A stretch of 47,865 nt of DNA from NCBI GenBank assembly GCA_964422885.1, contig CAYRDV010000002.1, forward strand, positions 1 to 47,865, in the 5' to 3' direction. Positions within the stretch are counted from its first letter, which is position 1. The number at the start of each line of letters is the position of its first letter. The notes under the pieces were generated by a model. The model worked only from the letters and a program-made list of their open reading frames with translations, had not been told where the DNA came from and did no database searches. Positions 1 through 47,865 of this stretch are shown in pieces. The position numbers and the translations under genes are program-made. This DNA is from an uncultured Candidatus Sericytochromatia bacterium. GTDB lineage: Bacteria > Cyanobacteriota > Sericytochromatia > UBA7694 > JACMQJ01.

Positions 1-3000
1 ATATTTTTAGGTTTTGTTCCATCATGGGATATTTCCAGTGATGTTTCTATTTCTACTGAATTAATCTTAAATTGTTTCACTGAGAATGTACCTGTTTTAT
101 TCTGATTATCATTATAGGGATAAGTATCACTTGCACCCCAATACCTGTCACCAACAACATTTCGATAAACTTCATCGCCATCTTTTAATAATGAGAAACC
201 ATAAGAATAAGTTCCTGAAGGGTTTACAACCTCTAACATCAGTTTTTCTGTTGCCAGATTAAAGAAAGGACTTAATCTGAATAATTTAAGGTTGGTCGTA
301 TCTGAATTGCTGGCTATTTTTTCCCATGAGTTATTGTTGTATCTGTATACATTTAAAGTATCTCCTGGGCTAACATTGAATAGCTTTATTTTCCAATCTG
401 CTGATGATTGTAATAAGCCATTTTCTTTATTGATAGGCATATTTACCTGATATTCAGGCACATCATTGGAAGAATGATTACTATTATTAAAAGCACCAAA
501 AGAATTGATCTTTCCTGCTACATCTCTGAGTATCAGTTGGTTTCCTTTTTTAAGTTCAACGCCCCAGGTGGTTCCACCGCTGAAATTTTTTACTTCAAAT
601 GCAAATGTGCTGTTTCCTGATGGCAGTAAATTTGTAATATTTTCCTCTTTTACTTCTCCACGGTTGACTCCAGCTATACTTACTCCGCTTAAAAGATAGG
701 AATTTATGAAGTCATCTGCGTTAAATAGGGTTAATGTCCAATCTCCACTGTTTGGGTTAGAGCCAGCGCTTGCTATCCAGAAGGTTTCAGTATTGTTTAC
801 TCCTTTAACAAAATTACTTGTATCATTTCCCTGAAAAGCAACTTCGTAATTCTTTGTCATCCCATCAGTTTGAATATTATTTAATGGGTCTCCATCCTTA
901 ATTGCTAATGCTGGATCAAATATAACTTTGGCAGATGTTCCATATTTGTTTAGATCTTTTCTTTCAATTTTTAATTTATAAAATTCCTCTTTTGCCTCAC
1001 TGATATTCCTGTATTTAAAAACTAGATATGGAGTTACATTCAGAGCAATTAAACTAACTCCTTTTAGTTCAATTTCATAACCTTTTTTGAGTCTTCGGTC
1101 TGTAACAATTGTTGGAGGTGTAGTTGATCTATCAGTTACTGTAATGTAATCAGATAAAGCAGCATCGATTACAGAGCCTATCTTATACTCAGTTACATCT
1201 AATGCTTCATAGTTAGATTTTGTATAAGAGCCTTTTGTAACTTTATCATCCCAACCAATAACTTTTACAATATCACCTGCTTTGTGAGGATTACTGTCTG
1301 AATGATATAAAGTTTTTGCTGTAGTTGGACCATTAAATATAATACTTTGACTATTATTATCTGTATTATTTACCGAACCTACCAGTATTCCGATACCAAG
1401 CTCTTTTGCTGCAAATGTTTCATAGTAGCGCGGGTCATTGGCATCATTCTGATTTTCACTACAAAGATTAATGGCTTTCTCAATGGCTGCCTGTGCATTT
1501 ATTAATTTTCTTGGGGTATTGAATTTTCCACTGGGATCTGTCATCATAGCTACATGCTGGCTTACATCTATACTTTCTCCACTGATCTTGCTGGTAGTAT
1601 GAAGAATATCTTCTATTTCTTCAGGAGAAAGGTCTGGGTTTCTTGAAAGCATGAGACTAACGATTCCAGCAGTGAAGGGTGTTCCGCTTGAAGTGCCGCC
1701 ATAGTTTACTAAAGTATAATTATTTGTTTTAGAGTCTTTATCATAAGAAGAAACCTTCAAGCCACCCCAGGGAGCCCAAACAGTATATTCGCCAAAGTTT
1801 GTACCTTTACCATTGAAATATGAGTTATTATTAACATCAAATGCCGCTTTTAGATTACCACTTGCATCAAGATCTGCTGCACTTACAACAATTACTCCAC
1901 TTATAGGATCTAATCGTCCATTTACCCATTTATCTATATTTTCTCCATAATTATGGGCTGCTACAATTATAGGGAATTTTTTACCTGTACTGTTGTTACC
2001 ACTTACAGAATCTTTTATTTCATCTTCAAACGATTTATGACCTGAAAAAATACTTACAATTGGTTCACCTATACCATTGCCAAATGCATCCAGGCCTGTA
2101 ACAGGAAAATTTTGATTAACTGTAATAAATCTGGCATTATGATTTCTTGCTTCTTTTACTGCTGAAGCAGCATCCCAGATTTGGTTATAAAGGTATGGTA
2201 TTACTTCTGAACTTGGAGAAACCCCTACAGTTTTTATACCATTGTCTCTTTCTGCAAAAGCAACCATTAATCCTCTATGCCCATGTGTGTTAATAGGATA
2301 TATTCCAGTAACAGGATCATTTTTTGATTCTAAAATATCAATTTTATTTCTGTCACATGTTGGGAAACAACCAGTTTGATTATTCTGCATATTCATTTTT
2401 ATTCTTCTGGTTATTTCAGGATGGTCTTTATTAAATCCCTTATCAATATATGCTGCTAAAACACCTGTTCCTATTGAATAGTTCCATGCCTCCAATACTT
2501 TTGCTTTTTTTAATCCCCAACTTGGATTTGGTTGGTCATCCTCCCAATCTTTGAAAGATGTAACCGGAGCAATAGGTTCCTCATCAAAAAGAATATTAGC
2601 ATTAACTGCAACAACTTTTTCCCGGTAATTGAGCAAAAAATCAAGAGCTATAACGAAAGTTTTTAATGAATTAAGCGATGAAAATTCAATACTTTGGATT
2701 TCTTCAGGGATTCCCTTGTTAAGCTCTTTAAGTAAACTTTCTATTTTATTTACCGGGCTTTTATTAAGATCAATTTTTAATTTATAAAAGCCATCCATCT
2801 CTGCTAAGATTTCTGCATTATATAAAGATTGAAATGTAGATAACCCATCAGGAGAATTAAATTTGAGTATTAATACTCCTGGCTCAAATTTGACCTCATC
2901 TTTTCCATTTACAAGTAGAGAAGAAATATTTGTACCTATCTCTGGTATGACTATATCCCCGTTATAGGCTTCAAGAGCCCCCAGGCTTTCAATAGTCCCG

Positions 3001-3359
3001 TCAAAAATATTGATATCGCCTGCTTTTACATGCTGTTCATGAGTTCCGTGATTTCCAAGTTGAATTTTATTTTTTCTTAAAGGTACTTCAAAAGATTCAA
3101 CTTTAAAAACCTTTGAATCCTGAGTATTTTTGTTTAATAGCCCGGTATTAATTGCAAGCTTGATATCACCATTATAAGGAATTTTATGTTTAAATTTTTC
3201 TCTGAGCTTTCTTTCATAAAGCCTGTCAGCCTCTGCGGCTGACATACCTGTAGAAAACCCTGATTTTTTTATTGTTGAATTAATAATACCTGGAGGAAGG
3301 CAGGATGTTAAAGCTATAAATATTGAAACTGCGATTAAGTTTGAAAAGTTAAATTTCAT
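1..3359 (-). CDS. S8 (subtilisin-like) serine peptidase lipoprotein, 3' end cut by window edge
   Basis: Absent from the ORF track because it has no stop in the window. My translation from ATG 3359..3357 (MKFNFSNLIAVSIFIALTSC, lipobox) stays open down to nt 3. Subtilase His motif NTHGHRGLMVAFA lies near 2288 and Ser motif GGTSSGTPFTAGIVSLM near 1700. ATGA overlap with the stop of the upstream NHL gene (3356-3359). Confidence 0.8.
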   Translation of the reverse strand, partial: MKFNFSNLIAVSIFIALTSCLPPGIINSTIKKSGFSTGMSAAEADRLYERKLREKFKHKIPYNGDIKLAINTGLLNKNTQDSKVFKVESFEVPLRKNKIQLGNHGTHEQHVKAGDINIFDGTIESLGALEAYNGDIVIPEIGTNISSLLVNGKDEVKFEPGVLILKFNSPDGLSTFQSLYNAEILAEMDGFYKLKIDLNKSPVNKIESLLKELNKGIPEEIQSIEFSSLNSLKTFVIALDFLLNYREKVVAVNANILFDEEPIAPVTSFKDWEDDQPNPSWGLKKAKVLEAWNYSIGTGVLAAYIDKGFNKDHPEITRRIKMNMQNNQTGCFPTCDRNKIDILESKNDPVTGIYPINTHGHRGLMVAFAERDNGIKTVGVSPSSEVIPYLYNQIWDAASAVKEARNHNARFITVNQNFPVTGLDAFGNGIGEPIVSIFSGHKSFEDEIKDSVSGNNSTGKKFPIIVAAHNYGENIDKWVNGRLDPISGVIVVSAADLDASGNLKAAFDVNNNSYFNGKGTNFGEYTVWAPWGGLKVSSYDKDSKTNNYTLVNYGGTSSGTPFTAGIVSLMLSRNPDLSPEEIEDILHTTSKISGESIDVSQHVAMMTDPSGKFNTPRKLINAQAAIEKAINLCSENQNDANDPRYYETFAAKELGIGILVGSVNNTDNNSQSIIFNGPTTAKTLYHSDSNPHKAGDIVKVIGWDDKVTKGSYTKSNYEALDVTEYKIGSVIDAALSDYITVTDRSTTPPTIVTDRRLKKGYEIELKGVSLIALNVTPYLVFKYRNISEAKEEFYKLKIERKDLNKYGTSAKVIFDPALAIKDGDPLNNIQTDGMTKNYEVAFQGNDTSNFVKGVNNTETFWIASAGSNPNSGDWTLTLFNADDFINSYLLSGVSIAGVNRGEVKEENITNLLPSGNSTFAFEVKNFSGGTTWGVELKKGNQLILRDVAGKINSFGAFNNSNHSSNDVPEYQVNMPINKENGLLQSSADWKIKLFNVSPGDTLNVYRYNNNSWEKIASNSDTTNLKLFRLSPFFNLATEKLMLEVVNPSGTYSYGFSLLKDGDEVYRNVVGDRYWGASDTYPYNDNQNKTGTFSVKQFKINSVEIETSLEISHDGTKPKN

Positions 3360-4453
3360 TTATTTTCCTCCATTTTAATACGACTTATATTTGATTTATG
3401 TGGGTTTAATATATAAAGGAATTTATTTTTATTATCAATTGCTAATTTAACATCTTCATCAAGATAGGTATTTATTAAAACTGTCATTTTTCCTTCAGGA
3501 GACACTTTATAAATAGCACTTGTACCAGCAAAATCATCGCTCATTGGTAGAGATACAAAAGGATCTCCAAAATATACATTATCCTTATCATCTATAGCTA
3601 TTCCTGTTGTTTCTGCCAGATTATTTGAATTTAGCTTTGGTTTTATGTTATTTAGAAAATCAATTAATTCACCATCAGGAGTTATTTTAGTTATTTTCTT
3701 ATAAAAAGAACTAAATTCATGGATTACATATAAATAATTCTTACTATCTATAGCAATATCATAAATTTCATCGTTACTACTATCAACCGCAATATTACTA
3801 CCATTTTTATAATTTAACTCTTCTGCAATTCCATTCCTGATTCTATAAATTTTACTATAACTAACTATATACAAATAATCATTTTTATCTATAGCTATTG
3901 CTTTGGGGTAAAATGTAAAATCAACTAATTCTTTATCTTCTGGACTTTTTTGTATTTTTATTTTTAATGTTGTTACTTCTCCTTCGGAAGTTATTTTTCT
4001 GATTTTACTATCATATATAGTTTCAACAGTTTTTCTTCCTTCAGAATTAATTTTTTCTATTACACTATTACTTGCGTCTGCAACATAAAGATTCTCATTG
4101 CTATCAATGTCTATACCTACAGGATTTTTAAATCGTGCCTCTGTTCCCTTTCCATCCTGAAATCCAAATTCTCCATTACCAGCAAAGCTTGTAACTTTTC
4201 CTTCAGGGGTTACTTTTCTTATTCTCGCTCTATCAGTTACATATAAATTACCCTCTTTACCAATAGTCGCATTATCAACTCCCCAAAACCTAGCTTCAGT
4301 CCCAATCCCATCTTTAAAACCAGATTTATCTTTATCATCATATTTACCACTTCCACCAGCAAAAATAGGTAACTCTATATACTTAGTTCCACAATTCATA
4401 ATCAAGAATGCAAATATTGAAACTACTATTAAGTTAGTAAATTTAATTTTCAT
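3356..4453 (-). CDS. NHL-repeat beta-propeller lipoprotein
   Basis: 365 aa with signal peptide and lipobox (FLIMNCG). Repeated NHL-like units (GTEARF..P.GIDID..NLYVAD..N..I.KI...G). Confidence 0.8.
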   Translation of the reverse strand: MKIKFTNLIVVSIFAFLIMNCGTKYIELPIFAGGSGKYDDKDKSGFKDGIGTEARFWGVDNATIGKEGNLYVTDRARIRKVTPEGKVTSFAGNGEFGFQDGKGTEARFKNPVGIDIDSNENLYVADASNSVIEKINSEGRKTVETIYDSKIRKITSEGEVTTLKIKIQKSPEDKELVDFTFYPKAIAIDKNDYLYIVSYSKIYRIRNGIAEELNYKNGSNIAVDSSNDEIYDIAIDSKNYLYVIHEFSSFYKKITKITPDGELIDFLNNIKPKLNSNNLAETTGIAIDDKDNVYFGDPFVSLPMSDDFAGTSAIYKVSPEGKMTVLINTYLDEDVKLAIDNKNKFLYILNPHKSNISRIKMEENK

Positions 4454-4574
4454 ATTTTTTCTCCAGTTTGATACGGTTTATATTTGATTTATGAGGATTA
4501 ATTAGATAAAGTATTTTATTCTCAGTTGTCATTTTTATATCCTCATCTATATTACTTGCATAATGTATTACCAT
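4443..4574 (-). pseudogene. Decayed duplicate of the 3' end of the NHL-repeat gene
   Basis: 43-codon ORF MVIHYASNIDEDIKMTTENKILYLINPHKSNINRIKLEKKYEN. It mirrors the C-terminus of the adjacent protein (..LDEDVKLAIDNKNKFLYILNPHKSNISRIKMEENK). DNA 4454-4575 visibly aligns with 3361-3480. Confidence 0.55.
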
Positions 4575-4583
4575 AATAAATTC

Positions 4584-5594
4584 CTAAAACCTCCGAATTG
4601 CTGTGCCAAACGGGGTTGAGTAGCTTATGACGTGACTTGTAAGTTTTTGAAATTCTTTATAATCTGGAATATGAATAATAGATTCATAAACAATATTTCC
4701 AGTCGTATCCTTTGATATTACAGTACTATGTCCCCAGGAAAATCTAGAATCAATTTTTGAAAAGCTAAACTTGTAAAATACAGGAAAGTTTTTTCCTTTT
4801 ATTTTAATAGCAATAGGTGTTTCTTTGTTGAGTTTTTTAAAATCATCTTCATCATGAGCAACTTTAAAAGCAAGCTCATCTTTATCTTTATATAAGTCTT
4901 TTACCTTTAATATCTTTATTTCTTCAATTACCGGAGATAAACTTGTTTTTGGTGTTTCTGGATTACCAAACCTGATTAATGTATCAGTTATCTCTTTATC
5001 CTTTGATATGATGCTTAACTTATGAAGCCCTAACAGGTAATAATCACTTACAGCATGAGTTTTTACTTTTACCTTAATTTCATCTCTTGTTGCCGAAACA
5101 GGTTCAAGTAATATTGAATCATCAATCAATATTTTTGTTTTTGGGTTATCTTCGCTAGTATAAGAAAGTTGTAAAAGATTTGGCTCATTTTTAAAAAATA
5201 TATATGGTGCAGCTATAACATCATCATTAAATTTACCTTTGATACTTATTACAGTTTCATTTTCATTTGAATAATCAGGTTTTATAAATCCTATTCCTTT
5301 TTGATCTATCTGTTCACCAGTAGAAGAAATAATAACCTTATCAATTACAATTTTTGAGTGTTTTTTTAGAAAATATTTAAACCATGATTTTATTTCTTCT
5401 TTATAATCTTTTTTATCTTTATCAAAAGATTTTAAATCCAAAGTTTCAAATGAAAGCCTTGTATCAGCAGTTATTTTATCAGGGATTAAGTAATCTTCAG
5501 CACTTTTAAATTTTTTCGTATCTGAAATTACATTCCCACAATTAGCTAAAGATAATGCTATAAATATTGTGGATAAAATCCTTAAAAGCTTCAT
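4584..5594 (-). CDS. Lipoprotein of unknown function
   Basis: 336 aa, ATG start, signal peptide with lipobox (ALSLANCG). No motif recognised. Confidence 0.7.
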   Translation of the reverse strand: MKLLRILSTIFIALSLANCGNVISDTKKFKSAEDYLIPDKITADTRLSFETLDLKSFDKDKKDYKEEIKSWFKYFLKKHSKIVIDKVIISSTGEQIDQKGIGFIKPDYSNENETVISIKGKFNDDVIAAPYIFFKNEPNLLQLSYTSEDNPKTKILIDDSILLEPVSATRDEIKVKVKTHAVSDYYLLGLHKLSIISKDKEITDTLIRFGNPETPKTSLSPVIEEIKILKVKDLYKDKDELAFKVAHDEDDFKKLNKETPIAIKIKGKNFPVFYKFSFSKIDSRFSWGHSTVISKDTTGNIVYESIIHIPDYKEFQKLTSHVISYSTPFGTAIRRF

Positions 5595-5746
5595 ATATAG
5601 ATAACTCCTGTTTTAATCAAAATGTATAATTTATTTGAAACTTAAATTATAAACTTGTTGATAGTTTTATATCATTGCAAACATAAAATGGTATTAGGCA
5701 CTAAAATACCAAAAACTATACTACTTCCATGTAAATATGGTTAAAT

Positions 5747-5790
5747 TTATTTGATTATTTGATTATTTGATTATTTGATTATTTGATTAT
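5747..5790. repeat. Tandem 8-bp repeat (TTATTTGA) x5.5
   Basis: Read directly: ttatttga repeated five times plus ttat. It sits about 150 bp upstream of the 4584..5594 start in a 511-bp intergenic region. Confidence 0.9.
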
Positions 5791-6105
5791 ACTATAACGA
5801 ATAATTTTTACATATAGGATTATTATTAAAAATCAGTTAATTTTTATAGAGTTTTCATTTTAATTAGGGAATAAGAAAGATTCTGGACAAGCCAGAACGA
5901 CAAGTTTTAGCTTATAAATATTTTGCTATATAAACAAACTTTGCTATAGAATAATTTTAATTTGAAAATAAGTTTTAACTGGTAGAAATGATGCTTTTAA
6001 ATTATTTTTTGACCACCCCAAAAACTTTTAACCTCATAAATAATCAGTAATCGAAAAGCTACCAATCAATGCTAAATTGGTTGAAAGCTATTTCTGATTA
6101 AGGAT

Positions 6106-8856
6106 TTATTTTGCAGTTCTGAAGCCGATATAATTGCTCCTGTTGGCAGGAGAACTATAGAACCTGGAATAAGATTTCATGGAATCATTTATTTTTGCAG
6201 TTTCATTTTCAAATGCCGGGTGATTATACCATGAACCTCCCCTGAGTGACTTGGAGCCACCTATTCCAGGCCCCTGTGGATTATCAGAAGGGCCATTACT
6301 GTAATATTTGTCATTATACCAGTCATTTACCCACTCATAAGCGTTTCCTGACATATCTCTCAAGCCAAAATAACTATCTCCACCAGTAAACGAACCAACA
6401 TCAGCGGTATATTGAAAACCATCTTCTTTTCCAAGCGTTCCAAAGAATCCGTTCGCTTTTTTATTGCCACCGGAAGCTTCATCACCTCCCCAAGGATATA
6501 TTCTTTCATCTTTGCCTCTGGAAGCATATTCCCATTCAGCTTCAGTTGGCAATCTTCTACCTTTATACCGGGCAAATGCTTCTGCTTCATACCAGCTTAC
6601 TCCAACAACAGGCTGATTTGGACGGTTAAACCTGGTATCATTCCAATACAAAGGTTCCATCACATCATTATCAGTTTTCCATTGCCAACCTTCAACAGAC
6701 CACAAACACTGATTACTATAACCACTACCACTAACAAAACTTGAAAACTGACTATTTGTAATTTCATTACGATCAATCAAGAAATCACGAAGTGACACTT
6801 TATGTTTTGGATCAAAGTCATCGTCATCATCTCCATCATGTCCCATATTAAATTCTTTTACAGCTTGGATATAAACCATACCATTAGTGTCAGGGCTGGT
6901 ACTGCTACAGTTTGCATCAGTTGCTCCGGTTGTCAGGCTAAAATAATTTGTACTGGTTTCAGAACCTTTTGAAGAACTTACTGTTACCAGATACAAATCT
7001 ACACCTGCAATATCAGGAAAATCTACAGTTAAAGAAGTTGATGAACCTATAGCAAGATTTGAACCACTAAATACATGGCCTGTTTTGAGATTTTTAAAGC
7101 TTACTGACAAATCGGATGAACTATTAAAATTATTCCCGCTAATAGTTATAGATGTACTCTTTGCCCCTGATGTTGGAGAAAAGGATGAGATGCTTGGCCT
7201 TGAATCGAAACTGGCTTTGCTGAAATAAAAGAAATTATTGTGGATATTATTTCCTTTGGAAGTCTTGACCATTATTTTAGAGTTTGTAGATGAAGAACTA
7301 ACATCAGGAACTTTCGCTTTAATTTCTTCTTTTTTTACAGAGACATCTGCATTAGGAACTTTTACATCATTAAACCATACTTCAGTAGCTCCTGGATTTT
7401 CATCAAAATTTGTTCCTTTAATTACCACAACAGTGCCTTTTGTTCCTGATGCCGGACTAAAGGAATCTATCCTTGGGCCTTCACCAGTATCTGAATGAAC
7501 AACTTTTATAGTAATCACTTTTGTTGTTTTGGTAAGATCGTCTGTTGCTTTTGCAACAATAGTAGCAGTCTTTTCAGATGAGCCATCAGTAATACTTAAT
7601 GCATTGACTGAACCACCTCCGACATTAACAACAGTACTATCTGAGGTTTCCCATGTAATACTCTGATTTTCAGTATCATCTTCCATAATAACAATTGCTT
7701 TCAGATTAATATTTTGACCTTCACCAAGATATATTATGTCAGGAACCATAGTGCCATTTTCCAAATCCTCAAATTCTATTGAACGAACACCAATATTTTC
7801 TTTAACTAAGGTTAGAATATCATTAGGTCCAACATCAATTGTAGAAGAAAAATCTTCTTTATTAGAAACAATAACTTTACCATCGGTAACATTGATAAAC
7901 CTTTTTATAAAGAAATTTTTACCATCATCAGAGCCGCTGATTCTCATTTCCCACTTACCAGAACTAAGGTCTTCTATAGTTGTTGTTTCATCAGCAGTAT
8001 TGTCAATATTTTTGGCAGTTAGATCATTTATTGTAATTTTGAAATTTTTTAAAAGAGTTCCTGCTCCATTATCAACTCTGATTCTTAGTTTACCTTTTAT
8101 TTCTTTATCCAGCTTCCCGGTTTTATATGAAGGAACATATTCATCTGGACTATGACCGGAAACATAAAAACCCGGTACATATTTTGGATCATCAGCATGA
8201 TCTTCAAAATCGCTAATAATCGAATCAATATTCACAAAAGAAGGATGAACACCACCATAAGAATTGGTGTTTGGATCATAACCTGTAATATCTCCCATCA
8301 GAGTTTCAAATTTTTTAAACTCATTTACCTGAGCAAATTTTCTTACTTTTTTGTCAGAATTTTCCATTAACCTTTTCAATAACATTGCCAGCGGAAAAGT
8401 ACCATAATTAATTTTTAGGGTAGTATTTGTTCCGGCAACAATATTAGTCGCAGCCATAAATTTTGTCAGGGTAACATCATTACTGTCTCTTGATTCAATC
8501 GAAATTACTTTGTTATTGCCCTCATTTATAGCAATTTCAATAAATTCGCTTGAATTAACCTTATCAGTAATTTTTTCCAATGTTGGTAAAACATTACCAG
8601 CTTCATCAACACTATAAACACTTACTTTAATATTTTGAACATTACCGCTATTAAAATCAAATTTCTTTACTGAGAATTTCTGTTTGCCAGGATTTAAAAT
8701 ATCTTTCAGATTTATTCTTAAAATACCCTGCCGGGTCTTAGATTGAATCTGCTGATCAGGTTTTAAAGAAATTGGCGAAATATTCTCGGAACAAGCTACT
8801 ACAGAAATAGCCAAACTAACTGATAGTAGTAGTTTCGGAAAGTTTTTTATTTTCAT
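6106..8856 (-). CDS. Lipoprotein with Big2 and 2x IPT/TIG Ig-like domains and a C-terminal FGE-sulfatase (SUMF1) fold domain
   Basis: 916 aa, lipobox (SVVACSEN). Big2-like ITWETSDSTVVNV. IPT/TIG-like GPRIDSFSPASGTKGTVVVIKGTNF and PSISSFSPTSGAKSTSITISGNNF. FGE hallmarks PVVGVSWYEAEAFARYKGRRLPTEAEWEYASRG and RGGSW. Confidence 0.85.
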   Translation of the reverse strand: MKIKNFPKLLLSVSLAISVVACSENISPISLKPDQQIQSKTRQGILRINLKDILNPGKQKFSVKKFDFNSGNVQNIKVSVYSVDEAGNVLPTLEKITDKVNSSEFIEIAINEGNNKVISIESRDSNDVTLTKFMAATNIVAGTNTTLKINYGTFPLAMLLKRLMENSDKKVRKFAQVNEFKKFETLMGDITGYDPNTNSYGGVHPSFVNIDSIISDFEDHADDPKYVPGFYVSGHSPDEYVPSYKTGKLDKEIKGKLRIRVDNGAGTLLKNFKITINDLTAKNIDNTADETTTIEDLSSGKWEMRISGSDDGKNFFIKRFINVTDGKVIVSNKEDFSSTIDVGPNDILTLVKENIGVRSIEFEDLENGTMVPDIIYLGEGQNINLKAIVIMEDDTENQSITWETSDSTVVNVGGGSVNALSITDGSSEKTATIVAKATDDLTKTTKVITIKVVHSDTGEGPRIDSFSPASGTKGTVVVIKGTNFDENPGATEVWFNDVKVPNADVSVKKEEIKAKVPDVSSSSTNSKIMVKTSKGNNIHNNFFYFSKASFDSRPSISSFSPTSGAKSTSITISGNNFNSSSDLSVSFKNLKTGHVFSGSNLAIGSSTSLTVDFPDIAGVDLYLVTVSSSKGSETSTNYFSLTTGATDANCSSTSPDTNGMVYIQAVKEFNMGHDGDDDDDFDPKHKVSLRDFLIDRNEITNSQFSSFVSGSGYSNQCLWSVEGWQWKTDNDVMEPLYWNDTRFNRPNQPVVGVSWYEAEAFARYKGRRLPTEAEWEYASRGKDERIYPWGGDEASGGNKKANGFFGTLGKEDGFQYTADVGSFTGGDSYFGLRDMSGNAYEWVNDWYNDKYYSNGPSDNPQGPGIGGSKSLRGGSWYNHPAFENETAKINDSMKSYSRFYSSPANRSNYIGFRTAK

Positions 8857-8878
8857 AATTAGTTATACCTTTTAATTT

Positions 8879-11518
8879 CTATTTAACACATCTAAAACCA
8901 AGATTGAGATTTCGGCTTCCGGGGCTGAAAAACAAGTCCCTGTAGGAGGTTGTTAATCTTTCAGCATTCTCACTCCAACTACCACCTCTGGCTACTTTAA
9001 ATGAACCTGAAGCAGGACCAACAGGATTAACAGATTCTAATGTTCTGCCATAATATTCAAACTGGTACCAGTCATTAACCCATTCAACAACATTTCCGGA
9101 CAGGTTGAAGACGAGATCTTTACTTCTGCCATCCGAAGTCCCGGCTGTCCCATCAAACATATTTATATTTGCAACAAGTTTGAATCCGTCATCAGAGCCA
9201 TCAGTGCCAAAATATCCATTGGTTTTGTTATTGGTGCCTGAAGGAACATCATTCCCCCAAGGAAACATCCTACCCCATGGATTAACTGCTTCAGGTGCAC
9301 TTCTTGCTGCAAGCTCCCATTCAGCTTCTGTAGGTAAACGTTTACCTGACCATTTGGCAAATGCTGAAGCTTCATACCAGCTTACACCCACAACTGGCTG
9401 TAATTCCTGATTATATTTCGGATCATCCCAGTATAATGGCTTTGTTATAGAATTGCCTGTTTTCCATTTCCATCCTTCTGAAGTCCAGAATTCGGGATTA
9501 TTATAGCCATCAGCGTCAATAAATGCCTTATAATCTTTATTTGATACTTCTTTAGTATCCATCAGAAAAGTTGATACTTCCACAACAATCATTGGATGTT
9601 CACTAGGTCCAAAATTCAGTGAACCGCCGAATTTCTTTGAATAATTGCGTAATTCTCTTAAAATACCGATATCATCTGTATTGTTTGTACCAATAACCTT
9701 TACTGTACTTTGAAAGGCATTATTGGCAATTACCAGATCTAGAACTGCTTTTTTAATACCAGTAAAACTGGCAATGTCATCTATCATAGAAGGGGTTATA
9801 ACCAAATCGCTTAAAGTAGAATCCACGGTTAAACCCGCAACTTTTGAAGGCACCAGTACCAGTTCATCAATTTTAGAAACCTGAGCATCACTTGGAGTAC
9901 CCATTAAAAATTTTACCCCGGTTCCTGGAACAGTAACTACTTCACCAGCTACAGTAGAATAACCGTTAAATTTACCATCAGAAATATCTTTTCCTCTCGC
10001 AGTTTCCACTGAAATATAACCGATAGTTCTGGCAGTAGGCACCTTTACTTTTAGTGATTCTGTAGAAGCAGAAATAACATCTGACTTTACACCATTAATT
10101 TTAACAATATTATTTGCTGGTACCCGATCATCAAAATTTCGGCCAAAAACAGTTACATAATCAATATTAGTTGGATCCACATCTACACCTGACGGTGAAA
10201 ATCCGGTTATTACAGGGCTGATACCAGAATCTTTAACAGTTACATTAAAAGTAGCTGTTTCATCTTTATCAATTATTGCTTTTAGATTCAAAGTCCCACT
10301 ACCAGTTTTAAGACCTGTAAGTAAACCATCAGCATTAACGGTAAAATATTCTGAGTTGGATGTATCCCAGATTACTTCATCTTTTACATATGAATCATCT
10401 TCAAAATAAACCCTGGCATCAAAGTCTTTTGGATCATTTATTTCGACATCAACAGCAGTTAATTTATTTTCTTTATCATATAATTGAATTTCTTTTACCT
10501 TCAGGCTTTGCAGATTTAAAGTAATTTCCTTTTCCTGAGTATCTTTTACCTCAACAACAGCTTTTGCATAAAGACGGCTTCCGCCATTAATAATGATATT
10601 TTTTTCTTCATCATTATTTGTAGGAATAGAGATCGCACCCGAAGAATTTACATAAGCTTTTGCTGTAAGATCCCAAACTCCCAGGTCCGGTTTTACCCGT
10701 TTATAAATACCTTCTTCAGTGGCAATACTGGCTGAGATATCATTTATATTTACAGTTATACCGCTGGTAATAGGGTTTCCCTGAGGATCTTTAACAGTAA
10801 CCTTTAAATTCCCGGAAAGCTCATTTTTCAAATCTTTGGTATTTTCAGTATCAATATCACCATCATTGGAAATAACTCTCTGAGTAATATTATAAACATC
10901 AATTTTATTAGGATTTACTCCATCCGAGGCATAACTTGTTTTTCCATCACTATCTGTTTGAAAACCAGTAATATTGTTAATTAATTTTTTTAATTTTTCA
11001 CCATCAATTTTATTCGCCAAATCATTCCGGTTACTTTTCAAAATTGATTGCATAACTCTGGCAGCCGGGGTTGTACCATAGTTTATGGAAAGTATATTGG
11101 TTGTATCTTCTAAAACATCCAGAAGTCCCATTAGTTTTGCAACAGGATTACCAGAGCGATCAAGCCCTGTAACTGAAACTACTCTGTTTTTTCCCGAATT
11201 AACTTTAATAGACAGGGTTTTGGTTGATTCTGACGCTTTCCAGTCATCAATTTTTACTATTTTATCCGAAATACCCAGTCCTTCTACTTCAATTCTAACC
11301 TGTTCAATCGTGCTATCTTCAAATGTACCTTTTACAGAAAAGTTTTGGATATTTTTAAATGAATCTATTTTTAAGACAATAGTTCCAGATTTAAAGTTAG
11401 GCTTCTTAACCATATCAGTATTTACTAAAGGAGTTTTAAGATCTGAACAGCTGGTTATATTGGCTGACAAAATTATCCCTAACATCAGGGGTAACAGATA
11501 CGATATTTTTTTATTCAT
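8879..11518 (-). CDS. Paralogous lipoprotein with Ig-like/IPT domains and a C-terminal FGE-sulfatase fold domain
   Basis: The ORF extends to a TTG at 11536. I prefer ATG 11518 (MNKKISYLLPLMLGIILSANITSC, canonical lipoprotein signal). IPT-like PVITGFSPSG..VTVFGRNF. FGE hallmarks PVVGVSWYEASAFAKWSGKRLPTEAEWELAAR, RGGSW and GFRC. The N-terminal ~330 aa are also homologous to 6106..8856. Confidence 0.85.
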   Translation of the reverse strand: MNKKISYLLPLMLGIILSANITSCSDLKTPLVNTDMVKKPNFKSGTIVLKIDSFKNIQNFSVKGTFEDSTIEQVRIEVEGLGISDKIVKIDDWKASESTKTLSIKVNSGKNRVVSVTGLDRSGNPVAKLMGLLDVLEDTTNILSINYGTTPAARVMQSILKSNRNDLANKIDGEKLKKLINNITGFQTDSDGKTSYASDGVNPNKIDVYNITQRVISNDGDIDTENTKDLKNELSGNLKVTVKDPQGNPITSGITVNINDISASIATEEGIYKRVKPDLGVWDLTAKAYVNSSGAISIPTNNDEEKNIIINGGSRLYAKAVVEVKDTQEKEITLNLQSLKVKEIQLYDKENKLTAVDVEINDPKDFDARVYFEDDSYVKDEVIWDTSNSEYFTVNADGLLTGLKTGSGTLNLKAIIDKDETATFNVTVKDSGISPVITGFSPSGVDVDPTNIDYVTVFGRNFDDRVPANNIVKINGVKSDVISASTESLKVKVPTARTIGYISVETARGKDISDGKFNGYSTVAGEVVTVPGTGVKFLMGTPSDAQVSKIDELVLVPSKVAGLTVDSTLSDLVITPSMIDDIASFTGIKKAVLDLVIANNAFQSTVKVIGTNNTDDIGILRELRNYSKKFGGSLNFGPSEHPMIVVEVSTFLMDTKEVSNKDYKAFIDADGYNNPEFWTSEGWKWKTGNSITKPLYWDDPKYNQELQPVVGVSWYEASAFAKWSGKRLPTEAEWELAARSAPEAVNPWGRMFPWGNDVPSGTNNKTNGYFGTDGSDDGFKLVANINMFDGTAGTSDGRSKDLVFNLSGNVVEWVNDWYQFEYYGRTLESVNPVGPASGSFKVARGGSWSENAERLTTSYRDLFFSPGSRNLNLGFRCVK

Positions 11519-11563
11519 AAAAAACAAACCTTTCAAATTTAAATACTTAGTGAATTAAATGTT

Positions 11564-11986
11564 CTAACAGCCGGGAGTTCCTCTTTTACAAGGTGGCTTG
11601 GGGTTTATTGAAATATTAAGCTGACCTGAAGGACCTGTCACAGAAGAAGTTGCCGTAGGAGTTGGGACAGGGCTATGAGAATTAGCCGGGGTTGGGGTTG
11701 CTGCTGTTATTGGGTTAGCATCAGAAGATTTATTGTTTAATTCCCCATTTGCAGATGAATTATTAGGTCTGTTATCTATAATATTTTTACCTGATGATGC
11801 AGTATTTGCATTGTTTTGATTTGAGTTACCGGTATTGGCATTATTTCCCTGGGAAGCTGTTGTTTTATTTTGAGAAGAATTTGGATCTACAGACTTTCCT
11901 GAGGGAGAATTACTATTACAAGCTTCGAATATAAAAATAGTACAGAATGCTATAAAACCTAATCCTGATAATGTTTTTTTATACAT
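11564..11986 (-). CDS. Low-complexity (N/S/P/T-rich) small lipoprotein
   Basis: 140 aa, lipobox IFEACNS. It lies 27 nt upstream of the FGE-fold paralog on the same strand. Confidence 0.6.
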   Translation of the reverse strand: MYKKTLSGLGFIAFCTIFIFEACNSNSPSGKSVDPNSSQNKTTASQGNNANTGNSNQNNANTASSGKNIIDNRPNNSSANGELNNKSSDANPITAATPTPANSHSPVPTPTATSSVTGPSGQLNISINPKPPCKRGTPGC

Positions 11987-12132
11987 AGCGCTCCAAGATT
12001 TAATAAATATTTAACAAAAAATAAAAAATAATGAGGTTTTTTATTACATTGTTAATGTTAGTTATACTAAAGTCATTTTATCATAAATAACAAGATAATA
12101 TAACTGTTTTAAATTGCAATAATTTATTAAGT

Positions 12133-12182
12133 TAGAATGATTAGGAGGAGACGAGCATGCTCGTCTCCTCCTAATCATTCTA
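12133..12182. terminator. 50-bp perfect palindrome, likely bidirectional terminator-like hairpin
   Basis: 25 consecutive complementary pairs checked around centre 12157/12158 (tagaatgattaggaggagacgagca|tgctcgtctcctcctaatcattcta). It begins 7 nt after the stop of 12189..12548. Confidence 0.6.
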
Positions 12183-12188
12183 TATTTT

Positions 12189-12548
12189 CTAATTAGAACA
12201 ATAAAAATAGGGAAAAGTGTATTCCATTGTTTTTTCAAGATAAAATTCATTTTCAAAAAAATGAAAACTCTTAACGTCTGCCTTAACCTTTGTCAGCTCA
12301 GAAAAATTGGTTACAAATAATTTTTTCCTGACATTCTGATAATTTTGTTTAAAAAGAGCTTTTTGATCTCTATATTCTTTTTCAACCTGTTTTAAAGCAT
12401 TAAGAAATTTATTTATTAGTTCAGGGGTATCAGGAAGCCTTGATGCTTTATCTGAAGATATGGTAGTTATAGTCGCCAGTTTTATTCGACCATCCATTTT
12501 TCCATACTTCTCAGCTTTTTCAAAAATATTTATTAATTCCTGACCCAT
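12189..12548 (-). CDS. Hypothetical protein
   Basis: 119 aa, ATG start, no motif recognised. Followed by the 50-bp palindrome. Confidence 0.6.
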   Translation of the reverse strand: MGQELINIFEKAEKYGKMDGRIKLATITTISSDKASRLPDTPELINKFLNALKQVEKEYRDQKALFKQNYQNVRKKLFVTNFSELTKVKADVKSFHFFENEFYLEKTMEYTFPYFYCSN

Positions 12549-12872
12549 ACCTAACCTTCTCCTTTTAAACCAAAGTTTAATTTAAAAAACAAAACTAACT
12601 TTACTTAATAAAGGCTTTACTTTTAGCATTTAAATATCTCCTCTTGAGGGATTAATTTTATTATATATAGTCTATTCCCATATTTGAATAAATTTACTAT
12701 GAAATAAATGTGAATTTAATGTGAATTTTTAAATTAACACTAAATTAACAAATTTTCTTATATTTTTCCAAATAAGTGTATTTATCACTAAATTATGGTG
12801 ATTACAAGCACTGAGTTATATTTCTATAAAAGATATGATGTTTTTTGTAAAGGGCATTAAGTGAGACAATAA

Positions 12873-13814
12873 ATGTTGTACCGAGAAAAAGAAACTAATG
12901 TAGCAAAAAAATTGGGAGTATCCACAATTACACTAAAAAACTGGGTAGGCCTGAACAACTTTTCTGCCAATATAAATGAAAGTACTATGCAGCAACAATC
13001 ACACAGAAACGAAGACAATTTTTATGAAGTAGCCGGTAAAAACGCAGCAATTAATGAAAATACTTCAGATTTTTATGCAACAGAGGTTGATAATATTACT
13101 AAAGATACGAATCATTCCTATGCCCACTGTTTACACCAAAGCATTGAAACGCTCGCACTAGGTTTACATGAAAAAATAGATGTACTACACGATACGCAAC
13201 TAGATATACACCATATTGAAATAGTCACCGACCGGGTTTTCAATAATATTGAAAAACTCAAAAATGAAATCAGGGCTTCTAATACTTATATTCAAGCAAT
13301 TGAATATCAGAATAAGAGCCTTGAAGCAAAATTCGATGTACTTTTGATGCAGAATGACACAATTACGCAAAAATGTACTCAGCTCGAACTTTTGTGCGAA
13401 CGTTTTTTTTCTAAAAATATTGAATTGGAAAACAGATTACTTGCTTTAGATCATAAATTGTTTTTTTCTAATACAAGTGAAACCTTTCCCGATTCAAATC
13501 AAAAGACCAGGACAACAACTGATCTGGATGAAAAGGTGAATGACAGAGAAACAACAAAGCATATTGATACCAGCAATAATGCAAACATTGAAGAAAATAA
13601 TTTTATATTTAATGAAATATTTGAGTCTCAGGATAAGTACCAGCCCGTCATAGAACCGGAAATAAACAAATATAGCAATTATGAACCACTACAGGAAACA
13701 GAAGATATTGAAAACTTTATAAAAGATGAAGGACATGAAGACTACAACATGCTGCAATCATTGAAGCAGAGGCCTTTTGCCAAATGGTTGAATAAAGTTT
13801 TGGGGTTGACTTAG
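12873..13814 (+). CDS. Hypothetical protein with N-terminal HTH-like segment and coiled-coil region
   Basis: 313 aa. VAKKLGVSTITLKNWV resembles an HTH. The central region is heptad-rich (IEKLKNEIRASNTYIQAIEYQNKSLEAKFDVL..). Followed by a hairpin plus T-tract. Confidence 0.6.
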   Translation: MLYREKETNVAKKLGVSTITLKNWVGLNNFSANINESTMQQQSHRNEDNFYEVAGKNAAINENTSDFYATEVDNITKDTNHSYAHCLHQSIETLALGLHEKIDVLHDTQLDIHHIEIVTDRVFNNIEKLKNEIRASNTYIQAIEYQNKSLEAKFDVLLMQNDTITQKCTQLELLCERFFSKNIELENRLLALDHKLFFSNTSETFPDSNQKTRTTTDLDEKVNDRETTKHIDTSNNANIEENNFIFNEIFESQDKYQPVIEPEINKYSNYEPLQETEDIENFIKDEGHEDYNMLQSLKQRPFAKWLNKVLGLT

Positions 13815-13831
13815 TTTTTAACAAAAAGGAT

Positions 13832-13855
13832 AAAGAGCTTACGCTCTTTTTTTTT
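13832..13855 (+). terminator. Rho-independent terminator
   Basis: aaagagc-ttac-gctcttt stem-loop followed by a T-run, 18 nt after the stop at 13814. Confidence 0.6.
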
Positions 13856-13867
13856 GCTCTTGTATTG

Positions 13868-13902
13868 AAGGTAGGGACAGAACAGTGTTCTGTCCCTACC
13901 TT
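13868..13902. repeat. Palindromic element, GGACAGAACAgTGTTCTGTCC family, copy 1
   Basis: aaggtagggacagaaca-g-tgttctgtccctacctt with 17-bp arms, between convergent genes. Confidence 0.85.
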
Positions 13903-13908
13903 ATGTTT

Positions 13909-15120
13909 TTATTGATCTCTTGAAAGAAGGAAAGGAAAACCTCTGTACTGAGCCAGTTCAGATACATTTGTATCCTGGATGGTTAATGTGATATCGTTCG
14001 GTGACTCTTTAGCAATAACGATTTTAGCAAATTTACCAAATCCTTCAAGATTTAAAATAACATTTGAACCTTCTGTTGCAACCTGTGCTTCCTTGGAGTA
14101 AGTTTTACTGTTAAATGTTGCAGAAGCCCGAAAGACATTTTGGCCATTACCACGTCTGATAGTAAACTTTATTTGGTTACCGATAGTAGAATTATTCCAA
14201 AGTCCGACATAATCATCAAGTGGATCAAAGTTTGTTCTACTTTCCTTCATGGCTTTGGCTGCTTCTGCATCATCTTTTACCTGCTTTTTAATATCTTCCG
14301 GTGAAATAGTTTCTTTCGTAAATATCGTTTTCAGATCAAGGGTTTCAGATTCATTATTGGGCTTAAAAAGGGTAAAGCTATCATTTTTAATATCAATATT
14401 AAAGCTGGCTTCATTATCATCCGCTTTACCATTTCCATCCTTGTCATATACCCCGTTTACCTCGGTAACATTGCCATCAGCATCGGTCTGAATAACAACC
14501 TGTACGCTGGAGTTTTGAACAGCTTTAGTTTTGAAACCTTCTTCTGCTTTGTCTTTAAAAATAGGAATAGACACCAGATCTTTGGCATCATTTAATTGCA
14601 GTTTTACCAGATCGACATCGGTTTGAGGGACAGTACCAGTACCAATAAGTTCCATTAATGTTTTTTCATCAATTAAACCACTACTTACTACCTGTTTAAC
14701 AACATCAGGGGTAATTTTACCGGTTTCAATTACTTCTTTAACTGTTTTTTCATCTACAATACCTGAGTCAACAAAACTTTTTATTGTCTCTTTATCAACT
14801 GTCTTAAAATCAAAAGTTCCTGTACCATCAAATTTAACTTTGCTTTTTTGCTCCTCATCCTTTTTGGAGATCTGGATATCTTTGGGATCAACTTTTGTTC
14901 CATTAATTTCCAATGACTTAATATCACTGGGAACAATAGGGTTTACGACACCTTTTTCATCTTTACGGGCAAGAACAATTTTTGTCTCTCTTAATTTAGG
15001 TTCAATTTTTTTGATAACTGTTTTTTGAGTTGACTGAGTATTATTTGTTGGGAATGAACAACCAAAAATAAGTAAATAAGTGAGTGAAATGCTAAGTGAT
15101 TTATAAAAAAAAGATTTCAA
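13909..15120 (-). CDS. Lipoprotein, member of the in-window paralog family
   Basis: 403 aa. TTG start 7 nt after a strong AGGAGG. Lipobox LIFGCS. The N-terminal segment (VVNPIVPSDIKSLEINGTKV) and C-terminal domain are shared with 46191..47654. Confidence 0.75.
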   Translation of the reverse strand: MKSFFYKSLSISLTYLLIFGCSFPTNNTQSTQKTVIKKIEPKLRETKIVLARKDEKGVVNPIVPSDIKSLEINGTKVDPKDIQISKKDEEQKSKVKFDGTGTFDFKTVDKETIKSFVDSGIVDEKTVKEVIETGKITPDVVKQVVSSGLIDEKTLMELIGTGTVPQTDVDLVKLQLNDAKDLVSIPIFKDKAEEGFKTKAVQNSSVQVVIQTDADGNVTEVNGVYDKDGNGKADDNEASFNIDIKNDSFTLFKPNNESETLDLKTIFTKETISPEDIKKQVKDDAEAAKAMKESRTNFDPLDDYVGLWNNSTIGNQIKFTIRRGNGQNVFRASATFNSKTYSKEAQVATEGSNVILNLEGFGKFAKIVIAKESPNDITLTIQDTNVSELAQYRGFPFLLSRDQ

Positions 15121-15398
15121 TTTTTTTCCTCCTAATGGGGTTTTAGAATCTTCAACGCTCTCTAATAATTATAATTCTACTTTAAACTATTATGTTTTTA
15201 AAGCTGATTAAACAAATCACATTTATTAAAAATTTGTGCATTATTTTTCTTTTGTTTATTAAATAAAATATCAGAATAATAATTAGTGAATAATAAGAGG
15301 CATTTTCAGGTTAAAATATTATTTTGGAAAAAAATATTTTAGTCATATTTTTAGTTTTTGAATTTAAATTAAGAATTATAAAGAGACAGGTGTTTAAA

Positions 15399-15638
15399 AT
15401 GGCTGACAGAAAAGCCAGATATTCAGAAAACAAATTAGGGCCATATTATGTAGATTACGAATGTATAGCATGTGATGCCTGTGTAGGGATTGCTACAGAT
15501 TTTTTTAAAATGAATGATGATGAGGGCCATGCATATGTTTATTATCAGCCCAAAACTAAAGAAGAAATCGCTTTATGTGAAGAAGCAAAAGCGGCCTGTC
15601 CGGTAGATGCAATTGGTAACGATGGAGATAAAACTTGA
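15399..15638 (+). CDS. Small single-cluster ferredoxin
   Basis: CIACDACV ... CPVDAI cluster-binding pattern. I prefer ATG 15399 (MADRKARY) over the TTG at 15324 in the track. Confidence 0.8.
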   Translation: MADRKARYSENKLGPYYVDYECIACDACVGIATDFFKMNDDEGHAYVYYQPKTKEEIALCEEAKAACPVDAIGNDGDKT

Positions 15639-15683
15639 CCCTAAAATTATTTAGAGCTATAATTCATCCATAATTAACTTTAT

Positions 15684-15757
15684 GGCGGTGTAGCTCAGTT
15701 GGTTAGAGCACTCGGCTCATACCCGGGTTGTCGGTGGTTCAAGTCCACTCGCCGCTA
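15684..15757 (+). tRNA. tRNA with CAT anticodon (elongator Met most likely, Ile2/lysidine type not excluded)
   Basis: Cloverleaf read by hand:
- acceptor GGCGGTG/CGCCGCT plus discriminator A
- D arm GCTC-AGTTGGTTA-GAGC
- anticodon arm CTCGG-CTCATAC-CCGGG
- T arm GGTGG-TTCAAGT-CCACT
The initiator signature is absent (no 3x GC at the base of the anticodon stem, G1 paired). No encoded CCA. Confidence 0.85.
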
Positions 15758-15768
15758 TTTTATGAAAT

Positions 15769-16776
15769 ATGCAAATACCCCCTCTGCTCAATAAAGTTTT
15801 ATCTTTTATCACAAAAAACAATCTTATCGAAGATAATGACCAAACTTTGTTAGGTGTTTCCGGTGGACCTGATTCAGTAGCATTACTTAATATTTTTTAT
15901 CAGTTGAAAAATATTTTAAAAATTACTATTGGGGTTGCTCATGTCAATTATAATCTGAGAAAAGATGCTTCTATTGAAGAAGAGCTTTATGTAAAAAAGA
16001 TTTCTGAAAAATATCAACTGCCTTTTTATAATCTATCCCTTAATTTAAAAGAACTTCCAAAAAATGGTTCGCTTGAAGATAACGCAAGAAATATCCGTTA
16101 TGATTTTTTTGAAAATGTCGCTTTGAAAAATAATTATAATAAACTTGTGCTTGCCCATAATGCCAATGATCAGGCCGAAACAATCCTGATGAAATTTATC
16201 AGAGGGGCTGTATCAGGTCTAAAAGGAATAGAGAGTAAAAGGGAATTTTCCCTAAAAAATAAAGAATTAATTTTGGTCAGACCATTATTATGTTTATCTA
16301 GAAATGAGATTGAATTGTATTGCCAGGAACAAAATTTATCTCCCAAAACAGATCTTTCCAATTTTGAAGATATTTATACCAGAAACAGAATAAGAAACAA
16401 GCTTATTCCCTTAATAATTGCTGAAAATCCAAATTTTTTAGAGGTTGCTGAACAAACATCCATAGTTCTAAATCAGGAGGATAAGTATCTGCAAAATATT
16501 GCCAGAGATGTTTTTACTAAAGCTTTTATAAAAAAGGATTCTGACAAAATAATTTTATCATATGCAGTTTTTAAAAATTTTGAAGATTGTATCCAAAGAA
16601 GAGTAATTAAAATTGCTTATCAGGAGCTTACCCAAAATACAAAAAGTTTTAGTTATAAAAACCTTGAAGCTATCAGAGAATGTATTACCAAAAACATTAG
16701 TAAAAAAGTAATTGGTTTACCTGATAATTATTTTTTTACCAAAGAAAAGGAACATCTTATTTTTTACAGACTGTAG
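15769..16776 (+). CDS. tilS: tRNA(Ile)-lysidine synthase
   Basis: 335 aa. PP-loop motif LLGVSGGPDSVAL. Overall TilS-like N-terminal ATP-pyrophosphatase domain. Confidence 0.9.
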   Translation: MQIPPLLNKVLSFITKNNLIEDNDQTLLGVSGGPDSVALLNIFYQLKNILKITIGVAHVNYNLRKDASIEEELYVKKISEKYQLPFYNLSLNLKELPKNGSLEDNARNIRYDFFENVALKNNYNKLVLAHNANDQAETILMKFIRGAVSGLKGIESKREFSLKNKELILVRPLLCLSRNEIELYCQEQNLSPKTDLSNFEDIYTRNRIRNKLIPLIIAENPNFLEVAEQTSIVLNQEDKYLQNIARDVFTKAFIKKDSDKIILSYAVFKNFEDCIQRRVIKIAYQELTQNTKSFSYKNLEAIRECITKNISKKVIGLPDNYFFTKEKEHLIFYRL

Positions 16777-16802
16777 GGACAGAACAGTGTTCTGTCCCTA
16801 CA
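16772..16802. repeat. Palindromic element, GGACAGAACAgTGTTCTGTCC family, copy 2
   Basis: tgtagggacagaaca-g-tgttctgtccctaca. It overlaps the tilS stop codon (16774-16776), between convergent genes. Confidence 0.85.
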
Positions 16803-16813
16803 AACTACAAGCG

Positions 16814-17734
16814 TCACTTTTGCATGGTTAGACCGTGAATAGTACCAGTTGTATTATTTGTTAAATTTTCAAATTCATTTTGAGATAATTCCCGAACATT
16901 TTTTCCGGCACCATTTTCAAGTTGTCCAGTATCTGCCACAAAAAACTTTTCATCTTTTTTAAATATCACTACAAAATGATTTTGTCCCTCTTTTTCAGGA
17001 TTGGAAATTTGCCCTGTTTTAGTATCCATGTGAACTCCTACCTGCAAAACTCCATTTGGATTTTCGGTCAGAAATTTATTTACTGCTTCACTTTTTTTAT
17101 TAATTGTCTCCCTATAAGCTCCTATAAGCACCTGTAAATTTAGGCCAATACTTTTTGTAGCATTAAAAATCTCACCCTTGGGAACAATATTGGAGATTTT
17201 TCCTCTTAAATCATAAGAAAAGGAATAAGAAGAATGTAATCCATCACCATCAGTCTCTTTTACAAAGTCATAAATTTTTTCCTGTAAAAGATGGGTGTTT
17301 TTATAGGTAAGTTCTGTTTCAACGCCATAACTATGAGCAAGTTTTGAAAAATCTCCGTCAAGTAAAATAAAAGCATTAAGCAAAGAGCCTGCACCACATC
17401 TGAAACTATCGTCATCCGTTTCTCTAAGGTTATCACCCTGTGCAATATTAGCAACAACTTCATATTTATTTCCTAAGATCTTATTTTTTTCACTATAATT
17501 AGGAGAAAAAACAAATTTAAGATCGTATTTTCTGGCTCCTTCCATTAATGTATAGTTAAGGTTGGTTATTTCTCCAAATTTATCAAGATCTTTAATAATA
17601 TTTTCTGCTAACTGATGATCCTTTACTTTCGGATTTTTAGCCATATTTTTTAATGATTCAATTTCATCTTTGTCCAAAACATCATCATTTTTGATATATT
17701 CAATAAATTTATCTCTAAAAGAAATATTATCCAT
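16814..17734 (-). CDS. Hypothetical protein, possible papain-fold (C39-like) cysteine peptidase
   Basis: 306 aa. Candidate Cys in DDSFRCGAGSLLNAF and His in GQNHFVVIFKKD, followed by ADTG. This resembles the Cys...His-hydrophobic pattern of C39-type peptidases. Inference only. Confidence 0.6.
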   Translation of the reverse strand: MDNISFRDKFIEYIKNDDVLDKDEIESLKNMAKNPKVKDHQLAENIIKDLDKFGEITNLNYTLMEGARKYDLKFVFSPNYSEKNKILGNKYEVVANIAQGDNLRETDDDSFRCGAGSLLNAFILLDGDFSKLAHSYGVETELTYKNTHLLQEKIYDFVKETDGDGLHSSYSFSYDLRGKISNIVPKGEIFNATKSIGLNLQVLIGAYRETINKKSEAVNKFLTENPNGVLQVGVHMDTKTGQISNPEKEGQNHFVVIFKKDEKFFVADTGQLENGAGKNVRELSQNEFENLTNNTTGTIHGLTMQK

Positions 17735-17857
17735 TCTAAGCCCTGATATAACTACCTTGGGGGTTCATCTTTCTATTCCCAAAGATAAATACAATAAATT
17801 ACAATTTAAGTTATAGGGAAAAATAAAAAATTATTTCTTAAAAATTTTAAATTCTAT

Positions 17858-18601
17858 ATGAAAAAACTAATAAACTGGCATCAGGCAGATATCCTTGCGG
17901 AAAGATATCTGGATATTATATTAAGTGACATTGGCAATACTTTGCTGCTACTTATTCAAGCTCCACTAATTGCTCTGGCAATTTCTCTGGGCTGGTATGA
18001 AATAGGTCAGCCAACGGACTCACTTTATTATATTATGCTTGTTTCCTGTGTTTGGTTTGGTTGTATCAATGGCTCAAAAGAAATTGTCAAAGAAAGAGCT
18101 ATTTATCGCCGGGAAAGAATGTTTGGGCTCAATACTTTTGCTTATGTCTTTTCTAAAATAAAAGTACTTTCCATCGTCTCATTTGTCCAATGTTTATTGT
18201 TTCTTACCACTATTCATTTCTATATACCGCAAAAGGGAAATATCATTCTGATTTTTATTATTCTCTTTTTATGTACACTGTGTGGTGTCTCATTAGGTTT
18301 ACTTTTATCCACAATAGTAGATACACCTGATAAAGCTGTTGCTCTGGCTCCAGTTATCACTATTCCTCAGATCCTGTTTTCAAAAATGGTCATTCCCGAA
18401 AATTATTTAAGAGGCTGGGCTGCGATTGTTGAAAAGCTGATGATTGTAAAATGGGGATTTGAATCTATTCAGGAAATTGCTGGAAGAAATATTCATTTAT
18501 TTACTTTACTAAAAGGAATAGGAATATTAATTTTATTTTGCCTTATTTATTTTTTTATTACCTTAATGCTTCTAAAATTTAATAAATTTAGGGAAGAATA
18601 G
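17858..18601 (+). CDS. ABC-2 type transporter permease
   Basis: 247 aa, about 6 TM segments. ABC-2/ABCG-like signature region GSKEIVKERAIYRRERMFGL. Confidence 0.7.
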   Translation: MKKLINWHQADILAERYLDIILSDIGNTLLLLIQAPLIALAISLGWYEIGQPTDSLYYIMLVSCVWFGCINGSKEIVKERAIYRRERMFGLNTFAYVFSKIKVLSIVSFVQCLLFLTTIHFYIPQKGNIILIFIILFLCTLCGVSLGLLLSTIVDTPDKAVALAPVITIPQILFSKMVIPENYLRGWAAIVEKLMIVKWGFESIQEIAGRNIHLFTLLKGIGILILFCLIYFFITLMLLKFNKFREE

Positions 18602-18610
18602 TGTCTTTTG

Positions 18611-18648
18611 ATCTTGTAGAGACATGCCATGGCATGTCTCTACAAGAT
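18611..18648. terminator. 38-bp perfect palindrome between convergent genes
   Basis: atcttgtagagacatgcca|tggcatgtctctacaagat, 19 complementary pairs checked. Confidence 0.6.
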
Positions 18649-18654
18649 GTGTGG

Positions 18655-20400
18655 TTAGGTTTTTAAAAGAAAGCCAATAATAAACCTGCCAAATTTATTC
18701 AGTAGCGGTAAAGCAGAAATGGTTTGTTTATTAGCAATTATTACTTCTTTATCAGTTATCACTTCAGGAACTGTAGTTTCACAGAAAATACCTATTTTGG
18801 AAAGCTTTGTAAGGCTGCTGCCAGTTATCATATTACAAATTTCGGCAATAAATGATTCATCCATTTTATTTGATTTCATATGATAAGAAACTATCAGTGA
18901 ATCCGTTAGATTTTCAAAAAAGCTGCGATCAAAAATATAAAACACCTGCCCATTTAAATTTCCACTGATATTAAAAGTGATACAAATAATATTAGTTAGA
19001 GGCGTATTAAATGATACTTTAGCAAACTTTCCCATTTCAGTTGGAAAATTAAGATAAGTACTTAAAACTTCATTAATAGAAGTAATAAATGATGTTTCAT
19101 AAGAAATTTTTGCCAGTATAGTATTGCACCATCTTAAAATTTTCAGACATTCTTCCAGATTTTCCTTAGTAAGGTATTTAAGTTCTACCAAAGCCTCACC
19201 TATATGCAACATTCGGTTAGCCAATTCATGGCGATATCTGAACGTTTCATCTATCTGAGCCTCGTTTACCAGCCCAAGCTCAACAGCAATCTGGCCAAAT
19301 TTTAACCAGGCTTCACGGGTTTCCAGCCCTTCATTTTTTCTATACAGCAGGAGTTCCTGAGCGTCTAGTTTCAGAATAAATTTAAAAAATTCCAGTTTAG
19401 AAAAGTTAAAGACCTTTTTATTATCTTCAAAAATTTTATATAGTGATGCATTGCCATCAATTATATTTAGCATCATAGCATAAGCCCGGTTCTCTGGTTT
19501 TGACATCAAAACCTTTGCTGCATCAGCCAGAATCGGTATTATAAAATCCAGGATGCTTCCTGCACTTTCAATAAGGCTTCTTTCAATTTTGTTATTCATT
19601 GAATTTGACTGGAGCATTTCAGTTAAAAAGAGAGACTTATCGATAAGATGTGCCAGCCATTTCTGAATTTTTAAAGCATCTCTTAAAACATTTTCGGTGA
19701 TAAATCTTAGTTCAATCATTGCCTCACCGATTAACATACCACTGGTTGTTTTTTTATAATTTGCCGCATTTCTGAGATTTACTTCATGAATAAGGTCACA
19801 TTCCAGCAATATATCCCCTATTTTTACCCAACCAGATTTTTTATTTATATTTTTTGTTTTAATAAAAGTAACAAGGCTAGCCATATCAATTTCCTGCATA
19901 TAAAGTAAAAATTCCAGAAAATTTTTATGAATATTATTTTTTTCAAAAATCTCAAAAACCGAAGAATGATTATCAATCATTTTTAAAAAAGAATAAATTT
20001 TGGTTGGAGTTGATAAATCATCCATAATAATCCGGCCTTTTTCAGTAAGTTTTGGGATTAAGGCTTTTGTTATCATTGTTAAAAAAGTAGGCTTTTCTGA
20101 ATCATCAGGGTTTGTAACAGGAACACTGGGATTTGTTGCGGTAACACTTATTTCCGATTTTGTAGCAACATTGGCTGAAGACCGGATTTCATTATTGTTT
20201 ATTTCTTTTTGCGATGATAAGTTTATTGCATGATGGGAGATAATATTTTTTTTAGTACTTTCAATTTCTTCTATTTTAGAGACTATTTCTTCTTTTATTC
20301 GCTCAATATGGCAGGCAAAGCCATACTTTGCACTTTCAGGCAAATATTCCGAGTATTCTGATAAAGTATCTATAATCTCAAAAATATGATCTTTAAGCAT
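18655..20400 (-). CDS. Multidomain protein: two MshEN/T2SSE_N-like modules plus a C-terminal CheC/CheX-like domain
   Basis: 581 aa.
- MshEN-like pairs: KIGDILLECDLIHEVNLRNA.. / LIGEAMIELRFITENVLRDALKIQ and KFGQIAVELGLVNEAQIDETF.. / HIGEALVELKYLTKENLEECLKIL
- C-terminus: SFIAEICNMITGSSLTKLSKIGIFCETTVP fits the CheC-family S-x3-E-x2-N-x(~22)-P site. Confidence 0.75.
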   Translation of the reverse strand: MLKDHIFEIIDTLSEYSEYLPESAKYGFACHIERIKEEIVSKIEEIESTKKNIISHHAINLSSQKEINNNEIRSSANVATKSEISVTATNPSVPVTNPDDSEKPTFLTMITKALIPKLTEKGRIIMDDLSTPTKIYSFLKMIDNHSSVFEIFEKNNIHKNFLEFLLYMQEIDMASLVTFIKTKNINKKSGWVKIGDILLECDLIHEVNLRNAANYKKTTSGMLIGEAMIELRFITENVLRDALKIQKWLAHLIDKSLFLTEMLQSNSMNNKIERSLIESAGSILDFIIPILADAAKVLMSKPENRAYAMMLNIIDGNASLYKIFEDNKKVFNFSKLEFFKFILKLDAQELLLYRKNEGLETREAWLKFGQIAVELGLVNEAQIDETFRYRHELANRMLHIGEALVELKYLTKENLEECLKILRWCNTILAKISYETSFITSINEVLSTYLNFPTEMGKFAKVSFNTPLTNIICITFNISGNLNGQVFYIFDRSFFENLTDSLIVSYHMKSNKMDESFIAEICNMITGSSLTKLSKIGIFCETTVPEVITDKEVIIANKQTISALPLLNKFGRFIIGFLLKT

Positions 20401-20600
20401 TTAAATTACTATAAAGAAAATTTGAGAAGCTCCCATCAAGCTAAAAATTTTCTTACCTATTCAATTTCTTTTTCTTATTCTATATAGCTATTATTACTTA
20501 AAAATTACAAATTTTTCCTTTTTTAAAAAATAAAAAACTAAATTTTTTTTAAGCAGGTCAATTTTTTGTCTGTTTTAATAAGATTATATTTAAATAATTA

Positions 20601-21770
20601 TTAGGTCAATTTATCTGGTTCAGAGAATTTAATGTCCAAGTATCCATTTGCAAATTGTGCATCACTTGGTTCAAGTGCAGTTAAAGTTCTGGGCAAAACA
20701 ATATTTTTTCTAAAGTTTCCAACTTCTATAATAAAATCATCATGTTTTTTCTTCAGAGAGAATTTTTCCTGCTCAACTAATGGCAAATAAATTGATAAAA
20801 AGTAGTCATTACCCTCTTTACGTATTTTTTGCAGTTGCTCTTTAAACATAATATCAGTAGGATCATGATCACCAAAAATTTCATTTCCGATCATTTCTAA
20901 TAATTCAACACCAACAGCCTCAGTATTTAACATTCGATTTTTCAAAATGGGAATAGGAGAAAAAGAATCACCTATTTCCGAAATATATTTATTTTGCAAC
21001 TCATTCCAGTTTGCAAAATAAGAGTCATTAATTGGGGGAAGAATCCTGTTACAGATAACAGCATCAACATTATAACCATATAGGTTAAAATAGGTAAACG
21101 CTCGCTGTGATTCTTTCAATACCATTTTTTCAGGATTAAGAATAATCCGTACAGATGTAATCTCTGGATTGTTTACTATTTCTTTTACTTCGGCAATTTG
21201 TTTTAATAATCTCTCAATTGACTCAAATACACTATCTTCAGGTAATAAAAGTGATGTTTTCATAATTGGTCTGATAAAACCAACTGCTGTTCTGGTAATA
21301 GAAAATATTTTATTTACATACCAGTCAACCACATCAGGAAGGGTTAGCAGCCTGACTGACTCGCCTGTAGGTGCACAATCTATGACTATTAAATCAAATT
21401 CACCGGACTTTGTATGCAGATTTAGCTGAAAAAGACTGGAAAGTTCTTCCATACCAGGTGCTACTGCCAATTCATCAGCAACAATATCATCAAACCCTTT
21501 TGTTATAAGCAAAGAAGACATATAATTTTGAAGCTCTCCCCAATGTTCTCTTATTTCATCAAGAACATTTACCTCCTGGGCCCAAAGGTTTTTAACAATT
21601 TCAACTGGTTGACCGCTAAGAGTTATTCCAAGCGAATCGGATAAACTATGGGCAGGGTCGGTACTAATAACCAGAGTTTTATAACCTAATCTTGCTGCTT
21701 TAAGAGCAGTAGCAGCAGACATTGTTGTTTTTCCAACGCCACCCTTTCCAGTATGAAAGATAATTCTCAT
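20601..21770 (-). CDS. ArsA/Get3-family ATPase with C-terminal HSP20-like domain
   Basis: 389 aa. Deviant Walker A GKGGVGKTT, then STDPAHSLSD. The C-terminal alpha-crystallin-like segment is FIIEVGNFRKNIVLPRTL..ANGYLDIKF. Confidence 0.85.
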   Translation of the reverse strand: MRIIFHTGKGGVGKTTMSAATALKAARLGYKTLVISTDPAHSLSDSLGITLSGQPVEIVKNLWAQEVNVLDEIREHWGELQNYMSSLLITKGFDDIVADELAVAPGMEELSSLFQLNLHTKSGEFDLIVIDCAPTGESVRLLTLPDVVDWYVNKIFSITRTAVGFIRPIMKTSLLLPEDSVFESIERLLKQIAEVKEIVNNPEITSVRIILNPEKMVLKESQRAFTYFNLYGYNVDAVICNRILPPINDSYFANWNELQNKYISEIGDSFSPIPILKNRMLNTEAVGVELLEMIGNEIFGDHDPTDIMFKEQLQKIRKEGNDYFLSIYLPLVEQEKFSLKKKHDDFIIEVGNFRKNIVLPRTLTALEPSDAQFANGYLDIKFSEPDKLT

Positions 21771-21808
21771 TTTAAAATAAATTCTCCATTTGATATTTTT
21801 TAAGTGTA

Positions 21809-21843
21809 GTAGTAAGGACAGAACAGTGTTCTGTCCTTACTAC
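21809..21843. repeat. Palindromic element, GGACAGAACAgTGTTCTGTCC family, copy 3
   Basis: gtagtaaggacagaaca-g-tgttctgtccttactac, 17 nt after the aminotransferase stop. It differs from copies 1 and 2 by a paired G>A / C>T change that keeps the stem. Confidence 0.85.
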
Positions 21844-21859
21844 ACTACGTCCTCAACAA

Positions 21860-23032
21860 TTAACCGGTAAACCTGATATTATTATCTTCCAACCGTTTTA
21901 TAGCCAATCTTATTCTTTCTTCAGGGGCTGTAAGAGCTATTCTGAAATAACCATCGCCATAATCGCCATAACCAACACCTGGAGGGACTATTATTCCTGC
22001 TTTTTCCAGTAATAAAGCAGAAAACTCTGTTGAATTATATCCTTTTGGCACAGGGGCCCAGATATAGAAAGTTGCTTTTACAGGATTAAGATTCCATCCT
22101 AATTTATTTAGTCCCTCTGTAATAATATCTCTTCTGGATTTATAAATTTCATTCATTTTAGCTACATGCTCCTGTGGTCCAAGAAGTGCTTCTATTCCAG
22201 CATATTGAACCGCCTTAAAAACACCTGAATCGATATTATTTTTTAAGCGGCCTAGAGCACCTACAGCTTGAGCATTACCTACAGCCATACCAATTCTCCA
22301 ACCTGTCATATTATAGGTTTTACTAAGCGAATTAAACTCTATACAGACATCTTTTGAGCCAGGAACTTCCAGAAAGCTGGGAGCTTTATAGCCATCATAA
22401 GCCATTTCTGAATAAGCCAGATCATGGCAGACTAGGATATCATGCTTTTTGGCAAAATGAACGGCCTTTTCAAAAAATTCCAGAGTGGCAACTCCTCCGG
22501 TGGGATTATTAGGATAATTTAGAAACATCAGTTTAGATTTATCCGCTATATCACCAGGTATTTTATCAAGATCAGGAAGGAAATTATTTTCTTCAAGCAA
22601 AGGCATTATATATGGTATTCCACCAGCAAAGTTTGTAGTAACCTTATATACAGGGTATGCAGGATCTGGAACAAGGTTGTAATCTCCGGGATCTACGTAT
22701 GCCAGGTGGATATGTGCCAGCCCTTCTTTTGAACCGATGAGTGAAAGAACTTCATTATCGGGATTCAATTCAACATTAAATCTTGACGCATAATATTTTG
22801 CAACCGCTTCCCTAAAGTTTTTTGTCCCTTCATAAGGTGGATAATTATGGGTTTCAGGATTATCAACTGATTTATGCATTGCCCTTATTATATGTTCAGG
22901 AGTCGGCAGATCCGGATCTCCAATACCAAGATTTATAACATCTACACCTCTGGAAATAGCTTCGGCCTTTTTCTTATCTAATTCTGCAAACAAATATGGA
23001 GGAATAAGATCCATTCTCTTGGCTGTTTTCAT
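21860..23032 (-). CDS. dapL: LL-diaminopimelate aminotransferase-type class I PLP aminotransferase
   Basis: [12 protein letters not shown] .. [11 protein letters not shown] .. NYPNNPTG .. [14 protein letters not shown] (PLP lysine). I prefer ATG 23032 (MKTAKRM), 7 nt after AGGAGA, over the track start at 23065. Confidence 0.8.
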
Positions 23033-23296
23033 TTCTATATCTCCTAAACTTTTATAAGCTTTCAAGTAAGTATAACAAAGAGGGAAAAATTATTTAAACT
23101 ACAATTTGTAAACAAAAAAAATGGAGATTATATTTTCTTAGTTTAAAAAATATTTAATAGATTTTTTCTTTGTACTTAACTATAATTTAAAATTTAACCA
23201 TTTTTTCAATATTTATTAATTAATACATAGCCTTTTCTTAATGTTATTCCATTAAAATATAATTAAGTAATAAATTTAATTTAGAGAGATAGAGAA

Positions 23297-23893
23297 ATGG
23301 TTGGTACAATTACATCAACACCTCCTGCCAGTACAGGTGCATTAGATAATATAGTTATATTGCAGCCTGTTTCAACGGACCCACCACCACCTGAGCCTCC
23401 CCCGAAGAATTTTTTTCAGAGGTTAATGGGGGCAGATAATTATATGAAAAGCTTTATGGTTACTCAGATTGGGATTAGTGGTATTGCCAGCTATAAACTT
23501 GCTCCTTCGATCAGTGAAAATATGCTGAATTTCTTTAGCAAAGAAGGGCCGGGAATTGGTGTATCAGCTAAAAATATGGGAGTTACGACATTAAAAGGGG
23601 TTGTTGGCGGTTCTATTGCTGCTGCGGGTATAGGAGCGATCAGCACTATGGCAATAGGTCTGGCAACAGGAAATACCAAAGATGCAAAACAGGCGGCCCT
23701 TCTTTATGGAATTGGCGGAGCTGCTGGTGGCTTTACTGCTACCTTGGCCGGTGGTTTGTCACATACTCTGTTCCGCTCTCTTGGTGTTGCTGGAATTCCG
23801 CTTAGTATTGCCAGTACTGTAATAGGAACAGCAGTAGGAACTGTTGCTGGCATTTATACTCCTCTGGCAATTGCCTGGTCACAGGTACATTAA
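23297..23893 (+). CDS. Gly/Ala-rich (glycine-zipper-like) membrane protein with proline-rich N-terminus
   Basis: 198 aa. DPPPPEPPPK, then GGSIAAAGIGAISTMAIGLATG and GIGGAAGGFTATLAGG. Visibly more GC-rich than its flanks. Confidence 0.6.
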   Translation: MVGTITSTPPASTGALDNIVILQPVSTDPPPPEPPPKNFFQRLMGADNYMKSFMVTQIGISGIASYKLAPSISENMLNFFSKEGPGIGVSAKNMGVTTLKGVVGGSIAAAGIGAISTMAIGLATGNTKDAKQAALLYGIGGAAGGFTATLAGGLSHTLFRSLGVAGIPLSIASTVIGTAVGTVAGIYTPLAIAWSQVH

Positions 23894-24156
23894 AAGGTTA
23901 AAAGCTTTATTCAATTGTGTCCTATTTAATACTTTTTATAAAAAAAATAAATTAAGATTAAAATAGAAAATTTACTAAAACGTTCTGTTTTAAATTATTT
24001 TCAATGTGGTTAGTTAAATTCTGATGTGGAAAATTTATTTTTCCCAGATTATGAATTATTCTATTCCATTCTATGTTCTTTGAAAATTTAATAAGGAATT
24101 CTAGATATTTAAATAATGTGTTTAGGCCCTGTAGCACTTATTAAAGGAGGAAAAAA

Positions 24157-25167
24157 ATGCAAGTAAAATGCTGGGGAGCAAGAGGCTCCATCGCAATTTC
24201 AAATAAAAACAGTGTACATGCAGGTGGCAACACTACCTGTTATGAAATAATAAGCCAATGTCTTCCCGAAGGGAATAAACTATTTATAGATGCTGGCACA
24301 GGATTTGTTCCCGCAGGCTGGTCTTATCTTCCATTGATGAAAAACGGTAAACTGATTTTTAATATTCTTTTTACTCATTATCACTGGGATCATATTCTTG
24401 GCCTAACTTTATCACCAACTACTTTTATTACCGATATTCCTGTAAATATGTACGGGCCTGTTGATAATGGAGTGGGTGTTCATGATATGGTTAATCATTT
24501 ATTTAAAAAACCCTTTTTCCCAATCGAAGCATCACGGGTAAAGCATCATATGACATTCAAGGATTTACATAATTATGAAGGGCATGTAATGGCTGTTCAC
24601 CCAGAAGGAGGGTTTCAGACCTATAAGCTAGATCGTTTTGTTTATCTTGAACAAAAAGGTCGGTTACCGATAAACAGCAGCAGTTTTCCTGTTGATGAAT
24701 GTTTGGTTATTAAAATGCAAAAGGCTAATCATGGAAATAGCAACTGTATTACTTATCGGTTTGAAGAAAGACCAACCGGAAAAGTTTTTGTATTAGCAAC
24801 TGATCACGAAAATTATGATGTTCCACCACTGGAAATCCGTCAGCATTTTGCCAATGCAGACCTTTTGATTATTGATGCCCAATATTCAGAAAACAAATAT
24901 ATGGCAACGGCTGGTTATGGTCATGGAACATCTCAGGGAGCGATTAAACAGGGGGTTATAGCCAACGCAAAGCGGGTCGGCCTTACACATCATGACCCCG
25001 TAAGTCAGGACGCTTATCTGGAAGATGTTATTCTCAGTGAAGCTAAAGATTTGCTGGGGAATTACTCATCAACTCCGGACATGCTAAGAAAATATTCTAT
25101 CGAAGAGGTAATACTTACAGATCAGAATGTGTTTTTATGTTATGACTATCAGGAATATGAAGTTTAA
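24157..25167 (+). CDS. MBL-fold metallo-hydrolase
   Basis: 336 aa. THYHWDH (HxHxDH) motif. Strong SD AAAGGAGG upstream of the ATG. Confidence 0.85.
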   Translation: MQVKCWGARGSIAISNKNSVHAGGNTTCYEIISQCLPEGNKLFIDAGTGFVPAGWSYLPLMKNGKLIFNILFTHYHWDHILGLTLSPTTFITDIPVNMYGPVDNGVGVHDMVNHLFKKPFFPIEASRVKHHMTFKDLHNYEGHVMAVHPEGGFQTYKLDRFVYLEQKGRLPINSSSFPVDECLVIKMQKANHGNSNCITYRFEERPTGKVFVLATDHENYDVPPLEIRQHFANADLLIIDAQYSENKYMATAGYGHGTSQGAIKQGVIANAKRVGLTHHDPVSQDAYLEDVILSEAKDLLGNYSSTPDMLRKYSIEEVILTDQNVFLCYDYQEYEV

Positions 25168-25268
25168 GTTTTAAGATAATAATTATGAAAAATTGTTCTA
25201 CGGTAAAACCTTATTCCATTAACTTAAGTATCAGGGTTTCTTATTTATTTTTCACTTTATTGCAAAAA

Positions 25269-25943
25269 TTATTTAATTTTATCCGCAAAACGCTTTGTTA
25301 TTAAATGGGGCCTGGTAATCGCACTACCAATAACAACAGCATAGGCTTTTCTTTTAAAAGCTTCTTCAAGCTGAAATGGTTCCCAGATTTTTCCTTCCAT
25401 TATTACCGGAATTTTTAGTTTTTTTGTTAGCTTTGATAACAGCTCAAAATCTGGCTCATCAGATTGGGTACTGTATGGTGTATATCCTGATAAAGTAGTT
25501 CCGACCAGATCAAAACCAAATTCCTGAGCCTTAATACCTTCTTCATAAGTTGAAATATCAGCCATAGCAGGTAAATTAAATTTATGAATAAGTTTAATTA
25601 ATGATGGAATTTTCTCATCAAAAGGGCGTTTTCTCATTGTAGCATCAACCGCTATAATATCAGCGCCAGCAATAATAATAGCTTCAACTTCCTTTTGCGT
25701 TGGGGTAATATAAACATCTGAATCAGAGTAAATTTTTTTGTATAAACCAATAACCGGAACAGCAAAAAAATGCTTCATTTGCCTTACAGGTAAAGGACCA
25801 TTTGCCCTAAGAGCAGAAGCTCCACCTTCGATAGAGGCTTTTGCCATTGCCATAAGTGCTTCCGGGCTATAAAGAGGCTCTTCTGGCGAAGCCTGACACG
25901 AAACAATAAGTTTTCCTTTTAAGTTTTTTAAAACAACATTCAT
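25269..25943 (-). CDS. nanE: N-acetylmannosamine-6-phosphate 2-epimerase
   Basis: 224 aa. LIVSCQA .. IAVDAT .. GTTLSGYT .. VVIGSAITRP pattern typical of NanE. ATGA overlap with the upstream gene. Confidence 0.85.
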   Translation of the reverse strand: MNVVLKNLKGKLIVSCQASPEEPLYSPEALMAMAKASIEGGASALRANGPLPVRQMKHFFAVPVIGLYKKIYSDSDVYITPTQKEVEAIIIAGADIIAVDATMRKRPFDEKIPSLIKLIHKFNLPAMADISTYEEGIKAQEFGFDLVGTTLSGYTPYSTQSDEPDFELLSKLTKKLKIPVIMEGKIWEPFQLEEAFKRKAYAVVIGSAITRPHLITKRFADKIK

Positions 25944-26446
25944 CTGTTTAAGTAATGTTTGGCATATTCAACATAGTTTTCCCATGTCTTATGGATTAAT
26001 TTTAACTGGTCTTCAGTAATTTCTTTTTTTACCTTGGCTGGCATGCCAACAACCAGTGAATTGGGTGGGATCACTACACCTTCACCAACGAGTGCTCCTG
26101 CTGCTATTAGCGAGTTTTTACCGATTACAGCTCCTGTTAATACAGTTGCCCGCATCCCAATCAGAATATTATCTTCAAGAGTACACCCATGCAGAATAAC
26201 TCCGTGCCCCAGACTGACATTATTTCCCATTATTGCCGGATATCCGTGAACACAGTGAATAATAGAACCATCCTGAATATTACAGTTTTCTCCGATAATT
26301 ATTTCATCGACATCACCACGTAAAACAGATTGAAACCAGATGCTTGAATTTTTACCAATAGTTACTTTTCCAAGTATGTCAGCAGAGGGAGCAATAAAAA
26401 CGCTTTTATCAATTTTTAAATCATCATTTTTATATTTAAGGCTCAA
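25940..26446 (-). CDS. Gamma-carbonic-anhydrase-like left-handed beta-helix (hexapeptide repeat) protein
   Basis: 168 aa. Hexapeptide repeats. The pattern IWFQSVLRGDVDEIIIGENCNIQDGSIIH is typical of the YrdA/PaaY family. TTG start 7 nt after AGAGGA. Confidence 0.85.
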   Translation of the reverse strand: MSLKYKNDDLKIDKSVFIAPSADILGKVTIGKNSSIWFQSVLRGDVDEIIIGENCNIQDGSIIHCVHGYPAIMGNNVSLGHGVILHGCTLEDNILIGMRATVLTGAVIGKNSLIAAGALVGEGVVIPPNSLVVGMPAKVKKEITEDQLKLIHKTWENYVEYAKHYLNR

Positions 26447-26473
26447 CTAATTTTCCTCTTACAAAAACTAATA

Positions 26474-26710
26474 CTAATAATTTTTTTTTGTTTCAGGTGG
26501 AACAGTAATATCAACAGTAGTATTATCGATTTTAGTTAAACGGAATTCAGGTGTTTCATTTGCCCGGAATTTTTCAAGTAAACATTCATAGTGATAAAAA
26601 GCTAAATCATCAAGATTATAAATAACTTCATTTTTTAAATTACAATAACAAAAAAAGCATCTTATTTCTGTTTTTGGTATTTCTATTGCTACTTCTCTTA
26701 CTTTTTTCAT
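26474..26710 (-). CDS. Small hypothetical Cys-containing protein
   Basis: 78 aa, ATG start. CFFCYC ... YEC could be a small metal-binding knuckle. No family recognised. Confidence 0.5.
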   Translation of the reverse strand: MKKVREVAIEIPKTEIRCFFCYCNLKNEVIYNLDDLAFYHYECLLEKFRANETPEFRLTKIDNTTVDITVPPETKKNY

Positions 26711-26743
26711 TTTTTCCCTTAATAAATAATTTTTTTTAAAAGG

Positions 26744-26774
26744 CTATAAATGTGGTCTAAGATTACATTTATAG
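26744..26774 (-). terminator. Weak AT-rich hairpin after the methyltransferase gene
   Basis: ctataaatgt / acatttatag 10-bp stem with an 11-nt loop. Only a short T-run follows on the minus strand. Confidence 0.3.
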
Positions 26775-26819
26775 TCTCTAGCTAATTTTATTTGTTTTTT
26801 ACCAGTATGAAAAGAGGAG

Positions 26820-27641
26820 CTATATTTTTTTTCTTTCAAAGATATTGATATTATTAGTAAGCCAGTCAATTACCAAAGCTTCACGAAAAAGATTTTTTAT
26901 TTTTGTTGATTTCTCTTCCATATGGATAAAATTTTTATCTTCAAAAAGGCTTATCCAAAACTCATACGGCTGTTCATTTATATGACCAAAACCACCCTGA
27001 CCCGGAGGAGCTGAGCTAAAGATTATACGATTTGCATTGGTTGTCAGAAATTCAACCAGTTTTTCTGACATATCATTTGGAATATGTTCAGCAACTTCAA
27101 AACAGATTGCTGTATCAAATTTTTTTGAACATGGAGAATCCTGGCCAATTTCCCAATGATATGTTTTTACTATCGGAGAGCATAATTTAATGGCATCTTT
27201 GGAACTATCTAAACCAACAGAATCAATATTAAGTTTTTGAAACTGTTCAATGTAAATACCACAACCACACCCTATATCAATAATATTTTCAGGTTCTAAT
27301 ACATCCTTAATTATTTTACAGGCAATTTCTGCACTTGGATTTTCGAATATTTTACATAATGTATAAAAAGAAGTATTATAAGATTCGCTACCTTGTACAG
27401 GTTCATCCAGATCTTCGGGTTTATAATACATAAATTCTGTATCTGTATATCTGGATTTTATATTTTCCAGATCATTTTCTTCATGAACTATGTAATCATA
27501 CTTTTTTTTATCTAATTCCTCCAATAATACATTTTCAGAAGCTATAGATCTGATTTCATAAAAATCTTTTATACCAGAAAAAACATCATTTACAGTTTTT
27601 AACCTATTAAAATCCTGATAGAAAAAAATTAAACTTTTCAT
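26820..27641 (-). CDS. Class I SAM-dependent methyltransferase
   Basis: 273 aa. Motif I IIDIGCGCGIY. Post-I DSVGLD. FDTAICFEVAEHIP. Its ATG shares one nt with the TAA of the giant GT gene (TAATG). Confidence 0.8.
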   Translation of the reverse strand: MKSLIFFYQDFNRLKTVNDVFSGIKDFYEIRSIASENVLLEELDKKKYDYIVHEENDLENIKSRYTDTEFMYYKPEDLDEPVQGSESYNTSFYTLCKIFENPSAEIACKIIKDVLEPENIIDIGCGCGIYIEQFQKLNIDSVGLDSSKDAIKLCSPIVKTYHWEIGQDSPCSKKFDTAICFEVAEHIPNDMSEKLVEFLTTNANRIIFSSAPPGQGGFGHINEQPYEFWISLFEDKNFIHMEEKSTKIKNLFREALVIDWLTNNINIFERKKI

Positions 27642-30600
27642 TAAAAATCCTTTTTTACTGAGATAATTTCTTTCATTAAAATATCTATTGTCTTTTTATA
27701 TTCTTCTCTTGCTGGTAATTTTGCAATTTGCGATAAATTTTTTCGATCTTCAAGAGTATAAGTTTCTTTAAAATCAAAATAGTATTCTAAAGCCTGTTCA
27801 AGATGGTTTTGCTCCAGATAAAACATTATTAATTCTTTTAGAACTGGCTTATATCCAGTAGAAATTGAATGAGCCTGGTGCAGATAAATTACTGTTTTTG
27901 CCTGATCATTTAGCTGATTATAACAACGTCCTAATTCAAGGTTTAGCCATAATGTAATATTATCTTCAAGAGAATTAATTTCTAAAGGGTTAGTATTTCC
28001 GCTAAAAATCTGATCATACAAATACTCATAAATTTCTACAGCATTTTTTAAATCTCCAGATTTTCGGTTACAGTAACCGGCAAAAAACAAAGCATCCTGA
28101 AATGTTGGTGAAATATTTAAAATTTCTTCTATAAAAGGAAGAGATTTTTGATAATCCTGATGAATTACTATTAATTGGCGAATAATTTTAATCAGGATAT
28201 TACAATAAAATGAATTTTCTTTCGGTAATGATGTTTTATTAAAAAGTTCATATGAAATAATAAATGAATTAAGAGCCTGAGCATATTCTTTAATTGAAAA
28301 ATATAAATCACCAAGATGCAAATAGTAGTAATAATTATCTGGTAAATCACCTTCTTTTTTTATTGCATCATTTATTAATAAAATATTTTCATTTGCCTTA
28401 TTAGCCGAAATCACCTTTTTATCCACATTTAAAAAAGGGATATTAAGCACCTGCATTTGACCATCAGCTTTAAACAAGTGCTCAGCCACCGGGCGAACAG
28501 AGATAATTTCAAAATTATTTTTAAATAAGGAATCCTTAAATGATGAAACAGAAAAAATAAATTCAGTAAAACTTTCCAGATACTTCAGACAAAATACAAT
28601 TGGATTATTCTGGTAAGGTTGTTCTAACAAAAAAGGCAATAAATTTTTTTTACACTCTTCAGTTAAAAGCTCATTGGGTCCTAATGATAAAATCCAGTCG
28701 CCTGAAGCACTTTTATAAACTTCATTTTTAATTTTGCTATAATCATTCTCATTTGAAAATTCTAGTATTTTAATCTCTTTAGATTGGGCAAGGGGCTTAA
28801 GCCCCTTGTTGAATTTTTTGCAAATATCAACTGTTCTATCTGTTGAACCAGTATCCACTACTAATATTTCAGACGCTATTGGCAAAATATTTTTTAGCGA
28901 TTCTTCAATCTTTTTTTCATCATTTTTTGTAAAAATACAAACACTAACCTTTGGTGATAAAGAATTTACTTTTTTCCTTATTGGTTCTAATTCTTCAGGC
29001 GAAAATCCTTCCGTATATTCGACAATTTTTAAAAGCTTTAATAACGCCGATTTATATTGTGGTGATTCTGGTTCGAGCTTAATAATATTTTCATAACTCA
29101 TTTTATCCTGCTGTGAATATTGCATACCAGCCTGAGAATAATAAAAAACAGCTTTTTCAAGATTTTCTGCAAGTAAATAATAACGAAGAAGATGAAAAAT
29201 TACAGGCATAAATTTTTTATTGGAATTATAAAGATTTTCCAGATATGTTAAACCTTTTTCCTGATTACCCATTAGCAGATAACACCGACCAATTTCAAGA
29301 GAAACCATAAAATTAAGCTGTATACCAAGATTGTCTAGATTAAAAAGTTTGCTTTTCTGCTGTAAATTTATTGTTTTCTGATAATTTTTTAGAGCTTCTT
29401 CAAGCTTTCCGGTATGGTGCTGACAATATGCCCTAAAATAGTAAATATCAGGTAAATCAGGGACCAAGAATTCAAGCTTATCTATAAATTGTAGTGCATA
29501 TTTGTATTGCTCATGAATAAAAATAAGTACCTTAATAATGATAATCAAAGCGTTCGTACTAAACTTATAATCAGTTTTTTCTTTGAGTTGATTATAGGAA
29601 ATATTGTAGTATTCAACCGCTTTATCAAATTGTTTCAGTTCAGCATATGAATCAGCAATATAGTTATAGTAATAGTAATAATATTTATCTTTTTCTTTTT
29701 TATTTTTAATAGCGTCAAAAAGAATATTGATATATTTTTCTGTTTTTGTTCTTAATTCTTTTTCAGGTCTAAAATTTCCACGATGTAAAAAGGAAAAATC
29801 AGGACAATCAACTTTTCTGAGATTTCCTTCTTTTATTGCAAGATTCTCATGAATTGGGCTGATATAGTAAATACCATAATGATTCCGGAAAAGATTTTGC
29901 TGAAAATAGGAAGTATCAACCAGATTATTTTTCTTTGAATTTAAATTTTTAAAGCAAAAAGCAACTGGTTCATACTGAAATGGCGTTTCCAGTAAAAAAG
30001 GGATTAAATTTTTTCGGGTTTCTTCATTCAATATCTCGTCAGCGTCAATTATTAAAATCCAGTTTCCGGTAGCATGTTTTATTGACTCATTTCTGGCTTT
30101 GGCAAAATCATTTTCCCAGGTTGTTTCAGATACTTTTGCATATTTTGCAGCAATTTCCTTTGTTCGGTCTGTTGAACCTGTATCTGTCACTAAAATCTCA
30201 TGAGCAATCTGTAAAACACTTTTTAAGCAGGATTCAATGTATTTTTCCTCATTCTTTACGATAAGACAAACACTTATTGTCGGTTCTACAGGTGTTGCAA
30301 GCTCATCCAGCTTTTTTAAAACAGAGTCTTCTTCTTCTTTTAGCCAGCCTTTTATTTGTAATAAATTTTCCAAAAGTATAATTAGGGTTTCTTTATATAA
30401 ATAATCATGTTTGGGAACATTAATTCTAGACTCTAAAACATCCTTTCCCTCATCACCAAAAGTTATATTATTTTTTAGGTGATGGTTAATTGCTTCAGGT
30501 AAATCACCTTTTAACAAGTAGTATTTTTCTAATTGTAAAAGTACCAGTGAAGATTCAGGCGATAATCTATATGCTTCGGAAATATATAAGCCATATTTTT

Positions 30601-33283
30601 CTTCATTCCCATTGATAAAACAACATCTGGCTAGCTCAATATAAATACTGGGTAGAAGCTCTTTTTCCTGGGAAACAATACCAGGAAATAAATTTATTGA
30701 ATCAACATTTAAAAGCTTTAAGGCTTTTTCAAAACTTTGGATTGCCTCGCCAAAACGACTCATTTTTTCCTGACAAAATCCTTGATAAAACAATGAATCA
30801 GGAAAATTAGGGTTAATATTAAATAATTCATTTATAAAAGGTTCAGCTTGTTGATACTCCTGTAAATGTAACAGCAATTCTTCAGTTATTTTAAGCAGAA
30901 TATTTATAAATATTGGTTCATTGAAGTAATTTTCATTGACTGAATAATTTTTCTTGTATAGCTGGTAAGACTGAAAAAAATTATCAAAGGCTTCTCTGTG
31001 TTTATTAACAACTGAATATGATTTTCCCAGCTGGTATAAATAATAATAATTTTCAGGAGCCAACTTATTTTCAGTAATAATTTTTTCTAACTGATAAATA
31101 TATTTTTCATTTTTTTCTTTAATTTTTTCTTCACCAATCGCAGTTCCTTTATGAAAAATGGTTAGCTGAGGGCAATATTGATAAGAAAGGTTAGATTCTT
31201 TGCTATAAAGTTGTTCATGGATTGAGCCGGTGAATTCAAGTCCCCATTTTCTTTTGAAAATGGTATGTTTAAAATAGGAAACAGTTGATTTTGTTCCTGG
31301 TTTTTCGGCAAGATATCTGAAAAAATACACAACAGGCTTCTCTTGATCTGCTTTTTCTATTAAAAAAGGCAAAATATTTTCTTTTGTCTCATTTGTTAAT
31401 TCTTCATCAGCATCAATAACCAAAACCCAATCTCCAGTTGCATGAGATAAAGATTCATTTCTGGCTTTGGCAAAGTCATCTTCCCAGGTTGTCTGAAATA
31501 TTTTTATGAATTCCAAACTCTCCCCAGCCCTCTCTTGAGAAGAGAGGGAGTTAATTTGTTCTCCTCTCTTTGCAAGAGAGGAGTTAGAGGAGAGTTGAAG
31601 TTTTCTACAAATATCCAATGTTCGATCAGTAGAACCTGTATCCAGAATAATAATCTCATTTGCTATTGGTAAAACACTATTAAGACAGGATTCAATATAT
31701 TTTTCTTCATTTTTTACAATCAGGCAGACGCTTAGCGAAGCTGTAAATTCTGAAGTTAAATCTTTTATTTTCTTTCTTATTGCTTCAGACTCAACCGGGT
31801 TCCAGCCTTCAATACGGATAATTTTTAATAATAGCTTTACCAATACTTTTTTATATTTTGTTTCTTCAGGATTTAAATTCTTTATCAGGTTAATTTCATT
31901 TATTTCTTCAGGAGCTATTAGCTCTGTTTTTTGCAAATAAAATAAGGCTTTTTCCAAATCACTTTCTAACAGATAAAATTTTAAAAGGTGGTAAATTAAA
32001 GGCGTTGAATCATTATTAGTTTTATAAGCTGCCTCAAGGGTTGCTATTGCTTTTTCTTTATCATCTAATGCCAGATATGCAGTACTTAATTCAAGCAGTA
32101 GCATAGTAATAAGTGATTTATCCTGAGAAACTATTCCCAAGGGATTTAACTCTCTGTTATCAACAAATAGCTCCAAAATTCTTTCATAGTATGTAATTGC
32201 TTTCTCAGTTTTTCCCAGATTTTGCAAAGAATATCCATAATAAAAAAGGGCATCTGAAAAATCAGGCGAAATTTGCAATAGCTCATCCAAATATTTTAAG
32301 GCTTCTTGAAATTTCTGATGATTAAATATTAATTCAGAAATTATTTTAATGAGAATACTTCCATAAGCCAGGCTTTCTTTATCAAAATTTCCTATTTTAT
32401 ACAAATTATAAGATGTAAGAAATGCTTCCAGTGCTTTTTCATGATTATTCTGCTGAGAATACGAATTTCCAAGGTGATGATAATAATAATAGTTTTCAGG
32501 ATTTTCAGGCTCTTTTTCAATAATTTTTAGCAATAATGTTATGTATTTAATGCTTTTTTTTATTAAATCATCAGCTGATTTTAATGTTCCAAAATGATAA
32601 ACTTCAAAAAATGGACAGTTAATATTAATCAGGTCTTTTTCCGGTCTGTATAACTGTTCATGGATCGCCCCCCTAAAACTGATACCCATATTATTTTTAA
32701 AAAGAGCCTGCCTGAAATATGAGGTGACAAAGCCTCCCTGTTCCTGAGGATTTAGTACTTTGCAACAAAAAACAACAGGTTTTTCATCATAAGTATTTTT
32801 TTCTAAAAAAGCAGATAATTTTTTTTGGGTATCTTCAGTTAAAACTTCATCCGCACCAATATAAAGAATCCAGTCACCAGTAGCATACTTTAAAGATTCA
32901 TTTCTGGCTTTGGCAAAGTCATCTTCCCAGGTTGTCTGAAATATTTTTATGAATTCCAAACTCTCCCCAGCCCTCTCTTGAGAAGAGAGGGAGTTAATTT
33001 GTTCTCCTCTCTTTGCAAGAGAGGAGTTAGAGGAGAGTTGAAGTTTTCTACAAATATCCAATGTTCGATCAGTAGAACCTGTATCCAGAATTATAATTTC
33101 ATAAGCTACAGGTAAAAGGCTTTTTATGCAGGATTCAATATATTTTTCTTCATTTTTGGCAATAAGGCAGACGCTAATTTTCGGTCTTCCCGAAAACAGG
33201 GGCCCCTTTAGGGGAGTTAATTCTGTACTCGGAATCAGGGGCTCGGTATTCCCGGGAGTTTTTTTTGGAGTTATTAATCCCAC
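27641..33283 (-). CDS. Giant protein of four tandem family-2 glycosyltransferase + TPR modules
   Basis: 1880 aa, GTG start. Modules start near aa 36, 517, 1003 and 1446. Each opens (I/L/V)SVC(L/I)..KN(E/D)EK .. DTGSTDRT .. W..DFAKARNES and is followed by a TPR-like helical region (ENYYY.. motif). Confidence 0.85.
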   Translation of the reverse strand: MGLITPKKTPGNTEPLIPSTELTPLKGPLFSGRPKISVCLIAKNEEKYIESCIKSLLPVAYEIIILDTGSTDRTLDICRKLQLSSNSSLAKRGEQINSLSSQERAGESLEFIKIFQTTWEDDFAKARNESLKYATGDWILYIGADEVLTEDTQKKLSAFLEKNTYDEKPVVFCCKVLNPQEQGGFVTSYFRQALFKNNMGISFRGAIHEQLYRPEKDLININCPFFEVYHFGTLKSADDLIKKSIKYITLLLKIIEKEPENPENYYYYHHLGNSYSQQNNHEKALEAFLTSYNLYKIGNFDKESLAYGSILIKIISELIFNHQKFQEALKYLDELLQISPDFSDALFYYGYSLQNLGKTEKAITYYERILELFVDNRELNPLGIVSQDKSLITMLLLELSTAYLALDDKEKAIATLEAAYKTNNDSTPLIYHLLKFYLLESDLEKALFYLQKTELIAPEEINEINLIKNLNPEETKYKKVLVKLLLKIIRIEGWNPVESEAIRKKIKDLTSEFTASLSVCLIVKNEEKYIESCLNSVLPIANEIIILDTGSTDRTLDICRKLQLSSNSSLAKRGEQINSLSSQERAGESLEFIKIFQTTWEDDFAKARNESLSHATGDWVLVIDADEELTNETKENILPFLIEKADQEKPVVYFFRYLAEKPGTKSTVSYFKHTIFKRKWGLEFTGSIHEQLYSKESNLSYQYCPQLTIFHKGTAIGEEKIKEKNEKYIYQLEKIITENKLAPENYYYLYQLGKSYSVVNKHREAFDNFFQSYQLYKKNYSVNENYFNEPIFINILLKITEELLLHLQEYQQAEPFINELFNINPNFPDSLFYQGFCQEKMSRFGEAIQSFEKALKLLNVDSINLFPGIVSQEKELLPSIYIELARCCFINGNEEKYGLYISEAYRLSPESSLVLLQLEKYYLLKGDLPEAINHHLKNNITFGDEGKDVLESRINVPKHDYLYKETLIILLENLLQIKGWLKEEEDSVLKKLDELATPVEPTISVCLIVKNEEKYIESCLKSVLQIAHEILVTDTGSTDRTKEIAAKYAKVSETTWENDFAKARNESIKHATGNWILIIDADEILNEETRKNLIPFLLETPFQYEPVAFCFKNLNSKKNNLVDTSYFQQNLFRNHYGIYYISPIHENLAIKEGNLRKVDCPDFSFLHRGNFRPEKELRTKTEKYINILFDAIKNKKEKDKYYYYYYNYIADSYAELKQFDKAVEYYNISYNQLKEKTDYKFSTNALIIIIKVLIFIHEQYKYALQFIDKLEFLVPDLPDIYYFRAYCQHHTGKLEEALKNYQKTINLQQKSKLFNLDNLGIQLNFMVSLEIGRCYLLMGNQEKGLTYLENLYNSNKKFMPVIFHLLRYYLLAENLEKAVFYYSQAGMQYSQQDKMSYENIIKLEPESPQYKSALLKLLKIVEYTEGFSPEELEPIRKKVNSLSPKVSVCIFTKNDEKKIEESLKNILPIASEILVVDTGSTDRTVDICKKFNKGLKPLAQSKEIKILEFSNENDYSKIKNEVYKSASGDWILSLGPNELLTEECKKNLLPFLLEQPYQNNPIVFCLKYLESFTEFIFSVSSFKDSLFKNNFEIISVRPVAEHLFKADGQMQVLNIPFLNVDKKVISANKANENILLINDAIKKEGDLPDNYYYYLHLGDLYFSIKEYAQALNSFIISYELFNKTSLPKENSFYCNILIKIIRQLIVIHQDYQKSLPFIEEILNISPTFQDALFFAGYCNRKSGDLKNAVEIYEYLYDQIFSGNTNPLEINSLEDNITLWLNLELGRCYNQLNDQAKTVIYLHQAHSISTGYKPVLKELIMFYLEQNHLEQALEYYFDFKETYTLEDRKNLSQIAKLPAREEYKKTIDILMKEIISVKKDF
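28789..28808. repeat. 20-bp perfect palindrome CAAGGGGCTTAAGCCCCTTG inside GT module 4 (in frame, encodes KGLKPLA)
   Basis: Read directly. The same 23-bp string gcaaggggcttaagccccttgtt recurs intergenically at 44729-44751. Confidence 0.9.
31516..31596. repeat. Structured palindromic element (outer stem plus two CT-rich hairpins) embedded in frame in GT module 2
   Basis: - outer stem: aactctcc (31516-23) pairs with ggagagtt (31589-96)
- hairpin A: ccctctctt-gag-aagagaggg (31528-48)
- hairpin B: ctcctctctt-tgc-aagagaggag (31561-83)
Encodes LQLSSNSSLAKRGEQINSLSSQERAGESLEF. Confidence 0.85.
32959..33039. repeat. Identical copy of the structured palindromic element in GT module 1
   Basis: Lies inside the 201-bp tract 32891-33091, which is identical to 31448-31648 (offset 1443 nt). 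Confidence 0.85.
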
Positions 33284-33483
33284 TGTATTTTCCTGAAGCT
33301 TAAAGTAAATTTTATTTATTTAGTAGTTTATCATGATTCTGTTTAAAAAAATAAAATAAGGGTATTAAAATACTAGTGTTTAATAGTTATAATGAGAAAT
33401 AGTATAAAATTAAAATAATTCAGAAAAATTAAGCAAAATTGTAATAATTAAAGTAGTAAAAATTGGTGGATAGAAAGACTCAC

Positions 33484-34803
33484 ATGATAATGAAATTATC
33501 AAAGAAAATAGCTATTTTAGGCATTTTATCATTATTTATTTCTGTAACTTCGGGGTGTGACAGAGATATTCCGCTTGATTTTCAGGCCAGCGATTTTCAG
33601 CAGCAGCTCAAAAACACAGGTTTTAATATTTCTTCAACTTCCGGGCAAATTATTATTAAACGTAAAAAAGGAATAAATTCTTTTAATTCTATTTCTCCAG
33701 ACTTTAAAACAATAAAATCAATAAAAAATCTGAATGTTGAGGTCGTACAGGTTAAAAATTCAGGTTCAATGGATAATATTCTAAAAAATTTGAGAAATCA
33801 TCCTGGTGTAGAATATGCCTCTCCTAACTTTATCAGAAAGATCGTTTTACCAAAAAGAAGAAGGAGTACAATGCTGGCAGTAACTCCGATAAACCAGGGA
33901 ACTCCTGCTTCGACAGCAGGCTCTGATCCTATGCGTAAAGATCAGTATGCTCTTGATATTACTCATGCAGAGCAGGGCTGGAAAATTACCAGAGGTAAAG
34001 CAAATATCATTATTGCTATTGTTGATACAGGGATAGATCCTGAACATCCCGATTTAAAAGGTAAAACAGTTCCTGGTTTTAGTGCGATAAAAGAAAGTCA
34101 GACAGTAAAAGATGAAAATGGACATGGAACACATGTTTCGGGTATTGCTTCGGCTATTACAAATAATGCAGTTGGGATTTCGGGTATGGCCCCGAATTGT
34201 AAAATAATGCCGGTAAAGGTTCTTGATCACTCAGGTTCTGGTGATGATGCCGGTATAATTGAAGGCATTACCTGGGCAGCAGATCATGGGGCAGATATAA
34301 TAAGTATGAGTCTGGGCGGTGGTGGAACAAGTGAGGCTTTTGAAGAAGCAATTTCCTATGCTTTGAAAAAAAATGTGGTAATTATAGCTGCAATGGGGAA
34401 TGATGGTCAAAATATCGAAAATTACCCGGCAGCTTCCAAGGGGGTTATTGCTGTTGGTTCTACCGATGCAAAAGATAAAATTTCTGATTTTTCAAATTTT
34501 GGTAACTGGATAACTGTTTCGGCTCCAGGTACTCAAATTTTATCAACTTTTCCAACATATAAAGTTGATTTAAACAATGAAGGACTACCGCAAAACTATG
34601 CCACACTTGATGGAACCTCTATGGCAGCGCCTTATGTTGCTGGACTTGCGGCACTAATCAGGAGTAAATATGGAAAAATTTCCCCAGAACAGGTTAAAAA
34701 TATTATTATTAAAGGTGCAGATGATTTAGGCCACCCTGGTTTTGATGATTATTTCGGACATGGAAGAATAAATGTTTTAAAAACAATCTCTAATAATAGA
34801 TAA
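33484..34803 (+). CDS. S8 subtilisin-like serine peptidase with N-terminal propeptide
   Basis: Catalytic triad motifs VDTGID, HGTHVSG and GTSMAAPYVAG. Signal/lipobox VTSGC. The track starts at TTG 33463; ATGs at 33484 and 33490 are more plausible. Confidence 0.9.
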   Translation: MIMKLSKKIAILGILSLFISVTSGCDRDIPLDFQASDFQQQLKNTGFNISSTSGQIIIKRKKGINSFNSISPDFKTIKSIKNLNVEVVQVKNSGSMDNILKNLRNHPGVEYASPNFIRKIVLPKRRRSTMLAVTPINQGTPASTAGSDPMRKDQYALDITHAEQGWKITRGKANIIIAIVDTGIDPEHPDLKGKTVPGFSAIKESQTVKDENGHGTHVSGIASAITNNAVGISGMAPNCKIMPVKVLDHSGSGDDAGIIEGITWAADHGADIISMSLGGGGTSEAFEEAISYALKKNVVIIAAMGNDGQNIENYPAASKGVIAVGSTDAKDKISDFSNFGNWITVSAPGTQILSTFPTYKVDLNNEGLPQNYATLDGTSMAAPYVAGLAALIRSKYGKISPEQVKNIIIKGADDLGHPGFDDYFGHGRINVLKTISNNR

Positions 34804-34849
34804 TAATTTTAAGTTATCAAGCAATATTTGTAGTAAATTTATAAAAATA

Positions 34850-35341
34850 ATGAAATTAAAAAATAATTCAGGCTTTTCCCTGATAGAAGCAATGACAGTT
34901 GTAGTAATCCTTGCTGTTTTATTTGCGATTGCTATACCAAATTATATTAACGCTCAGGATCGAGCAAAGTACGCTAATCTAAAACTTAATATGACTATTG
35001 TCAGGACTTCTGTTGAAATTTATGCTTTAGATTGGGGAGGAGCTTATGCTGCCAATAAAACAGAGCTATACAATGAAGGAAAATCAAAAAAATATCTGAG
35101 AGATTTTAAAAACCCTTTTACAAATTCGGCAACAACAATCAAAGATGTTGGTGATATCCAGACAGACTCTGATTTGGAAGCAGGTCTTATTGTATATGGA
35201 AGTAGTGGTTCTGGTACCAGTCCAATAGTTAATTATTTTTCACCACCGGATTCTACCCGTATTTATGTAATTTATTCAATAGACAAAGATCTTTTACCTT
35301 TTAAAGAAAAAGGCTCTATATTTTATTTATCAAACGGATAA
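34850..35341 (+). CDS. Type IV pilin-like protein (prepilin-type N-terminal cleavage/methylation domain)
   Basis: 163 aa. MKLKNNSG|FSLIEAMTVVVILAVLFAIAIPNY is a class III signal with Glu at +5. Confidence 0.8.
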   Translation: MKLKNNSGFSLIEAMTVVVILAVLFAIAIPNYINAQDRAKYANLKLNMTIVRTSVEIYALDWGGAYAANKTELYNEGKSKKYLRDFKNPFTNSATTIKDVGDIQTDSDLEAGLIVYGSSGSGTSPIVNYFSPPDSTRIYVIYSIDKDLLPFKEKGSIFYLSNG

Positions 35342-35765
35342 GCCGCCTTCCCAAAGTAGTTGTAATTTTTAATTTATTTTGAAAACTTTTATGCATATAA
35401 GTAGCAAAAAGTTCTTTAAGTAAAAAAATGGAACTTTTAACTGCATAATTATTTTCAGACATTATTCCCATTTTATAAGTAGAAATAACTATTTTATGAC
35501 ATTTTTGTTTCATTGATAAAAAATTACTATTTTTTCTATTTATTGATGAAGGTTTTGAATTATTATCATGGTTTATTATCATAACCTCACCTTACTACAT
35601 TACAAATTATTAAGCTACTCTAATATTATAATTAATATTTTTGAAAAATGTTTTTGATGTTTTAAAATTATCCCCAATATAAACTACCTACAATTATTAT
35701 TTTTTTATTATCAGGAAAATTGATGTTATATAATTACTATTGTTTGATTAGAATCTGGATAAATA

Positions 35766-36986
35766 ATGAAATTACGTTTAAACTCTGAATTCGGTACATT
35801 ACGCTCTGTATTAATTCACAGGCCGGGTAAAGAAATTGATCGGCTTACACCTTATAATATTTCTGATTTACTTTTTGAGGATGTTCCTTATCTCGAAGAA
35901 ATGCAGGTTGAACATGATAGTTTTACCAATATAATAAAACAGGTTTCAGGGGCTAAAGTTTATCGTTTAACTAATTTACTGGGGCAGGTTCTAAAAGATA
36001 AGAAGCTGCTGCTAAATGTTTTTGAGGAAATTCTCGCCGATTCTGGTCTTTCGTTCCTGGCCCAGGATGTTATTGAAACTATTTCCACAGCAGAAGCTAC
36101 AACTGCACTAGTAGCAGGGTTAAAAGTAAAAGAACTGAAAAAAAAGCTCCATAATAAAGCGCTTGATAAACATCAGGATAATGAGTTTTTAATCCAGCCA
36201 AACCCTAATCTCTATTTTATGCGTGATCCGGCTGCATTAGTGCAAACCGGAGTTATTTCTTCCCAAATGAAATATCCGGCTCGCCAGCGAGAATCAATGA
36301 TTTTAAAACTTGTTTTAGAAAATCATCCTGATTTTAAAGAAAATTATCAGCCAATATCTCTTAATTCTGATAATACCAACAGTTTACCTTCAATTGAAGG
36401 TGGCGATGTCATCGTCTTATCCAAAAAAGCTCTGGCTATTGGGCGCTCAGAAAGAACCGATGCGGAAGCAATAGAAGAAGTTGCCAAACAGGTATTAAAG
36501 GATGATCAGGTTGAGCGGGTTTATGAAGTGGATTTACCCCGAAAAAGAAATTTTATGCATTTGGATACTGTTTTTACTATAATTGATGAAAATCTGGTAG
36601 TTACATATCCTGATGCTGTAAATTCGGTTTTAGAAACAAAAGTATATTACAAAAAAGCTCAGGATTCTGATGGGAATGTTATTTTAGGTATTCATAATCT
36701 TGGAGAATCAATACTTAAAATTTTGAAAAAAGAAATTCCGCATCTTGATATTATAGAAACAGGGTATGGAAATCCCGATTATGCATCAAGAGAGCAATGG
36801 TTTGATGGAGCAAATGTTTTTGCAATCGGCCCAAGACAGGTGATTTCTTATAATAGGAATCGTTATACTAACAGAGCTTTAAAAGAGGCTGGTGTAGAAG
36901 TGATTGAAATCAGGGGCTCCGAGTTAGTCAGAGGATTAGGTGGGCCAAGATGTATGACAATGCCACTGGAAAGGGATGAAATATAA
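35766..36986 (+). CDS. arcA: Arginine deiminase
   Basis: 406 aa. LRSVLIHRPG .. NLYFMRDP .. EGGDV .. MHLDTVF .. GGPRCMTMPL (catalytic Cys). Confidence 0.9.
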   Translation: MKLRLNSEFGTLRSVLIHRPGKEIDRLTPYNISDLLFEDVPYLEEMQVEHDSFTNIIKQVSGAKVYRLTNLLGQVLKDKKLLLNVFEEILADSGLSFLAQDVIETISTAEATTALVAGLKVKELKKKLHNKALDKHQDNEFLIQPNPNLYFMRDPAALVQTGVISSQMKYPARQRESMILKLVLENHPDFKENYQPISLNSDNTNSLPSIEGGDVIVLSKKALAIGRSERTDAEAIEEVAKQVLKDDQVERVYEVDLPRKRNFMHLDTVFTIIDENLVVTYPDAVNSVLETKVYYKKAQDSDGNVILGIHNLGESILKILKKEIPHLDIIETGYGNPDYASREQWFDGANVFAIGPRQVISYNRNRYTNRALKEAGVEVIEIRGSELVRGLGGPRCMTMPLERDEI

Positions 36987-37948
36987 TGAGTAAGATAAAA
37001 CAAATTACAAATACAGTACTGATGGTAAGGCCATTTGACTTTTGCTTTAATGAAGAAACAGCCCTTGATAATGAATTTCAAAACAGACCTACCGATTCAC
37101 AGGATGAAATCAACCGAAAAGCGCTGAATGAGTTTGAAAATATGGTACTTACTCTCAGGAAAGAAAATGTAAATGTTTTGGTTCTTGAACAGGGAACCAA
37201 TTTAGCTAAGATGCCTGATGCCGTATTTCCTAATAACTGGATTTCCACTGAACATGACGGAACAATTGTTACTTTTCCAATGGCAACTCCTAACCGGAGA
37301 GCAGAAAAGTTAAGATTACAGGATGCTGAAAATCTTTTCATGGAAAACCAATATCTGGTAAAAAATATAATAAATGTTGGCCCTTTAAGAGAACAATCAT
37401 TATTTCTTGAAGGAACAGGAAGTATGATAATAGATCATCCCAACAAAATCGTTTATATGGCTGAATCAATTCGTTCAAACCCTCTTCAGCTCAACAACTT
37501 TTTACACTTGAGAAATTATTCCCAATCTGTCATTTTTCAGGCTGCCAGTTCTGGTGGCAAGCCTATTTATCATACAAATGTAATTATGAGTATTGGTGAA
37601 AAGTTTGCTGTTATTTGCAACGATTGTATCATTTCTAAAAATGACAAGGATAAGTTACTTACAATACTTGGAAAAACACATGAAATTATTGAAATTTCAA
37701 TTGAGCAAATGGAAAATTATTTTTGTGGTAATATTCTTCAGCTTTCCTCAAATGATGGAAATCCATTAATTATAATGTCAGACTCAGCATTGACTGGTTT
37801 TAATAAATTCCAGATAGAAAAGCTGGAAAAGCATGGAAAAATTATTTCTGTTAACATCGATACAATTGAAAAAGTAGGTGGAGGGAGCGCCAGGTGTATG
37901 ATGGCAGAAGTATTTTTACCGAAGAAACTCTCCCTGACCCTCTCTTGA
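36986..37948 (+). CDS. Amidinotransferase-fold protein, arginine-deiminase-related (CtlX-like citrulline hydrolase candidate)
   Basis: 320 aa. TNTVLMVRPFDFCFNEETALDNEFQ N-terminus and GGGSARCMMAEVF catalytic-Cys motif. 1-nt TAATG overlap with arcA. The last 9 codons and the stop lie in a CT-hairpin repeat element. Confidence 0.75.
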   Translation: MSKIKQITNTVLMVRPFDFCFNEETALDNEFQNRPTDSQDEINRKALNEFENMVLTLRKENVNVLVLEQGTNLAKMPDAVFPNNWISTEHDGTIVTFPMATPNRRAEKLRLQDAENLFMENQYLVKNIINVGPLREQSLFLEGTGSMIIDHPNKIVYMAESIRSNPLQLNNFLHLRNYSQSVIFQAASSGGKPIYHTNVIMSIGEKFAVICNDCIISKNDKDKLLTILGKTHEIIEISIEQMENYFCGNILQLSSNDGNPLIIMSDSALTGFNKFQIEKLEKHGKIISVNIDTIEKVGGGSARCMMAEVFLPKKLSLTLS

Positions 37949-37959
37949 AAAGAGAGGGA
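37926..37959. repeat. Partial copy of the CT-hairpin element (ccctctctt-gaa-aagagaggg) forming the 3' end of the upstream CDS
   Basis: aactctccctgaccctctcttgaaaagagaggga versus aactctccccagccctctcttgagaagagaggga at 31516 (30 of 34 identical). The TGA stop at 37946-48 is inside the hairpin. Confidence 0.8.
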
Positions 37960-37989
37960 ATAAAAATAATAGAAATAAGGAGATAAGAA

Positions 37990-38535
37990 ATGAGAATTAA
38001 ACAGGATGATGCTATAGCTGTCATTATTGATATTCAGGAAAAACTTTTTCCGCATATTTATGAAAATGAAATATTATCTGCCAATTGTGTCAGATTATTA
38101 TCCGGGTTACAGGTCCTGGAAATACCACTACTTATTACTGAACAATATACCTCTGGTCTTGGTTATACAATTAAACCCATAAAAGAAACGATTGAAAAAA
38201 ATTATTACCCAATAGAAAAAATTGATTTCAGTTGCTGTGGTTCTGTTGACTTTCTGGGAAAATTACAGAGCTTTGGAAAAAAACATGTCATCCTTTTGGG
38301 TATAGAAACGCATGTATGCGTCTTACAGACAGCTCTGGATCTGATTGAAAACAGGTTTATACCTGTAGTTATTGCAGATTGCGTTTCTTCAAGAAAGCTT
38401 AATGATAAAAATATTGCCATTCAAAGAATGAAAACTGAAGGAGCAATAATTTCAACTTATGAATCAATTTTACTTGAACTTTGCAGAGTTGCCGGAAACG
38501 ATAATTTTAAAGCAATTTCCAAAATAATAAAATAA
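37990..38535 (+). CDS. Isochorismatase-family cysteine hydrolase
   Basis: 181 aa. VIIDIQEKLF .. LLGIETHVCVLQTALDL (catalytic Cys context). SD AAGGAG upstream. Confidence 0.85.
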   Translation: MRIKQDDAIAVIIDIQEKLFPHIYENEILSANCVRLLSGLQVLEIPLLITEQYTSGLGYTIKPIKETIEKNYYPIEKIDFSCCGSVDFLGKLQSFGKKHVILLGIETHVCVLQTALDLIENRFIPVVIADCVSSRKLNDKNIAIQRMKTEGAIISTYESILLELCRVAGNDNFKAISKIIK

Positions 38536-38564
38536 TTTATATAGTTGGTATTTTAAAATTTTTT

Positions 38565-38664
38565 AGCCACAGATTTTCACAGATAAGAACACAGATAAAA
38601 AATAGTATTTTGTATTTTCCACTTTTTATTTAAAATCTGTGAGAATTCGTGTTTATCCGTGGCT
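38565..38664. repeat. Imperfect inverted repeat built from CAC(A/G)GAT motifs, between convergent genes
   Basis: The left arm is agccacagattttcacagataagaacacagat. The right arm, reverse-complemented, is agccacggataaacacgaattctcacagat. It is related to the ACGGAT arrays further right. Confidence 0.7.
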
Positions 38665-38675
38665 TAAGATCTAAA

Positions 38676-40265
38676 TCAGGATTCACCGTTAAGTGCTTTG
38701 AGTAAGTCGTCAACACTGATATCTTTGGCTTCTTCAGTTTTCTTTTTATTAACTGGAGGGCTTGTATTATTACCAGTTAGATTATTGGTTGACTTAATAT
38801 TTGATTCTATATCTTTCATAATAGAACTAAGTTCGCCTGTTTGTGACTTTAGAGGGGTTGGTTCTGATTTTAAGGCATTAACCAGACTATTCTCTTCCTC
38901 CGGTGATAATTTAAGCGGGCTGGGCTCTGATTTTAAGGCATCTAACAAGTCCTTCTTGTAAAGCTCCTGAGTTGGAGATTTATCGACAATAACAGTAGGA
39001 GATTTATCAACAAAAATACTGTTTTTATCCTGATTAATAGTTGAAAACAGGTTATCCTTATCCAGCTTTCCACCTTTAGTAGCCGAGGTACCTATACTAT
39101 TCAACAAATCCTGAGCTTTAAGCCCTGATTCAGATGGTATTGAAATATCATTAAGTGATTTAAGTAATTCTTCTGAAGTCAAAATATTTGGCGGTATACT
39201 ATTTAAAAGATCCTCAGGGGTAATTTTACTGGAAGAAACATTGTCCCCAACTTTTAAAAGGTCATTAGATTTAGCATTTTCAGCCTTAGATTTCATTAAA
39301 TCGTTAAAAGTAAATTTATCAGGAGGAATACTTTTTAACAAATCTTCTGAAGTAACTCTTTCCGGTGGAATACTGTTTAAAAGTTCTTCTGAGGTAATTT
39401 TTCCTGGAGGTACACTTATGGCATTTTTCAAATCATTAGTGGTAAGGCCACTTTTTCCTGTATTAATGGGAATTGTATTTAATAAATCCTGCGATGATAT
39501 TTTTCCTGGAGGGACACTTATAGCATTTTTTAAGGTTTCAAAATCAAGCTCTTTCTTTTTAGCCGCCTCTGGAGGAACAGTAGGAGAAACACCAAAATTT
39601 CCTGCCCCAGACATTTCATTTGATTTTATTGATGTCTTTGTATATTCTTCAGGTTTTGTCCTGGGAACCGAAGACGAAACAACAGGCATTTTTTTCTGGA
39701 TTGAATCAATTAAATCCTTATCTTTAAGATTCGTATCTCTTATTTTACCCGTAATTGCATTTTTTATATCTGCTTCAGACAGGTTTTCTGATTTTACAAT
39801 AAGTTTACCTTCATCAACCAGTGGATTCGCTTCAATAAGGTGTTGGGCTGCTTTAGCCATATTAAAAGTAGTTAACAGCTCAATTTTGGAATGAAATTCG
39901 GATTCATAATTAAAAAAGAATATTTCAATACTTTTTTGATTACCTAAAGTATCCAGTATTTTCCTGTCTTTATCATCATTCATGATTAAGCCGGTTTCAG
40001 ACTGGAAAAATTCGTTTGAACCCTCTGGCAGAATAAGAAGCCTTACAATAACTACTCTTGGGGCAGCCTTACTTTGTTCAACCTGCCAGGTCATTTTAGA
40101 TAAAGCAAGCTTATCAACATCCTGGGATGCCGTCTTTACCACAAAAACGAGTTTCTCTTTCCCAGAAACTTTTTCTTTAAATAAAAGAAGCCTCAAACCT
40201 CGCGGAGATTTTGTAGCTACTTTTGTCAGAAACCTGACTTCTCCAACGTCTAATTGCATACCCAC
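38676..40265 (-). CDS. Repeat protein with about 11 (S/T)x(E/D)(E/D)LL(N/K)SIP motifs, unknown function
   Basis: 529 aa. GTG at 40265 or ATG at 40259. A globular N-terminal ~150 aa is followed by repeats such as TSEELLNSIPP, TSEDLLKSIPP and TPEDLLNSIPP (aa ~243-392), plus ALKSEP(S/T)PLK x2 and VDKSPT x2. Confidence 0.7.
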   Translation of the reverse strand: MGMQLDVGEVRFLTKVATKSPRGLRLLLFKEKVSGKEKLVFVVKTASQDVDKLALSKMTWQVEQSKAAPRVVIVRLLILPEGSNEFFQSETGLIMNDDKDRKILDTLGNQKSIEIFFFNYESEFHSKIELLTTFNMAKAAQHLIEANPLVDEGKLIVKSENLSEADIKNAITGKIRDTNLKDKDLIDSIQKKMPVVSSSVPRTKPEEYTKTSIKSNEMSGAGNFGVSPTVPPEAAKKKELDFETLKNAISVPPGKISSQDLLNTIPINTGKSGLTTNDLKNAISVPPGKITSEELLNSIPPERVTSEDLLKSIPPDKFTFNDLMKSKAENAKSNDLLKVGDNVSSSKITPEDLLNSIPPNILTSEELLKSLNDISIPSESGLKAQDLLNSIGTSATKGGKLDKDNLFSTINQDKNSIFVDKSPTVIVDKSPTQELYKKDLLDALKSEPSPLKLSPEEENSLVNALKSEPTPLKSQTGELSSIMKDIESNIKSTNNLTGNNTSPPVNKKKTEEAKDISVDDLLKALNGES

Positions 40266-40439
40266 ACAAATTTAAAAAAATTCACTCTTAAAGAAGTATA
40301 TCTATAACAAATGGAAGGTCCACTGAATATTATACAATATGAAAGTTTTATTCATATTAGTATAAAAATAATTTTTTTACAAGTATTAAATCTAAGCTAA
40401 AATACTTAACAGCCTTATATATGAAATAAATTTAAATCA

Positions 40440-42857
40440 ATGGAAATTATTGACAGTGAAATAAAAAAAGAGAATAAAGCTTCTGTTTGCTATCATTGCT
40501 CTCTTTCCATTAAAAATAAGCCTGTATCAGAAACAATAAATAATGAGCTTCGGTATTTTTGCTGTTTAGGTTGTTTAATCGCCAACCAGTTAATTGACTC
40601 AGTAAATATTGAGCATGATTTAGATGAGCTGGTTAAAAGAAAACTGGAGAAAAAGATTAAAAATATAATTAAAGAAAATAGTGACACTTCAGAACATCAG
40701 AGCTATTCAATTAAAGGCGTAACCTGTACTTCATGTGGTCCAATTATTGAAAAAATCCTTAGCCTTCAGGAAGGCGTAGCTGAAGTAAAAGTAAACCTGA
40801 TCTCTGAAAGAGTAAGAATTTCTTTTGATAAAAATATTTTTAATCTTGAAAAAGCAGCAAAATTACTGAAAAAGTTTGGATATATTTTAATAATCAAAAA
40901 ACAATCTGAAGATAGTGAATATCTTTCTGAAAATTACCTTTTAAGAGTCGCTTTTACCTGGTTTTTATCAATGAATATTATGTCTTTTAGCTTTGCTTAT
41001 TATTATGGTCAGTTAGAAAATTTTTCAGGAATTATTAATTGGGTTATAAGAATTGAAGCGTTTTTAAGCTTCTTTATAATTTTTGTTTTGGGATATCCAT
41101 TTTTAAAAAATGCTTTTTTTAAAGCTCTTAATTTTCAACTTAGTATGGAAACATTAATTAGTTTTGGGTCTTTAACCGCCTATAGTTTTAGTTTTTGGGC
41201 TATGTTAAAGGGAAGGACTGATGTTTATTTTGATACGGCTTCGATGATAGTTGCTTTTGTACTGCTGGGTAAATTTCTGGAAAATTCTGCTAAAGCTAAA
41301 GCTTCTCAAACTGTAAAAAAATTATTTAGTATGACTGCAAAAAATGCCACCATAATTAAAAATGGAATAGAAGAAACAGTAGAAATTGAAAATGTAAAAA
41401 CAGGAGATATTATTGTAGTAAAAGCAGGTGAAAAAATACCTGCTGATGGCGAAATAATAGAAGGGTCCAGCTATATTGATGAGTCAATGCTTACCGGAGA
41501 ATCTTTTCCAGTTGAAAAAGTGACAGGTTCCAGAGTATACGCAGCTACTTTGAATCAGGAAGGAAGGTTTCTTTTTAAAACAACTGAAGTTGGTGATCAT
41601 ACAACATTATCAAAGATAATAGAATTAATTGAAAAAGCTCAGAATGAAAAAACCGAATCCCAGAAACTGGCAGATAAACTATCATCATGGTTCATCCCTT
41701 TTGTAATACTGATGTCTTTTATTACAGGCTTTATATGGTATTTACTTGGTGCACAACCAGAAACCTTTATCCTAAATTCTATCGCTGTACTAGTTGTAGC
41801 CTGTCCCTGTGCGCTTGGATTAGCAACACCAATGGCAACATTCGTTTCCCTAAACAAAGCAGCATCACTGGGAATCATTATTAAAAATGCAAATTTAATT
41901 GAGAAAATTAATAAAATAACGACTATTGTTTTTGATAAAACAGGGACTCTGACCGAAGGAAAAATCTTACTCAAAGAAGTTATTTTTGCTGAATTTCAGG
42001 ACATTTCAAAAGAATCATGCTTACAAATGATAACCAGCCTGGAAAATTATTCTGAGCACCCCGTTGCCCAAGCTATTACTAATTTTGGGAAACAAAATGG
42101 TCTTAAGTTTTTGGATATTACTGATTTTAAAACAAATAGGGGCCTTGGAGTAGAAGGAAAAACAAATAATTGTCATATTAAAATTGGCTCACAGAAATTT
42201 ATTGAAGAGAAGGGAGTAAAAATTCCAGACAATTTGAAAAATTTTAATGATGATTTGAATAGTATGCCTATGAGCCAGGTATTTGTTTCAATAAATGGTA
42301 TTTTTGTGGCTGTGATAGTTCTGGAAGACCAAATAAAAAAAGAAGCTGGAATAGTAATTGAAAGTTTAAAAGCAAAAAATCTTGAAATCATTATGCTTAC
42401 CGGAGATCATTATCTTACTGCCCAAAAAGTGGCAAATAAATTACTTATTGATAAATTTTTTGCCGGGCAGTTGCCTCAGGATAAAATTTCTTTTATCCTT
42501 GAATTACAAAAACAGGGAAAAGTAGTAATGATGGTTGGTGATGGAATAAATGATGCCCCGGCACTGGTACAATCAGATATTGGAGTTTCAATTGCCGATG
42601 CTACAGATATTTCTATGGAAGCCTCAGATATCACTTTTATAAAAAATGATTTAACTGCCCTGCCAATGCTTTTTTCTTTAGCTGATAAAACCATGAAAGC
42701 CTTAAAAATTAATTTACTTTGGGCTTTTTCATATAATATTATTGGAATTCCTCTGGCAATGCTGGGAATTTTAAAACCAATTGCCGCAGCAGCAGCTATG
42801 TCAGTTAGCAGCCTACTTATTGTTAATAATTCATTAAAGCTAAAGAGAAAACTATAA
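40440..42857 (+). CDS. Heavy-metal (Cu-type) P1B-type ATPase
   Basis: 805 aa.
- N-terminal CYHC...FCCLGC metal-binding segment (CcoI/FixI-like)
- HMA domain GVTCTSCG
- TGES
- CPC ([13 protein letters not shown])
- DKTGTLT
- [10 protein letters not shown]. Confidence 0.9.
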
Positions 42858-42862
42858 GAATG

Positions 42863-42900
42863 GAACACGGATTGGACGGATCAAACGGATATTCACGGAT
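42863..42900 (+). repeat. ACGGAT array, copy a (four hexamers, spacing 9-9-10)
   Basis: ggaacacggattggacggatcaaacggatattcacggat, with hexamers starting at 42867, 42876, 42885 and 42895. It lies between the P-type ATPase stop and the AAA gene stop. Confidence 0.85.
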
Positions 42901-42919
42901 TTTATTTATTCCTAATGTA

Positions 42920-44497
42920 TTACTGTTCATGCTTAACTATCCACTCTTTAATATTTCTTTCTTCGATATCAAAACTCACTCCAACAAGTAAGATTTCTTT
43001 TTTACTTGTTAGATATTTTTCGTAATATTTTTTTGTTTCTATTTGTTTTATGGCTTGTTTACTATTTGCCATTTTGAATTCGAAAACATAAATTCTTTCA
43101 TTAGTTTCTACTACAGCATCAATTCTCCCTTTATTCGTATGTACTTCAGCAGCTATTCGAACACCAATAAGTGTTAGTATTAAATAAATAATTGTATGAT
43201 AGTATGCTTCTTTATTAGCCATGAAAATTATTGCTGGAATATTGCTAAAAACTTCCTTTATTCTTTCAAAAAATTCATCAAGATCTTTGTTCTCTAAAGT
43301 GTTTACTAATCTTGAAATCATTATTTCATCATTATCCTGACTATTAGAAAATTCCATCAAAAGGTGGTTTAGAAAAGATGCTCTTACTTCGGTATTTGGG
43401 TAATTTAAAATATATTCTCTGAAAGGTGAAAGTTGGTTTTTAATCTCTTTTACTGTAAGATACCCTGTTTGAAAAAGTAATGATTCAACATTAATATTTT
43501 CTATTTCATAAGAATCAAATATTTTTGAATGAACTGCTTTATTTTCAAACTTTATGATATTAGTTTGATGCTCTTTTATAAGCTTTAATAAAAAAGCAGG
43601 AGTGCCTGTCTGAAACCAATAATTATTTATTGACTGATGTTCAAAAAGTAAAAGTATTGAATATGGATTATATACAAAATCTTTCCCGTTCCACGAATAG
43701 CCATTGTACCAATTCTTTATTGTATCTTTGGTTTCCTGCTCTGTTTTTTCTAATTTTTCAGCCAAGAGTTTTATTCTGTCTTCAAAGTAAAATTGTAATT
43801 GTTTTTCTGTATAACCTATGATAGTCGCAAAATTTTCTGAAAGAGTTATATCAGTTAAGTTATTCAAACCTGAAAACACGGATACTTTACTAAATTTTGA
43901 CACTCCTGTGAGAAAAGCAAACCTAATATATTCATCGCAAGCTTTTATTGTTTCATAAAAGTTTTTTAGGATATCTCTATTTTTCTTTGCTGTTTCTAAA
44001 TCATCAACAAAGTTTATTATAGGCTTGTCGTACTCATCTATTAAAAGCACGACTTTCTCTACTTTTGAAAGCTTTTTCAATAATTCCTTGAAACCATCTT
44101 TATAATTTTTTTCTTTAAGTTCAATTTTATTATCTTCTGCTAAACTTCTAATTGTGCTAAAAAAAGATTCTTCAAAACCCTGAGAGCCATGGGTATAAAG
44201 CATATTAGAAAAATCAATTCTGATAATGGGATACTTTTTCCATTCTTCTCCAGGGCTCCCTTTGGGAATCATTTTGTCATATATCCAAAGACCTTTGAAT
44301 AGCTCATGATTACCTGAAAATATTTCAGCTAAAGTGCTTATTAATAATGATTTTCCAAATCTTCTAGGGCGTGATAAAAAGAAATATTTTCCGTTATGGG
44401 TTAATAATTTATATATATCTTTTGTTTTATCTATATAAAGATAATTTTCTTTTATAAGATCTTTAAAAGTTTGTATGCCTAATGGTAAGTTTTTCAT
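42920..44497 (-). CDS. AAA-ATPase-like protein with C-terminal PD-(D/E)XK nuclease-family domain
   Basis: 525 aa. N-terminus LPLGIQTFKDLIKENYLYIDKT..FFLSRPRRFGKSLLISTL is typical of the 'AAA-ATPase_like' family. The C-terminal GRIDAVVE..IYVFEFK is a PD-(D/E)XK-like motif. Confidence 0.85.
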   Translation of the reverse strand: MKNLPLGIQTFKDLIKENYLYIDKTKDIYKLLTHNGKYFFLSRPRRFGKSLLISTLAEIFSGNHELFKGLWIYDKMIPKGSPGEEWKKYPIIRIDFSNMLYTHGSQGFEESFFSTIRSLAEDNKIELKEKNYKDGFKELLKKLSKVEKVVLLIDEYDKPIINFVDDLETAKKNRDILKNFYETIKACDEYIRFAFLTGVSKFSKVSVFSGLNNLTDITLSENFATIIGYTEKQLQFYFEDRIKLLAEKLEKTEQETKDTIKNWYNGYSWNGKDFVYNPYSILLLFEHQSINNYWFQTGTPAFLLKLIKEHQTNIIKFENKAVHSKIFDSYEIENINVESLLFQTGYLTVKEIKNQLSPFREYILNYPNTEVRASFLNHLLMEFSNSQDNDEIMISRLVNTLENKDLDEFFERIKEVFSNIPAIIFMANKEAYYHTIIYLILTLIGVRIAAEVHTNKGRIDAVVETNERIYVFEFKMANSKQAIKQIETKKYYEKYLTSKKEILLVGVSFDIEERNIKEWIVKHEQ

Positions 44498-44584
44498 AGC
44501 AAATGGTGTTTCAAAGCTTTCTTAATCAGGCCCCTTTTAATAAATAATCATTTAATATCATAGCATAAAGCTTTGTCAGTGGTT

Positions 44585-44723
44585 GAACAGAACACTGATT
44601 GAACGGATAATCGTAGAAAATGCTCTAAATATAGTATTTTTATATTTGATAGCGAAGATTAATCTAAAGCTAAATATTTTCTTTAAGTCCCCTCTTTTTG
44701 ACATGAAATGGAGAAGAGAGGGG
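44585..44723 (+). repeat. Composite dispersed element: degenerate ACGGAT array plus ~100-bp conserved tail ending in a CCCCTCT/AGAGGGG hairpin
   Basis: gaacagaacactgattgaacggataatcg, then tatagtatttttatatttgatagcg..taatctaaagcta.atattttctt, shared with 47729-47814. Confidence 0.75.
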
Positions 44724-44729
44724 AGTGAG

Positions 44730-44749
44730 CAAGGGGCTTAAGCCCCTTG
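44730..44749. repeat. 20-bp perfect palindrome CAAGGGGCTTAAGCCCCTTG, intergenic copy
   Basis: Identical to 28789-28808. It lies just downstream of the 44767 gene stop. Confidence 0.9.
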
Positions 44750-44766
44750 TTCCCGGTGAGTTAAAC

Positions 44767-45156
44767 CTAATTATTTTTTACCCATTTAGCATCAGAACCA
44801 ATTGTAATATCTTTTGTATCTAAAGTTTTTTGATTACTTCCATTATAAGCAACCTTTACTGTGCTATTAATGGCTTTTGCAGTAAACCCATCAGAAGTTA
44901 TTTTTATATCTTTAGCAGGGATGAATATACCACCAACCTGAATAGAAGCAAGGTTTTCAGGTACGATAGGGTTTACAGCTCCATTTTTATCAATGGATGT
45001 TAAAGAAATTGTTTTATTAATTCTTATAATCTTATTATCTGACTGATTAGTTGTAGGTACAATATCTGTCAAAGTTGCCCAGTTGGTAACACCATTACAT
45101 GCTGAGAGTAGACCTATTGATAAGGTTAACGATGTTGTTATTATTTTGTTTTTCAT
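44767..45156 (-). CDS. Short lipoprotein, truncated-looking member of the paralog family
   Basis: I prefer ATG 45156 (MKNKIITTSLTLSIGLLSACNG). It shares the signal peptide and the AVNPIVPENLASIQVGG segment with 46191..47654 and 13909..15120, but lacks their C-terminal domain. Confidence 0.65.
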   Translation of the reverse strand: MKNKIITTSLTLSIGLLSACNGVTNWATLTDIVPTTNQSDNKIIRINKTISLTSIDKNGAVNPIVPENLASIQVGGIFIPAKDIKITSDGFTAKAINSTVKVAYNGSNQKTLDTKDITIGSDAKWVKNN

Positions 45157-45180
45157 TTTTTCCCCTTTTTTTAAAATATA

Positions 45181-45218
45181 GAACACGGATTGAACGGATC
45201 AGACGGATATTCACAGAT
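45181..45218 (+). repeat. ACGGAT array, copy b (spacing 9-9-10)
   Basis: gaacacggattgaacggatcagacggatattcacagat, with hexamers at 45185, 45194, 45203 and 45213. It lies 24 nt upstream of ATG 45156. Confidence 0.85.
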
Positions 45219-45327
45219 AAAATAATTTAAATATATTTTCTCATATTCCCACTAACATTATTGACAATTCTTAATAACTGCGTTATTATTAAAATATGCT
45301 CATTTAAAATTAAATAAGGTGGTTCTA

Positions 45328-45510
45328 GTGAACGGACGAGAAATGATCCGGTATTTAAGAAAACATGGTTTTTGGGTAACTGATATTGATGGCTCACATC
45401 ATTACATGACAGATGGTACACATGAAACATGCGTTCCAGTCCATGGTGATAAAAGAGAATTAAATCCTAAAACTCAAGCCAGTATTCTAAAACAAGCCGG
45501 ATTAAAGTAA
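45328..45510 (+). CDS. hicA: HicA-family mRNA interferase toxin
   Basis: GREMIRYLRKHGFW..GSHHYM......VPVHG.KELNPKTQASILKQAGL matches the HicA pattern. GTG at 45328 lies 5 nt after AAGGTGG (the track starts at GTG 45319). Confidence 0.85.
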   Translation: MNGREMIRYLRKHGFWVTDIDGSHHYMTDGTHETCVPVHGDKRELNPKTQASILKQAGLK

Positions 45511-45577
45511 AGTAGGCGTAGAGGAGCACGTTATTAAAATCATTTTATTAAATTATTGTTTTAAGGATTGTTTGATT

Positions 45578-46066
45578 ATGAAAAATAGGTATTTAGAATA
45601 CCCTGCCCAAATTGAATATACAAATGAAGGGACAGTGGCTTATTTAGTAGAATTTCCTGATTTACCTCAATGTATTACTGAAGGAAATAGTATTGAAGAA
45701 GCAAAAAGTATGGCTAAAGAAGCTCTGTCTCTATGCTTGGATGTTTTGGTTAAAAATGATAAAGATTTCCCAAAACCTTCAAAGCTAGAAGGAGAAAATA
45801 TTTATTATATTACTGCTGAATTGGGTAAATCTACCTCTTACAGTGAATATCATAAAAAATCTTATGAAAAAAATAAGCAAAAAGTTCTTAGTAAAAAACG
45901 TGAAAAAGAATTAGAGCTGAAAAGCAAAGGTTATAAAGATTTTAGAGAAATGCTCCCTGCTCAAACCCTTGTTAAACTTGATAAATTAACTAAATCTCAA
46001 CATATTACCAGAAGAGAATTTATTACTAAGTTAATTGAGAAAGAATATACAAATTTAACTGTTTAA
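45578..46066 (+). CDS. hicB: HicB-family antitoxin with C-terminal ribbon-helix-helix-like segment
   Basis: YPAQIEYTNEGTVAYLVEFPDLPQCITEGNSIEEAKSMAKEAL is a HicB N-domain. The C-terminal LPAQTLVKLDKLTKSQHITRREFITKLIEKEY is RHH-like. ATG at 45578 (the track starts at TTG 45572). Confidence 0.8.
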   Translation: MKNRYLEYPAQIEYTNEGTVAYLVEFPDLPQCITEGNSIEEAKSMAKEALSLCLDVLVKNDKDFPKPSKLEGENIYYITAELGKSTSYSEYHKKSYEKNKQKVLSKKREKELELKSKGYKDFREMLPAQTLVKLDKLTKSQHITRREFITKLIEKEYTNLTV

Positions 46067-46119
46067 TAACTCCCCGGAGTACCGCAGGGCTGTCTTATTC
46101 TAAATAATTTGTAATACTG

Positions 46120-46163
46120 TTACATGATACTGTCAAAAGCATTGATAAGGTTAATGCTGCTAA
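46120..46163 (-). pseudogene. Orphan remnant of a paralog-family signal-peptide/lipobox region
   Basis: ttacatgatactgtcaaaagcattgataaggttaatgctgct matches 47593-47636 (the 5' coding end of 46191..47654) with few mismatches. It would encode ..LAALTLSMLLTVSCN but has no start and no body. Confidence 0.45.
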
Positions 46164-46190
46164 TCCTGAACCTCTACTAGATTGAGCTGG

Positions 46191-47654
46191 TTATTGTACA
46201 TACCGGTTTAAAGTTAATGGTAATCCCTTGTATTGAAGGAGTGTTTTATCACCTGCATCAAGCAAAGTTAAGGATAACTGATTTCCATTTAATACTTTCA
46301 GATTTGCTTTGAGAAATTCTTTATTATATGTACTATTTACCTCAAGTGATTCAACTTTTTCAGGATATGGACCGGTTCCGACATAATTGTCTCCACCGAC
46401 TGTAGTATGAAGTGAAAATGTGTTATTTCCTGCATTTCTGAATTCAAGGAGTATTCTTTTACCAAAACCGTTATAAATCCAGTAACCGATAAAATTATTT
46501 ACTGCCGTGATTTTCTGGACATTTACCTCACTGGGATTTTGATTTTTTTCAATTATCGGTTCATCTTTTTCAAGTGAGATACTTATGATAGTAGATTTCC
46601 CATCCTGATTTAAGGTAAGTTTTGGAATTCCGTCTGTAGTATTTTCCATTACAACATATGGTTTTGTTGTATCAAGGCTACCATCAGCTTTTGCTACACC
46701 AGTAACAACAGAGATTATTTCACCTTTTTCATTTTTATTTATTTGGGCTCTTAATGTTTCACCTGCCAAAGTATCAAAATATGGAACAATTACAGAGGAT
46801 TTTGGGTTGGTCAGATTGAAACTCATGATAAAATTTTTGAATTCATCGGCTGTAAAATCTACAGTAAATTGTCCACTGGAATTTTGGGTAACTTTTGGAT
46901 CTTTTTGCTCATTATTATCATTTTCAAATGGATCATGATTATCAAATTCTGATGGATCATGTTTATTAGTATCTGGTTTATCATCATCATTATTATTTTC
47001 TGGTTGCTTAATTGTGTGACACTCTTCAATATAATTTATCTTCTGAATTACGGAGCTATAGTTAGCGAATATTTTTCGAAATTCATATTCCGCACTGCTA
47101 ACATTATTCTTCTCAGCATGATTTTCAAGTGCATCAAGATCATTTATTGAATTATATATAATACTACCAATGCTTGAAACTGAACCACTTGAACAAAATA
47201 ATGCAGATTTATATTTTTCTTTCAGCGCCTGGTCCTGAGTATTATTTAGCTTAACTTCTATCTCTTTCTGAGTTTTTATTGACTTCTCCAAAGCCAACTT
47301 CATTTCTGAAACAATTTTTTTACTTTTATTAAACATCTGCTCAGGAGTAAGGCTTTGTTCTGTAGAATTTGCTTTTATCTTAAATGAAGTTCTGGACATG
47401 CCTATGTTTGATACTTTAAGCAGCTTTCCATTTATTTCAATTGATTCCAGATCCTCAATCGAAATAGGGTTCTCAACGCCATTTATCTTTTGCGTAATAA
47501 ACATTGTCCTCTGATTTATTTTTTTATTCTGGGTTGAAGAATTACTTTGGCTCTTTGTTATATCAGCAAGTGTTGACCAGTTAGTTGGCCCATTACATGA
47601 TACAGTCAAAAGCATTGATAAGGTTAACGCTGTTGTTATTATTTTGTTTTTCAT
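46191..47654 (-). CDS. Lipoprotein, long member of the paralog family
   Basis: 487 aa. MKNKIITTALTLSMLLTVSCNG. N-terminal VENPISIEDLESIEINGK. Acidic low-complexity centre. C-terminal domain homologous to 13909..15120 (..GYW..F.. LTL.D.. QY.G.P..L.R). Confidence 0.75.
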   Translation of the reverse strand: MKNKIITTALTLSMLLTVSCNGPTNWSTLADITKSQSNSSTQNKKINQRTMFITQKINGVENPISIEDLESIEINGKLLKVSNIGMSRTSFKIKANSTEQSLTPEQMFNKSKKIVSEMKLALEKSIKTQKEIEVKLNNTQDQALKEKYKSALFCSSGSVSSIGSIIYNSINDLDALENHAEKNNVSSAEYEFRKIFANYSSVIQKINYIEECHTIKQPENNNDDDKPDTNKHDPSEFDNHDPFENDNNEQKDPKVTQNSSGQFTVDFTADEFKNFIMSFNLTNPKSSVIVPYFDTLAGETLRAQINKNEKGEIISVVTGVAKADGSLDTTKPYVVMENTTDGIPKLTLNQDGKSTIISISLEKDEPIIEKNQNPSEVNVQKITAVNNFIGYWIYNGFGKRILLEFRNAGNNTFSLHTTVGGDNYVGTGPYPEKVESLEVNSTYNKEFLKANLKVLNGNQLSLTLLDAGDKTLLQYKGLPLTLNRYVQ

Positions 47655-47677
47655 TTTTTTCCTTTTTTTAAAATATA

Positions 47678-47814
47678 GAACACGGATTTAACGGATCAGA
47701 CGGATGATTACGGATAAAATAATCTAACTATAGTATTTTTATATTTGATAGCGTAATCTAAAGCTATATATTTTCTTCAAGCCCCCTCTCTTGCTATGAC
47801 TGTAAGAGATGAGG
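47678..47814 (+). repeat. Composite dispersed element: ACGGAT array, copy c (spacing 9-9-10), plus conserved tail and imperfect CT hairpin
   Basis: gaacacggatttaacggatcagacggatgattacggat, with hexamers at 47682, 47691, 47700 and 47710. It lies 23 nt upstream of ATG 47654. The tail 47729-47814 matches 44630-44723. Confidence 0.85.
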
Positions 47815-47865
47815 ATTTAGCGATTGTCTTAAAAGTCAACAGTTAAAATCAAAAAATAAAAAATA

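Follow-up and report, generated by a model that had tools for sequence, protein, structure and literature searches.

An open reading frame for an 1880-aa protein lies in the window (the entire 47,865-nt stretch of DNA analyzed); its modules and neighbors are collected in Table 1. It starts with GTG, with a Shine-Dalgarno-like AGGA approximately 8 nt upstream, and base composition is even along its entire length. Glycos_transf_2 was matched in four separate stretches of the protein (263 bits, E = 1.5e-78; Pfam cut-off 23.3 bits), many TPR families were also matched across it, and the four modules (M1 to M4) align with one another end to end at 33–47% pairwise identity over ~440 residues. Both the Pfam matches and the module alignment agree with the preliminary description, made from the sequence alone, of four complete GT2 plus TPR modules in one frame. 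Each module opens with an S[VI]C strand (aa 37, 518, 1004, and 1447) and carries DTGSTDRT (aa 67, 548, 1034, and 1477). The DxD site reads IGADE in M1 (aa 142–146), IDADE in M2 (aa 623–627) and M3 (aa 1079–1083), and LGPNE in M4 (aa 1534–1538), with NENDYSKIKNEV at aa 1511–1522 and VAEHL at aa 1599–1603 as further M4 substitutions; all of these motifs, as originally described, were located in the reading frame. No membrane segment is predicted (maximum 19-aa Kyte-Doolittle mean = 1.52), and a putatively soluble, cytoplasmic product is part of the best explanation developed below.

Table 1. Coordinates of the tandem glycosyltransferase gene, its modules and repeats, and the neighboring genes in the window.
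Feature	Position	Strand	Remarks
NanE-like ManNAc-6-P epimerase	25269–25943	-	same strand, downstream
Hexapeptide-repeat acyltransferase	25940–26446	-	same strand, downstream
Cys/His-rich small protein	26474–26710	-	78 aa, CxxCxC...HxEC, conserved
Class I SAM-dependent methyltransferase	26820–27641	-	273 aa, DIGCGCG motif
Tandem glycosyltransferase ORF	27641–33283	-	1880 aa, uninterrupted frame
M4, type C	27644–28963	-	aa 1441–1880; LGPNE at 28670–28684
Palindrome CAAGGGGCTTAAGCCCCTTG, M4 loop	28789–28808	.	in-frame, encodes KGLKPL
M3, type B	28964–30295	-	aa 997–1440; canonical IDADE at 30035–30049
M2, extra module	30296–31753	-	aa 511–996; canonical IDADE at 31403–31417
201-nt tract, copy 2 (M2)	31448–31648	-	identical to M1 copy
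Hairpin pair, M2	31561–31583 and 31528–31548		same pair as in M1
M1, type A	31754–33196	-	aa 30–510; GT-A domain and TPR-like helical domain; IGADE at 32846–32860
201-nt tract, copy 1 (M1)	32891–33091	-	aa 65–131; 100% identical to M2 copy
Hairpin pair, M1 loop insertion	32971–33026	.	GC-rich, perfect, in-frame; 33004–33026 and 32971–32991
S8 subtilase	33463–34803	+	lipoprotein-like signal; divergent neighbor
Prepilin-type N_methyl protein	34850–35341	+	divergent neighbor

The catalytic positions were compared with a residue census of 381 distant GT domains, in which the first and third DxD positions are Asp in 98% each, W is present in 98%, R in 91%, and H in 85%. M2 and M3 contain every near-invariant residue of the family, and the comparison shows them to be catalytically canonical at the level of sequence. 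M1 deviates solely at the first Asp of the DxD, where it has Gly, and retains all the remaining near-invariant residues; M4 loses four of them (the W, DxD positions 1 and 3, and the HE His), carries an R-to-K change, and has the HxG segment deleted. By tree and identities, M1 is orthologous to type A modules, M3 (which has no loop insertion) to type B, and M4 to type C, and M2 is shown by the same analyses to be an extra, older, A-like module; it has no counterpart in three-module relatives, and its helical half is only 34–36% identical to any type A module. The Gly replacing the first Asp of D-x-D-E in M1 is shown by these alignments to be conserved within the lineage, and the four near-invariant catalytic residues and the HxG segment are missing from all type C orthologues. 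Alignment and structure prediction together show M4 to be a conserved pseudo-glycosyltransferase, its predicted fold retained and its active-site residues gone. In types A and B, conservation is stronger in the GT halves than in the helical halves (59–67% versus 45–50% identity), which argues for selection on catalysis; the type C GT half, while still 49–53% identical to its orthologues, is no longer conserved beyond the helical half, unlike the catalytic GT halves. The original division into two intact, one weakened, and one dead unit stands for M2 and M3 as intact and M4 as dead, but its reading of M1 and M4 as graded decay does not, because both the Gly-for-Asp exchange and the dead site recur in the orthologous modules of two- and three-module relatives, and are therefore old and maintained states rather than stages of progressive erosion.

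The 201-nt tract common to M1 and M2, with copies 1443 nt apart, spans DTGSTDRT, a 30-aa loop insertion, and WEDDFAKARNES, whereas beyond it the two modules are 25–42% identical. The perfect identity of the copies indicates that the tract was gene-converted. The first ~120 aa are homogenized between adjacent modules here, as well as in the two-module proteins P0082 and P0083, suggesting concerted evolution of adjacent modules over this N-terminal region. The palindromic hairpins of the tract also recur between genes, and the M4 palindrome has an identical intergenic copy at 44730–44749.

GT2-TPR proteins had been taken to be single-module, a premise that public data overturn: two- and three-module proteins are frequent, and two other four-domain proteins are present. 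In a sample drawn without regard to length, two or three modules occur in 9 of 114 related ORFs; of the 224 in a score-biased set, 131 have at least two modules and two have four. Three-module relatives (e.g., P0001 and P0002) are 47–49% identical overall to the 1880-aa protein; other tandem examples include P0084 (also two modules), P0095 and P0003 (four or more GT domains), and a two-module ORF at the Paenibacillus assamensis locus L026. The second and final module is also DxD-degenerate in the two-module P0083–P0085 and P0113. Among 1.84 billion representatives, the close clade (≥40% identity) contained no second four-module protein, and the full-length protein has no identical entry on record. 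Of the two nearest orthologous loci, L001 and L002, the former is positionally orthologous, with the ADI/DDAH genes and a small ORF in common; a 73% identical copy of the 78-aa protein lies directly downstream of its three-module gene.

The best NCBIfam model for the whole protein is the SunS family (TIGR04195), at 232 bits, which falls short of the equivalog cut-off of 350 bits. Sequence matches in the PDB are to the GT domain of GmaR (E = 1.4e-29), to SunS (3e-20), and to ThuS. AlphaFold models of M3 (pLDDT 83.9) and M4 (pLDDT 77.6), built from 10 sequences only, find SunS and ThuS as their top fold matches (E = 1e-15 to 1e-16) across the GT-A and helical domains, so that a SunS/ThuS-like GT-A fold is predicted even for the degenerate M4; TarS, TarP, heparosan synthase, and K4CP are weaker matches (E = 1e-5 to 1e-7). 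In characterized relatives, the helical domain confers acceptor specificity.

The methyltransferase ORF matches Methyltransf_23, _12, _25, and _11 in Pfam, and its ATG overlaps the TAA of the glycosyltransferase as TAATG at 27639–27643 (context ...TTTTAATGAAA...). The overlap, already described, is reproduced in an independent contig (L083, see below) and, judged by this junction, the methyltransferase is translationally coupled to the glycosyltransferase. Methyltransferase domains recur in relatives, fused or adjacent: among 81 homologues, 11 have class I and five FkbM-type domains, and a Methyltransf_23 gene abuts a two-module gene at locus L086. The proposed glycosyltransferase-methyltransferase assembly line gains from the coupling and from this recurrence, but the absence of the methyltransferase from L001 and L002 counts against it. 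The hexapeptide acyltransferase and the NanE-like epimerase, which may supply a donor sugar, are absent from these two loci. The pilin-like neighbor, which the preliminary description put forward along with the local lipoproteins as a candidate substrate, is conserved in just one of two related loci, and the enzyme itself has no predicted membrane segment. Flagellin glycosyltransferase prediction uses GT2-with-TPR genes (PMC13317340); the window and the related loci contain no flagellin gene, and in the wider family one lies within 10 kb in 27 of 80 genome loci. Among the neighbors we saw neither a glycocin precursor nor a C39/ABC exporter nor a thiol-disulfide oxidoreductase. None of the adjacent genes is for polysaccharide export, a polymerase, or a priming transferase, and the ABC-2 permease gene found 9 kb from the locus has unrelated genes in between.

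We consider it reasonably probable that a Sericytochromatia-like genome (non-photosynthetic Cyanobacteriota) here carries a real and complete gene whose product comprises four tandem SunS/GmaR-type units and, in the cytoplasm, attaches sugar to a protein or peptide. In each unit, a GT2 catalytic domain of GT-A fold precedes a separate TPR-like helical domain, and the acceptor would be glycosylated at more than one site or through more than one step. Of the four modules, two or three would work as transferases, and the dead C-terminal M4 may act as a structural or acceptor-binding partner. Since the donor-binding halves of M1 and M2 are gene-converted and their acceptor-side halves very different, these modules probably use the same nucleotide sugar at different acceptor sites. 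The coupled methyltransferase may methylate the glycan or the same substrate, and module number may shift via recombination between the repeated modules.

The modules might instead act in turn on an oligosaccharide, polymer, or glycolipid, as in the multi-domain glycan synthases WbdA, WbbB, K4CP, and PmHS2 or the wall-teichoic-acid glycosyltransferases TarS and TarP, with the TPR parts as scaffold and the methyltransferase adding a terminal methyl cap like WbdD. ABC-transporter-dependent O-antigen systems combine several GT domains per chain with a methyltransferase, and the weaker fold matches, the downstream sugar-metabolism genes, and the ABC-2 permease point the same way. However, the protein and peptide glycosyltransferases GmaR, SunS, and ThuS are closer by many orders of magnitude, every module has its own SunS-like helical domain, and the adjacent genes lack the export, polymerase, and priming functions; moreover, the permease is separated from the locus and the sugar-metabolism genes are missing from L001 and L002. 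We regard such a synthase as unlikely. A predominantly non-enzymatic TPR scaffold or regulator with vestigial or secondary GT activity, modeled on the antirepressor role of GmaR, is in our view most improbable. In its favor, large TPR arrays commonly serve as scaffolds, and the modules here include one that is definitely degenerate and one that is atypical. GmaR itself is bifunctional, its C-terminal part being a MogR antirepressor (PMC9638930), but the modules here measure 440–486 aa versus 637 aa for GmaR, which adds a linker and antirepressor domains past the TPR, and both the intact residues of M2 and M3 and the stronger conservation of the type A and B GT halves favor catalysis.

The reality of the gene itself was also weighed, as the perfect repeat and strain mixtures could have threaded an extra module into a three-module gene or joined two genes. 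The nearest relatives have three modules, no identical entry exists for the full-length protein, and the junctions M1-M2, M2-M3, and M3-M4 rest on a single assembly. The sole other assembly of the locus, ENA contig L083 (2485 bp, Hainich groundwater well H51; coverage ~2), is 99.96% identical over window positions 26407–28855 and reproduces the 3′ 1.2 kb of M4, the TAATG junction, and the methyltransferase, but it breaks within M4 and opens with 36 nt that have no match in the window. Against an artifact stand 5.6 kb of intact, compositionally uniform reading frame and 1.2 kb of unique sequence between the repeat copies, holding the M1 helical domain in full and an ordinary inter-module linker built like those at the other junctions. 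M2 is no copy of any other module, diverging from M1 outside the tract, and must therefore lie somewhere in the genome beside such sequence; the same N-terminal homogenization occurs in the independent P0082 and P0083. A partly artifactual assembly is thus very unlikely, and we retain the reading of an intact, four-unit, putative protein glycosyltransferase.

SunS and ThuS are single-module glycocin S-/O-glycosyltransferases of ~420 aa, whose genes adjoin a precursor peptide, thiol-disulfide oxidoreductases, and a C39-ABC exporter. Their structures (GT2; PDB 7MSN, 7MSP, and 7MSK) have the two-part build of each module here, GT-A followed by a helical TPR-like domain, and aligned SunS has the W.NDF..ARN and IDAD motifs in common with these modules; here, in contrast, four modules are fused, one of them dead, without glycocin-type neighbors. 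E. coli O9a/O8 WbdA, with its methyltransferase terminator WbdD, and K4CP and PmHS2 have two or three GT domains per polypeptide. WbdA and WbdD resemble the locus in the methyltransferase partner, but the domains of WbdA, K4CP, and PmHS2 belong to differing GT families or subfamilies, act on glycans, and have no TPR-like acceptor module each, unlike those here, and K4CP and PmHS2 are weak fold matches, far below SunS and GmaR.

Among solved structures, Listeria monocytogenes GmaR (PDB 22ao; ~200 aa aligned, covering KNEE, DTGSTD, WENDFS.ARN, IDADE, and IHEQL) is nearest in sequence to the GT domain. It is a flagellin O-GlcNAc transferase of GT-TPR architecture that, with the same domain order as the modules here, modifies a protein in the cytoplasm (PMC9638930). 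It differs in having one GT domain and in belonging to the flagellar regulon. For the type B flagellin of Clostridioides difficile, GT1, GT2 (a GT2-methyltransferase fusion), and GT3 build a methylated O-glycan; multiple PF00535 enzymes that work with a SAM methyltransferase on one protein match the functional picture of the preliminary description (PMC5207246), although those transferases are separate genes by fliC, whereas here one chain carries them with their own helical domains and no flagellin gene. The tandem GT2-TPR proteins of public genomes and metagenomes, none of which appears to be characterized, repeat the same module type as the 1880-aa protein, and the nearest of them are without M2 and the coupled methyltransferase, both present here. 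A search for homologues leaves four modules rare but the tandem arrangement not unique and, because shorter versions are fairly common yet unstudied, the four-module gene is the rare extreme of an uncharacterized variant rather than a new kind of system.

A single reading frame on the minus strand encodes 1880 aa without interruption from a GTG start codon, with AGGA approximately 8 nt upstream. In Pfam searches, Glycos_transf_2 (PF00535) matched four separate stretches of the protein (263 bits, E = 1.5e-78, cut-off 23.3), and a dozen TPR families were matched as well (TPR_2 at 82.8 bits, TPR_19 at 74.3 and TPR_12 at 67.3). The four modules into which the protein was cut, M1 to M4, can be aligned end to end with pairwise identities of 33–47%, confirming the preliminary description of four GT2 + TPR modules in one frame, each with its quoted motifs in place. 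Since no hydrophobic segment of membrane-spanning strength is present in the 1880-aa protein, it should be cytoplasmic. Promoter-like sites, scanned for along with terminators, were no commoner than in shuffled sequence.

Features of the glycosyltransferase gene, its surroundings and related loci (nt of the window unless a residue range or another contig is named)
Feature	Position	Location or remark
1880-aa glycosyltransferase ORF	27641..33283 (-)	M1–M4
Module cuts	aa 30, 511, 997, 1441	1880-aa protein
DTGSTDRT	aa 67, 548, 1034, 1477	1880-aa protein
IGADE	aa 142-146	M1
IDADE	aa 623-627 and 1079-1083	M2, M3
NENDYSKIKNEV	aa 1511-1522	M4
LGPNE	aa 1534-1538	M4
VAEHL	aa 1599-1603	M4
201-nt tract	32891-33091 (aa 65-131)	M1
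201-nt tract	31448-31648 (aa 546-612)	M2
GC-rich perfect palindromes	33004-33026, 32971-32991	M1, in frame
GC-rich perfect palindromes	31561-31583, 31528-31548	M2, in frame
GC-rich perfect palindrome	28789-28808	M4, in frame
Copies of in-gene palindromes	37938-37958, 44730-44749	intergenic
Approximately 60-nt element	L001 6941-7177	
Approximately 60-nt element	L086 8278-8339	
Approximately 60-nt element	L002 10230-10285, 15533-15583	second copy outside any GT gene
Hairpin GGGACAGAACAGTGTTCTGTCCC	13874-13896, 16776-16798, 21815-21837	intergenic; third begins with A
Methyltransferase ORF	26820..27641 (-)	DIGCGCG at aa 122-128
78-aa Cys/His-rich ORF	26474-26710 (-)	
Match to contig L083	26407-28855	
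916- and 885-aa proteins	6106-8856 and 8879-11536 (-)	FGE-sulfatase domains
581-aa protein	18655-20400 (-)	CheX domain
759-aa protein	L086 401-2680	Glycos_transf_2 and radical-SAM

To our knowledge, the GmaR/SunS-type enzymes that glycosylate proteins in the bacterial cytoplasm have been described only in single-module form. The best NCBIfam model for the whole four-module protein is that of the SunS family (TIGR04195), at 232.3 bits and below the 350-bit equivalog cut-off. Among solved structures, the glycosyltransferase domain of Listeria GmaR matched residues 2–199 of M3 (E = 1.4e-29), which also matched the glycocin glycosyltransferases SunS (3e-20) and ThuS. The AlphaFold models of M3 and M4 (pLDDT 83.9 and 77.6, respectively) predict a beta/alpha GT-A domain and then approximately 13 helices. 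SunS and ThuS were the top Foldseek matches of both models (E = 1e-15 to 1e-16), with alignments to the full-length enzymes spanning 360–400 columns (E = 1e-13 to 1e-16), and other GT2 enzymes (TarS, TarP, SpsA and K4CP) gave far weaker matches. Because SunS and ThuS head the matches, M3 and M4 are predicted to possess the GT-A fold that the preliminary description had assumed, with a helical domain after it, as in SunS and ThuS.

Two metagenomic proteins come closest over the full length, P0001 (1322 aa, 49% identical) and P0002 (1368 aa, 47%), both complete genes of three modules. At locus level, L001 is a positional orthologue, with arginine deiminase and DDAH genes in common with the window; a separate 622-aa GT2-TPR gene at L001 was considered as the missing M2 orthologue and ruled out (approximately 31% identical to M2). 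A single-module query of 1.84 billion representatives returned 39,280 relatives at E ≤ 0.001. GT domains were counted with a window-module HMM in a set of 224 proteins biased to high summed scores; 94 proteins had two, 35 had three and 2 had four, namely P0095 (1513 aa) and P0003 (2742 aa, with four strong and two weak domains). In a sample unselected for length (114 related ORFs from 80 species-representative genome loci), one domain was present in 105/114 ORFs, two in 8/114 (including one at the Paenibacillus assamensis DSM 18201 locus) and three in 1/114. Most members have one module, a substantial minority have two or three, and four is rare. The tandem architecture, which had been thought unique, is common in its two- and three-module forms, and no tandem form seems to have been the subject of a study. 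Within the close clade, the window protein was the one four-module member seen among the 1.84 billion representatives, and a profile scan of genome contigs with the module alignment, saturated by distant relatives, yielded no close relative (best identity 33%). No exact match is on record for the full 1880-aa protein or for the related P0082, the database sources give tandem relatives no names beyond generic glycosyltransferase labels, and no description of tandem GT2-TPR enzymes was found in the literature; the class appears uncharacterised. From its sequence, we take the window gene to be a real four-module SunS/GmaR-type glycosyltransferase, with a mechanism assigned by homology, at the rare extreme of an abundant, unstudied tandem architecture.

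Module orthology was established from pairwise identities and a 46-module tree. M1 (type A) is orthologous to the first modules of P0001, P0002 and P0084 (49–56% identity), M3 (type B) to the second modules of P0001 and P0002 (54–57%), and M4 (type C) to the last modules of P0001, P0002 and P0084 (43–52%); M2 is an extra module, basal to the type A clade (48% identical to M1, 42–43% to the other type A modules). The DxD site reads IGADE, LGADE, IGADE, MGADE and VGADE across type A members, and LGPNE, INPNE, VNPNE and AGSGQ across type C members, and the deviant states are accordingly properties of the module types. The "graded decay" proposed for the window protein is not upheld, as the M1 and M4 deviations are conserved types in the orthologous modules of the three relatives.

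In 381 more distantly related GT domains of the family, a residue census found the first and third DxD Asp and the Trp of W..DF each conserved in 98%, the Arg of ARN in 91% and the His of HE in 85%. All of these residues are retained in M2 and M3, and the first DxD Asp is the sole one missing from M1. M4 is without the Trp, both DxD Asp and the His of HE, has Lys for the Arg of ARN and Asp for the Glu of KNEE, and has lost a six-residue HxG segment. In the type A and B orthologues the GT half is 59–67% identical and the helical half 45–50%. Because the GT half of type C orthologues is still 49–53% identical, approximately as conserved as the helical half (46–49%), M4 is best read as a maintained pseudo-enzyme that has lost catalytic constraint and kept structural constraint. 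DxD-degenerate second modules are found elsewhere, in P0083 (IDGNQ), P0085 (LKGNE) and P0113 (MQANH). The window protein thus comprises two canonical modules (M2 and M3), one atypical but conserved (M1) and one conserved, probably dead (M4).

M1 and M2 have in common a 201-nt tract of 100% identity, outside which their proteins are 25–42% identical. Adjacent modules of two relatives, P0082 and P0083, are likewise 55–100% identical over the first ~120 residues and 20–55% over the remainder. These identities point to gene conversion that stays within the N-terminal half of the GT-A domain, the half that binds the nucleotide sugar in GT-A enzymes. Since the converted tract falls in this half, we infer a common donor for M1 and M2 and, since their helical halves are only 34% identical, different acceptors. 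Recombination between repeated modules could readily alter how many there are. As M2 branches outside the M1 orthologue group in the tree, it would either predate the split from the three-module lineages, and have been lost there, or be fast-evolving.

The exact repeat, and the fragmentary state of the second assembly available, the ENA contig L083 from Hainich groundwater, leave some room for a different explanation, that the four-module gene is a mis-join. L083 is 99.96% identical to the window where the two match and ends within M4; the 36 nt at its start, which read into ...VLDTGSTDRT, match nothing in the window and could stem from strain heterogeneity or from a chimeric end of the contig at a conserved motif. 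Four points speak for a real gene: the 1880-aa frame is intact, the 201-nt copies are separated by unique, well-formed sequence, M2 is unlike every other module, and the homogenised tract recurs in the independent relatives P0082 and P0083. The L083 match and a window ArsA/GET3 homologue 77–79% identical to proteins from MAGs of Candidatus Sericytochromatia and Cyanobacteriota point to a host that is Sericytochromatia-like and lives in groundwater. A spirochaete, initially suggested by the SBBP and lipoprotein genes, was ruled out as host, since the nearest named ArsA homologues come from these MAGs.

The in-frame palindromes of M1, M2 and M4 always lie in the variable loop that follows the DTGSTDRT helix of the GT domain, and elsewhere in the window the same sequences form terminator-like hairpins at the ends of genes; all other window hairpins whose stems reach 8 bp or more are intergenic. 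It looks as though small dispersed palindromic elements have colonised a GT surface loop in frame; similar behaviour is described for Rickettsia RPEs and cyanobacterial small dispersed repeats. The same loop holds, in related loci, a GC-rich element of approximately 60 nt that encodes ...SPPxPLSPGLGASKEGEE.... Its 92–97% DNA identity between different GT genes and samples, set against surrounding proteins that are approximately 35–70% identical, and its copy outside any GT gene support a candidate element that is mobile or conserved at the DNA level. The three GGGACAGAACAGTGTTCTGTCCC hairpins, each between convergent or adjacent genes, probably constitute a REP-like or terminator repeat family. 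The window also includes SBBP and lipoprotein genes, two adjacent large proteins with a C-terminal FGE-sulfatase (formylglycine-generating-enzyme-like) domain apiece, the TIG domains being confined to one of them, and a protein with a C-terminal CheX chemotaxis-phosphatase domain, the N-terminal 470 aa of which matched no recognised family in Pfam.

The ORF downstream of the glycosyltransferase gene encodes a class I SAM methyltransferase (Methyltransf_23, 36.7 bits in Pfam, cut-off 27), and its ATG overlaps the TAA of the glycosyltransferase gene (TTTTAATGAAA). The TAATG junction had already been noted in the window, and it is reproduced in the independent contig L083. The methyltransferase is absent from the nearest orthologous loci (L001 and L002), and the coupling is a feature of the window lineage. 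Class I methyltransferase domains are present in the same chain in 11/81 homologues and FkbM-type domains in 5/81; P0040, a methyltransferase-carrying homologue, is a direct match to the window enzyme. A Methyltransf_23 gene lies directly beside the two-module gene of L086; at 21% identity over 76 aa it is remote from the window enzyme and was ruled out as an orthologue. Given this remoteness, the methyltransferase–GT association recurs by function class, without orthology.

GT2-with-TPR proteins serve as predictors of flagellin glycosyltransferases (PMC13317340), and tblastn with B. subtilis Hag placed a flagellin gene within 10 kb at 27 of the 80 genome loci of the wider family; the same search found none in the window, L001, L002, L083 or L086–L088. 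Pfam scans of the flanking ORFs found neither glycocin cluster genes (precursor peptide, thiol-disulfide oxidoreductases or C39-ABC exporter) nor polysaccharide export or priming genes. A 53% identical orthologue of the prepilin-type neighbour lies divergent beside the three-module gene in L002, and none is found in L001. The one conserved small ORF, of 78 aa and rich in Cys and His (CxxCxC...HxEC), lies downstream of the glycosyltransferase gene in the window, directly downstream of it in L001, and probably downstream of it on the P0226 contig. The 16 other homologues in the database are metagenomic, all of ~78 aa and 64–87% identical, and in conservation the small protein far exceeds the glycosyltransferase next to it; it matches no Pfam or PHROG family and looks like a small zinc-binding protein. 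It was set aside as an acceptor, having no GT neighbour in L088 and no leader peptide. The 2OG-oxygenase and radical-SAM/SPASM genes near GT genes in L086 and L002 hint at protein or peptide modification. L086 also encodes a fusion of Glycos_transf_2 to a radical-SAM domain; this fusion, another radical-SAM protein, a 2OG-Fe(II) oxygenase, the methyltransferase and the two-module GT2-TPR gene may together form a peptide or protein modification cluster.

Taking the donor halves, the dead partner and the palindromes together, the tandem SunS/GmaR-type modules could form a recombining single-chain protein-glycosylation array, a joint reading that we put forward as speculative and, as a whole, rather unlikely. 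Gene conversion would keep the donor-binding halves of adjacent modules identical and the acceptor-side halves would diverge, so that one polypeptide would attach a single kind of sugar at several different sites or to several substrates. SunS-type enzymes are dimeric, and the conserved dead terminal module would be an obligatory structural partner, the fused counterpart of that dimer. Module number (2, 3 or 4) would change by unequal crossing-over, seeded by in-frame palindromic elements colonising one GT-domain surface loop.

Across the window locus and its relatives, two to four GmaR/SunS-type units have been fused repeatedly in nature, often with a conserved inactive unit at the end and with the donor-binding halves of neighbouring units homogenised. 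GmaR/SunS-type glycosyltransferases are of interest for glyco-engineering, and if the modules do target different sites with one sugar, they would provide a natural template for one polypeptide that glycosylates proteins at multiple sites, as well as a clean case for pseudo-enzyme partners and within-gene concerted evolution.

Among known systems, the SunS family has the GT-A and helical build of the window modules but differs in its glycocin context and in an equivalog score that the window protein does not reach. The WbdA/K4CP-type glycan polymerases differ in their adjacent export or priming genes, which were not found in the window flanks. GmaR, a GT2-TPR enzyme that puts O-GlcNAc on flagellin (PMC9638930), is homologous to M3 in its GT domain, although no flagellin gene lies near the window gene. 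For a pathway adding several sugars plus a methyl group, as the preliminary description proposed, the closest described analogue is type B flagellin glycosylation in C. difficile, where a GT2–methyltransferase fusion adds and methylates rhamnose (PMC5207246).

Follow-up and report, generated by a model that had tools for sequence, protein, structure and literature searches.

Palindromic repeats translated in frame within bacterial genes have precedents in the Rickettsia RPEs and in ERIC and QMITE1 (PMC10969869). RPEs are approximately 100–150 bp long and are confined to Rickettsia and its relatives; they occur in frame in unrelated coding genes, where they add a fold-compatible extra peptide, and are also found between genes (PMC10969869). 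Each RPE family has a conserved peptide, and no nuclease is known for it. The REP unit consists of a short tag and a GC-rich hairpin, and mobile doublets (REPINs) are two inverted units folding into one long hairpin (PMC3116915, PMC3733652); the tag at one REP end is a GTAG or CGTC tetranucleotide (PMC3733652). REPs are species-specific; their units flank a single small nuclease gene, the RAYT, an IS200-like Y1 transposase, and repeat sequence and protein lineage vary together. Bacterial MITEs (Correia/CREE, ERIC, QMITE1 and those of cyanobacteria) are small and non-coding, have TIRs, show nesting and occasional in-frame fusion, and have longer gene-bearing relatives.

The EDxHD homing endonucleases, such as I-Bth0305I, are known from group I introns and inteins or as free-standing genes of phages, and have additional DNA-binding domains; co-conversion of flanks is a product of homing. 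The literature places DUF559 genes in this EDxHD (Vsr-like) endonuclease family (PMC9403480; PMC3239194). Our search of the DUF559 literature returned nothing that ties DUF559 to repeats. To our knowledge, no transposase or homing activity of DUF559 on such repeats has been demonstrated.

The host gene and the 81-bp element

The window analyzed here is a stretch of 47,865 nt, in which the following features were delineated:

27641..33283, minus strand: host gene of an 1880-aa protein with four GT2+TPR modules (ORF and domain analysis)
33187..33262, minus strand: GC-rich palindromic patch, N-terminal residues ~8–33 (shared 11-mer/12-mer; fold z = -3.0)
32891..33091, minus strand: 201-nt tract, 100% identical to 31448–31648 (window self-comparison)
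32959..33039, minus strand: 81-bp nested-palindrome element of module 1 (covariance model E 9e-16; fold z = -5.5)
31516..31596, minus strand: 81-bp element of module 2, identical to the module-1 copy (covariance model E 9e-16)
28789..28808, minus strand: 20-bp perfect palindrome of module 4 (repeat at 44730; loop comparison)
37926..37958, plus strand: singlet unit composed of the left terminus AACTCTCCC, TGA and the hairpin CCCTCTCTT GAA AAGAGAGGG (model E 0.18)
44689..44762, plus strand: intergenic composite (RNA fold z = -6.7)
47782..47814, plus strand: diverged CT/AG hairpin within an intergenic segment of ~145 nt homologous to 44594–44741

The host protein matched PF00535 in four stretches (Pfam, E 1.5e-78), and its domains have the GT-A core and the DxD motif of GT2 (GT-A fold) enzymes, with GmaR and SunS as the nearest solved relatives. 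The motif is intact (DADE) in modules 2 and 3, whereas module 1 has GADE and module 4 GPNE. Of 65 homologous domains, 54, module 3 among them, have a spacing of 17 aa between the motifs DTGSTDxT and DDFxxARN. This spacing grows to 46 aa in modules 1 and 2, in agreement with the approximately 29 additional residues reported there by the initial annotation; module 4 has 28 aa, six more than the 22 aa of the orthologous module. The AF2 model (mean pLDDT 89; >90 in the core) places the 29 residues, which score 53–71, in the loop that joins helix 2 to strand 3. In the comparison with a solved relative, a check proposed in the same annotation, the HMMER alignment to GmaR breaks precisely at the insertion point.

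The element of module 1 consists, in order, of AACTCTCC, TCTAA, a first hairpin (CTCCTCTCTT GCA AAGAGAGGAG), a spacer, a second hairpin (CTCCCTCTCTT CTC AAGAGAGGG), CT and GGGGAGAGTT, and is translated in element frame 3 as LSSNSSLAKRGEQINSLSSQERAGES. An 8-bp outer stem, AACTCTCC/GGAGAGTT, encloses two CT/AG hairpins of 10 and 9–11 bp; the size of 81 bp, the 8-bp stem and the two hairpins (initially given as 9–10 bp) were verified in both modules. Folding of the corresponding RNA, which had also been suggested, gave -46.5 kcal/mol (z = -5.5). The window contains five occurrences of the motif CCCTCTCTT-N3-AAGAGAGGG, whereas chance would give 0.01.

The 201-nt tract comprises the element together with 52 and 68 nt of flank (120 nt in all). 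Over 150 nt on each side of the element, the conserved tract included, modules 1 and 2 are 82–83% identical, and outside the tract they diverge further. On sequence comparison, this indicates a gene-conversion or co-conversion between the two modules and not independent hits, and modules 1 and 2 are counted here as one event because the identical block is common to both. The claim of insertions in three modules is correct as to the occupation of three modules, but modules 1 and 2 do not represent separate insertions. The two-copy arrangement is that of a single assembly, since no exact-product record of the 1880-aa protein was found in our look-up.

A cross-phylum family of nested palindromes

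Common termini and hairpins were found at more than 119 loci in many phyla, the hairpin-selected ones among them being biased by the search pattern. The family has sharp boundaries and follows the formula (G)AACTCAYCCC – hairpin – hairpin – GGGRTGAGTT(C). A full element is built of two “terminus + CT/AG hairpin” units inverted to each other, the DNA unit being AACTCACCC plus hairpin, and singlets exist too. The modal length is 80–89 nt. The window copies have the terminus variant AACTCTCC/GGAGAGTT, the ends of which are still mutually complementary and which also occurs in other phyla. From 31 elements, all belonging to phyla other than that of the candidate, a covariance model was derived; it detected both window copies with 60.8 bits (E 9e-16) over model positions 1–86 of 86. 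The 81-bp element of the window agrees with the family in its termini, two hairpins, length (~80–90 nt in the family) and full-length model score. Covariation neither supports nor rejects the hairpin structure, because the stem sequences are near-invariant in the alignment.

About 90% of the copies are intergenic and lie at unrelated sites, and the family is also present in phage contigs. Its carriers include Mucilaginibacter and Rosettibacter primus 4148-Me, the latter with at least 3 copies. The initial annotation had proposed MITE/REP-like palindromes translated in frame and had made this reading depend on their dispersal elsewhere; the CT/AG element is indeed scattered in the window and far beyond it. 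No direct repeat that could represent a target-site duplication was found in the 12-nt flanks of 73 elements, nor was polymorphism of empty and filled sites seen, and for this reason we infer mobility from dispersal only. In 21 kb sampled from the MAG of a related Sericytochromatia member, no clear element was seen. The Rfam search of the window at the gathering threshold returned no described RNA family, its E-value mode on four element-rich loci yielded sub-threshold hairpin look-alikes alone, and the literature search with the terminus sequence retrieved primers and guide RNAs only. Neither the family nor its link to DUF559 was thus found in Rfam or the searchable literature, and both appear to be previously undescribed.

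Like the RPEs, the window element is an in-frame palindromic repeat at a structurally tolerant site; in contrast to them, it is 81 bp long, belongs to a cross-phylum family, and has variable frames and peptides and DUF559-bearing relatives. The differing peptides and frames and the lack of an Rfam match set it apart from the RPE families by description, not by consensus alignment. The family shares singlets and inverted doublets with REP/REPIN, but its units have AACTCAYCCC in place of the GTAG/CGTC tag, and its sequence is nearly identical across phyla. It has the TIRs, small size, absence of coding capacity and dispersed copies of MITEs, as well as their nesting and occasional in-frame fusion to host ORFs; it differs from them in showing no target-site duplication and in that its longer gene-bearing relative encodes no recognized transposase family. 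We consider it likely that each of the 81-bp sequences in modules 1 and 2 is one copy of a nested-palindrome element that is small, non-autonomous and of the MITE/REPIN type. The insertions were called unusual in the initial annotation, which holds only in a relative sense, given the RPE, ERIC and QMITE1 examples (PMC10969869); they carry the palindrome-in-protein phenomenon beyond Rickettsia-type reduced genomes, to a groundwater relative of cyanobacteria that is free-living (Sericytochromatia-like).

In family versions of ~0.5 kb, the two units enclose a DUF559 gene, and at nine hairpin-selected loci from different phyla such a gene lies between or beside the units. In the reverse search, built from three sequences, 54 of the 80 loci chosen by DUF559 similarity alone had an exact terminus at a distance of ≤200 nt, with a terminus density of 3.1 per kb near the DUF559 gene vs 0.18 per kb away from it. 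The link is thus seen in both directions, from hairpin to gene and from gene to terminus, and in remote DUF559 lineages the hairpins and termini co-vary with them. All-vs-all clustering of ORFs revealed DUF559 as the only small gene recurrent between or beside hairpin units; gene-bearing relatives with the same ends encode DUF559 and not a recognized transposase, and no flanking Y1 (RAYT) gene emerged from this clustering. Within one metagenome, DUF559 genes are multi-copy and stand in unrelated contexts.

The element-associated proteins match PF04480 (E 1e-31 to 1e-32) and have invariant E72, D74, H78 and D85, as in the DUF559/EDxHD Vsr-like family; their profile matches PDB 3HRL (6e-24) and the I-Bth0305I homing-endonuclease domain 3R3P (1e-3). 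A single small nuclease gene flanked by units, with a repeat that co-varies with the protein lineage, resembles the REP/REPIN–RAYT system, whereas the gene here belongs to the DUF559/Vsr-like PD-(D/E)xK nucleases and not to the IS200-like Y1 transposases. The 3R3P match, the invariant residues and the flank co-conversion seen in modules 1 and 2 are points of likeness to EDxHD homing endonucleases; the differences are that a protein of ~125 aa, with predicted activity, is encoded between palindromic units and that derivatives lacking the gene are dispersed.

We tentatively propose, as a possibility that we rate somewhat below even, that nested-palindrome elements form a pan-bacterial class with DUF559 proteins as its dedicated nucleases, which would recognize AACTCAYCCC–hairpin units and drive homing-like, repair-templated spread and homogenization, including that between paralogous coding sites. 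Alternatively, the association could reflect elements nesting near DUF559 genes. In the present genome, a DUF559 nuclease may supply the cleavage that mobilizes or homogenizes the elements and may serve gene-less copies in trans; such a trans-acting source is assumed, since tblastn detected no DUF559 gene either in the window or across 40 kb of related contigs. The pairing would parallel that of RAYT with REP/REPIN and, if true, would join IS/MITE and RAYT/REPIN as a third kind of partnership between a nuclease and a hairpin repeat, in which copying between paralogous coding sites would lead to the same enzyme loop being filled in several modules, paralogues and orthologues. DUF559, a very widespread family without an assigned function, is thereby tied to a defined cross-phylum DNA repeat, and this provides a testable hypothesis on the role of these nucleases.

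Occupation of the same loop in relatives

Family members occupy the GT2 loop in related contigs as well:

L124, 10226–10302: family member in the loop of an orthologue
L125, 10187–10296: family member in the loop of an orthologue
L125, 6944–7164: family member in the loop of a paralogue

The L125 orthologue element matches the family model with E 0.055 only. The inserted peptides (25–74 aa) are dissimilar between the window and the orthologues and are read in frame 3 in the former and frame 1 in the latter. Because peptides and reading frames differ between relatives, the encoded peptide is a passenger, and what is conserved is the DNA, i.e., the termini and hairpins. The orthologues thus carry the same palindromic family with different peptides; non-palindromic coding of the same peptide, which the initial annotation had named as evidence to the contrary, was not found in them. 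Judging from the shared position, occupation of the loop would be older than the split from the orthologues.

A family member would have entered the helix2–strand3 surface loop of the GT2 domain in an ancestor of this GT2–TPR lineage, as the shared position suggests. It may have been kept as a stop-free insert (in the frame used) with a net length that is a multiple of three, in a loop that tolerates insertion without disturbance of the fold. Spread to paralogous sites then proceeded by gene conversion via the conserved flanking codons, as the 201-nt identical tract of modules 1 and 2 shows. Gene conversion is also supported by the L124 orthologue element, which is 89–100% identical to that of the L125 paralogue, their flanks being 61–64% identical. 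Taken as a whole, the entry of a MITE/REPIN-type family element into the GT2 loop, gene conversion, a passenger peptide and putative mobilization by DUF559 form the explanation that we regard as probable. It would represent a route by which selfish DNA lengthens enzyme loops: residence in a surface loop, co-conversion of flanks from one repeated module to another, and nesting.

Several details would also fit site-specific re-insertion, in which target preference gives each gene or module its own copy in place of inheritance and gene conversion. The insert junctions vary (0–3 nt on the left, 1–11 nt on the right), as do the frames; the L124 orthologue element is closer to that of the L125 paralogue than to that of the L125 orthologue; a 144-nt nested insert in L125 points to ongoing insertion activity. 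However, the flanks of the 73 elements have no consensus except G at -1 and C at +1, the great majority of copies are found at unrelated intergenic sites, and the module 1/2 copy brings 120 nt of co-converted flank with it, so that we consider re-insertion unlikely.

A selected function in the host gene, either of an mRNA hairpin (translational pausing between folding units or mRNA stabilization) or of a flexible peptide useful to the enzyme, is less probable still. The loop is occupied in three orthologues and one paralogue despite protein identity of ~48%, the termini and hairpins stay near the family consensus, and the folds are strong (z from -3 to -6). On the other hand, the sequence, length and frame of the peptide are all unconserved, the family is mostly intergenic and is found in phage contigs, module 3 and the 54 homologous domains work with a 17-aa loop, and there is no covariation signal.

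Hairpins elsewhere in the window

The 20-bp perfect palindrome of module 4 codes for KGLKPLA and has a second, intergenic copy at 44730, exactly as the initial annotation had described; identity extends to 23 nt (28788–28810 and 44729–44751), and no occurrence of the palindrome would be expected in the window. Its 18-nt core, AAGGGGCTTAAGCCCCTT, equals the six extra codons (KGLKPL) that are absent from the orthologues. The palindrome is a bare hairpin module without element termini and is present in three independent assemblies; the hairpin at 37938 (DDAH copy) is likewise reproduced by independent assemblies. The 20-bp sequence had no copy in 1.29 Mb of other loci, and the 18-mer turned up in 45 viral stretches, for the most part as a bidirectional terminator hairpin of the A-run/T-run kind. 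We had considered these viral copies as evidence of mobility and rejected them: generic terminator hairpins without family termini are uninformative in this respect. The extra in-frame hairpin of module 4 is thus real, but the missing termini and the occurrence of its 18-mer as a generic phage terminator speak against an element insertion proper. Module 4 would have gained these 18 nt separately, as a bare hairpin module; the same hairpin adjoins an element terminus at 44730.

That all these sequences are ordinary intrinsic terminators or REP-type hairpins, low-complexity coincidence or assembly artefacts, with no mobile family involved, is very improbable and for the 81-bp element largely refuted: the viral 18-mers are mostly terminator-like, the 44730 copy sits just 3' of a gene, and metagenome assemblers can mis-join repeats (the independent contig L120 begins at 33062, i.e., is broken within the 201-nt block), but the 81-bp unit fits the cross-phylum model end to end (E ~1e-15), the family boundaries are sharp, no U-run follows the hairpins on the 3' side inside the ORF, the asymmetric 23-nt identity points to copying and not convergence, and the module-4 and DDAH copies recur in independent assemblies.

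The N-terminal patch of the host gene contains AACTCCCCTAAA, which is near the family left end AACTCACCCTAAA, and AATTAACTCCC. It is GC-rich and palindromic, has GGGAGTTAATT in common with the element and forms a fold (z = -3.0), as had been noted in part before. The overlap with the family amounts to an 11-mer and a terminus-like 12-mer and nothing more, and the family covariance model did not detect the patch; the suggested element origin of the first ~35 aa is unproven.

The singlet at 37926..37958 provides the final ~7 codons and the stop of a DDAH-like ORF (36986–37948) and, being half an element only, matches the family model with E 0.18; the L125 orthologue of this ORF has a different end and no element. 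Such repeats would account for many “hypothetical” P/S/L/G/E/R-rich peptide stretches called from them. In practice, they interrupt metagenome assemblies and lead gene prediction astray at start sites, C-termini and domain boundaries.

The intergenic composite at 44.7 kb gave no score against the family covariance model. It is composed of a long CT/AG hairpin (44689–44723), the 20-bp palindrome (44730–44749) and the right terminus CCGGTGAGTT (44753–44762).

Occupied loops in the glycosyltransferase gene

The features of the giant glycosyltransferase gene that are discussed here are as follows:

27641..33283, minus strand: host ORF, 1880 aa, four consecutive GT2 + TPR modules
32959-33039, minus strand: 81-bp element in module 1, same sequence as the module 2 copy
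31516-31596, minus strand: 81-bp element in module 2, same sequence as the module 1 copy
28789-28808, minus strand: 20-bp perfect palindrome in module 4, with a copy at 44730-44749
33187-33262, minus strand: N-terminal GC-rich patch containing AACTCCCCTAAA and AATTAACTCCC (fold z = -3.0)
Residues 138-148, 619-629, 1075-1085 and 1530-1540 of the 1880-aa protein: DxD regions

Loop length was measured as the distance from DTGSTDxT to DDFxxARN in 65 GT2 domains (67 homologues and the window). The spacing was 17 aa in 54 of the 65, module 3 among them; modules 1 and 2 each had 46 aa. Module 4 had 28 aa versus 22 aa in the orthologous module, the difference being exactly six codons, which are the 18-nt palindrome core. 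Our analysis confirmed that the extra DNA of modules 1 and 2 is an 81-bp element with an 8-bp outer stem (AACTCTCC/GGAGAGTT) around two CT/AG hairpins. Its predicted fold is stable as RNA (-46.5 kcal/mol, z = -5.5) and also scores as DNA (z = -4.8), and the window contains five occurrences of the CT/AG hairpin pattern where 0.01 would be expected.

A 201-nt block is 100% identical between modules 1 and 2 (32891-33091 = 31448-31648) and consists of the element with 52 and 68 nt of flank; the rest of the two modules has clearly diverged. Such identity amid divergence is the mark left by gene conversion in which the flanks are co-converted. On either side of the loop lie the codons that are best conserved in the domain, those for DTGSTDRT upstream and for TTWEDDFAKARNE downstream, and they provide homology for copying among modules and paralogues. 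The initial annotation had counted in-frame palindromes in three modules; three loops are indeed occupied, but not by three separate element insertions, since modules 1 and 2 share the converted block. We read the occupancy as one old event, one recent intragenic copy and a separate gain of a small hairpin in module 4. The two-copy arrangement rests on one assembly, because the sole independent contig reaching the block (L120, from Logan, corresponding to window 33062-42916) ends inside it at 33062 and no other record of the exact 1880-aa product was found; that L120 ends there indicates that the repeat breaks short-read assemblies.

An AlphaFold2 model of module 1, built on a 22-sequence alignment (mean pLDDT 89, pTM 0.84), gave the order strand 1, helix 1, strand 2, helix 2 (42-63), short helix and strand 3 (80-84). 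The 10-residue blocks of the insertion (residues 51-80) had pLDDT values of 53-71, compared with 95-97 in the surroundings; in the model it lies between helix 2 and strand 3. The closest solved relative was GmaR (22ao), followed by SunS (7msp), and the HMMER alignment of module 1 with GmaR fell into two pieces, split exactly at the insertion. By the known topology of Rossmann-like GT-A folds, a loop that leads from a helix to a strand would be expected at the sheet edge opposite the nucleotide-sugar site. Such a position would account for the tolerance of the insertion.

The DxD motif reads GADE, DADE, DADE and GPNE in the four GT2 domains, in order. Judging from these motifs, catalytic residues have probably been lost in module 4 and perhaps, in part, in module 1. 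The last modules of the orthologues show the same DxD loss (PNE).

A cross-phylum element family and its DUF559 partner

An exact-pattern scan for CCCTCTCTT-N3-AAGAGAGGG, with one genome per species, returned at least 119 loci, against about 10 estimated by chance (18 specified bases, 596 Gb), so that the dispersal of the CT/AG palindrome was borne out, and it reaches far beyond the window. Among the matches listed, the carriers were Ignavibacteria, Bacteroidota, Calditrichota, Cloacimonadota, Zixibacteria, Latescibacterota, Fibrobacterota, Margulisiibacteriota/Saganbacteria, several CPR groups, Aminicenantes, one cyanobacterium and one planctomycete, several genomes having multiple matches. 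The composite consists of (G)AACTCAYCCC, 2-5 nt, hairpin A and a spacer, followed by hairpin B (CCCCTTCTCTT N3 AAGAGAAGGGG), 2-5 nt and GGGRTGAGTT(C), with a modal length of 80-89 nt. Both ends are sharp, and in the flanks that were read neither a sequence consensus nor a target-site duplication was found beyond them. The full element thus consists of a pair of terminus + hairpin units, inverted relative to each other, and can fold into two separate local hairpins or a single long one. Units also exist as singlets, some of them in IMG/VR viral contigs. No Rfam family matches the element.

A covariance model of 31 elements, excluding the window's lineage, detected both 81-bp copies over their full length (60.8 bits, E 9e-16). 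This cross-phylum match establishes, at the sequence level, that the window element belongs to the family as its AACTCTCC/GGAGAGTT variant, an end variant also present in other phyla. The GC-rich N-terminal patch, which had been suspected of element origin, does contain AACTCCCCTAAA and AATTAACTCCC and does fold, but the model gives it no score, so that its element origin is at most putative. About 10 of 108 family elements lie inside long ORFs and the remainder are intergenic; with 0-4 of six frames open per element, this fits a survival filter that retains only in-frame, stop-free copies at tolerant sites.

All-versus-all clustering of every ORF in the hairpin-selected loci revealed one small protein family recurring in nine loci from different phyla, assigned to Pfam DUF559 (E 1e-31 to 1e-32). 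In eight of the nine the gene has a unit on each side or one immediately next to it. In L002, L008, L027 and L113 it is enclosed by two terminus + hairpin units with the ends outward; L018 has no visible second terminus. The gene-bearing version is about 0.5 kb long and has the same ends as the 81-bp element. In the reverse direction, 80 metagenome loci were selected solely by similarity to the element-associated DUF559 proteins: an exact terminus 9-mer lay within 200 nt of the gene in 54 of them and an exact hairpin in 46, and terminus density fell from 3.1 per kb near the gene to 0.18 per kb at distances above 300 nt. Sequence data thus establish the association from both directions. Near more distant DUF559 relatives the exact family motifs were absent; variant C/T-rich hairpins flank 15 of 20, some with variant termini (CCCCCTTATCAGGGGG; CCTCACCCC), which indicates that repeat and protein lineage vary together.

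Among solved structures, PDB 3HRL (6e-24) matches the DUF559 profile, as does 3R3P (1e-3), the catalytic domain of I-Bth0305I, an EDxHD homing endonuclease. The E, D, H and D residues are invariant in the alignment of element-associated proteins. DUF559 genes have been assigned to the EDxHD homing-endonuclease family (PMC9403480; PMC3239194). In metagenome Ga0247727 the family appears to be multi-copy and dispersed, with at least nine genes of 74-89% DNA identity on different contigs (L167, L170-L176, L180, L183), some with unrelated flanks and most with family elements on one or both sides. No DUF559 gene was found in the window or related contigs.

Two further observations concern these repeats. 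In L210 and L211, from Hainich groundwater and the window's own study, a distant DUF559 gene is flanked by different hairpins (CCTCCCTTATCAGGGAGG, TCCCCCTTATCAGGGGGA) and AACCCCCTC/GAGGGGTT-like ends; here, too, the repeat sequence seems to follow the protein lineage. The IMG/VR contigs L127 and L138 each carry four singlet units (AACTCACCCC + hairpin) between genes, and such putative viral contigs suggest that phages could carry the family across phyla.

Relations between copies and a possible mechanism

Three modules are present in each of the two nearest homologues (49% and 47% identity); they are equivalent to window modules 1, 3 and 4, and the window's module 2 is an additional copy. Each of the two homologues carries a module 1 loop insertion, with quite different peptides of 25 and 35 extra residues. 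The insertions in these genes and in a paralogue are:

L124, 10226-10302: orthologue element, AACCCACCCC...GGGGTGAGTT, model E 3.5e-5
L125, 10187-10296: orthologue element, AACTTACCCCC...GGGGGTGAGTT, model E 0.055
L125, 6944-7164: 221-nt composite in the same loop of a paralogue, the single-module GT2-TPR gene 6794-8662

The same loop is therefore filled in relatives by family elements with different peptides and palindromic coding; its position, its occupancy and the potential for in-frame translation are clear from sequence comparison. The reading frame is 3 in the window and 1 in the orthologues, and the left and right junctions vary by 0-3 and 1-11 nt, respectively. The conserved feature is thus the nucleic-acid ends and hairpins, not the peptide.

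With the 144-nt nested insert removed, the L124 orthologue and L125 paralogue elements agree at 89% over the left 60 nt and at 100% over the right 16 nt, whereas their flanking coding DNA is only 61-64% identical and the elements of the two true orthologues only 51%. Vertical inheritance followed by neutral decay does not by itself produce this pattern: the mismatch requires exchange or replacement between copies, or constraint on the element. The L125 composite consists of a 77-nt element of the L124 type into which 144 nt are nested, an element-in-element mosaic; the nested insertion has AAGTCCCCTCTATTGCCGTTAGAGC in common with an intergenic copy at L125 4636-4740.

Rickettsia RPEs are a documented case of in-frame palindromic insertion, and fusions of MITEs with host ORFs in frame were described as not unusual (PMC10969869). 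The phenomenon is thus of a known kind and unusual only in a relative sense; the in-frame insertion is a fresh example, and the new part worth following is the element family with its endonuclease partner. In Rfam and the open-access literature we found no description of the family or of the DUF559-repeat link; an earlier one may exist elsewhere. MITEs with a parent element likewise combine gene-less copies with a gene-bearing relative, but the family has neither target-site duplications nor a recognised transposase. REP/REPIN sequences with RAYT resemble it in their tag + hairpin units, inverted doublets, single flanked small nuclease gene and co-variation, but they differ in the GTAG/CGTC tag and Y1 transposase, both absent from the family.

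Dispersal, nesting and sharp ends suggest that the elements are, or formerly were, mobile; no presence/absence polymorphism was seen. DUF559 would supply nuclease activity in trans, and repair-templated copying could spread elements between paralogous coding sites. The lack of target-site duplications fits such a nuclease-and-repair route better than cut-and-paste transposition, though it is no proof. Overall, the observation in the initial annotation was confirmed and its interpretation partly supported.

Other palindromes in the window

Three further family-related features lie outside the host gene:

37926-37958, plus strand: singlet at the 3' end of the DDAH-like ORF 36986-37948, giving its last ~7 codons (KLSLTLS) and stop
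44689-44762, plus strand: intergenic composite with the 20-bp palindrome in the hairpin slot beside right terminus CCGGTGAGTT
47782-47814, plus strand: diverged hairpin within a ~145-nt segment homologous to 44594-44741

The module 4 palindrome and its recurrence at 44730 proved correct. Their identity spans 23 nt and is asymmetric, which argues for copying and against convergence and supports a shared origin of the module 4 hairpin and the one beside the element terminus; only two copies are known. This palindrome and the 37938 hairpin are reproduced in independent assemblies from other samples at 99-100% identity. The L125 DDAH-like orthologue ends in ...FLPKAVRSDG*, without an element there.

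The module 4 18-mer AAGGGGCTTAAGCCCCTT also matches 45 viral-contig stretches (L221-L265, IMG/VR). With an A-run in 31 and a T-run in 31 of 46 occurrences, these are classic bidirectional intrinsic-terminator hairpins; no family termini were found near them, and they were rejected as evidence of mobility, being convergent.

The ~145-nt intergenic segments 44594-44741 and 47691-47832 are ~78% identical, both with a CT/AG hairpin, and sit upstream of the minus-strand genes 42920-44497 and 46191-47654, respectively; the perfect 20-bp palindrome is present only in the former. Another perfect palindrome, unrelated to the one above (core TGTAGGGACAGAACAGTGTTCTGTCCCTACA, with 14-16-bp stems), occurs at 13868-13902 and 16772-16802, at the convergent-gene junctions 12873-13814(+)/13909-15120(-) and 15769-16776(+)/16814-17734(-), and has the appearance of either a shared bidirectional terminator or a further repeat of the REP type. 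At the gathering threshold, Rfam matched nothing in the window but the tRNA gene 15684-15757. For the window's ArsA-type ATPase, the closest named relatives are Candidatus Sericytochromatia/Cyanobacteriota MAGs (77-79% identity), and contigs identical to the window are present in Hainich groundwater samples.

Follow-up and report, generated by a model that had tools for sequence, protein, structure and literature searches.

The locus and its genes

The window analysed here is a stretch of 47,865 nucleotides from an uncultured Candidatus Sericytochromatia bacterium. Its last part combines a small block of genes with short phased repeat arrays, as follows.

38565..38664, no strand: gene-less inverted pair of arrays (hairpin or MITE-like), 3 units per arm
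42863..42900, + strand: array 1, solo, 4 units (GAAC-CACGGAT-TG-GACGGAT-CA-AACGGAT-ATT-CACGGAT)
42920..44497, - strand: AAA-ATPase_like + PDDEXK_9 gene, with arrays 1 and 2 on either side in direct orientation
44585..44608, + strand: array 2, degenerate, lacking about one unit by deletion and lying upstream of the AAA/PDDEXK_9 gene, 87 nt from its start at 44497 (-)
44612..44698, + strand: tail common to copies 2 and 4, 88-90% identity
44767..45156, - strand: short lipoprotein gene, its 5' end and upstream module common with the long lipoprotein gene
45181..45218, + strand: array 3, solo, 4 units, the last unit being CACAGAT
45319..46066, + strand: hicA-hicB toxin-antitoxin pair with its own sigma-70-like promoter
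46120..46159, - strand: remnant from the signal-peptide region of a third lipoprotein, with 95% identity to 47593-47632
46191..47654, - strand: long lipoprotein gene, orphan
47678..47715, + strand: array 4, solo, 4 units, 24 nt from the long lipoprotein gene (ATG 47654)
47711..47826, + strand: copy-4 tail, with a CT-rich stem-loop at about 47783-47814

The protein families recognised in the window are P-type ATPase, AAA-ATPase_like with PDDEXK_9, HicA and HicB, in agreement with the gene calls of an earlier note on this sequence. Neither lipoprotein matched a Pfam family, and the long one had no homolog among 5.8 billion proteins. The hicA promoter has the form TTGACA-17-TATTAT (45261-45289). 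Upstream of the lipoprotein genes lies a -10-like hexamer, TATATT; a promoter scan called no sigma-70-type promoter at their starts, and no -35 match was present there. The remnant at 46120-46159 shows local copying or recombination of the lipoprotein module. The gene block following the ATPase is not conserved in relatives, and two organisms related to that of the window, with 58% ATPase identity, contain no arrays in 22 kb each.

Phased arrays in the window

The exact pattern ACGGATNNNACGGATNNNACGGATNNNNACRGAT, of the form ACGGAT-N3-ACGGAT-N3-ACGGAT-N4-ACRGAT, occurs at 42867-42900, 45185-45218 and 47682-47715, always on the + strand, and gave no match in 100 dinucleotide shuffles of the window. 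The three arrays thus have one spacing and one orientation, as the earlier note had claimed. The hexamer ACGGAT itself is found 24 times in the window (7.2 expected), with 11 of the 24 inside the three exact arrays. A looser scan, requiring 6 of 7 bases to match per heptad and at least 2 units, returned five array elements, all within 38.5-47.9 kb, and one two-unit match at 18893-18907; shuffles gave 0.3 such matches.

The layout around the copies likewise agrees with the earlier description. Array 1, placed there at the boundary with the P-type ATPase, is flanked by two stops: it begins 5 nt past the ATPase stop (42857) and ends 20 nt short of the stop of the AAA/PD-(D/E)XK gene (42920). Array 2, described as degenerate, has two recognisable units left, at 44589-44608 (AGAACACTGATTGAACGGAT). 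The start-codon distances hold as well, namely 87 nt to ATG 44497 for array 2 and 24 nt to ATG 45156 and ATG 47654 for arrays 3 and 4. Between the outer end of array 3 and the start of the minus-strand short lipoprotein gene lie TATATT and AGGGG, and the inner side of this array points toward hicA.

Array 4 sits within a 91-nt block whose counterpart around array 3 has 85% identity to it. The tail said to be common to copies 2 and 4 was recovered in two parts, 44612-44654 versus 47711-47753 (88% identity) and 44660-44698 versus 47754-47792 (90%), and the CT hairpin reported at its end corresponds to the CT-rich stem-loop listed above. Two stem-loops (about 44690-44760) follow the copy-2 tail, just past the stop of the short lipoprotein gene, and the copy-4 tail holds a possible second, very degenerate array, GAGGATTTAGCGATTG, at 47811-47826. 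What array 1 has in common with the other copies is the array alone. Copies 2, 3 and 4 were multiplied locally, and the 5' end of a lipoprotein gene and the region upstream of it were duplicated with them. Array copy 1 and the 38.6-kb hairpin are independent copies.

The inverted pair made of CACAGAT units, also noted earlier, is present though degenerate. Its arms read GCCACAGAT..CACAGAT..CACAGAT and ATCTGTG..ATTCGTG..ATCCGTGGC; it sits between two convergent genes, folds weakly (z = -1.9) and is identical in L123. Within the window, none of the four + copies has an inverted partner array at about 10-450 bp. Both the window and the source contig stop some 40 nt past the copy-4 tail, and an inverted partner of copy 4 could lie beyond. 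Rfam 15 covariance models matched neither the window nor 18 loci with hairpin copies.

The array family in other genomes and viral contigs

The motif, which the earlier note had allowed might be confined to this locus, is not local only. A three-unit pattern matched at least 120 genomic loci from many bacterial phyla and two archaea, the expectation that we estimate from the pattern length being about 17. The bacterial matches include Verrucomicrobiota, Planctomycetota, Acidobacteriota, Bacteroidota, Ignavibacteria, Chloroflexota, Leptospirales and Cyanobacteria, and the archaeal ones Methanoperedens and Methanosarcinales. A related pattern matched at least 120 stretches of IMG/VR viral contigs.

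The unit of the family is the heptad C[A/G]C[A/G]GAT, present in 3-4 copies at 9-10 bp spacing, and the outer end common to the matches is T-rich and runs into GAAC or AACC. In the window arrays this end, aaatataGAAC-ACGGAT, agrees with the low-GC consensus of the family, TAGAAC-ACGGAT. Several conserved features were absent from the search pattern: a C before unit 1 (113 of 151 arrays), the outer A/T-rich stretch with (G/T)(A)AC, and a further unit, the fourth, at +10. Spacing of 9-9-10, as in the window, was seen 34 times among other arrays. The heptads show conservation at hundreds of unrelated loci, their 9-9(-10) spacing is retained and the spacer sequences change, so that the arrays look, on this indirect evidence, like phased protein-binding sites.

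As to arrangement, 85 arrays are in convergent pairs, 91 are solo and 29 are tandem. Arrays are intergenic, with no fixed relation or orientation bias to gene starts; among 213 arrays, outer ends are directed toward gene ends in 86 cases and toward starts in 66. No recurrent neighbouring gene or linked transposase was found near them. In 2.2 Mb of array-rich DNA no array was accompanied by a homolog of the AAA/PD-(D/E)XK, HicAB or lipoprotein genes, and the AAA-ATPase_like + PDDEXK_9 gene is a local neighbour of the arrays, not a family-wide partner. Same-orientation copies in series between genes were seen in L051, L018, L052 and L203, and in L026 solo ends in direct repeat adjoin a complete element.

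Association with GxxExxY nuclease genes

Two array pairs, with loops of 414 and 445 bp, enclose genes for GxxExxY proteins (TIGR04256 / Pfam PDDEXK_3), minimal PD-(D/E)XK nucleases of about 125 aa. For an independent test, 79 GxxExxY loci were collected by protein pattern only, with the arrays not used. An array was present within 200 bp upstream of the gene in 61 loci, downstream in 59 and on both sides in 54, the background in the same 79 loci being 0.29 arrays per kb. The flanking arrays are in inverted orientation, and the dominant geometry has a + array 20-80 bp upstream of the start codon and a - array 20-100 bp past the stop codon. Of the 164 flanking arrays, 112 are spaced 9-9, and the units in the whole set are CACGGAT (260), CGCGGAT (137) and CACAGAT (48), the last also being the unit of the window variant.

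Heptads are uniform within an element and different between elements. Around GxxExxY genes that lack CACGGAT the architecture is kept with CACAGAG, CGCAGAG, CAGGACT, CACGGAA or CGCGAAT; finished Bacteroides and Bernardetia records are among these cases. In 41 of 69 GxxExxY loci, a de novo test recovered one and the same periodic word on the two sides of the gene, in inverted orientation. We found no description of this link between arrays and GxxExxY genes in the searchable literature.

The catalytic D..ExK is retained, with D71, E81 and K83 invariant, and the AF2 model (pLDDT 91.8) has Cas4, lambda exonuclease and a restriction-endonuclease-like protein as its closest folds; from these residues and the predicted fold, the nuclease looks active. 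GxxExxY genes are very small, multi-copy and patchily distributed, at otherwise conserved intergenic positions. Within the 48-kb window none was detected by tblastn or by the family HMM on six frames. Elsewhere, more than 95% of arrays have no GxxExxY gene, and most genomic copies are gene-less, occurring as short hairpin pairs, tandem copies or solo intergenic ends. The single genes that the family brackets are mainly those for GxxExxY proteins. In viral contigs arrays are common and GxxExxY genes rare, and arrays can flank other genes there.

Proposed origin of the arrays

The window arrays are probably members of this cross-phylum family of phased-heptad repeats, whose complete form makes up the ends of a GxxExxY mini-element. 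There, two inverted array ends delimit an element of about 0.5 kb carrying a single GxxExxY gene, and the window would contain one gene-less hairpin (38565-38664) and four same-orientation solo ends (42863, 44585, 45181 and 47678). These four main copies are solo and direct, and so share only part of the family architecture.

The data show that the family exists, how it is built and that it goes with the GxxExxY gene; what we infer of binding, cleavage, mobility and any regulatory effect of the arrays is as follows. Each heptad may be the site for one subunit of an oligomer of GxxExxY protein whose gene lies elsewhere in the genome. This nuclease might work on an extruded hairpin, or else at the outer boundary or close to it, and its action might lead to the repeats being copied or recombined. 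Such a mechanism would be nearer to a REP/RAYT or homing-type system than to a DDE transposon. The GxxExxY gene could also be cargo that inserts into pre-existing hairpins, not the moving enzyme, and the matching heptads on both arms could reflect stem selection, not protein recognition. In the single presence/absence comparison, L203 versus L206, whole intergenic spacers are replaced with gene order kept, and an ordinary GC hairpin takes the place of the element in L206. No clean empty site was found, nor any target-site duplication in this comparison or in the flanks of complete elements.

A close parallel is with REP/REPIN-RAYT systems, in which, as here, one small nuclease-type gene is flanked by inverted short repeats, many intergenic copies, within and between operons, lack the gene and often form hairpin doublets, repeat sequence and associated gene co-vary, and there is no target-site duplication. 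The differences are that RAYT is an HUH/Y1 transposase while the protein here is a minimal PD-(D/E)XK nuclease, that an arm consists of 3-4 phased direct heptads instead of a small palindrome with a GTAG head, that REPs are species-specific while the main heptad here is found across phyla, in archaea and in viral contigs, and that GxxExxY genes are multi-copy and patchily distributed. With a PDDEXK_3 gene and arms of direct heptad runs, the family was rejected as a member of REP/REPIN-RAYT.

MITEs are similar in being short, non-coding and multi-copy, with terminal inverted repeats and AT-rich intergenic contexts; gene-less forms far outnumber gene-carrying ones, and insertion between operon genes is non-disruptive. 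The array family differs in that no DDE transposase or target-site duplication was seen, its ends are built of phased sub-repeats, and solo and tandem ends are common. Terminal inverted repeats are present at 38565-38664 and in the 85 convergent arrays elsewhere, and are absent from the four solo copies.

Free-standing homing endonuclease genes include the PD-(D/E)XK type I-Ssp6803I. They resemble GxxExxY genes as very small, selfish-looking nuclease genes that are patchy, horizontally transferred and found at conserved intergenic positions. However, homing endonucleases have one long recognition site that is disrupted by insertion, and the GxxExxY gene is bracketed by short-repeat arrays that also occur alone.

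Alternative explanations

The two intact arrays abutting TATATT, SD and ATG may secondarily occupy positions -13 to -50 of the lipoprotein promoters, and a cis-regulatory role would be compatible with the mini-element origin if a repeat was co-opted. As an explanation in itself, that the arrays are operator or activator sites, or promoter parts, which serve the minus-strand lipoprotein genes and bind a regulator cooperatively, the other copies being decayed duplicates, seems to us rather unlikely. Arrays 3 and 4 do end 4 nt before TATATT, with the SD and the ATG 24 nt away; an unrelated high-GC gene cluster has the same geometry (array, GGTCAAAAAT, ATG 25-31 nt from the outer end), outer-end-to-start distances cluster at 21-34 nt, and the best-conserved flank base is a -10-like A at +6 outside the array. 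However, copy 1 lies between two gene ends and so has no gene to drive, the lipoprotein starts have neither a -35 match nor a called promoter, and across the 213 arrays gene ends are faced more than starts. It is implausible that one regulon would extend over bacteria, archaea and viral contigs. The 3-4 direct repeats at about one helical turn recall plasmid Rep iterons, the omega heptads of ribbon-helix-helix operators and response-regulator boxes, and their spacing suggests cooperative binding of several subunits, as the earlier note proposed; those sites adjoin a cognate gene or origin in one replicon, whereas the arrays are dispersed over many phyla, often as inverted pairs. Since the arrays stand beside unrelated genes in many phyla and show no bias to starts, they are not a locus-specific operator. 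The phased protein-binding array of the earlier note is thus supported, indirectly, by conserved heptads and spacing with variable spacers; its operator or iteron of the locus is not.

The earlier note also raised recombination joints of exchangeable cassettes. That gene and array are moved together, in integron-like fashion, by a site-specific recombinase encoded elsewhere is, in our judgement, quite improbable. Same-orientation repeats do separate single, often orphan or TA genes, as attC sites do, and in the window the repeat-gene-repeat layout contains a reversed TA module with its own promoter, orphan genes and a gene remnant in a block past the ATPase that relatives do not conserve. Arrays bracket single genes elsewhere too (GxxExxY genes, a methyltransferase, phage genes), and some variants have an outer AAC...GTT. 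Yet they are direct-repeat runs without the secondary-structure architecture of attC-type imperfect palindromes, and GTTRRRY/RYYYAAC cores are absent, the outer ends being GTTCTAT in the window and GGTCAAA in the commonest high-GC form. With non-palindromic solo arrays, these outer ends and no integrase among the window ORFs scanned, an integron cassette array was rejected. In the one strain comparison, L203 versus L206, spacers alone differ, which speaks against exchanged cassettes, and duplication of one upstream module explains copies 2-4.

We hold it to be very doubtful that the arrays act at the RNA level, through stems that terminate, stabilise or undergo RNase III cutting, as in rRNA intervening sequences, or through protein-binding GGA motifs. 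The majority of family members do form inverted pairs whose arms are almost complementary and have A-rich and T-rich runs on their flanks, and the replacement by a GC hairpin in L206 would fit. Intervening sequences with a small ORF are found in the 23S rRNA of Leptospira and Coxiella; as with GxxExxY ORFs between two arms, the ORF lies inside terminal inverted repeats that would form a long transcript stem, and the taxa partly overlap. Their ORF encodes a four-helix-bundle protein instead of GxxExxY, however, and they are located in rRNA. The four window copies are solo, so that a stem cannot form, and the local hairpin folds weakly; a stem alone would not require conserved heptads beside variable spacers, no Rfam family matches, and solo arrays have no strand bias relative to transcription.

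Finally, chance, or a local duplication without wider meaning, has next to no probability left: the earlier note's simple duplication does account for copies 2-4, which have common flanks and may be one duplicated lipoprotein upstream module, but copy 1 and the 38.6-kb hairpin have nothing beyond the array in common with the other copies, and the explanation is refuted by the absence of shuffle matches and by hundreds of copies of the same architecture in other phyla, viral contigs and GxxExxY loci.

Phased arrays in the window

Each array consists of CACGGAT-type heptads, usually three to four units at 9-10 bp spacing, with an outer end that is T-rich and carries GAAC or AACC. The earlier note had claimed three intact arrays, a degenerate fourth copy and an inverted variant:

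38565-38664, inverted pair of arrays (hairpin)
42863, plus strand, array 1
44585, plus strand, array 2 (degenerate)
45181, plus strand, array 3
47678, plus strand, array 4

The pattern ACGGAT-N3-ACGGAT-N3-ACGGAT-N4-ACRGAT was recovered on the plus strand at 42867, 45185 and 47682 and occurred in 0 of 100 shuffles; these three arrays account for the roughly threefold over-representation of ACGGAT in the window. Array 2 was found at 44589-44608 with two units left, and the inverted variant is likewise present, in degenerate form. A looser scan of the window returned the five elements listed above, which all fall within its final 10 kb, and one two-unit match (18893-18907). The gene identities given earlier agree with the gene calls. 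A 529-aa ORF on the minus strand (38676-40265), with no Pfam family, directly adjoins the gene-less hairpin and has internal repeats, with a period of 42 nt at 39308-39401 and repeats of 65-82 nt at 39159-39533.

Independent same-strain assemblies from Hainich groundwater (ENA, Logan) also end at arrays. L123 (9700-9855), L122 (1-45) and L121 have ends that stop inside or just after arrays, owing either to assembly breaks at the repeats or to low coverage (~2x).

Distribution beyond the window

The arrays are not confined to this locus. A search for ACGGAT-N3-ACGGAT-N3-ACGGAT, covering one genome per species, gave at least 120 loci in many phyla, where by our estimate about 17 are expected by chance. 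Bacterial matches listed come from Verrucomicrobiota, Planctomycetota, Acidobacteriota, Bacteroidota, Ignavibacteria, Chloroflexota, Leptospirales, Cyanobacteria, KSB1, Armatimonadota and Desulfobacterales, and archaeal ones from Methanoperedens and Methanosarcinales. The related pattern CACGGAT-N2-CACGGAT-N3-ACGGAT was found in at least 120 stretches of IMG/VR, and a finished plasmid of Runella slithyformis holds an unannotated copy between esterase genes.

Conservation extends to bases outside the searched pattern. Among the matches listed, 113 of 151 arrays have a C ahead of the first unit, the third unit is often followed by a fourth at a distance of 10 bp, and the 9-9-10 pattern of the window recurs 34 times. 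The outer flank is A/T-rich and then reads TAGAAC where genomic GC is low, or TTGACC/TTAACC where it is high. It is unusual for non-coding DNA that a 7-bp motif and its spacing are kept in groups ranging from Bacteroidota and Planctomycetota to Methanoperedens, and in viral contigs as well.

Several matches have features of their own. Cyanobacterial ones (L009, L019, L027, L069, L106 and others, in Microcoleus, Calothrix and Tychonema) are tandem runs (GTAACGGAT)n of up to seven units preceded by GGAAGTTCGGCAACGGAT, which belong either to the same family or to a separate short tandem repeat. In L051 (Flavobacterium sp.), arrays lie inside larger tandem repeats (~370 bp at 1-1000, ~155 bp at 3590-3940) that also hold a second repeated motif, AATTTGCGAATTTGCGGTTAA. 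The viral contig L141 (GC 52%) has CACGGAT arrays adjoining CACGAAT-variant arrays (7340-7412 and 8384-8450), and some of its arrays sit in the gap from one gene's stop codon to the ATG of the next, which begins 1 nt past the last unit. In another viral contig, L175 (858-1676), an inverted array pair encloses a DNA methyltransferase-like gene with a DPPY motif, not GxxExxY. Where "viral" contigs carry ten or more copies, phage regulatory repeats were rejected, since the genes there have metabolic functions (ADH, E1 dehydrogenase) and a bacterial gene cluster is probable.

Arrangement and neighbours of the arrays

Among the matches listed, 213 arrays comprise 85 in convergent inverted pairs (loops of 8 to ~450 bp), 91 solo, 29 in tandem and 8 back-to-back. 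The arrays are intergenic. On either side, outer or inner, the gene boundary that they face is somewhat more often an end than a start, and no orientation is preferred. Same-orientation series between consecutive genes, as in the window, occur in Flavobacterium, Methanoperedens, an anammox MAG and a high-GC gene cluster with at least ten copies.

No regular neighbour gene family was found, transposases and the window's own genes included. A linked transposase was rejected by all-against-all clustering of neighbour ORFs, in which no family occurred in more than 9 of ~240 loci, and neither AAA/PDDEXK_9 nor HicAB or the lipoproteins has a homolog in 2.2 Mb of array-rich loci. With unrelated neighbours elsewhere and no orientation bias, the former reading of the arrays as operators of a cassette block is not supported, and the reading of the window changes to one of gene-less copies of a dispersed family.

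Two intergenic sites distinguish the related contigs L203 and L206: an element in one contig corresponds in the other to an ordinary GC hairpin or to a (GAGCTGA)n run. No target duplication was seen at these sites; the entire spacer from stop to start is replaced. For example, the site of the CACGGAT hairpin at 2369-2481 of L206 is occupied in L203 (5546-5601) by the heptamer run GAGCTGA GAGCTGA GGGCTGA GAGCTAA, that is, by a different short-period repeat at the same intergenic position.

Association with GxxExxY genes

The arrays form a family with a common architecture and are associated with a nuclease gene. In L026 and L115, inverted pairs with long loops enclose a ~125-aa ORF encoding a GxxExxY protein (TIGR04256, E = 1e-36 to 1e-39; Pfam PDDEXK_3). 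GxxExxY genes were then collected from metagenomes with a protein pattern alone, which kept the DNA motif out of the choice of loci. Among 79 such loci, an array lies within 200 bp upstream in 61, downstream in 59 and on both sides in 54; the background density across these loci is 0.29 arrays per kb, from which ~6% is expected per 200 bp. A search of viral contigs for GxxExxY gave 0 loci and then 2.

The usual layout is an outer end, three heptads, 10-40 nt, the gene from ATG to stop, 15-60 nt, three inverted heptads and an outer end; some genes have a complete hairpin on each side. The two outer ends are complementary to each other as far as TT(A/G)(A/G)CC and divergent beyond, with no target duplication seen. 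Spacing is 9-9 in 112 of 164 flanking arrays, with units CACGGAT, CGCGGAT, CACAGAT and CGCAGAT. Heptads are uniform inside one element and different between elements, and genes without CACGGAT show the same architecture built from CACAGAG, CGCAGAG, CAGGACT, CACGGAA or CGCGAAT, including RefSeq-annotated "GxxExxY protein" genes of Bacteroides finegoldii and Bernardetia. When 5-mers of any kind recurring every 8-11 bp were sought de novo, 41 of 69 loci had one and the same word, in inverted orientation, to either side.

Several organisms that are related yet distinct have GxxExxY elements at a shared intergenic position, before an SDR gene or before a pilT-like gene (L278, L286, L290, L291, L292; L309, L312, L322, L328), so that some insertions are old or site-preferring. 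No GxxExxY gene was found in the window, so its members are gene-less, namely one hairpin and four solo ends. In L026, solo ends in direct repeat adjoin a complete element, and the solo state is thus normal for the family.

The GxxExxY protein family is entered in a single survey as "unknown; prokaryotes and viruses; multiple transfers" (PMC3424549), and none of the three papers in the searchable literature that mention GxxExxY concerns its biology. An invariant D...ExK is formed by D71, E81 and K83. No solved structure related by sequence was found; the predicted structure (pLDDT 91.8) confidently indicates a minimal PD-(D/E)XK fold, nearest to Cas4, lambda exonuclease and a restriction-endonuclease-like protein.

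Possible mechanism and alternatives

The heptads may be subunit-binding sites of a GxxExxY oligomer, and the enzyme would cut either at the boundary or on the hairpin once it is extruded. Cutting would lead to copying of the repeats and the gene, in a REP/RAYT-like manner or as for a homing endonuclease gene. Such copying fits better than classical transposition because there are no target duplications and no DDE or HUH genes. Alternatively, the GxxExxY gene may have entered as cargo a hairpin that already existed, or the stem may matter at the RNA level.

We offer a further proposal tentatively and at less than even confidence: CACGGAT-type arrays and GxxExxY may constitute an undescribed cross-domain class of selfish element, REP/RAYT-like, with a minimal PD-(D/E)XK enzyme whose oligomer would read three to four phased heptads. 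Its specificity would have diversified (CACGGAT, CGCGGAT, CACAGAG, CAGGACT and others), and gene-less derivatives in intergenic DNA of many phyla and phages would have been recruited as modules near promoters or with a terminator-like role, as they would be upstream of the two lipoprotein genes here.

A small nuclease gene with dispersed gene-less repeats is a known kind of system. In the literature searched, which is incomplete, so that newness is not proven, we found no description of this enzyme class in such a system, of phased-heptad ends, or of the spread of one heptad across phyla, domains and viruses. The association gives a first functional handle on GxxExxY/PDDEXK_3, a very large family listed as "function unknown". 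If the nuclease reads the heptads, small repeats would have a new route of spread that needs neither a DDE nor a HUH transposase, and nature would provide a directly testable series of matched protein-heptad specificities. Many intergenic hairpins that lack annotation, and contig breaks in metagenome assemblies, would then also be explained.

Other identities were rejected. By eye, the sequence does not fit a DnaA box (ATCCGTG vs ATCCACA), parS, the XerD arm of dif, a sigma-54 promoter or an ECF promoter (GAAC...CGT); taxa and inverted pairs argue against CsrA GGA sites, a tRNA T-arm origin was dropped as the stem is not complementary, a two-tetrad G-quadruplex since arrays of three units are the commonest, and the CRESS-type nonanucleotide in the tail (TAGTATTTT) has a weak 4-bp stem. 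The cores do not fit attC, and an IS630-type TA target duplication was discarded since TA follows GTTC in many low-GC copies, not in high-GC ones. Rfam, at gathering and E-value thresholds, gave no family matches for the window and the hairpin-copy loci, and the array strings and MITE reviews yielded no matching sequence in the searchable literature.

Local duplication in the window

Arrays 2-4 belong to a ~250-bp module of stem-loops, tail, array, TATATT, SD and signal peptide, which was copied three or more times and has in part been overwritten; one of the copies is now located 5' of the AAA/PDDEXK_9 gene. Arrays 2 and 4 have a common tail of ~90 nt (88-90% identity), and arrays 3 and 4 a 91-nt block (85% identity) spanning TATATT, SD, start codon and signal-peptide region of the two lipoprotein genes. 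Array 1 has the array alone in common with the other copies. A third, orphan signal-peptide fragment at 46120-46159, ~30 nt past the stop of the long lipoprotein gene and 95% identical to 47593-47632, points to recombination or duplication at this locus. The lipoprotein promoters may have co-opted the two arrays next to TATATT.

The block around the arrays is lineage-specific. At the loci of the nearest ATPase homologs (Sericytochromatia/Cyanobacteriota MAGs, 58-60% identity), other genes follow the ATPase and there are no arrays. The long lipoprotein is an orphan with no homolog found, an exact-protein look-up of the AAA gene gave no match, and hicAB has its own near-consensus promoter. In HicB (45572-46066), the HicB_lk_antitox domain covers residues 10-73, and the C-terminal stretch (~residues 110-164) is, by eye, a candidate ribbon-helix-helix DNA-binding domain.

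Other repeats in the window

The window has two further repeats. At 12691-12750, in a long divergent intergenic region upstream of the plus-strand gene at 12873, ~3.5 copies of the 11-bp unit AAT(T/A)TAATGTG are followed by two roughly inverted copies of TAAATTAACAC; this looks like an operator-type phased repeat with a motif other than that of the arrays. At 5747-5790, the 8-mer TTATTTGA is perfectly repeated 5.5 times in tandem between the minus-strand genes 4584-5594 and 6106-8856.
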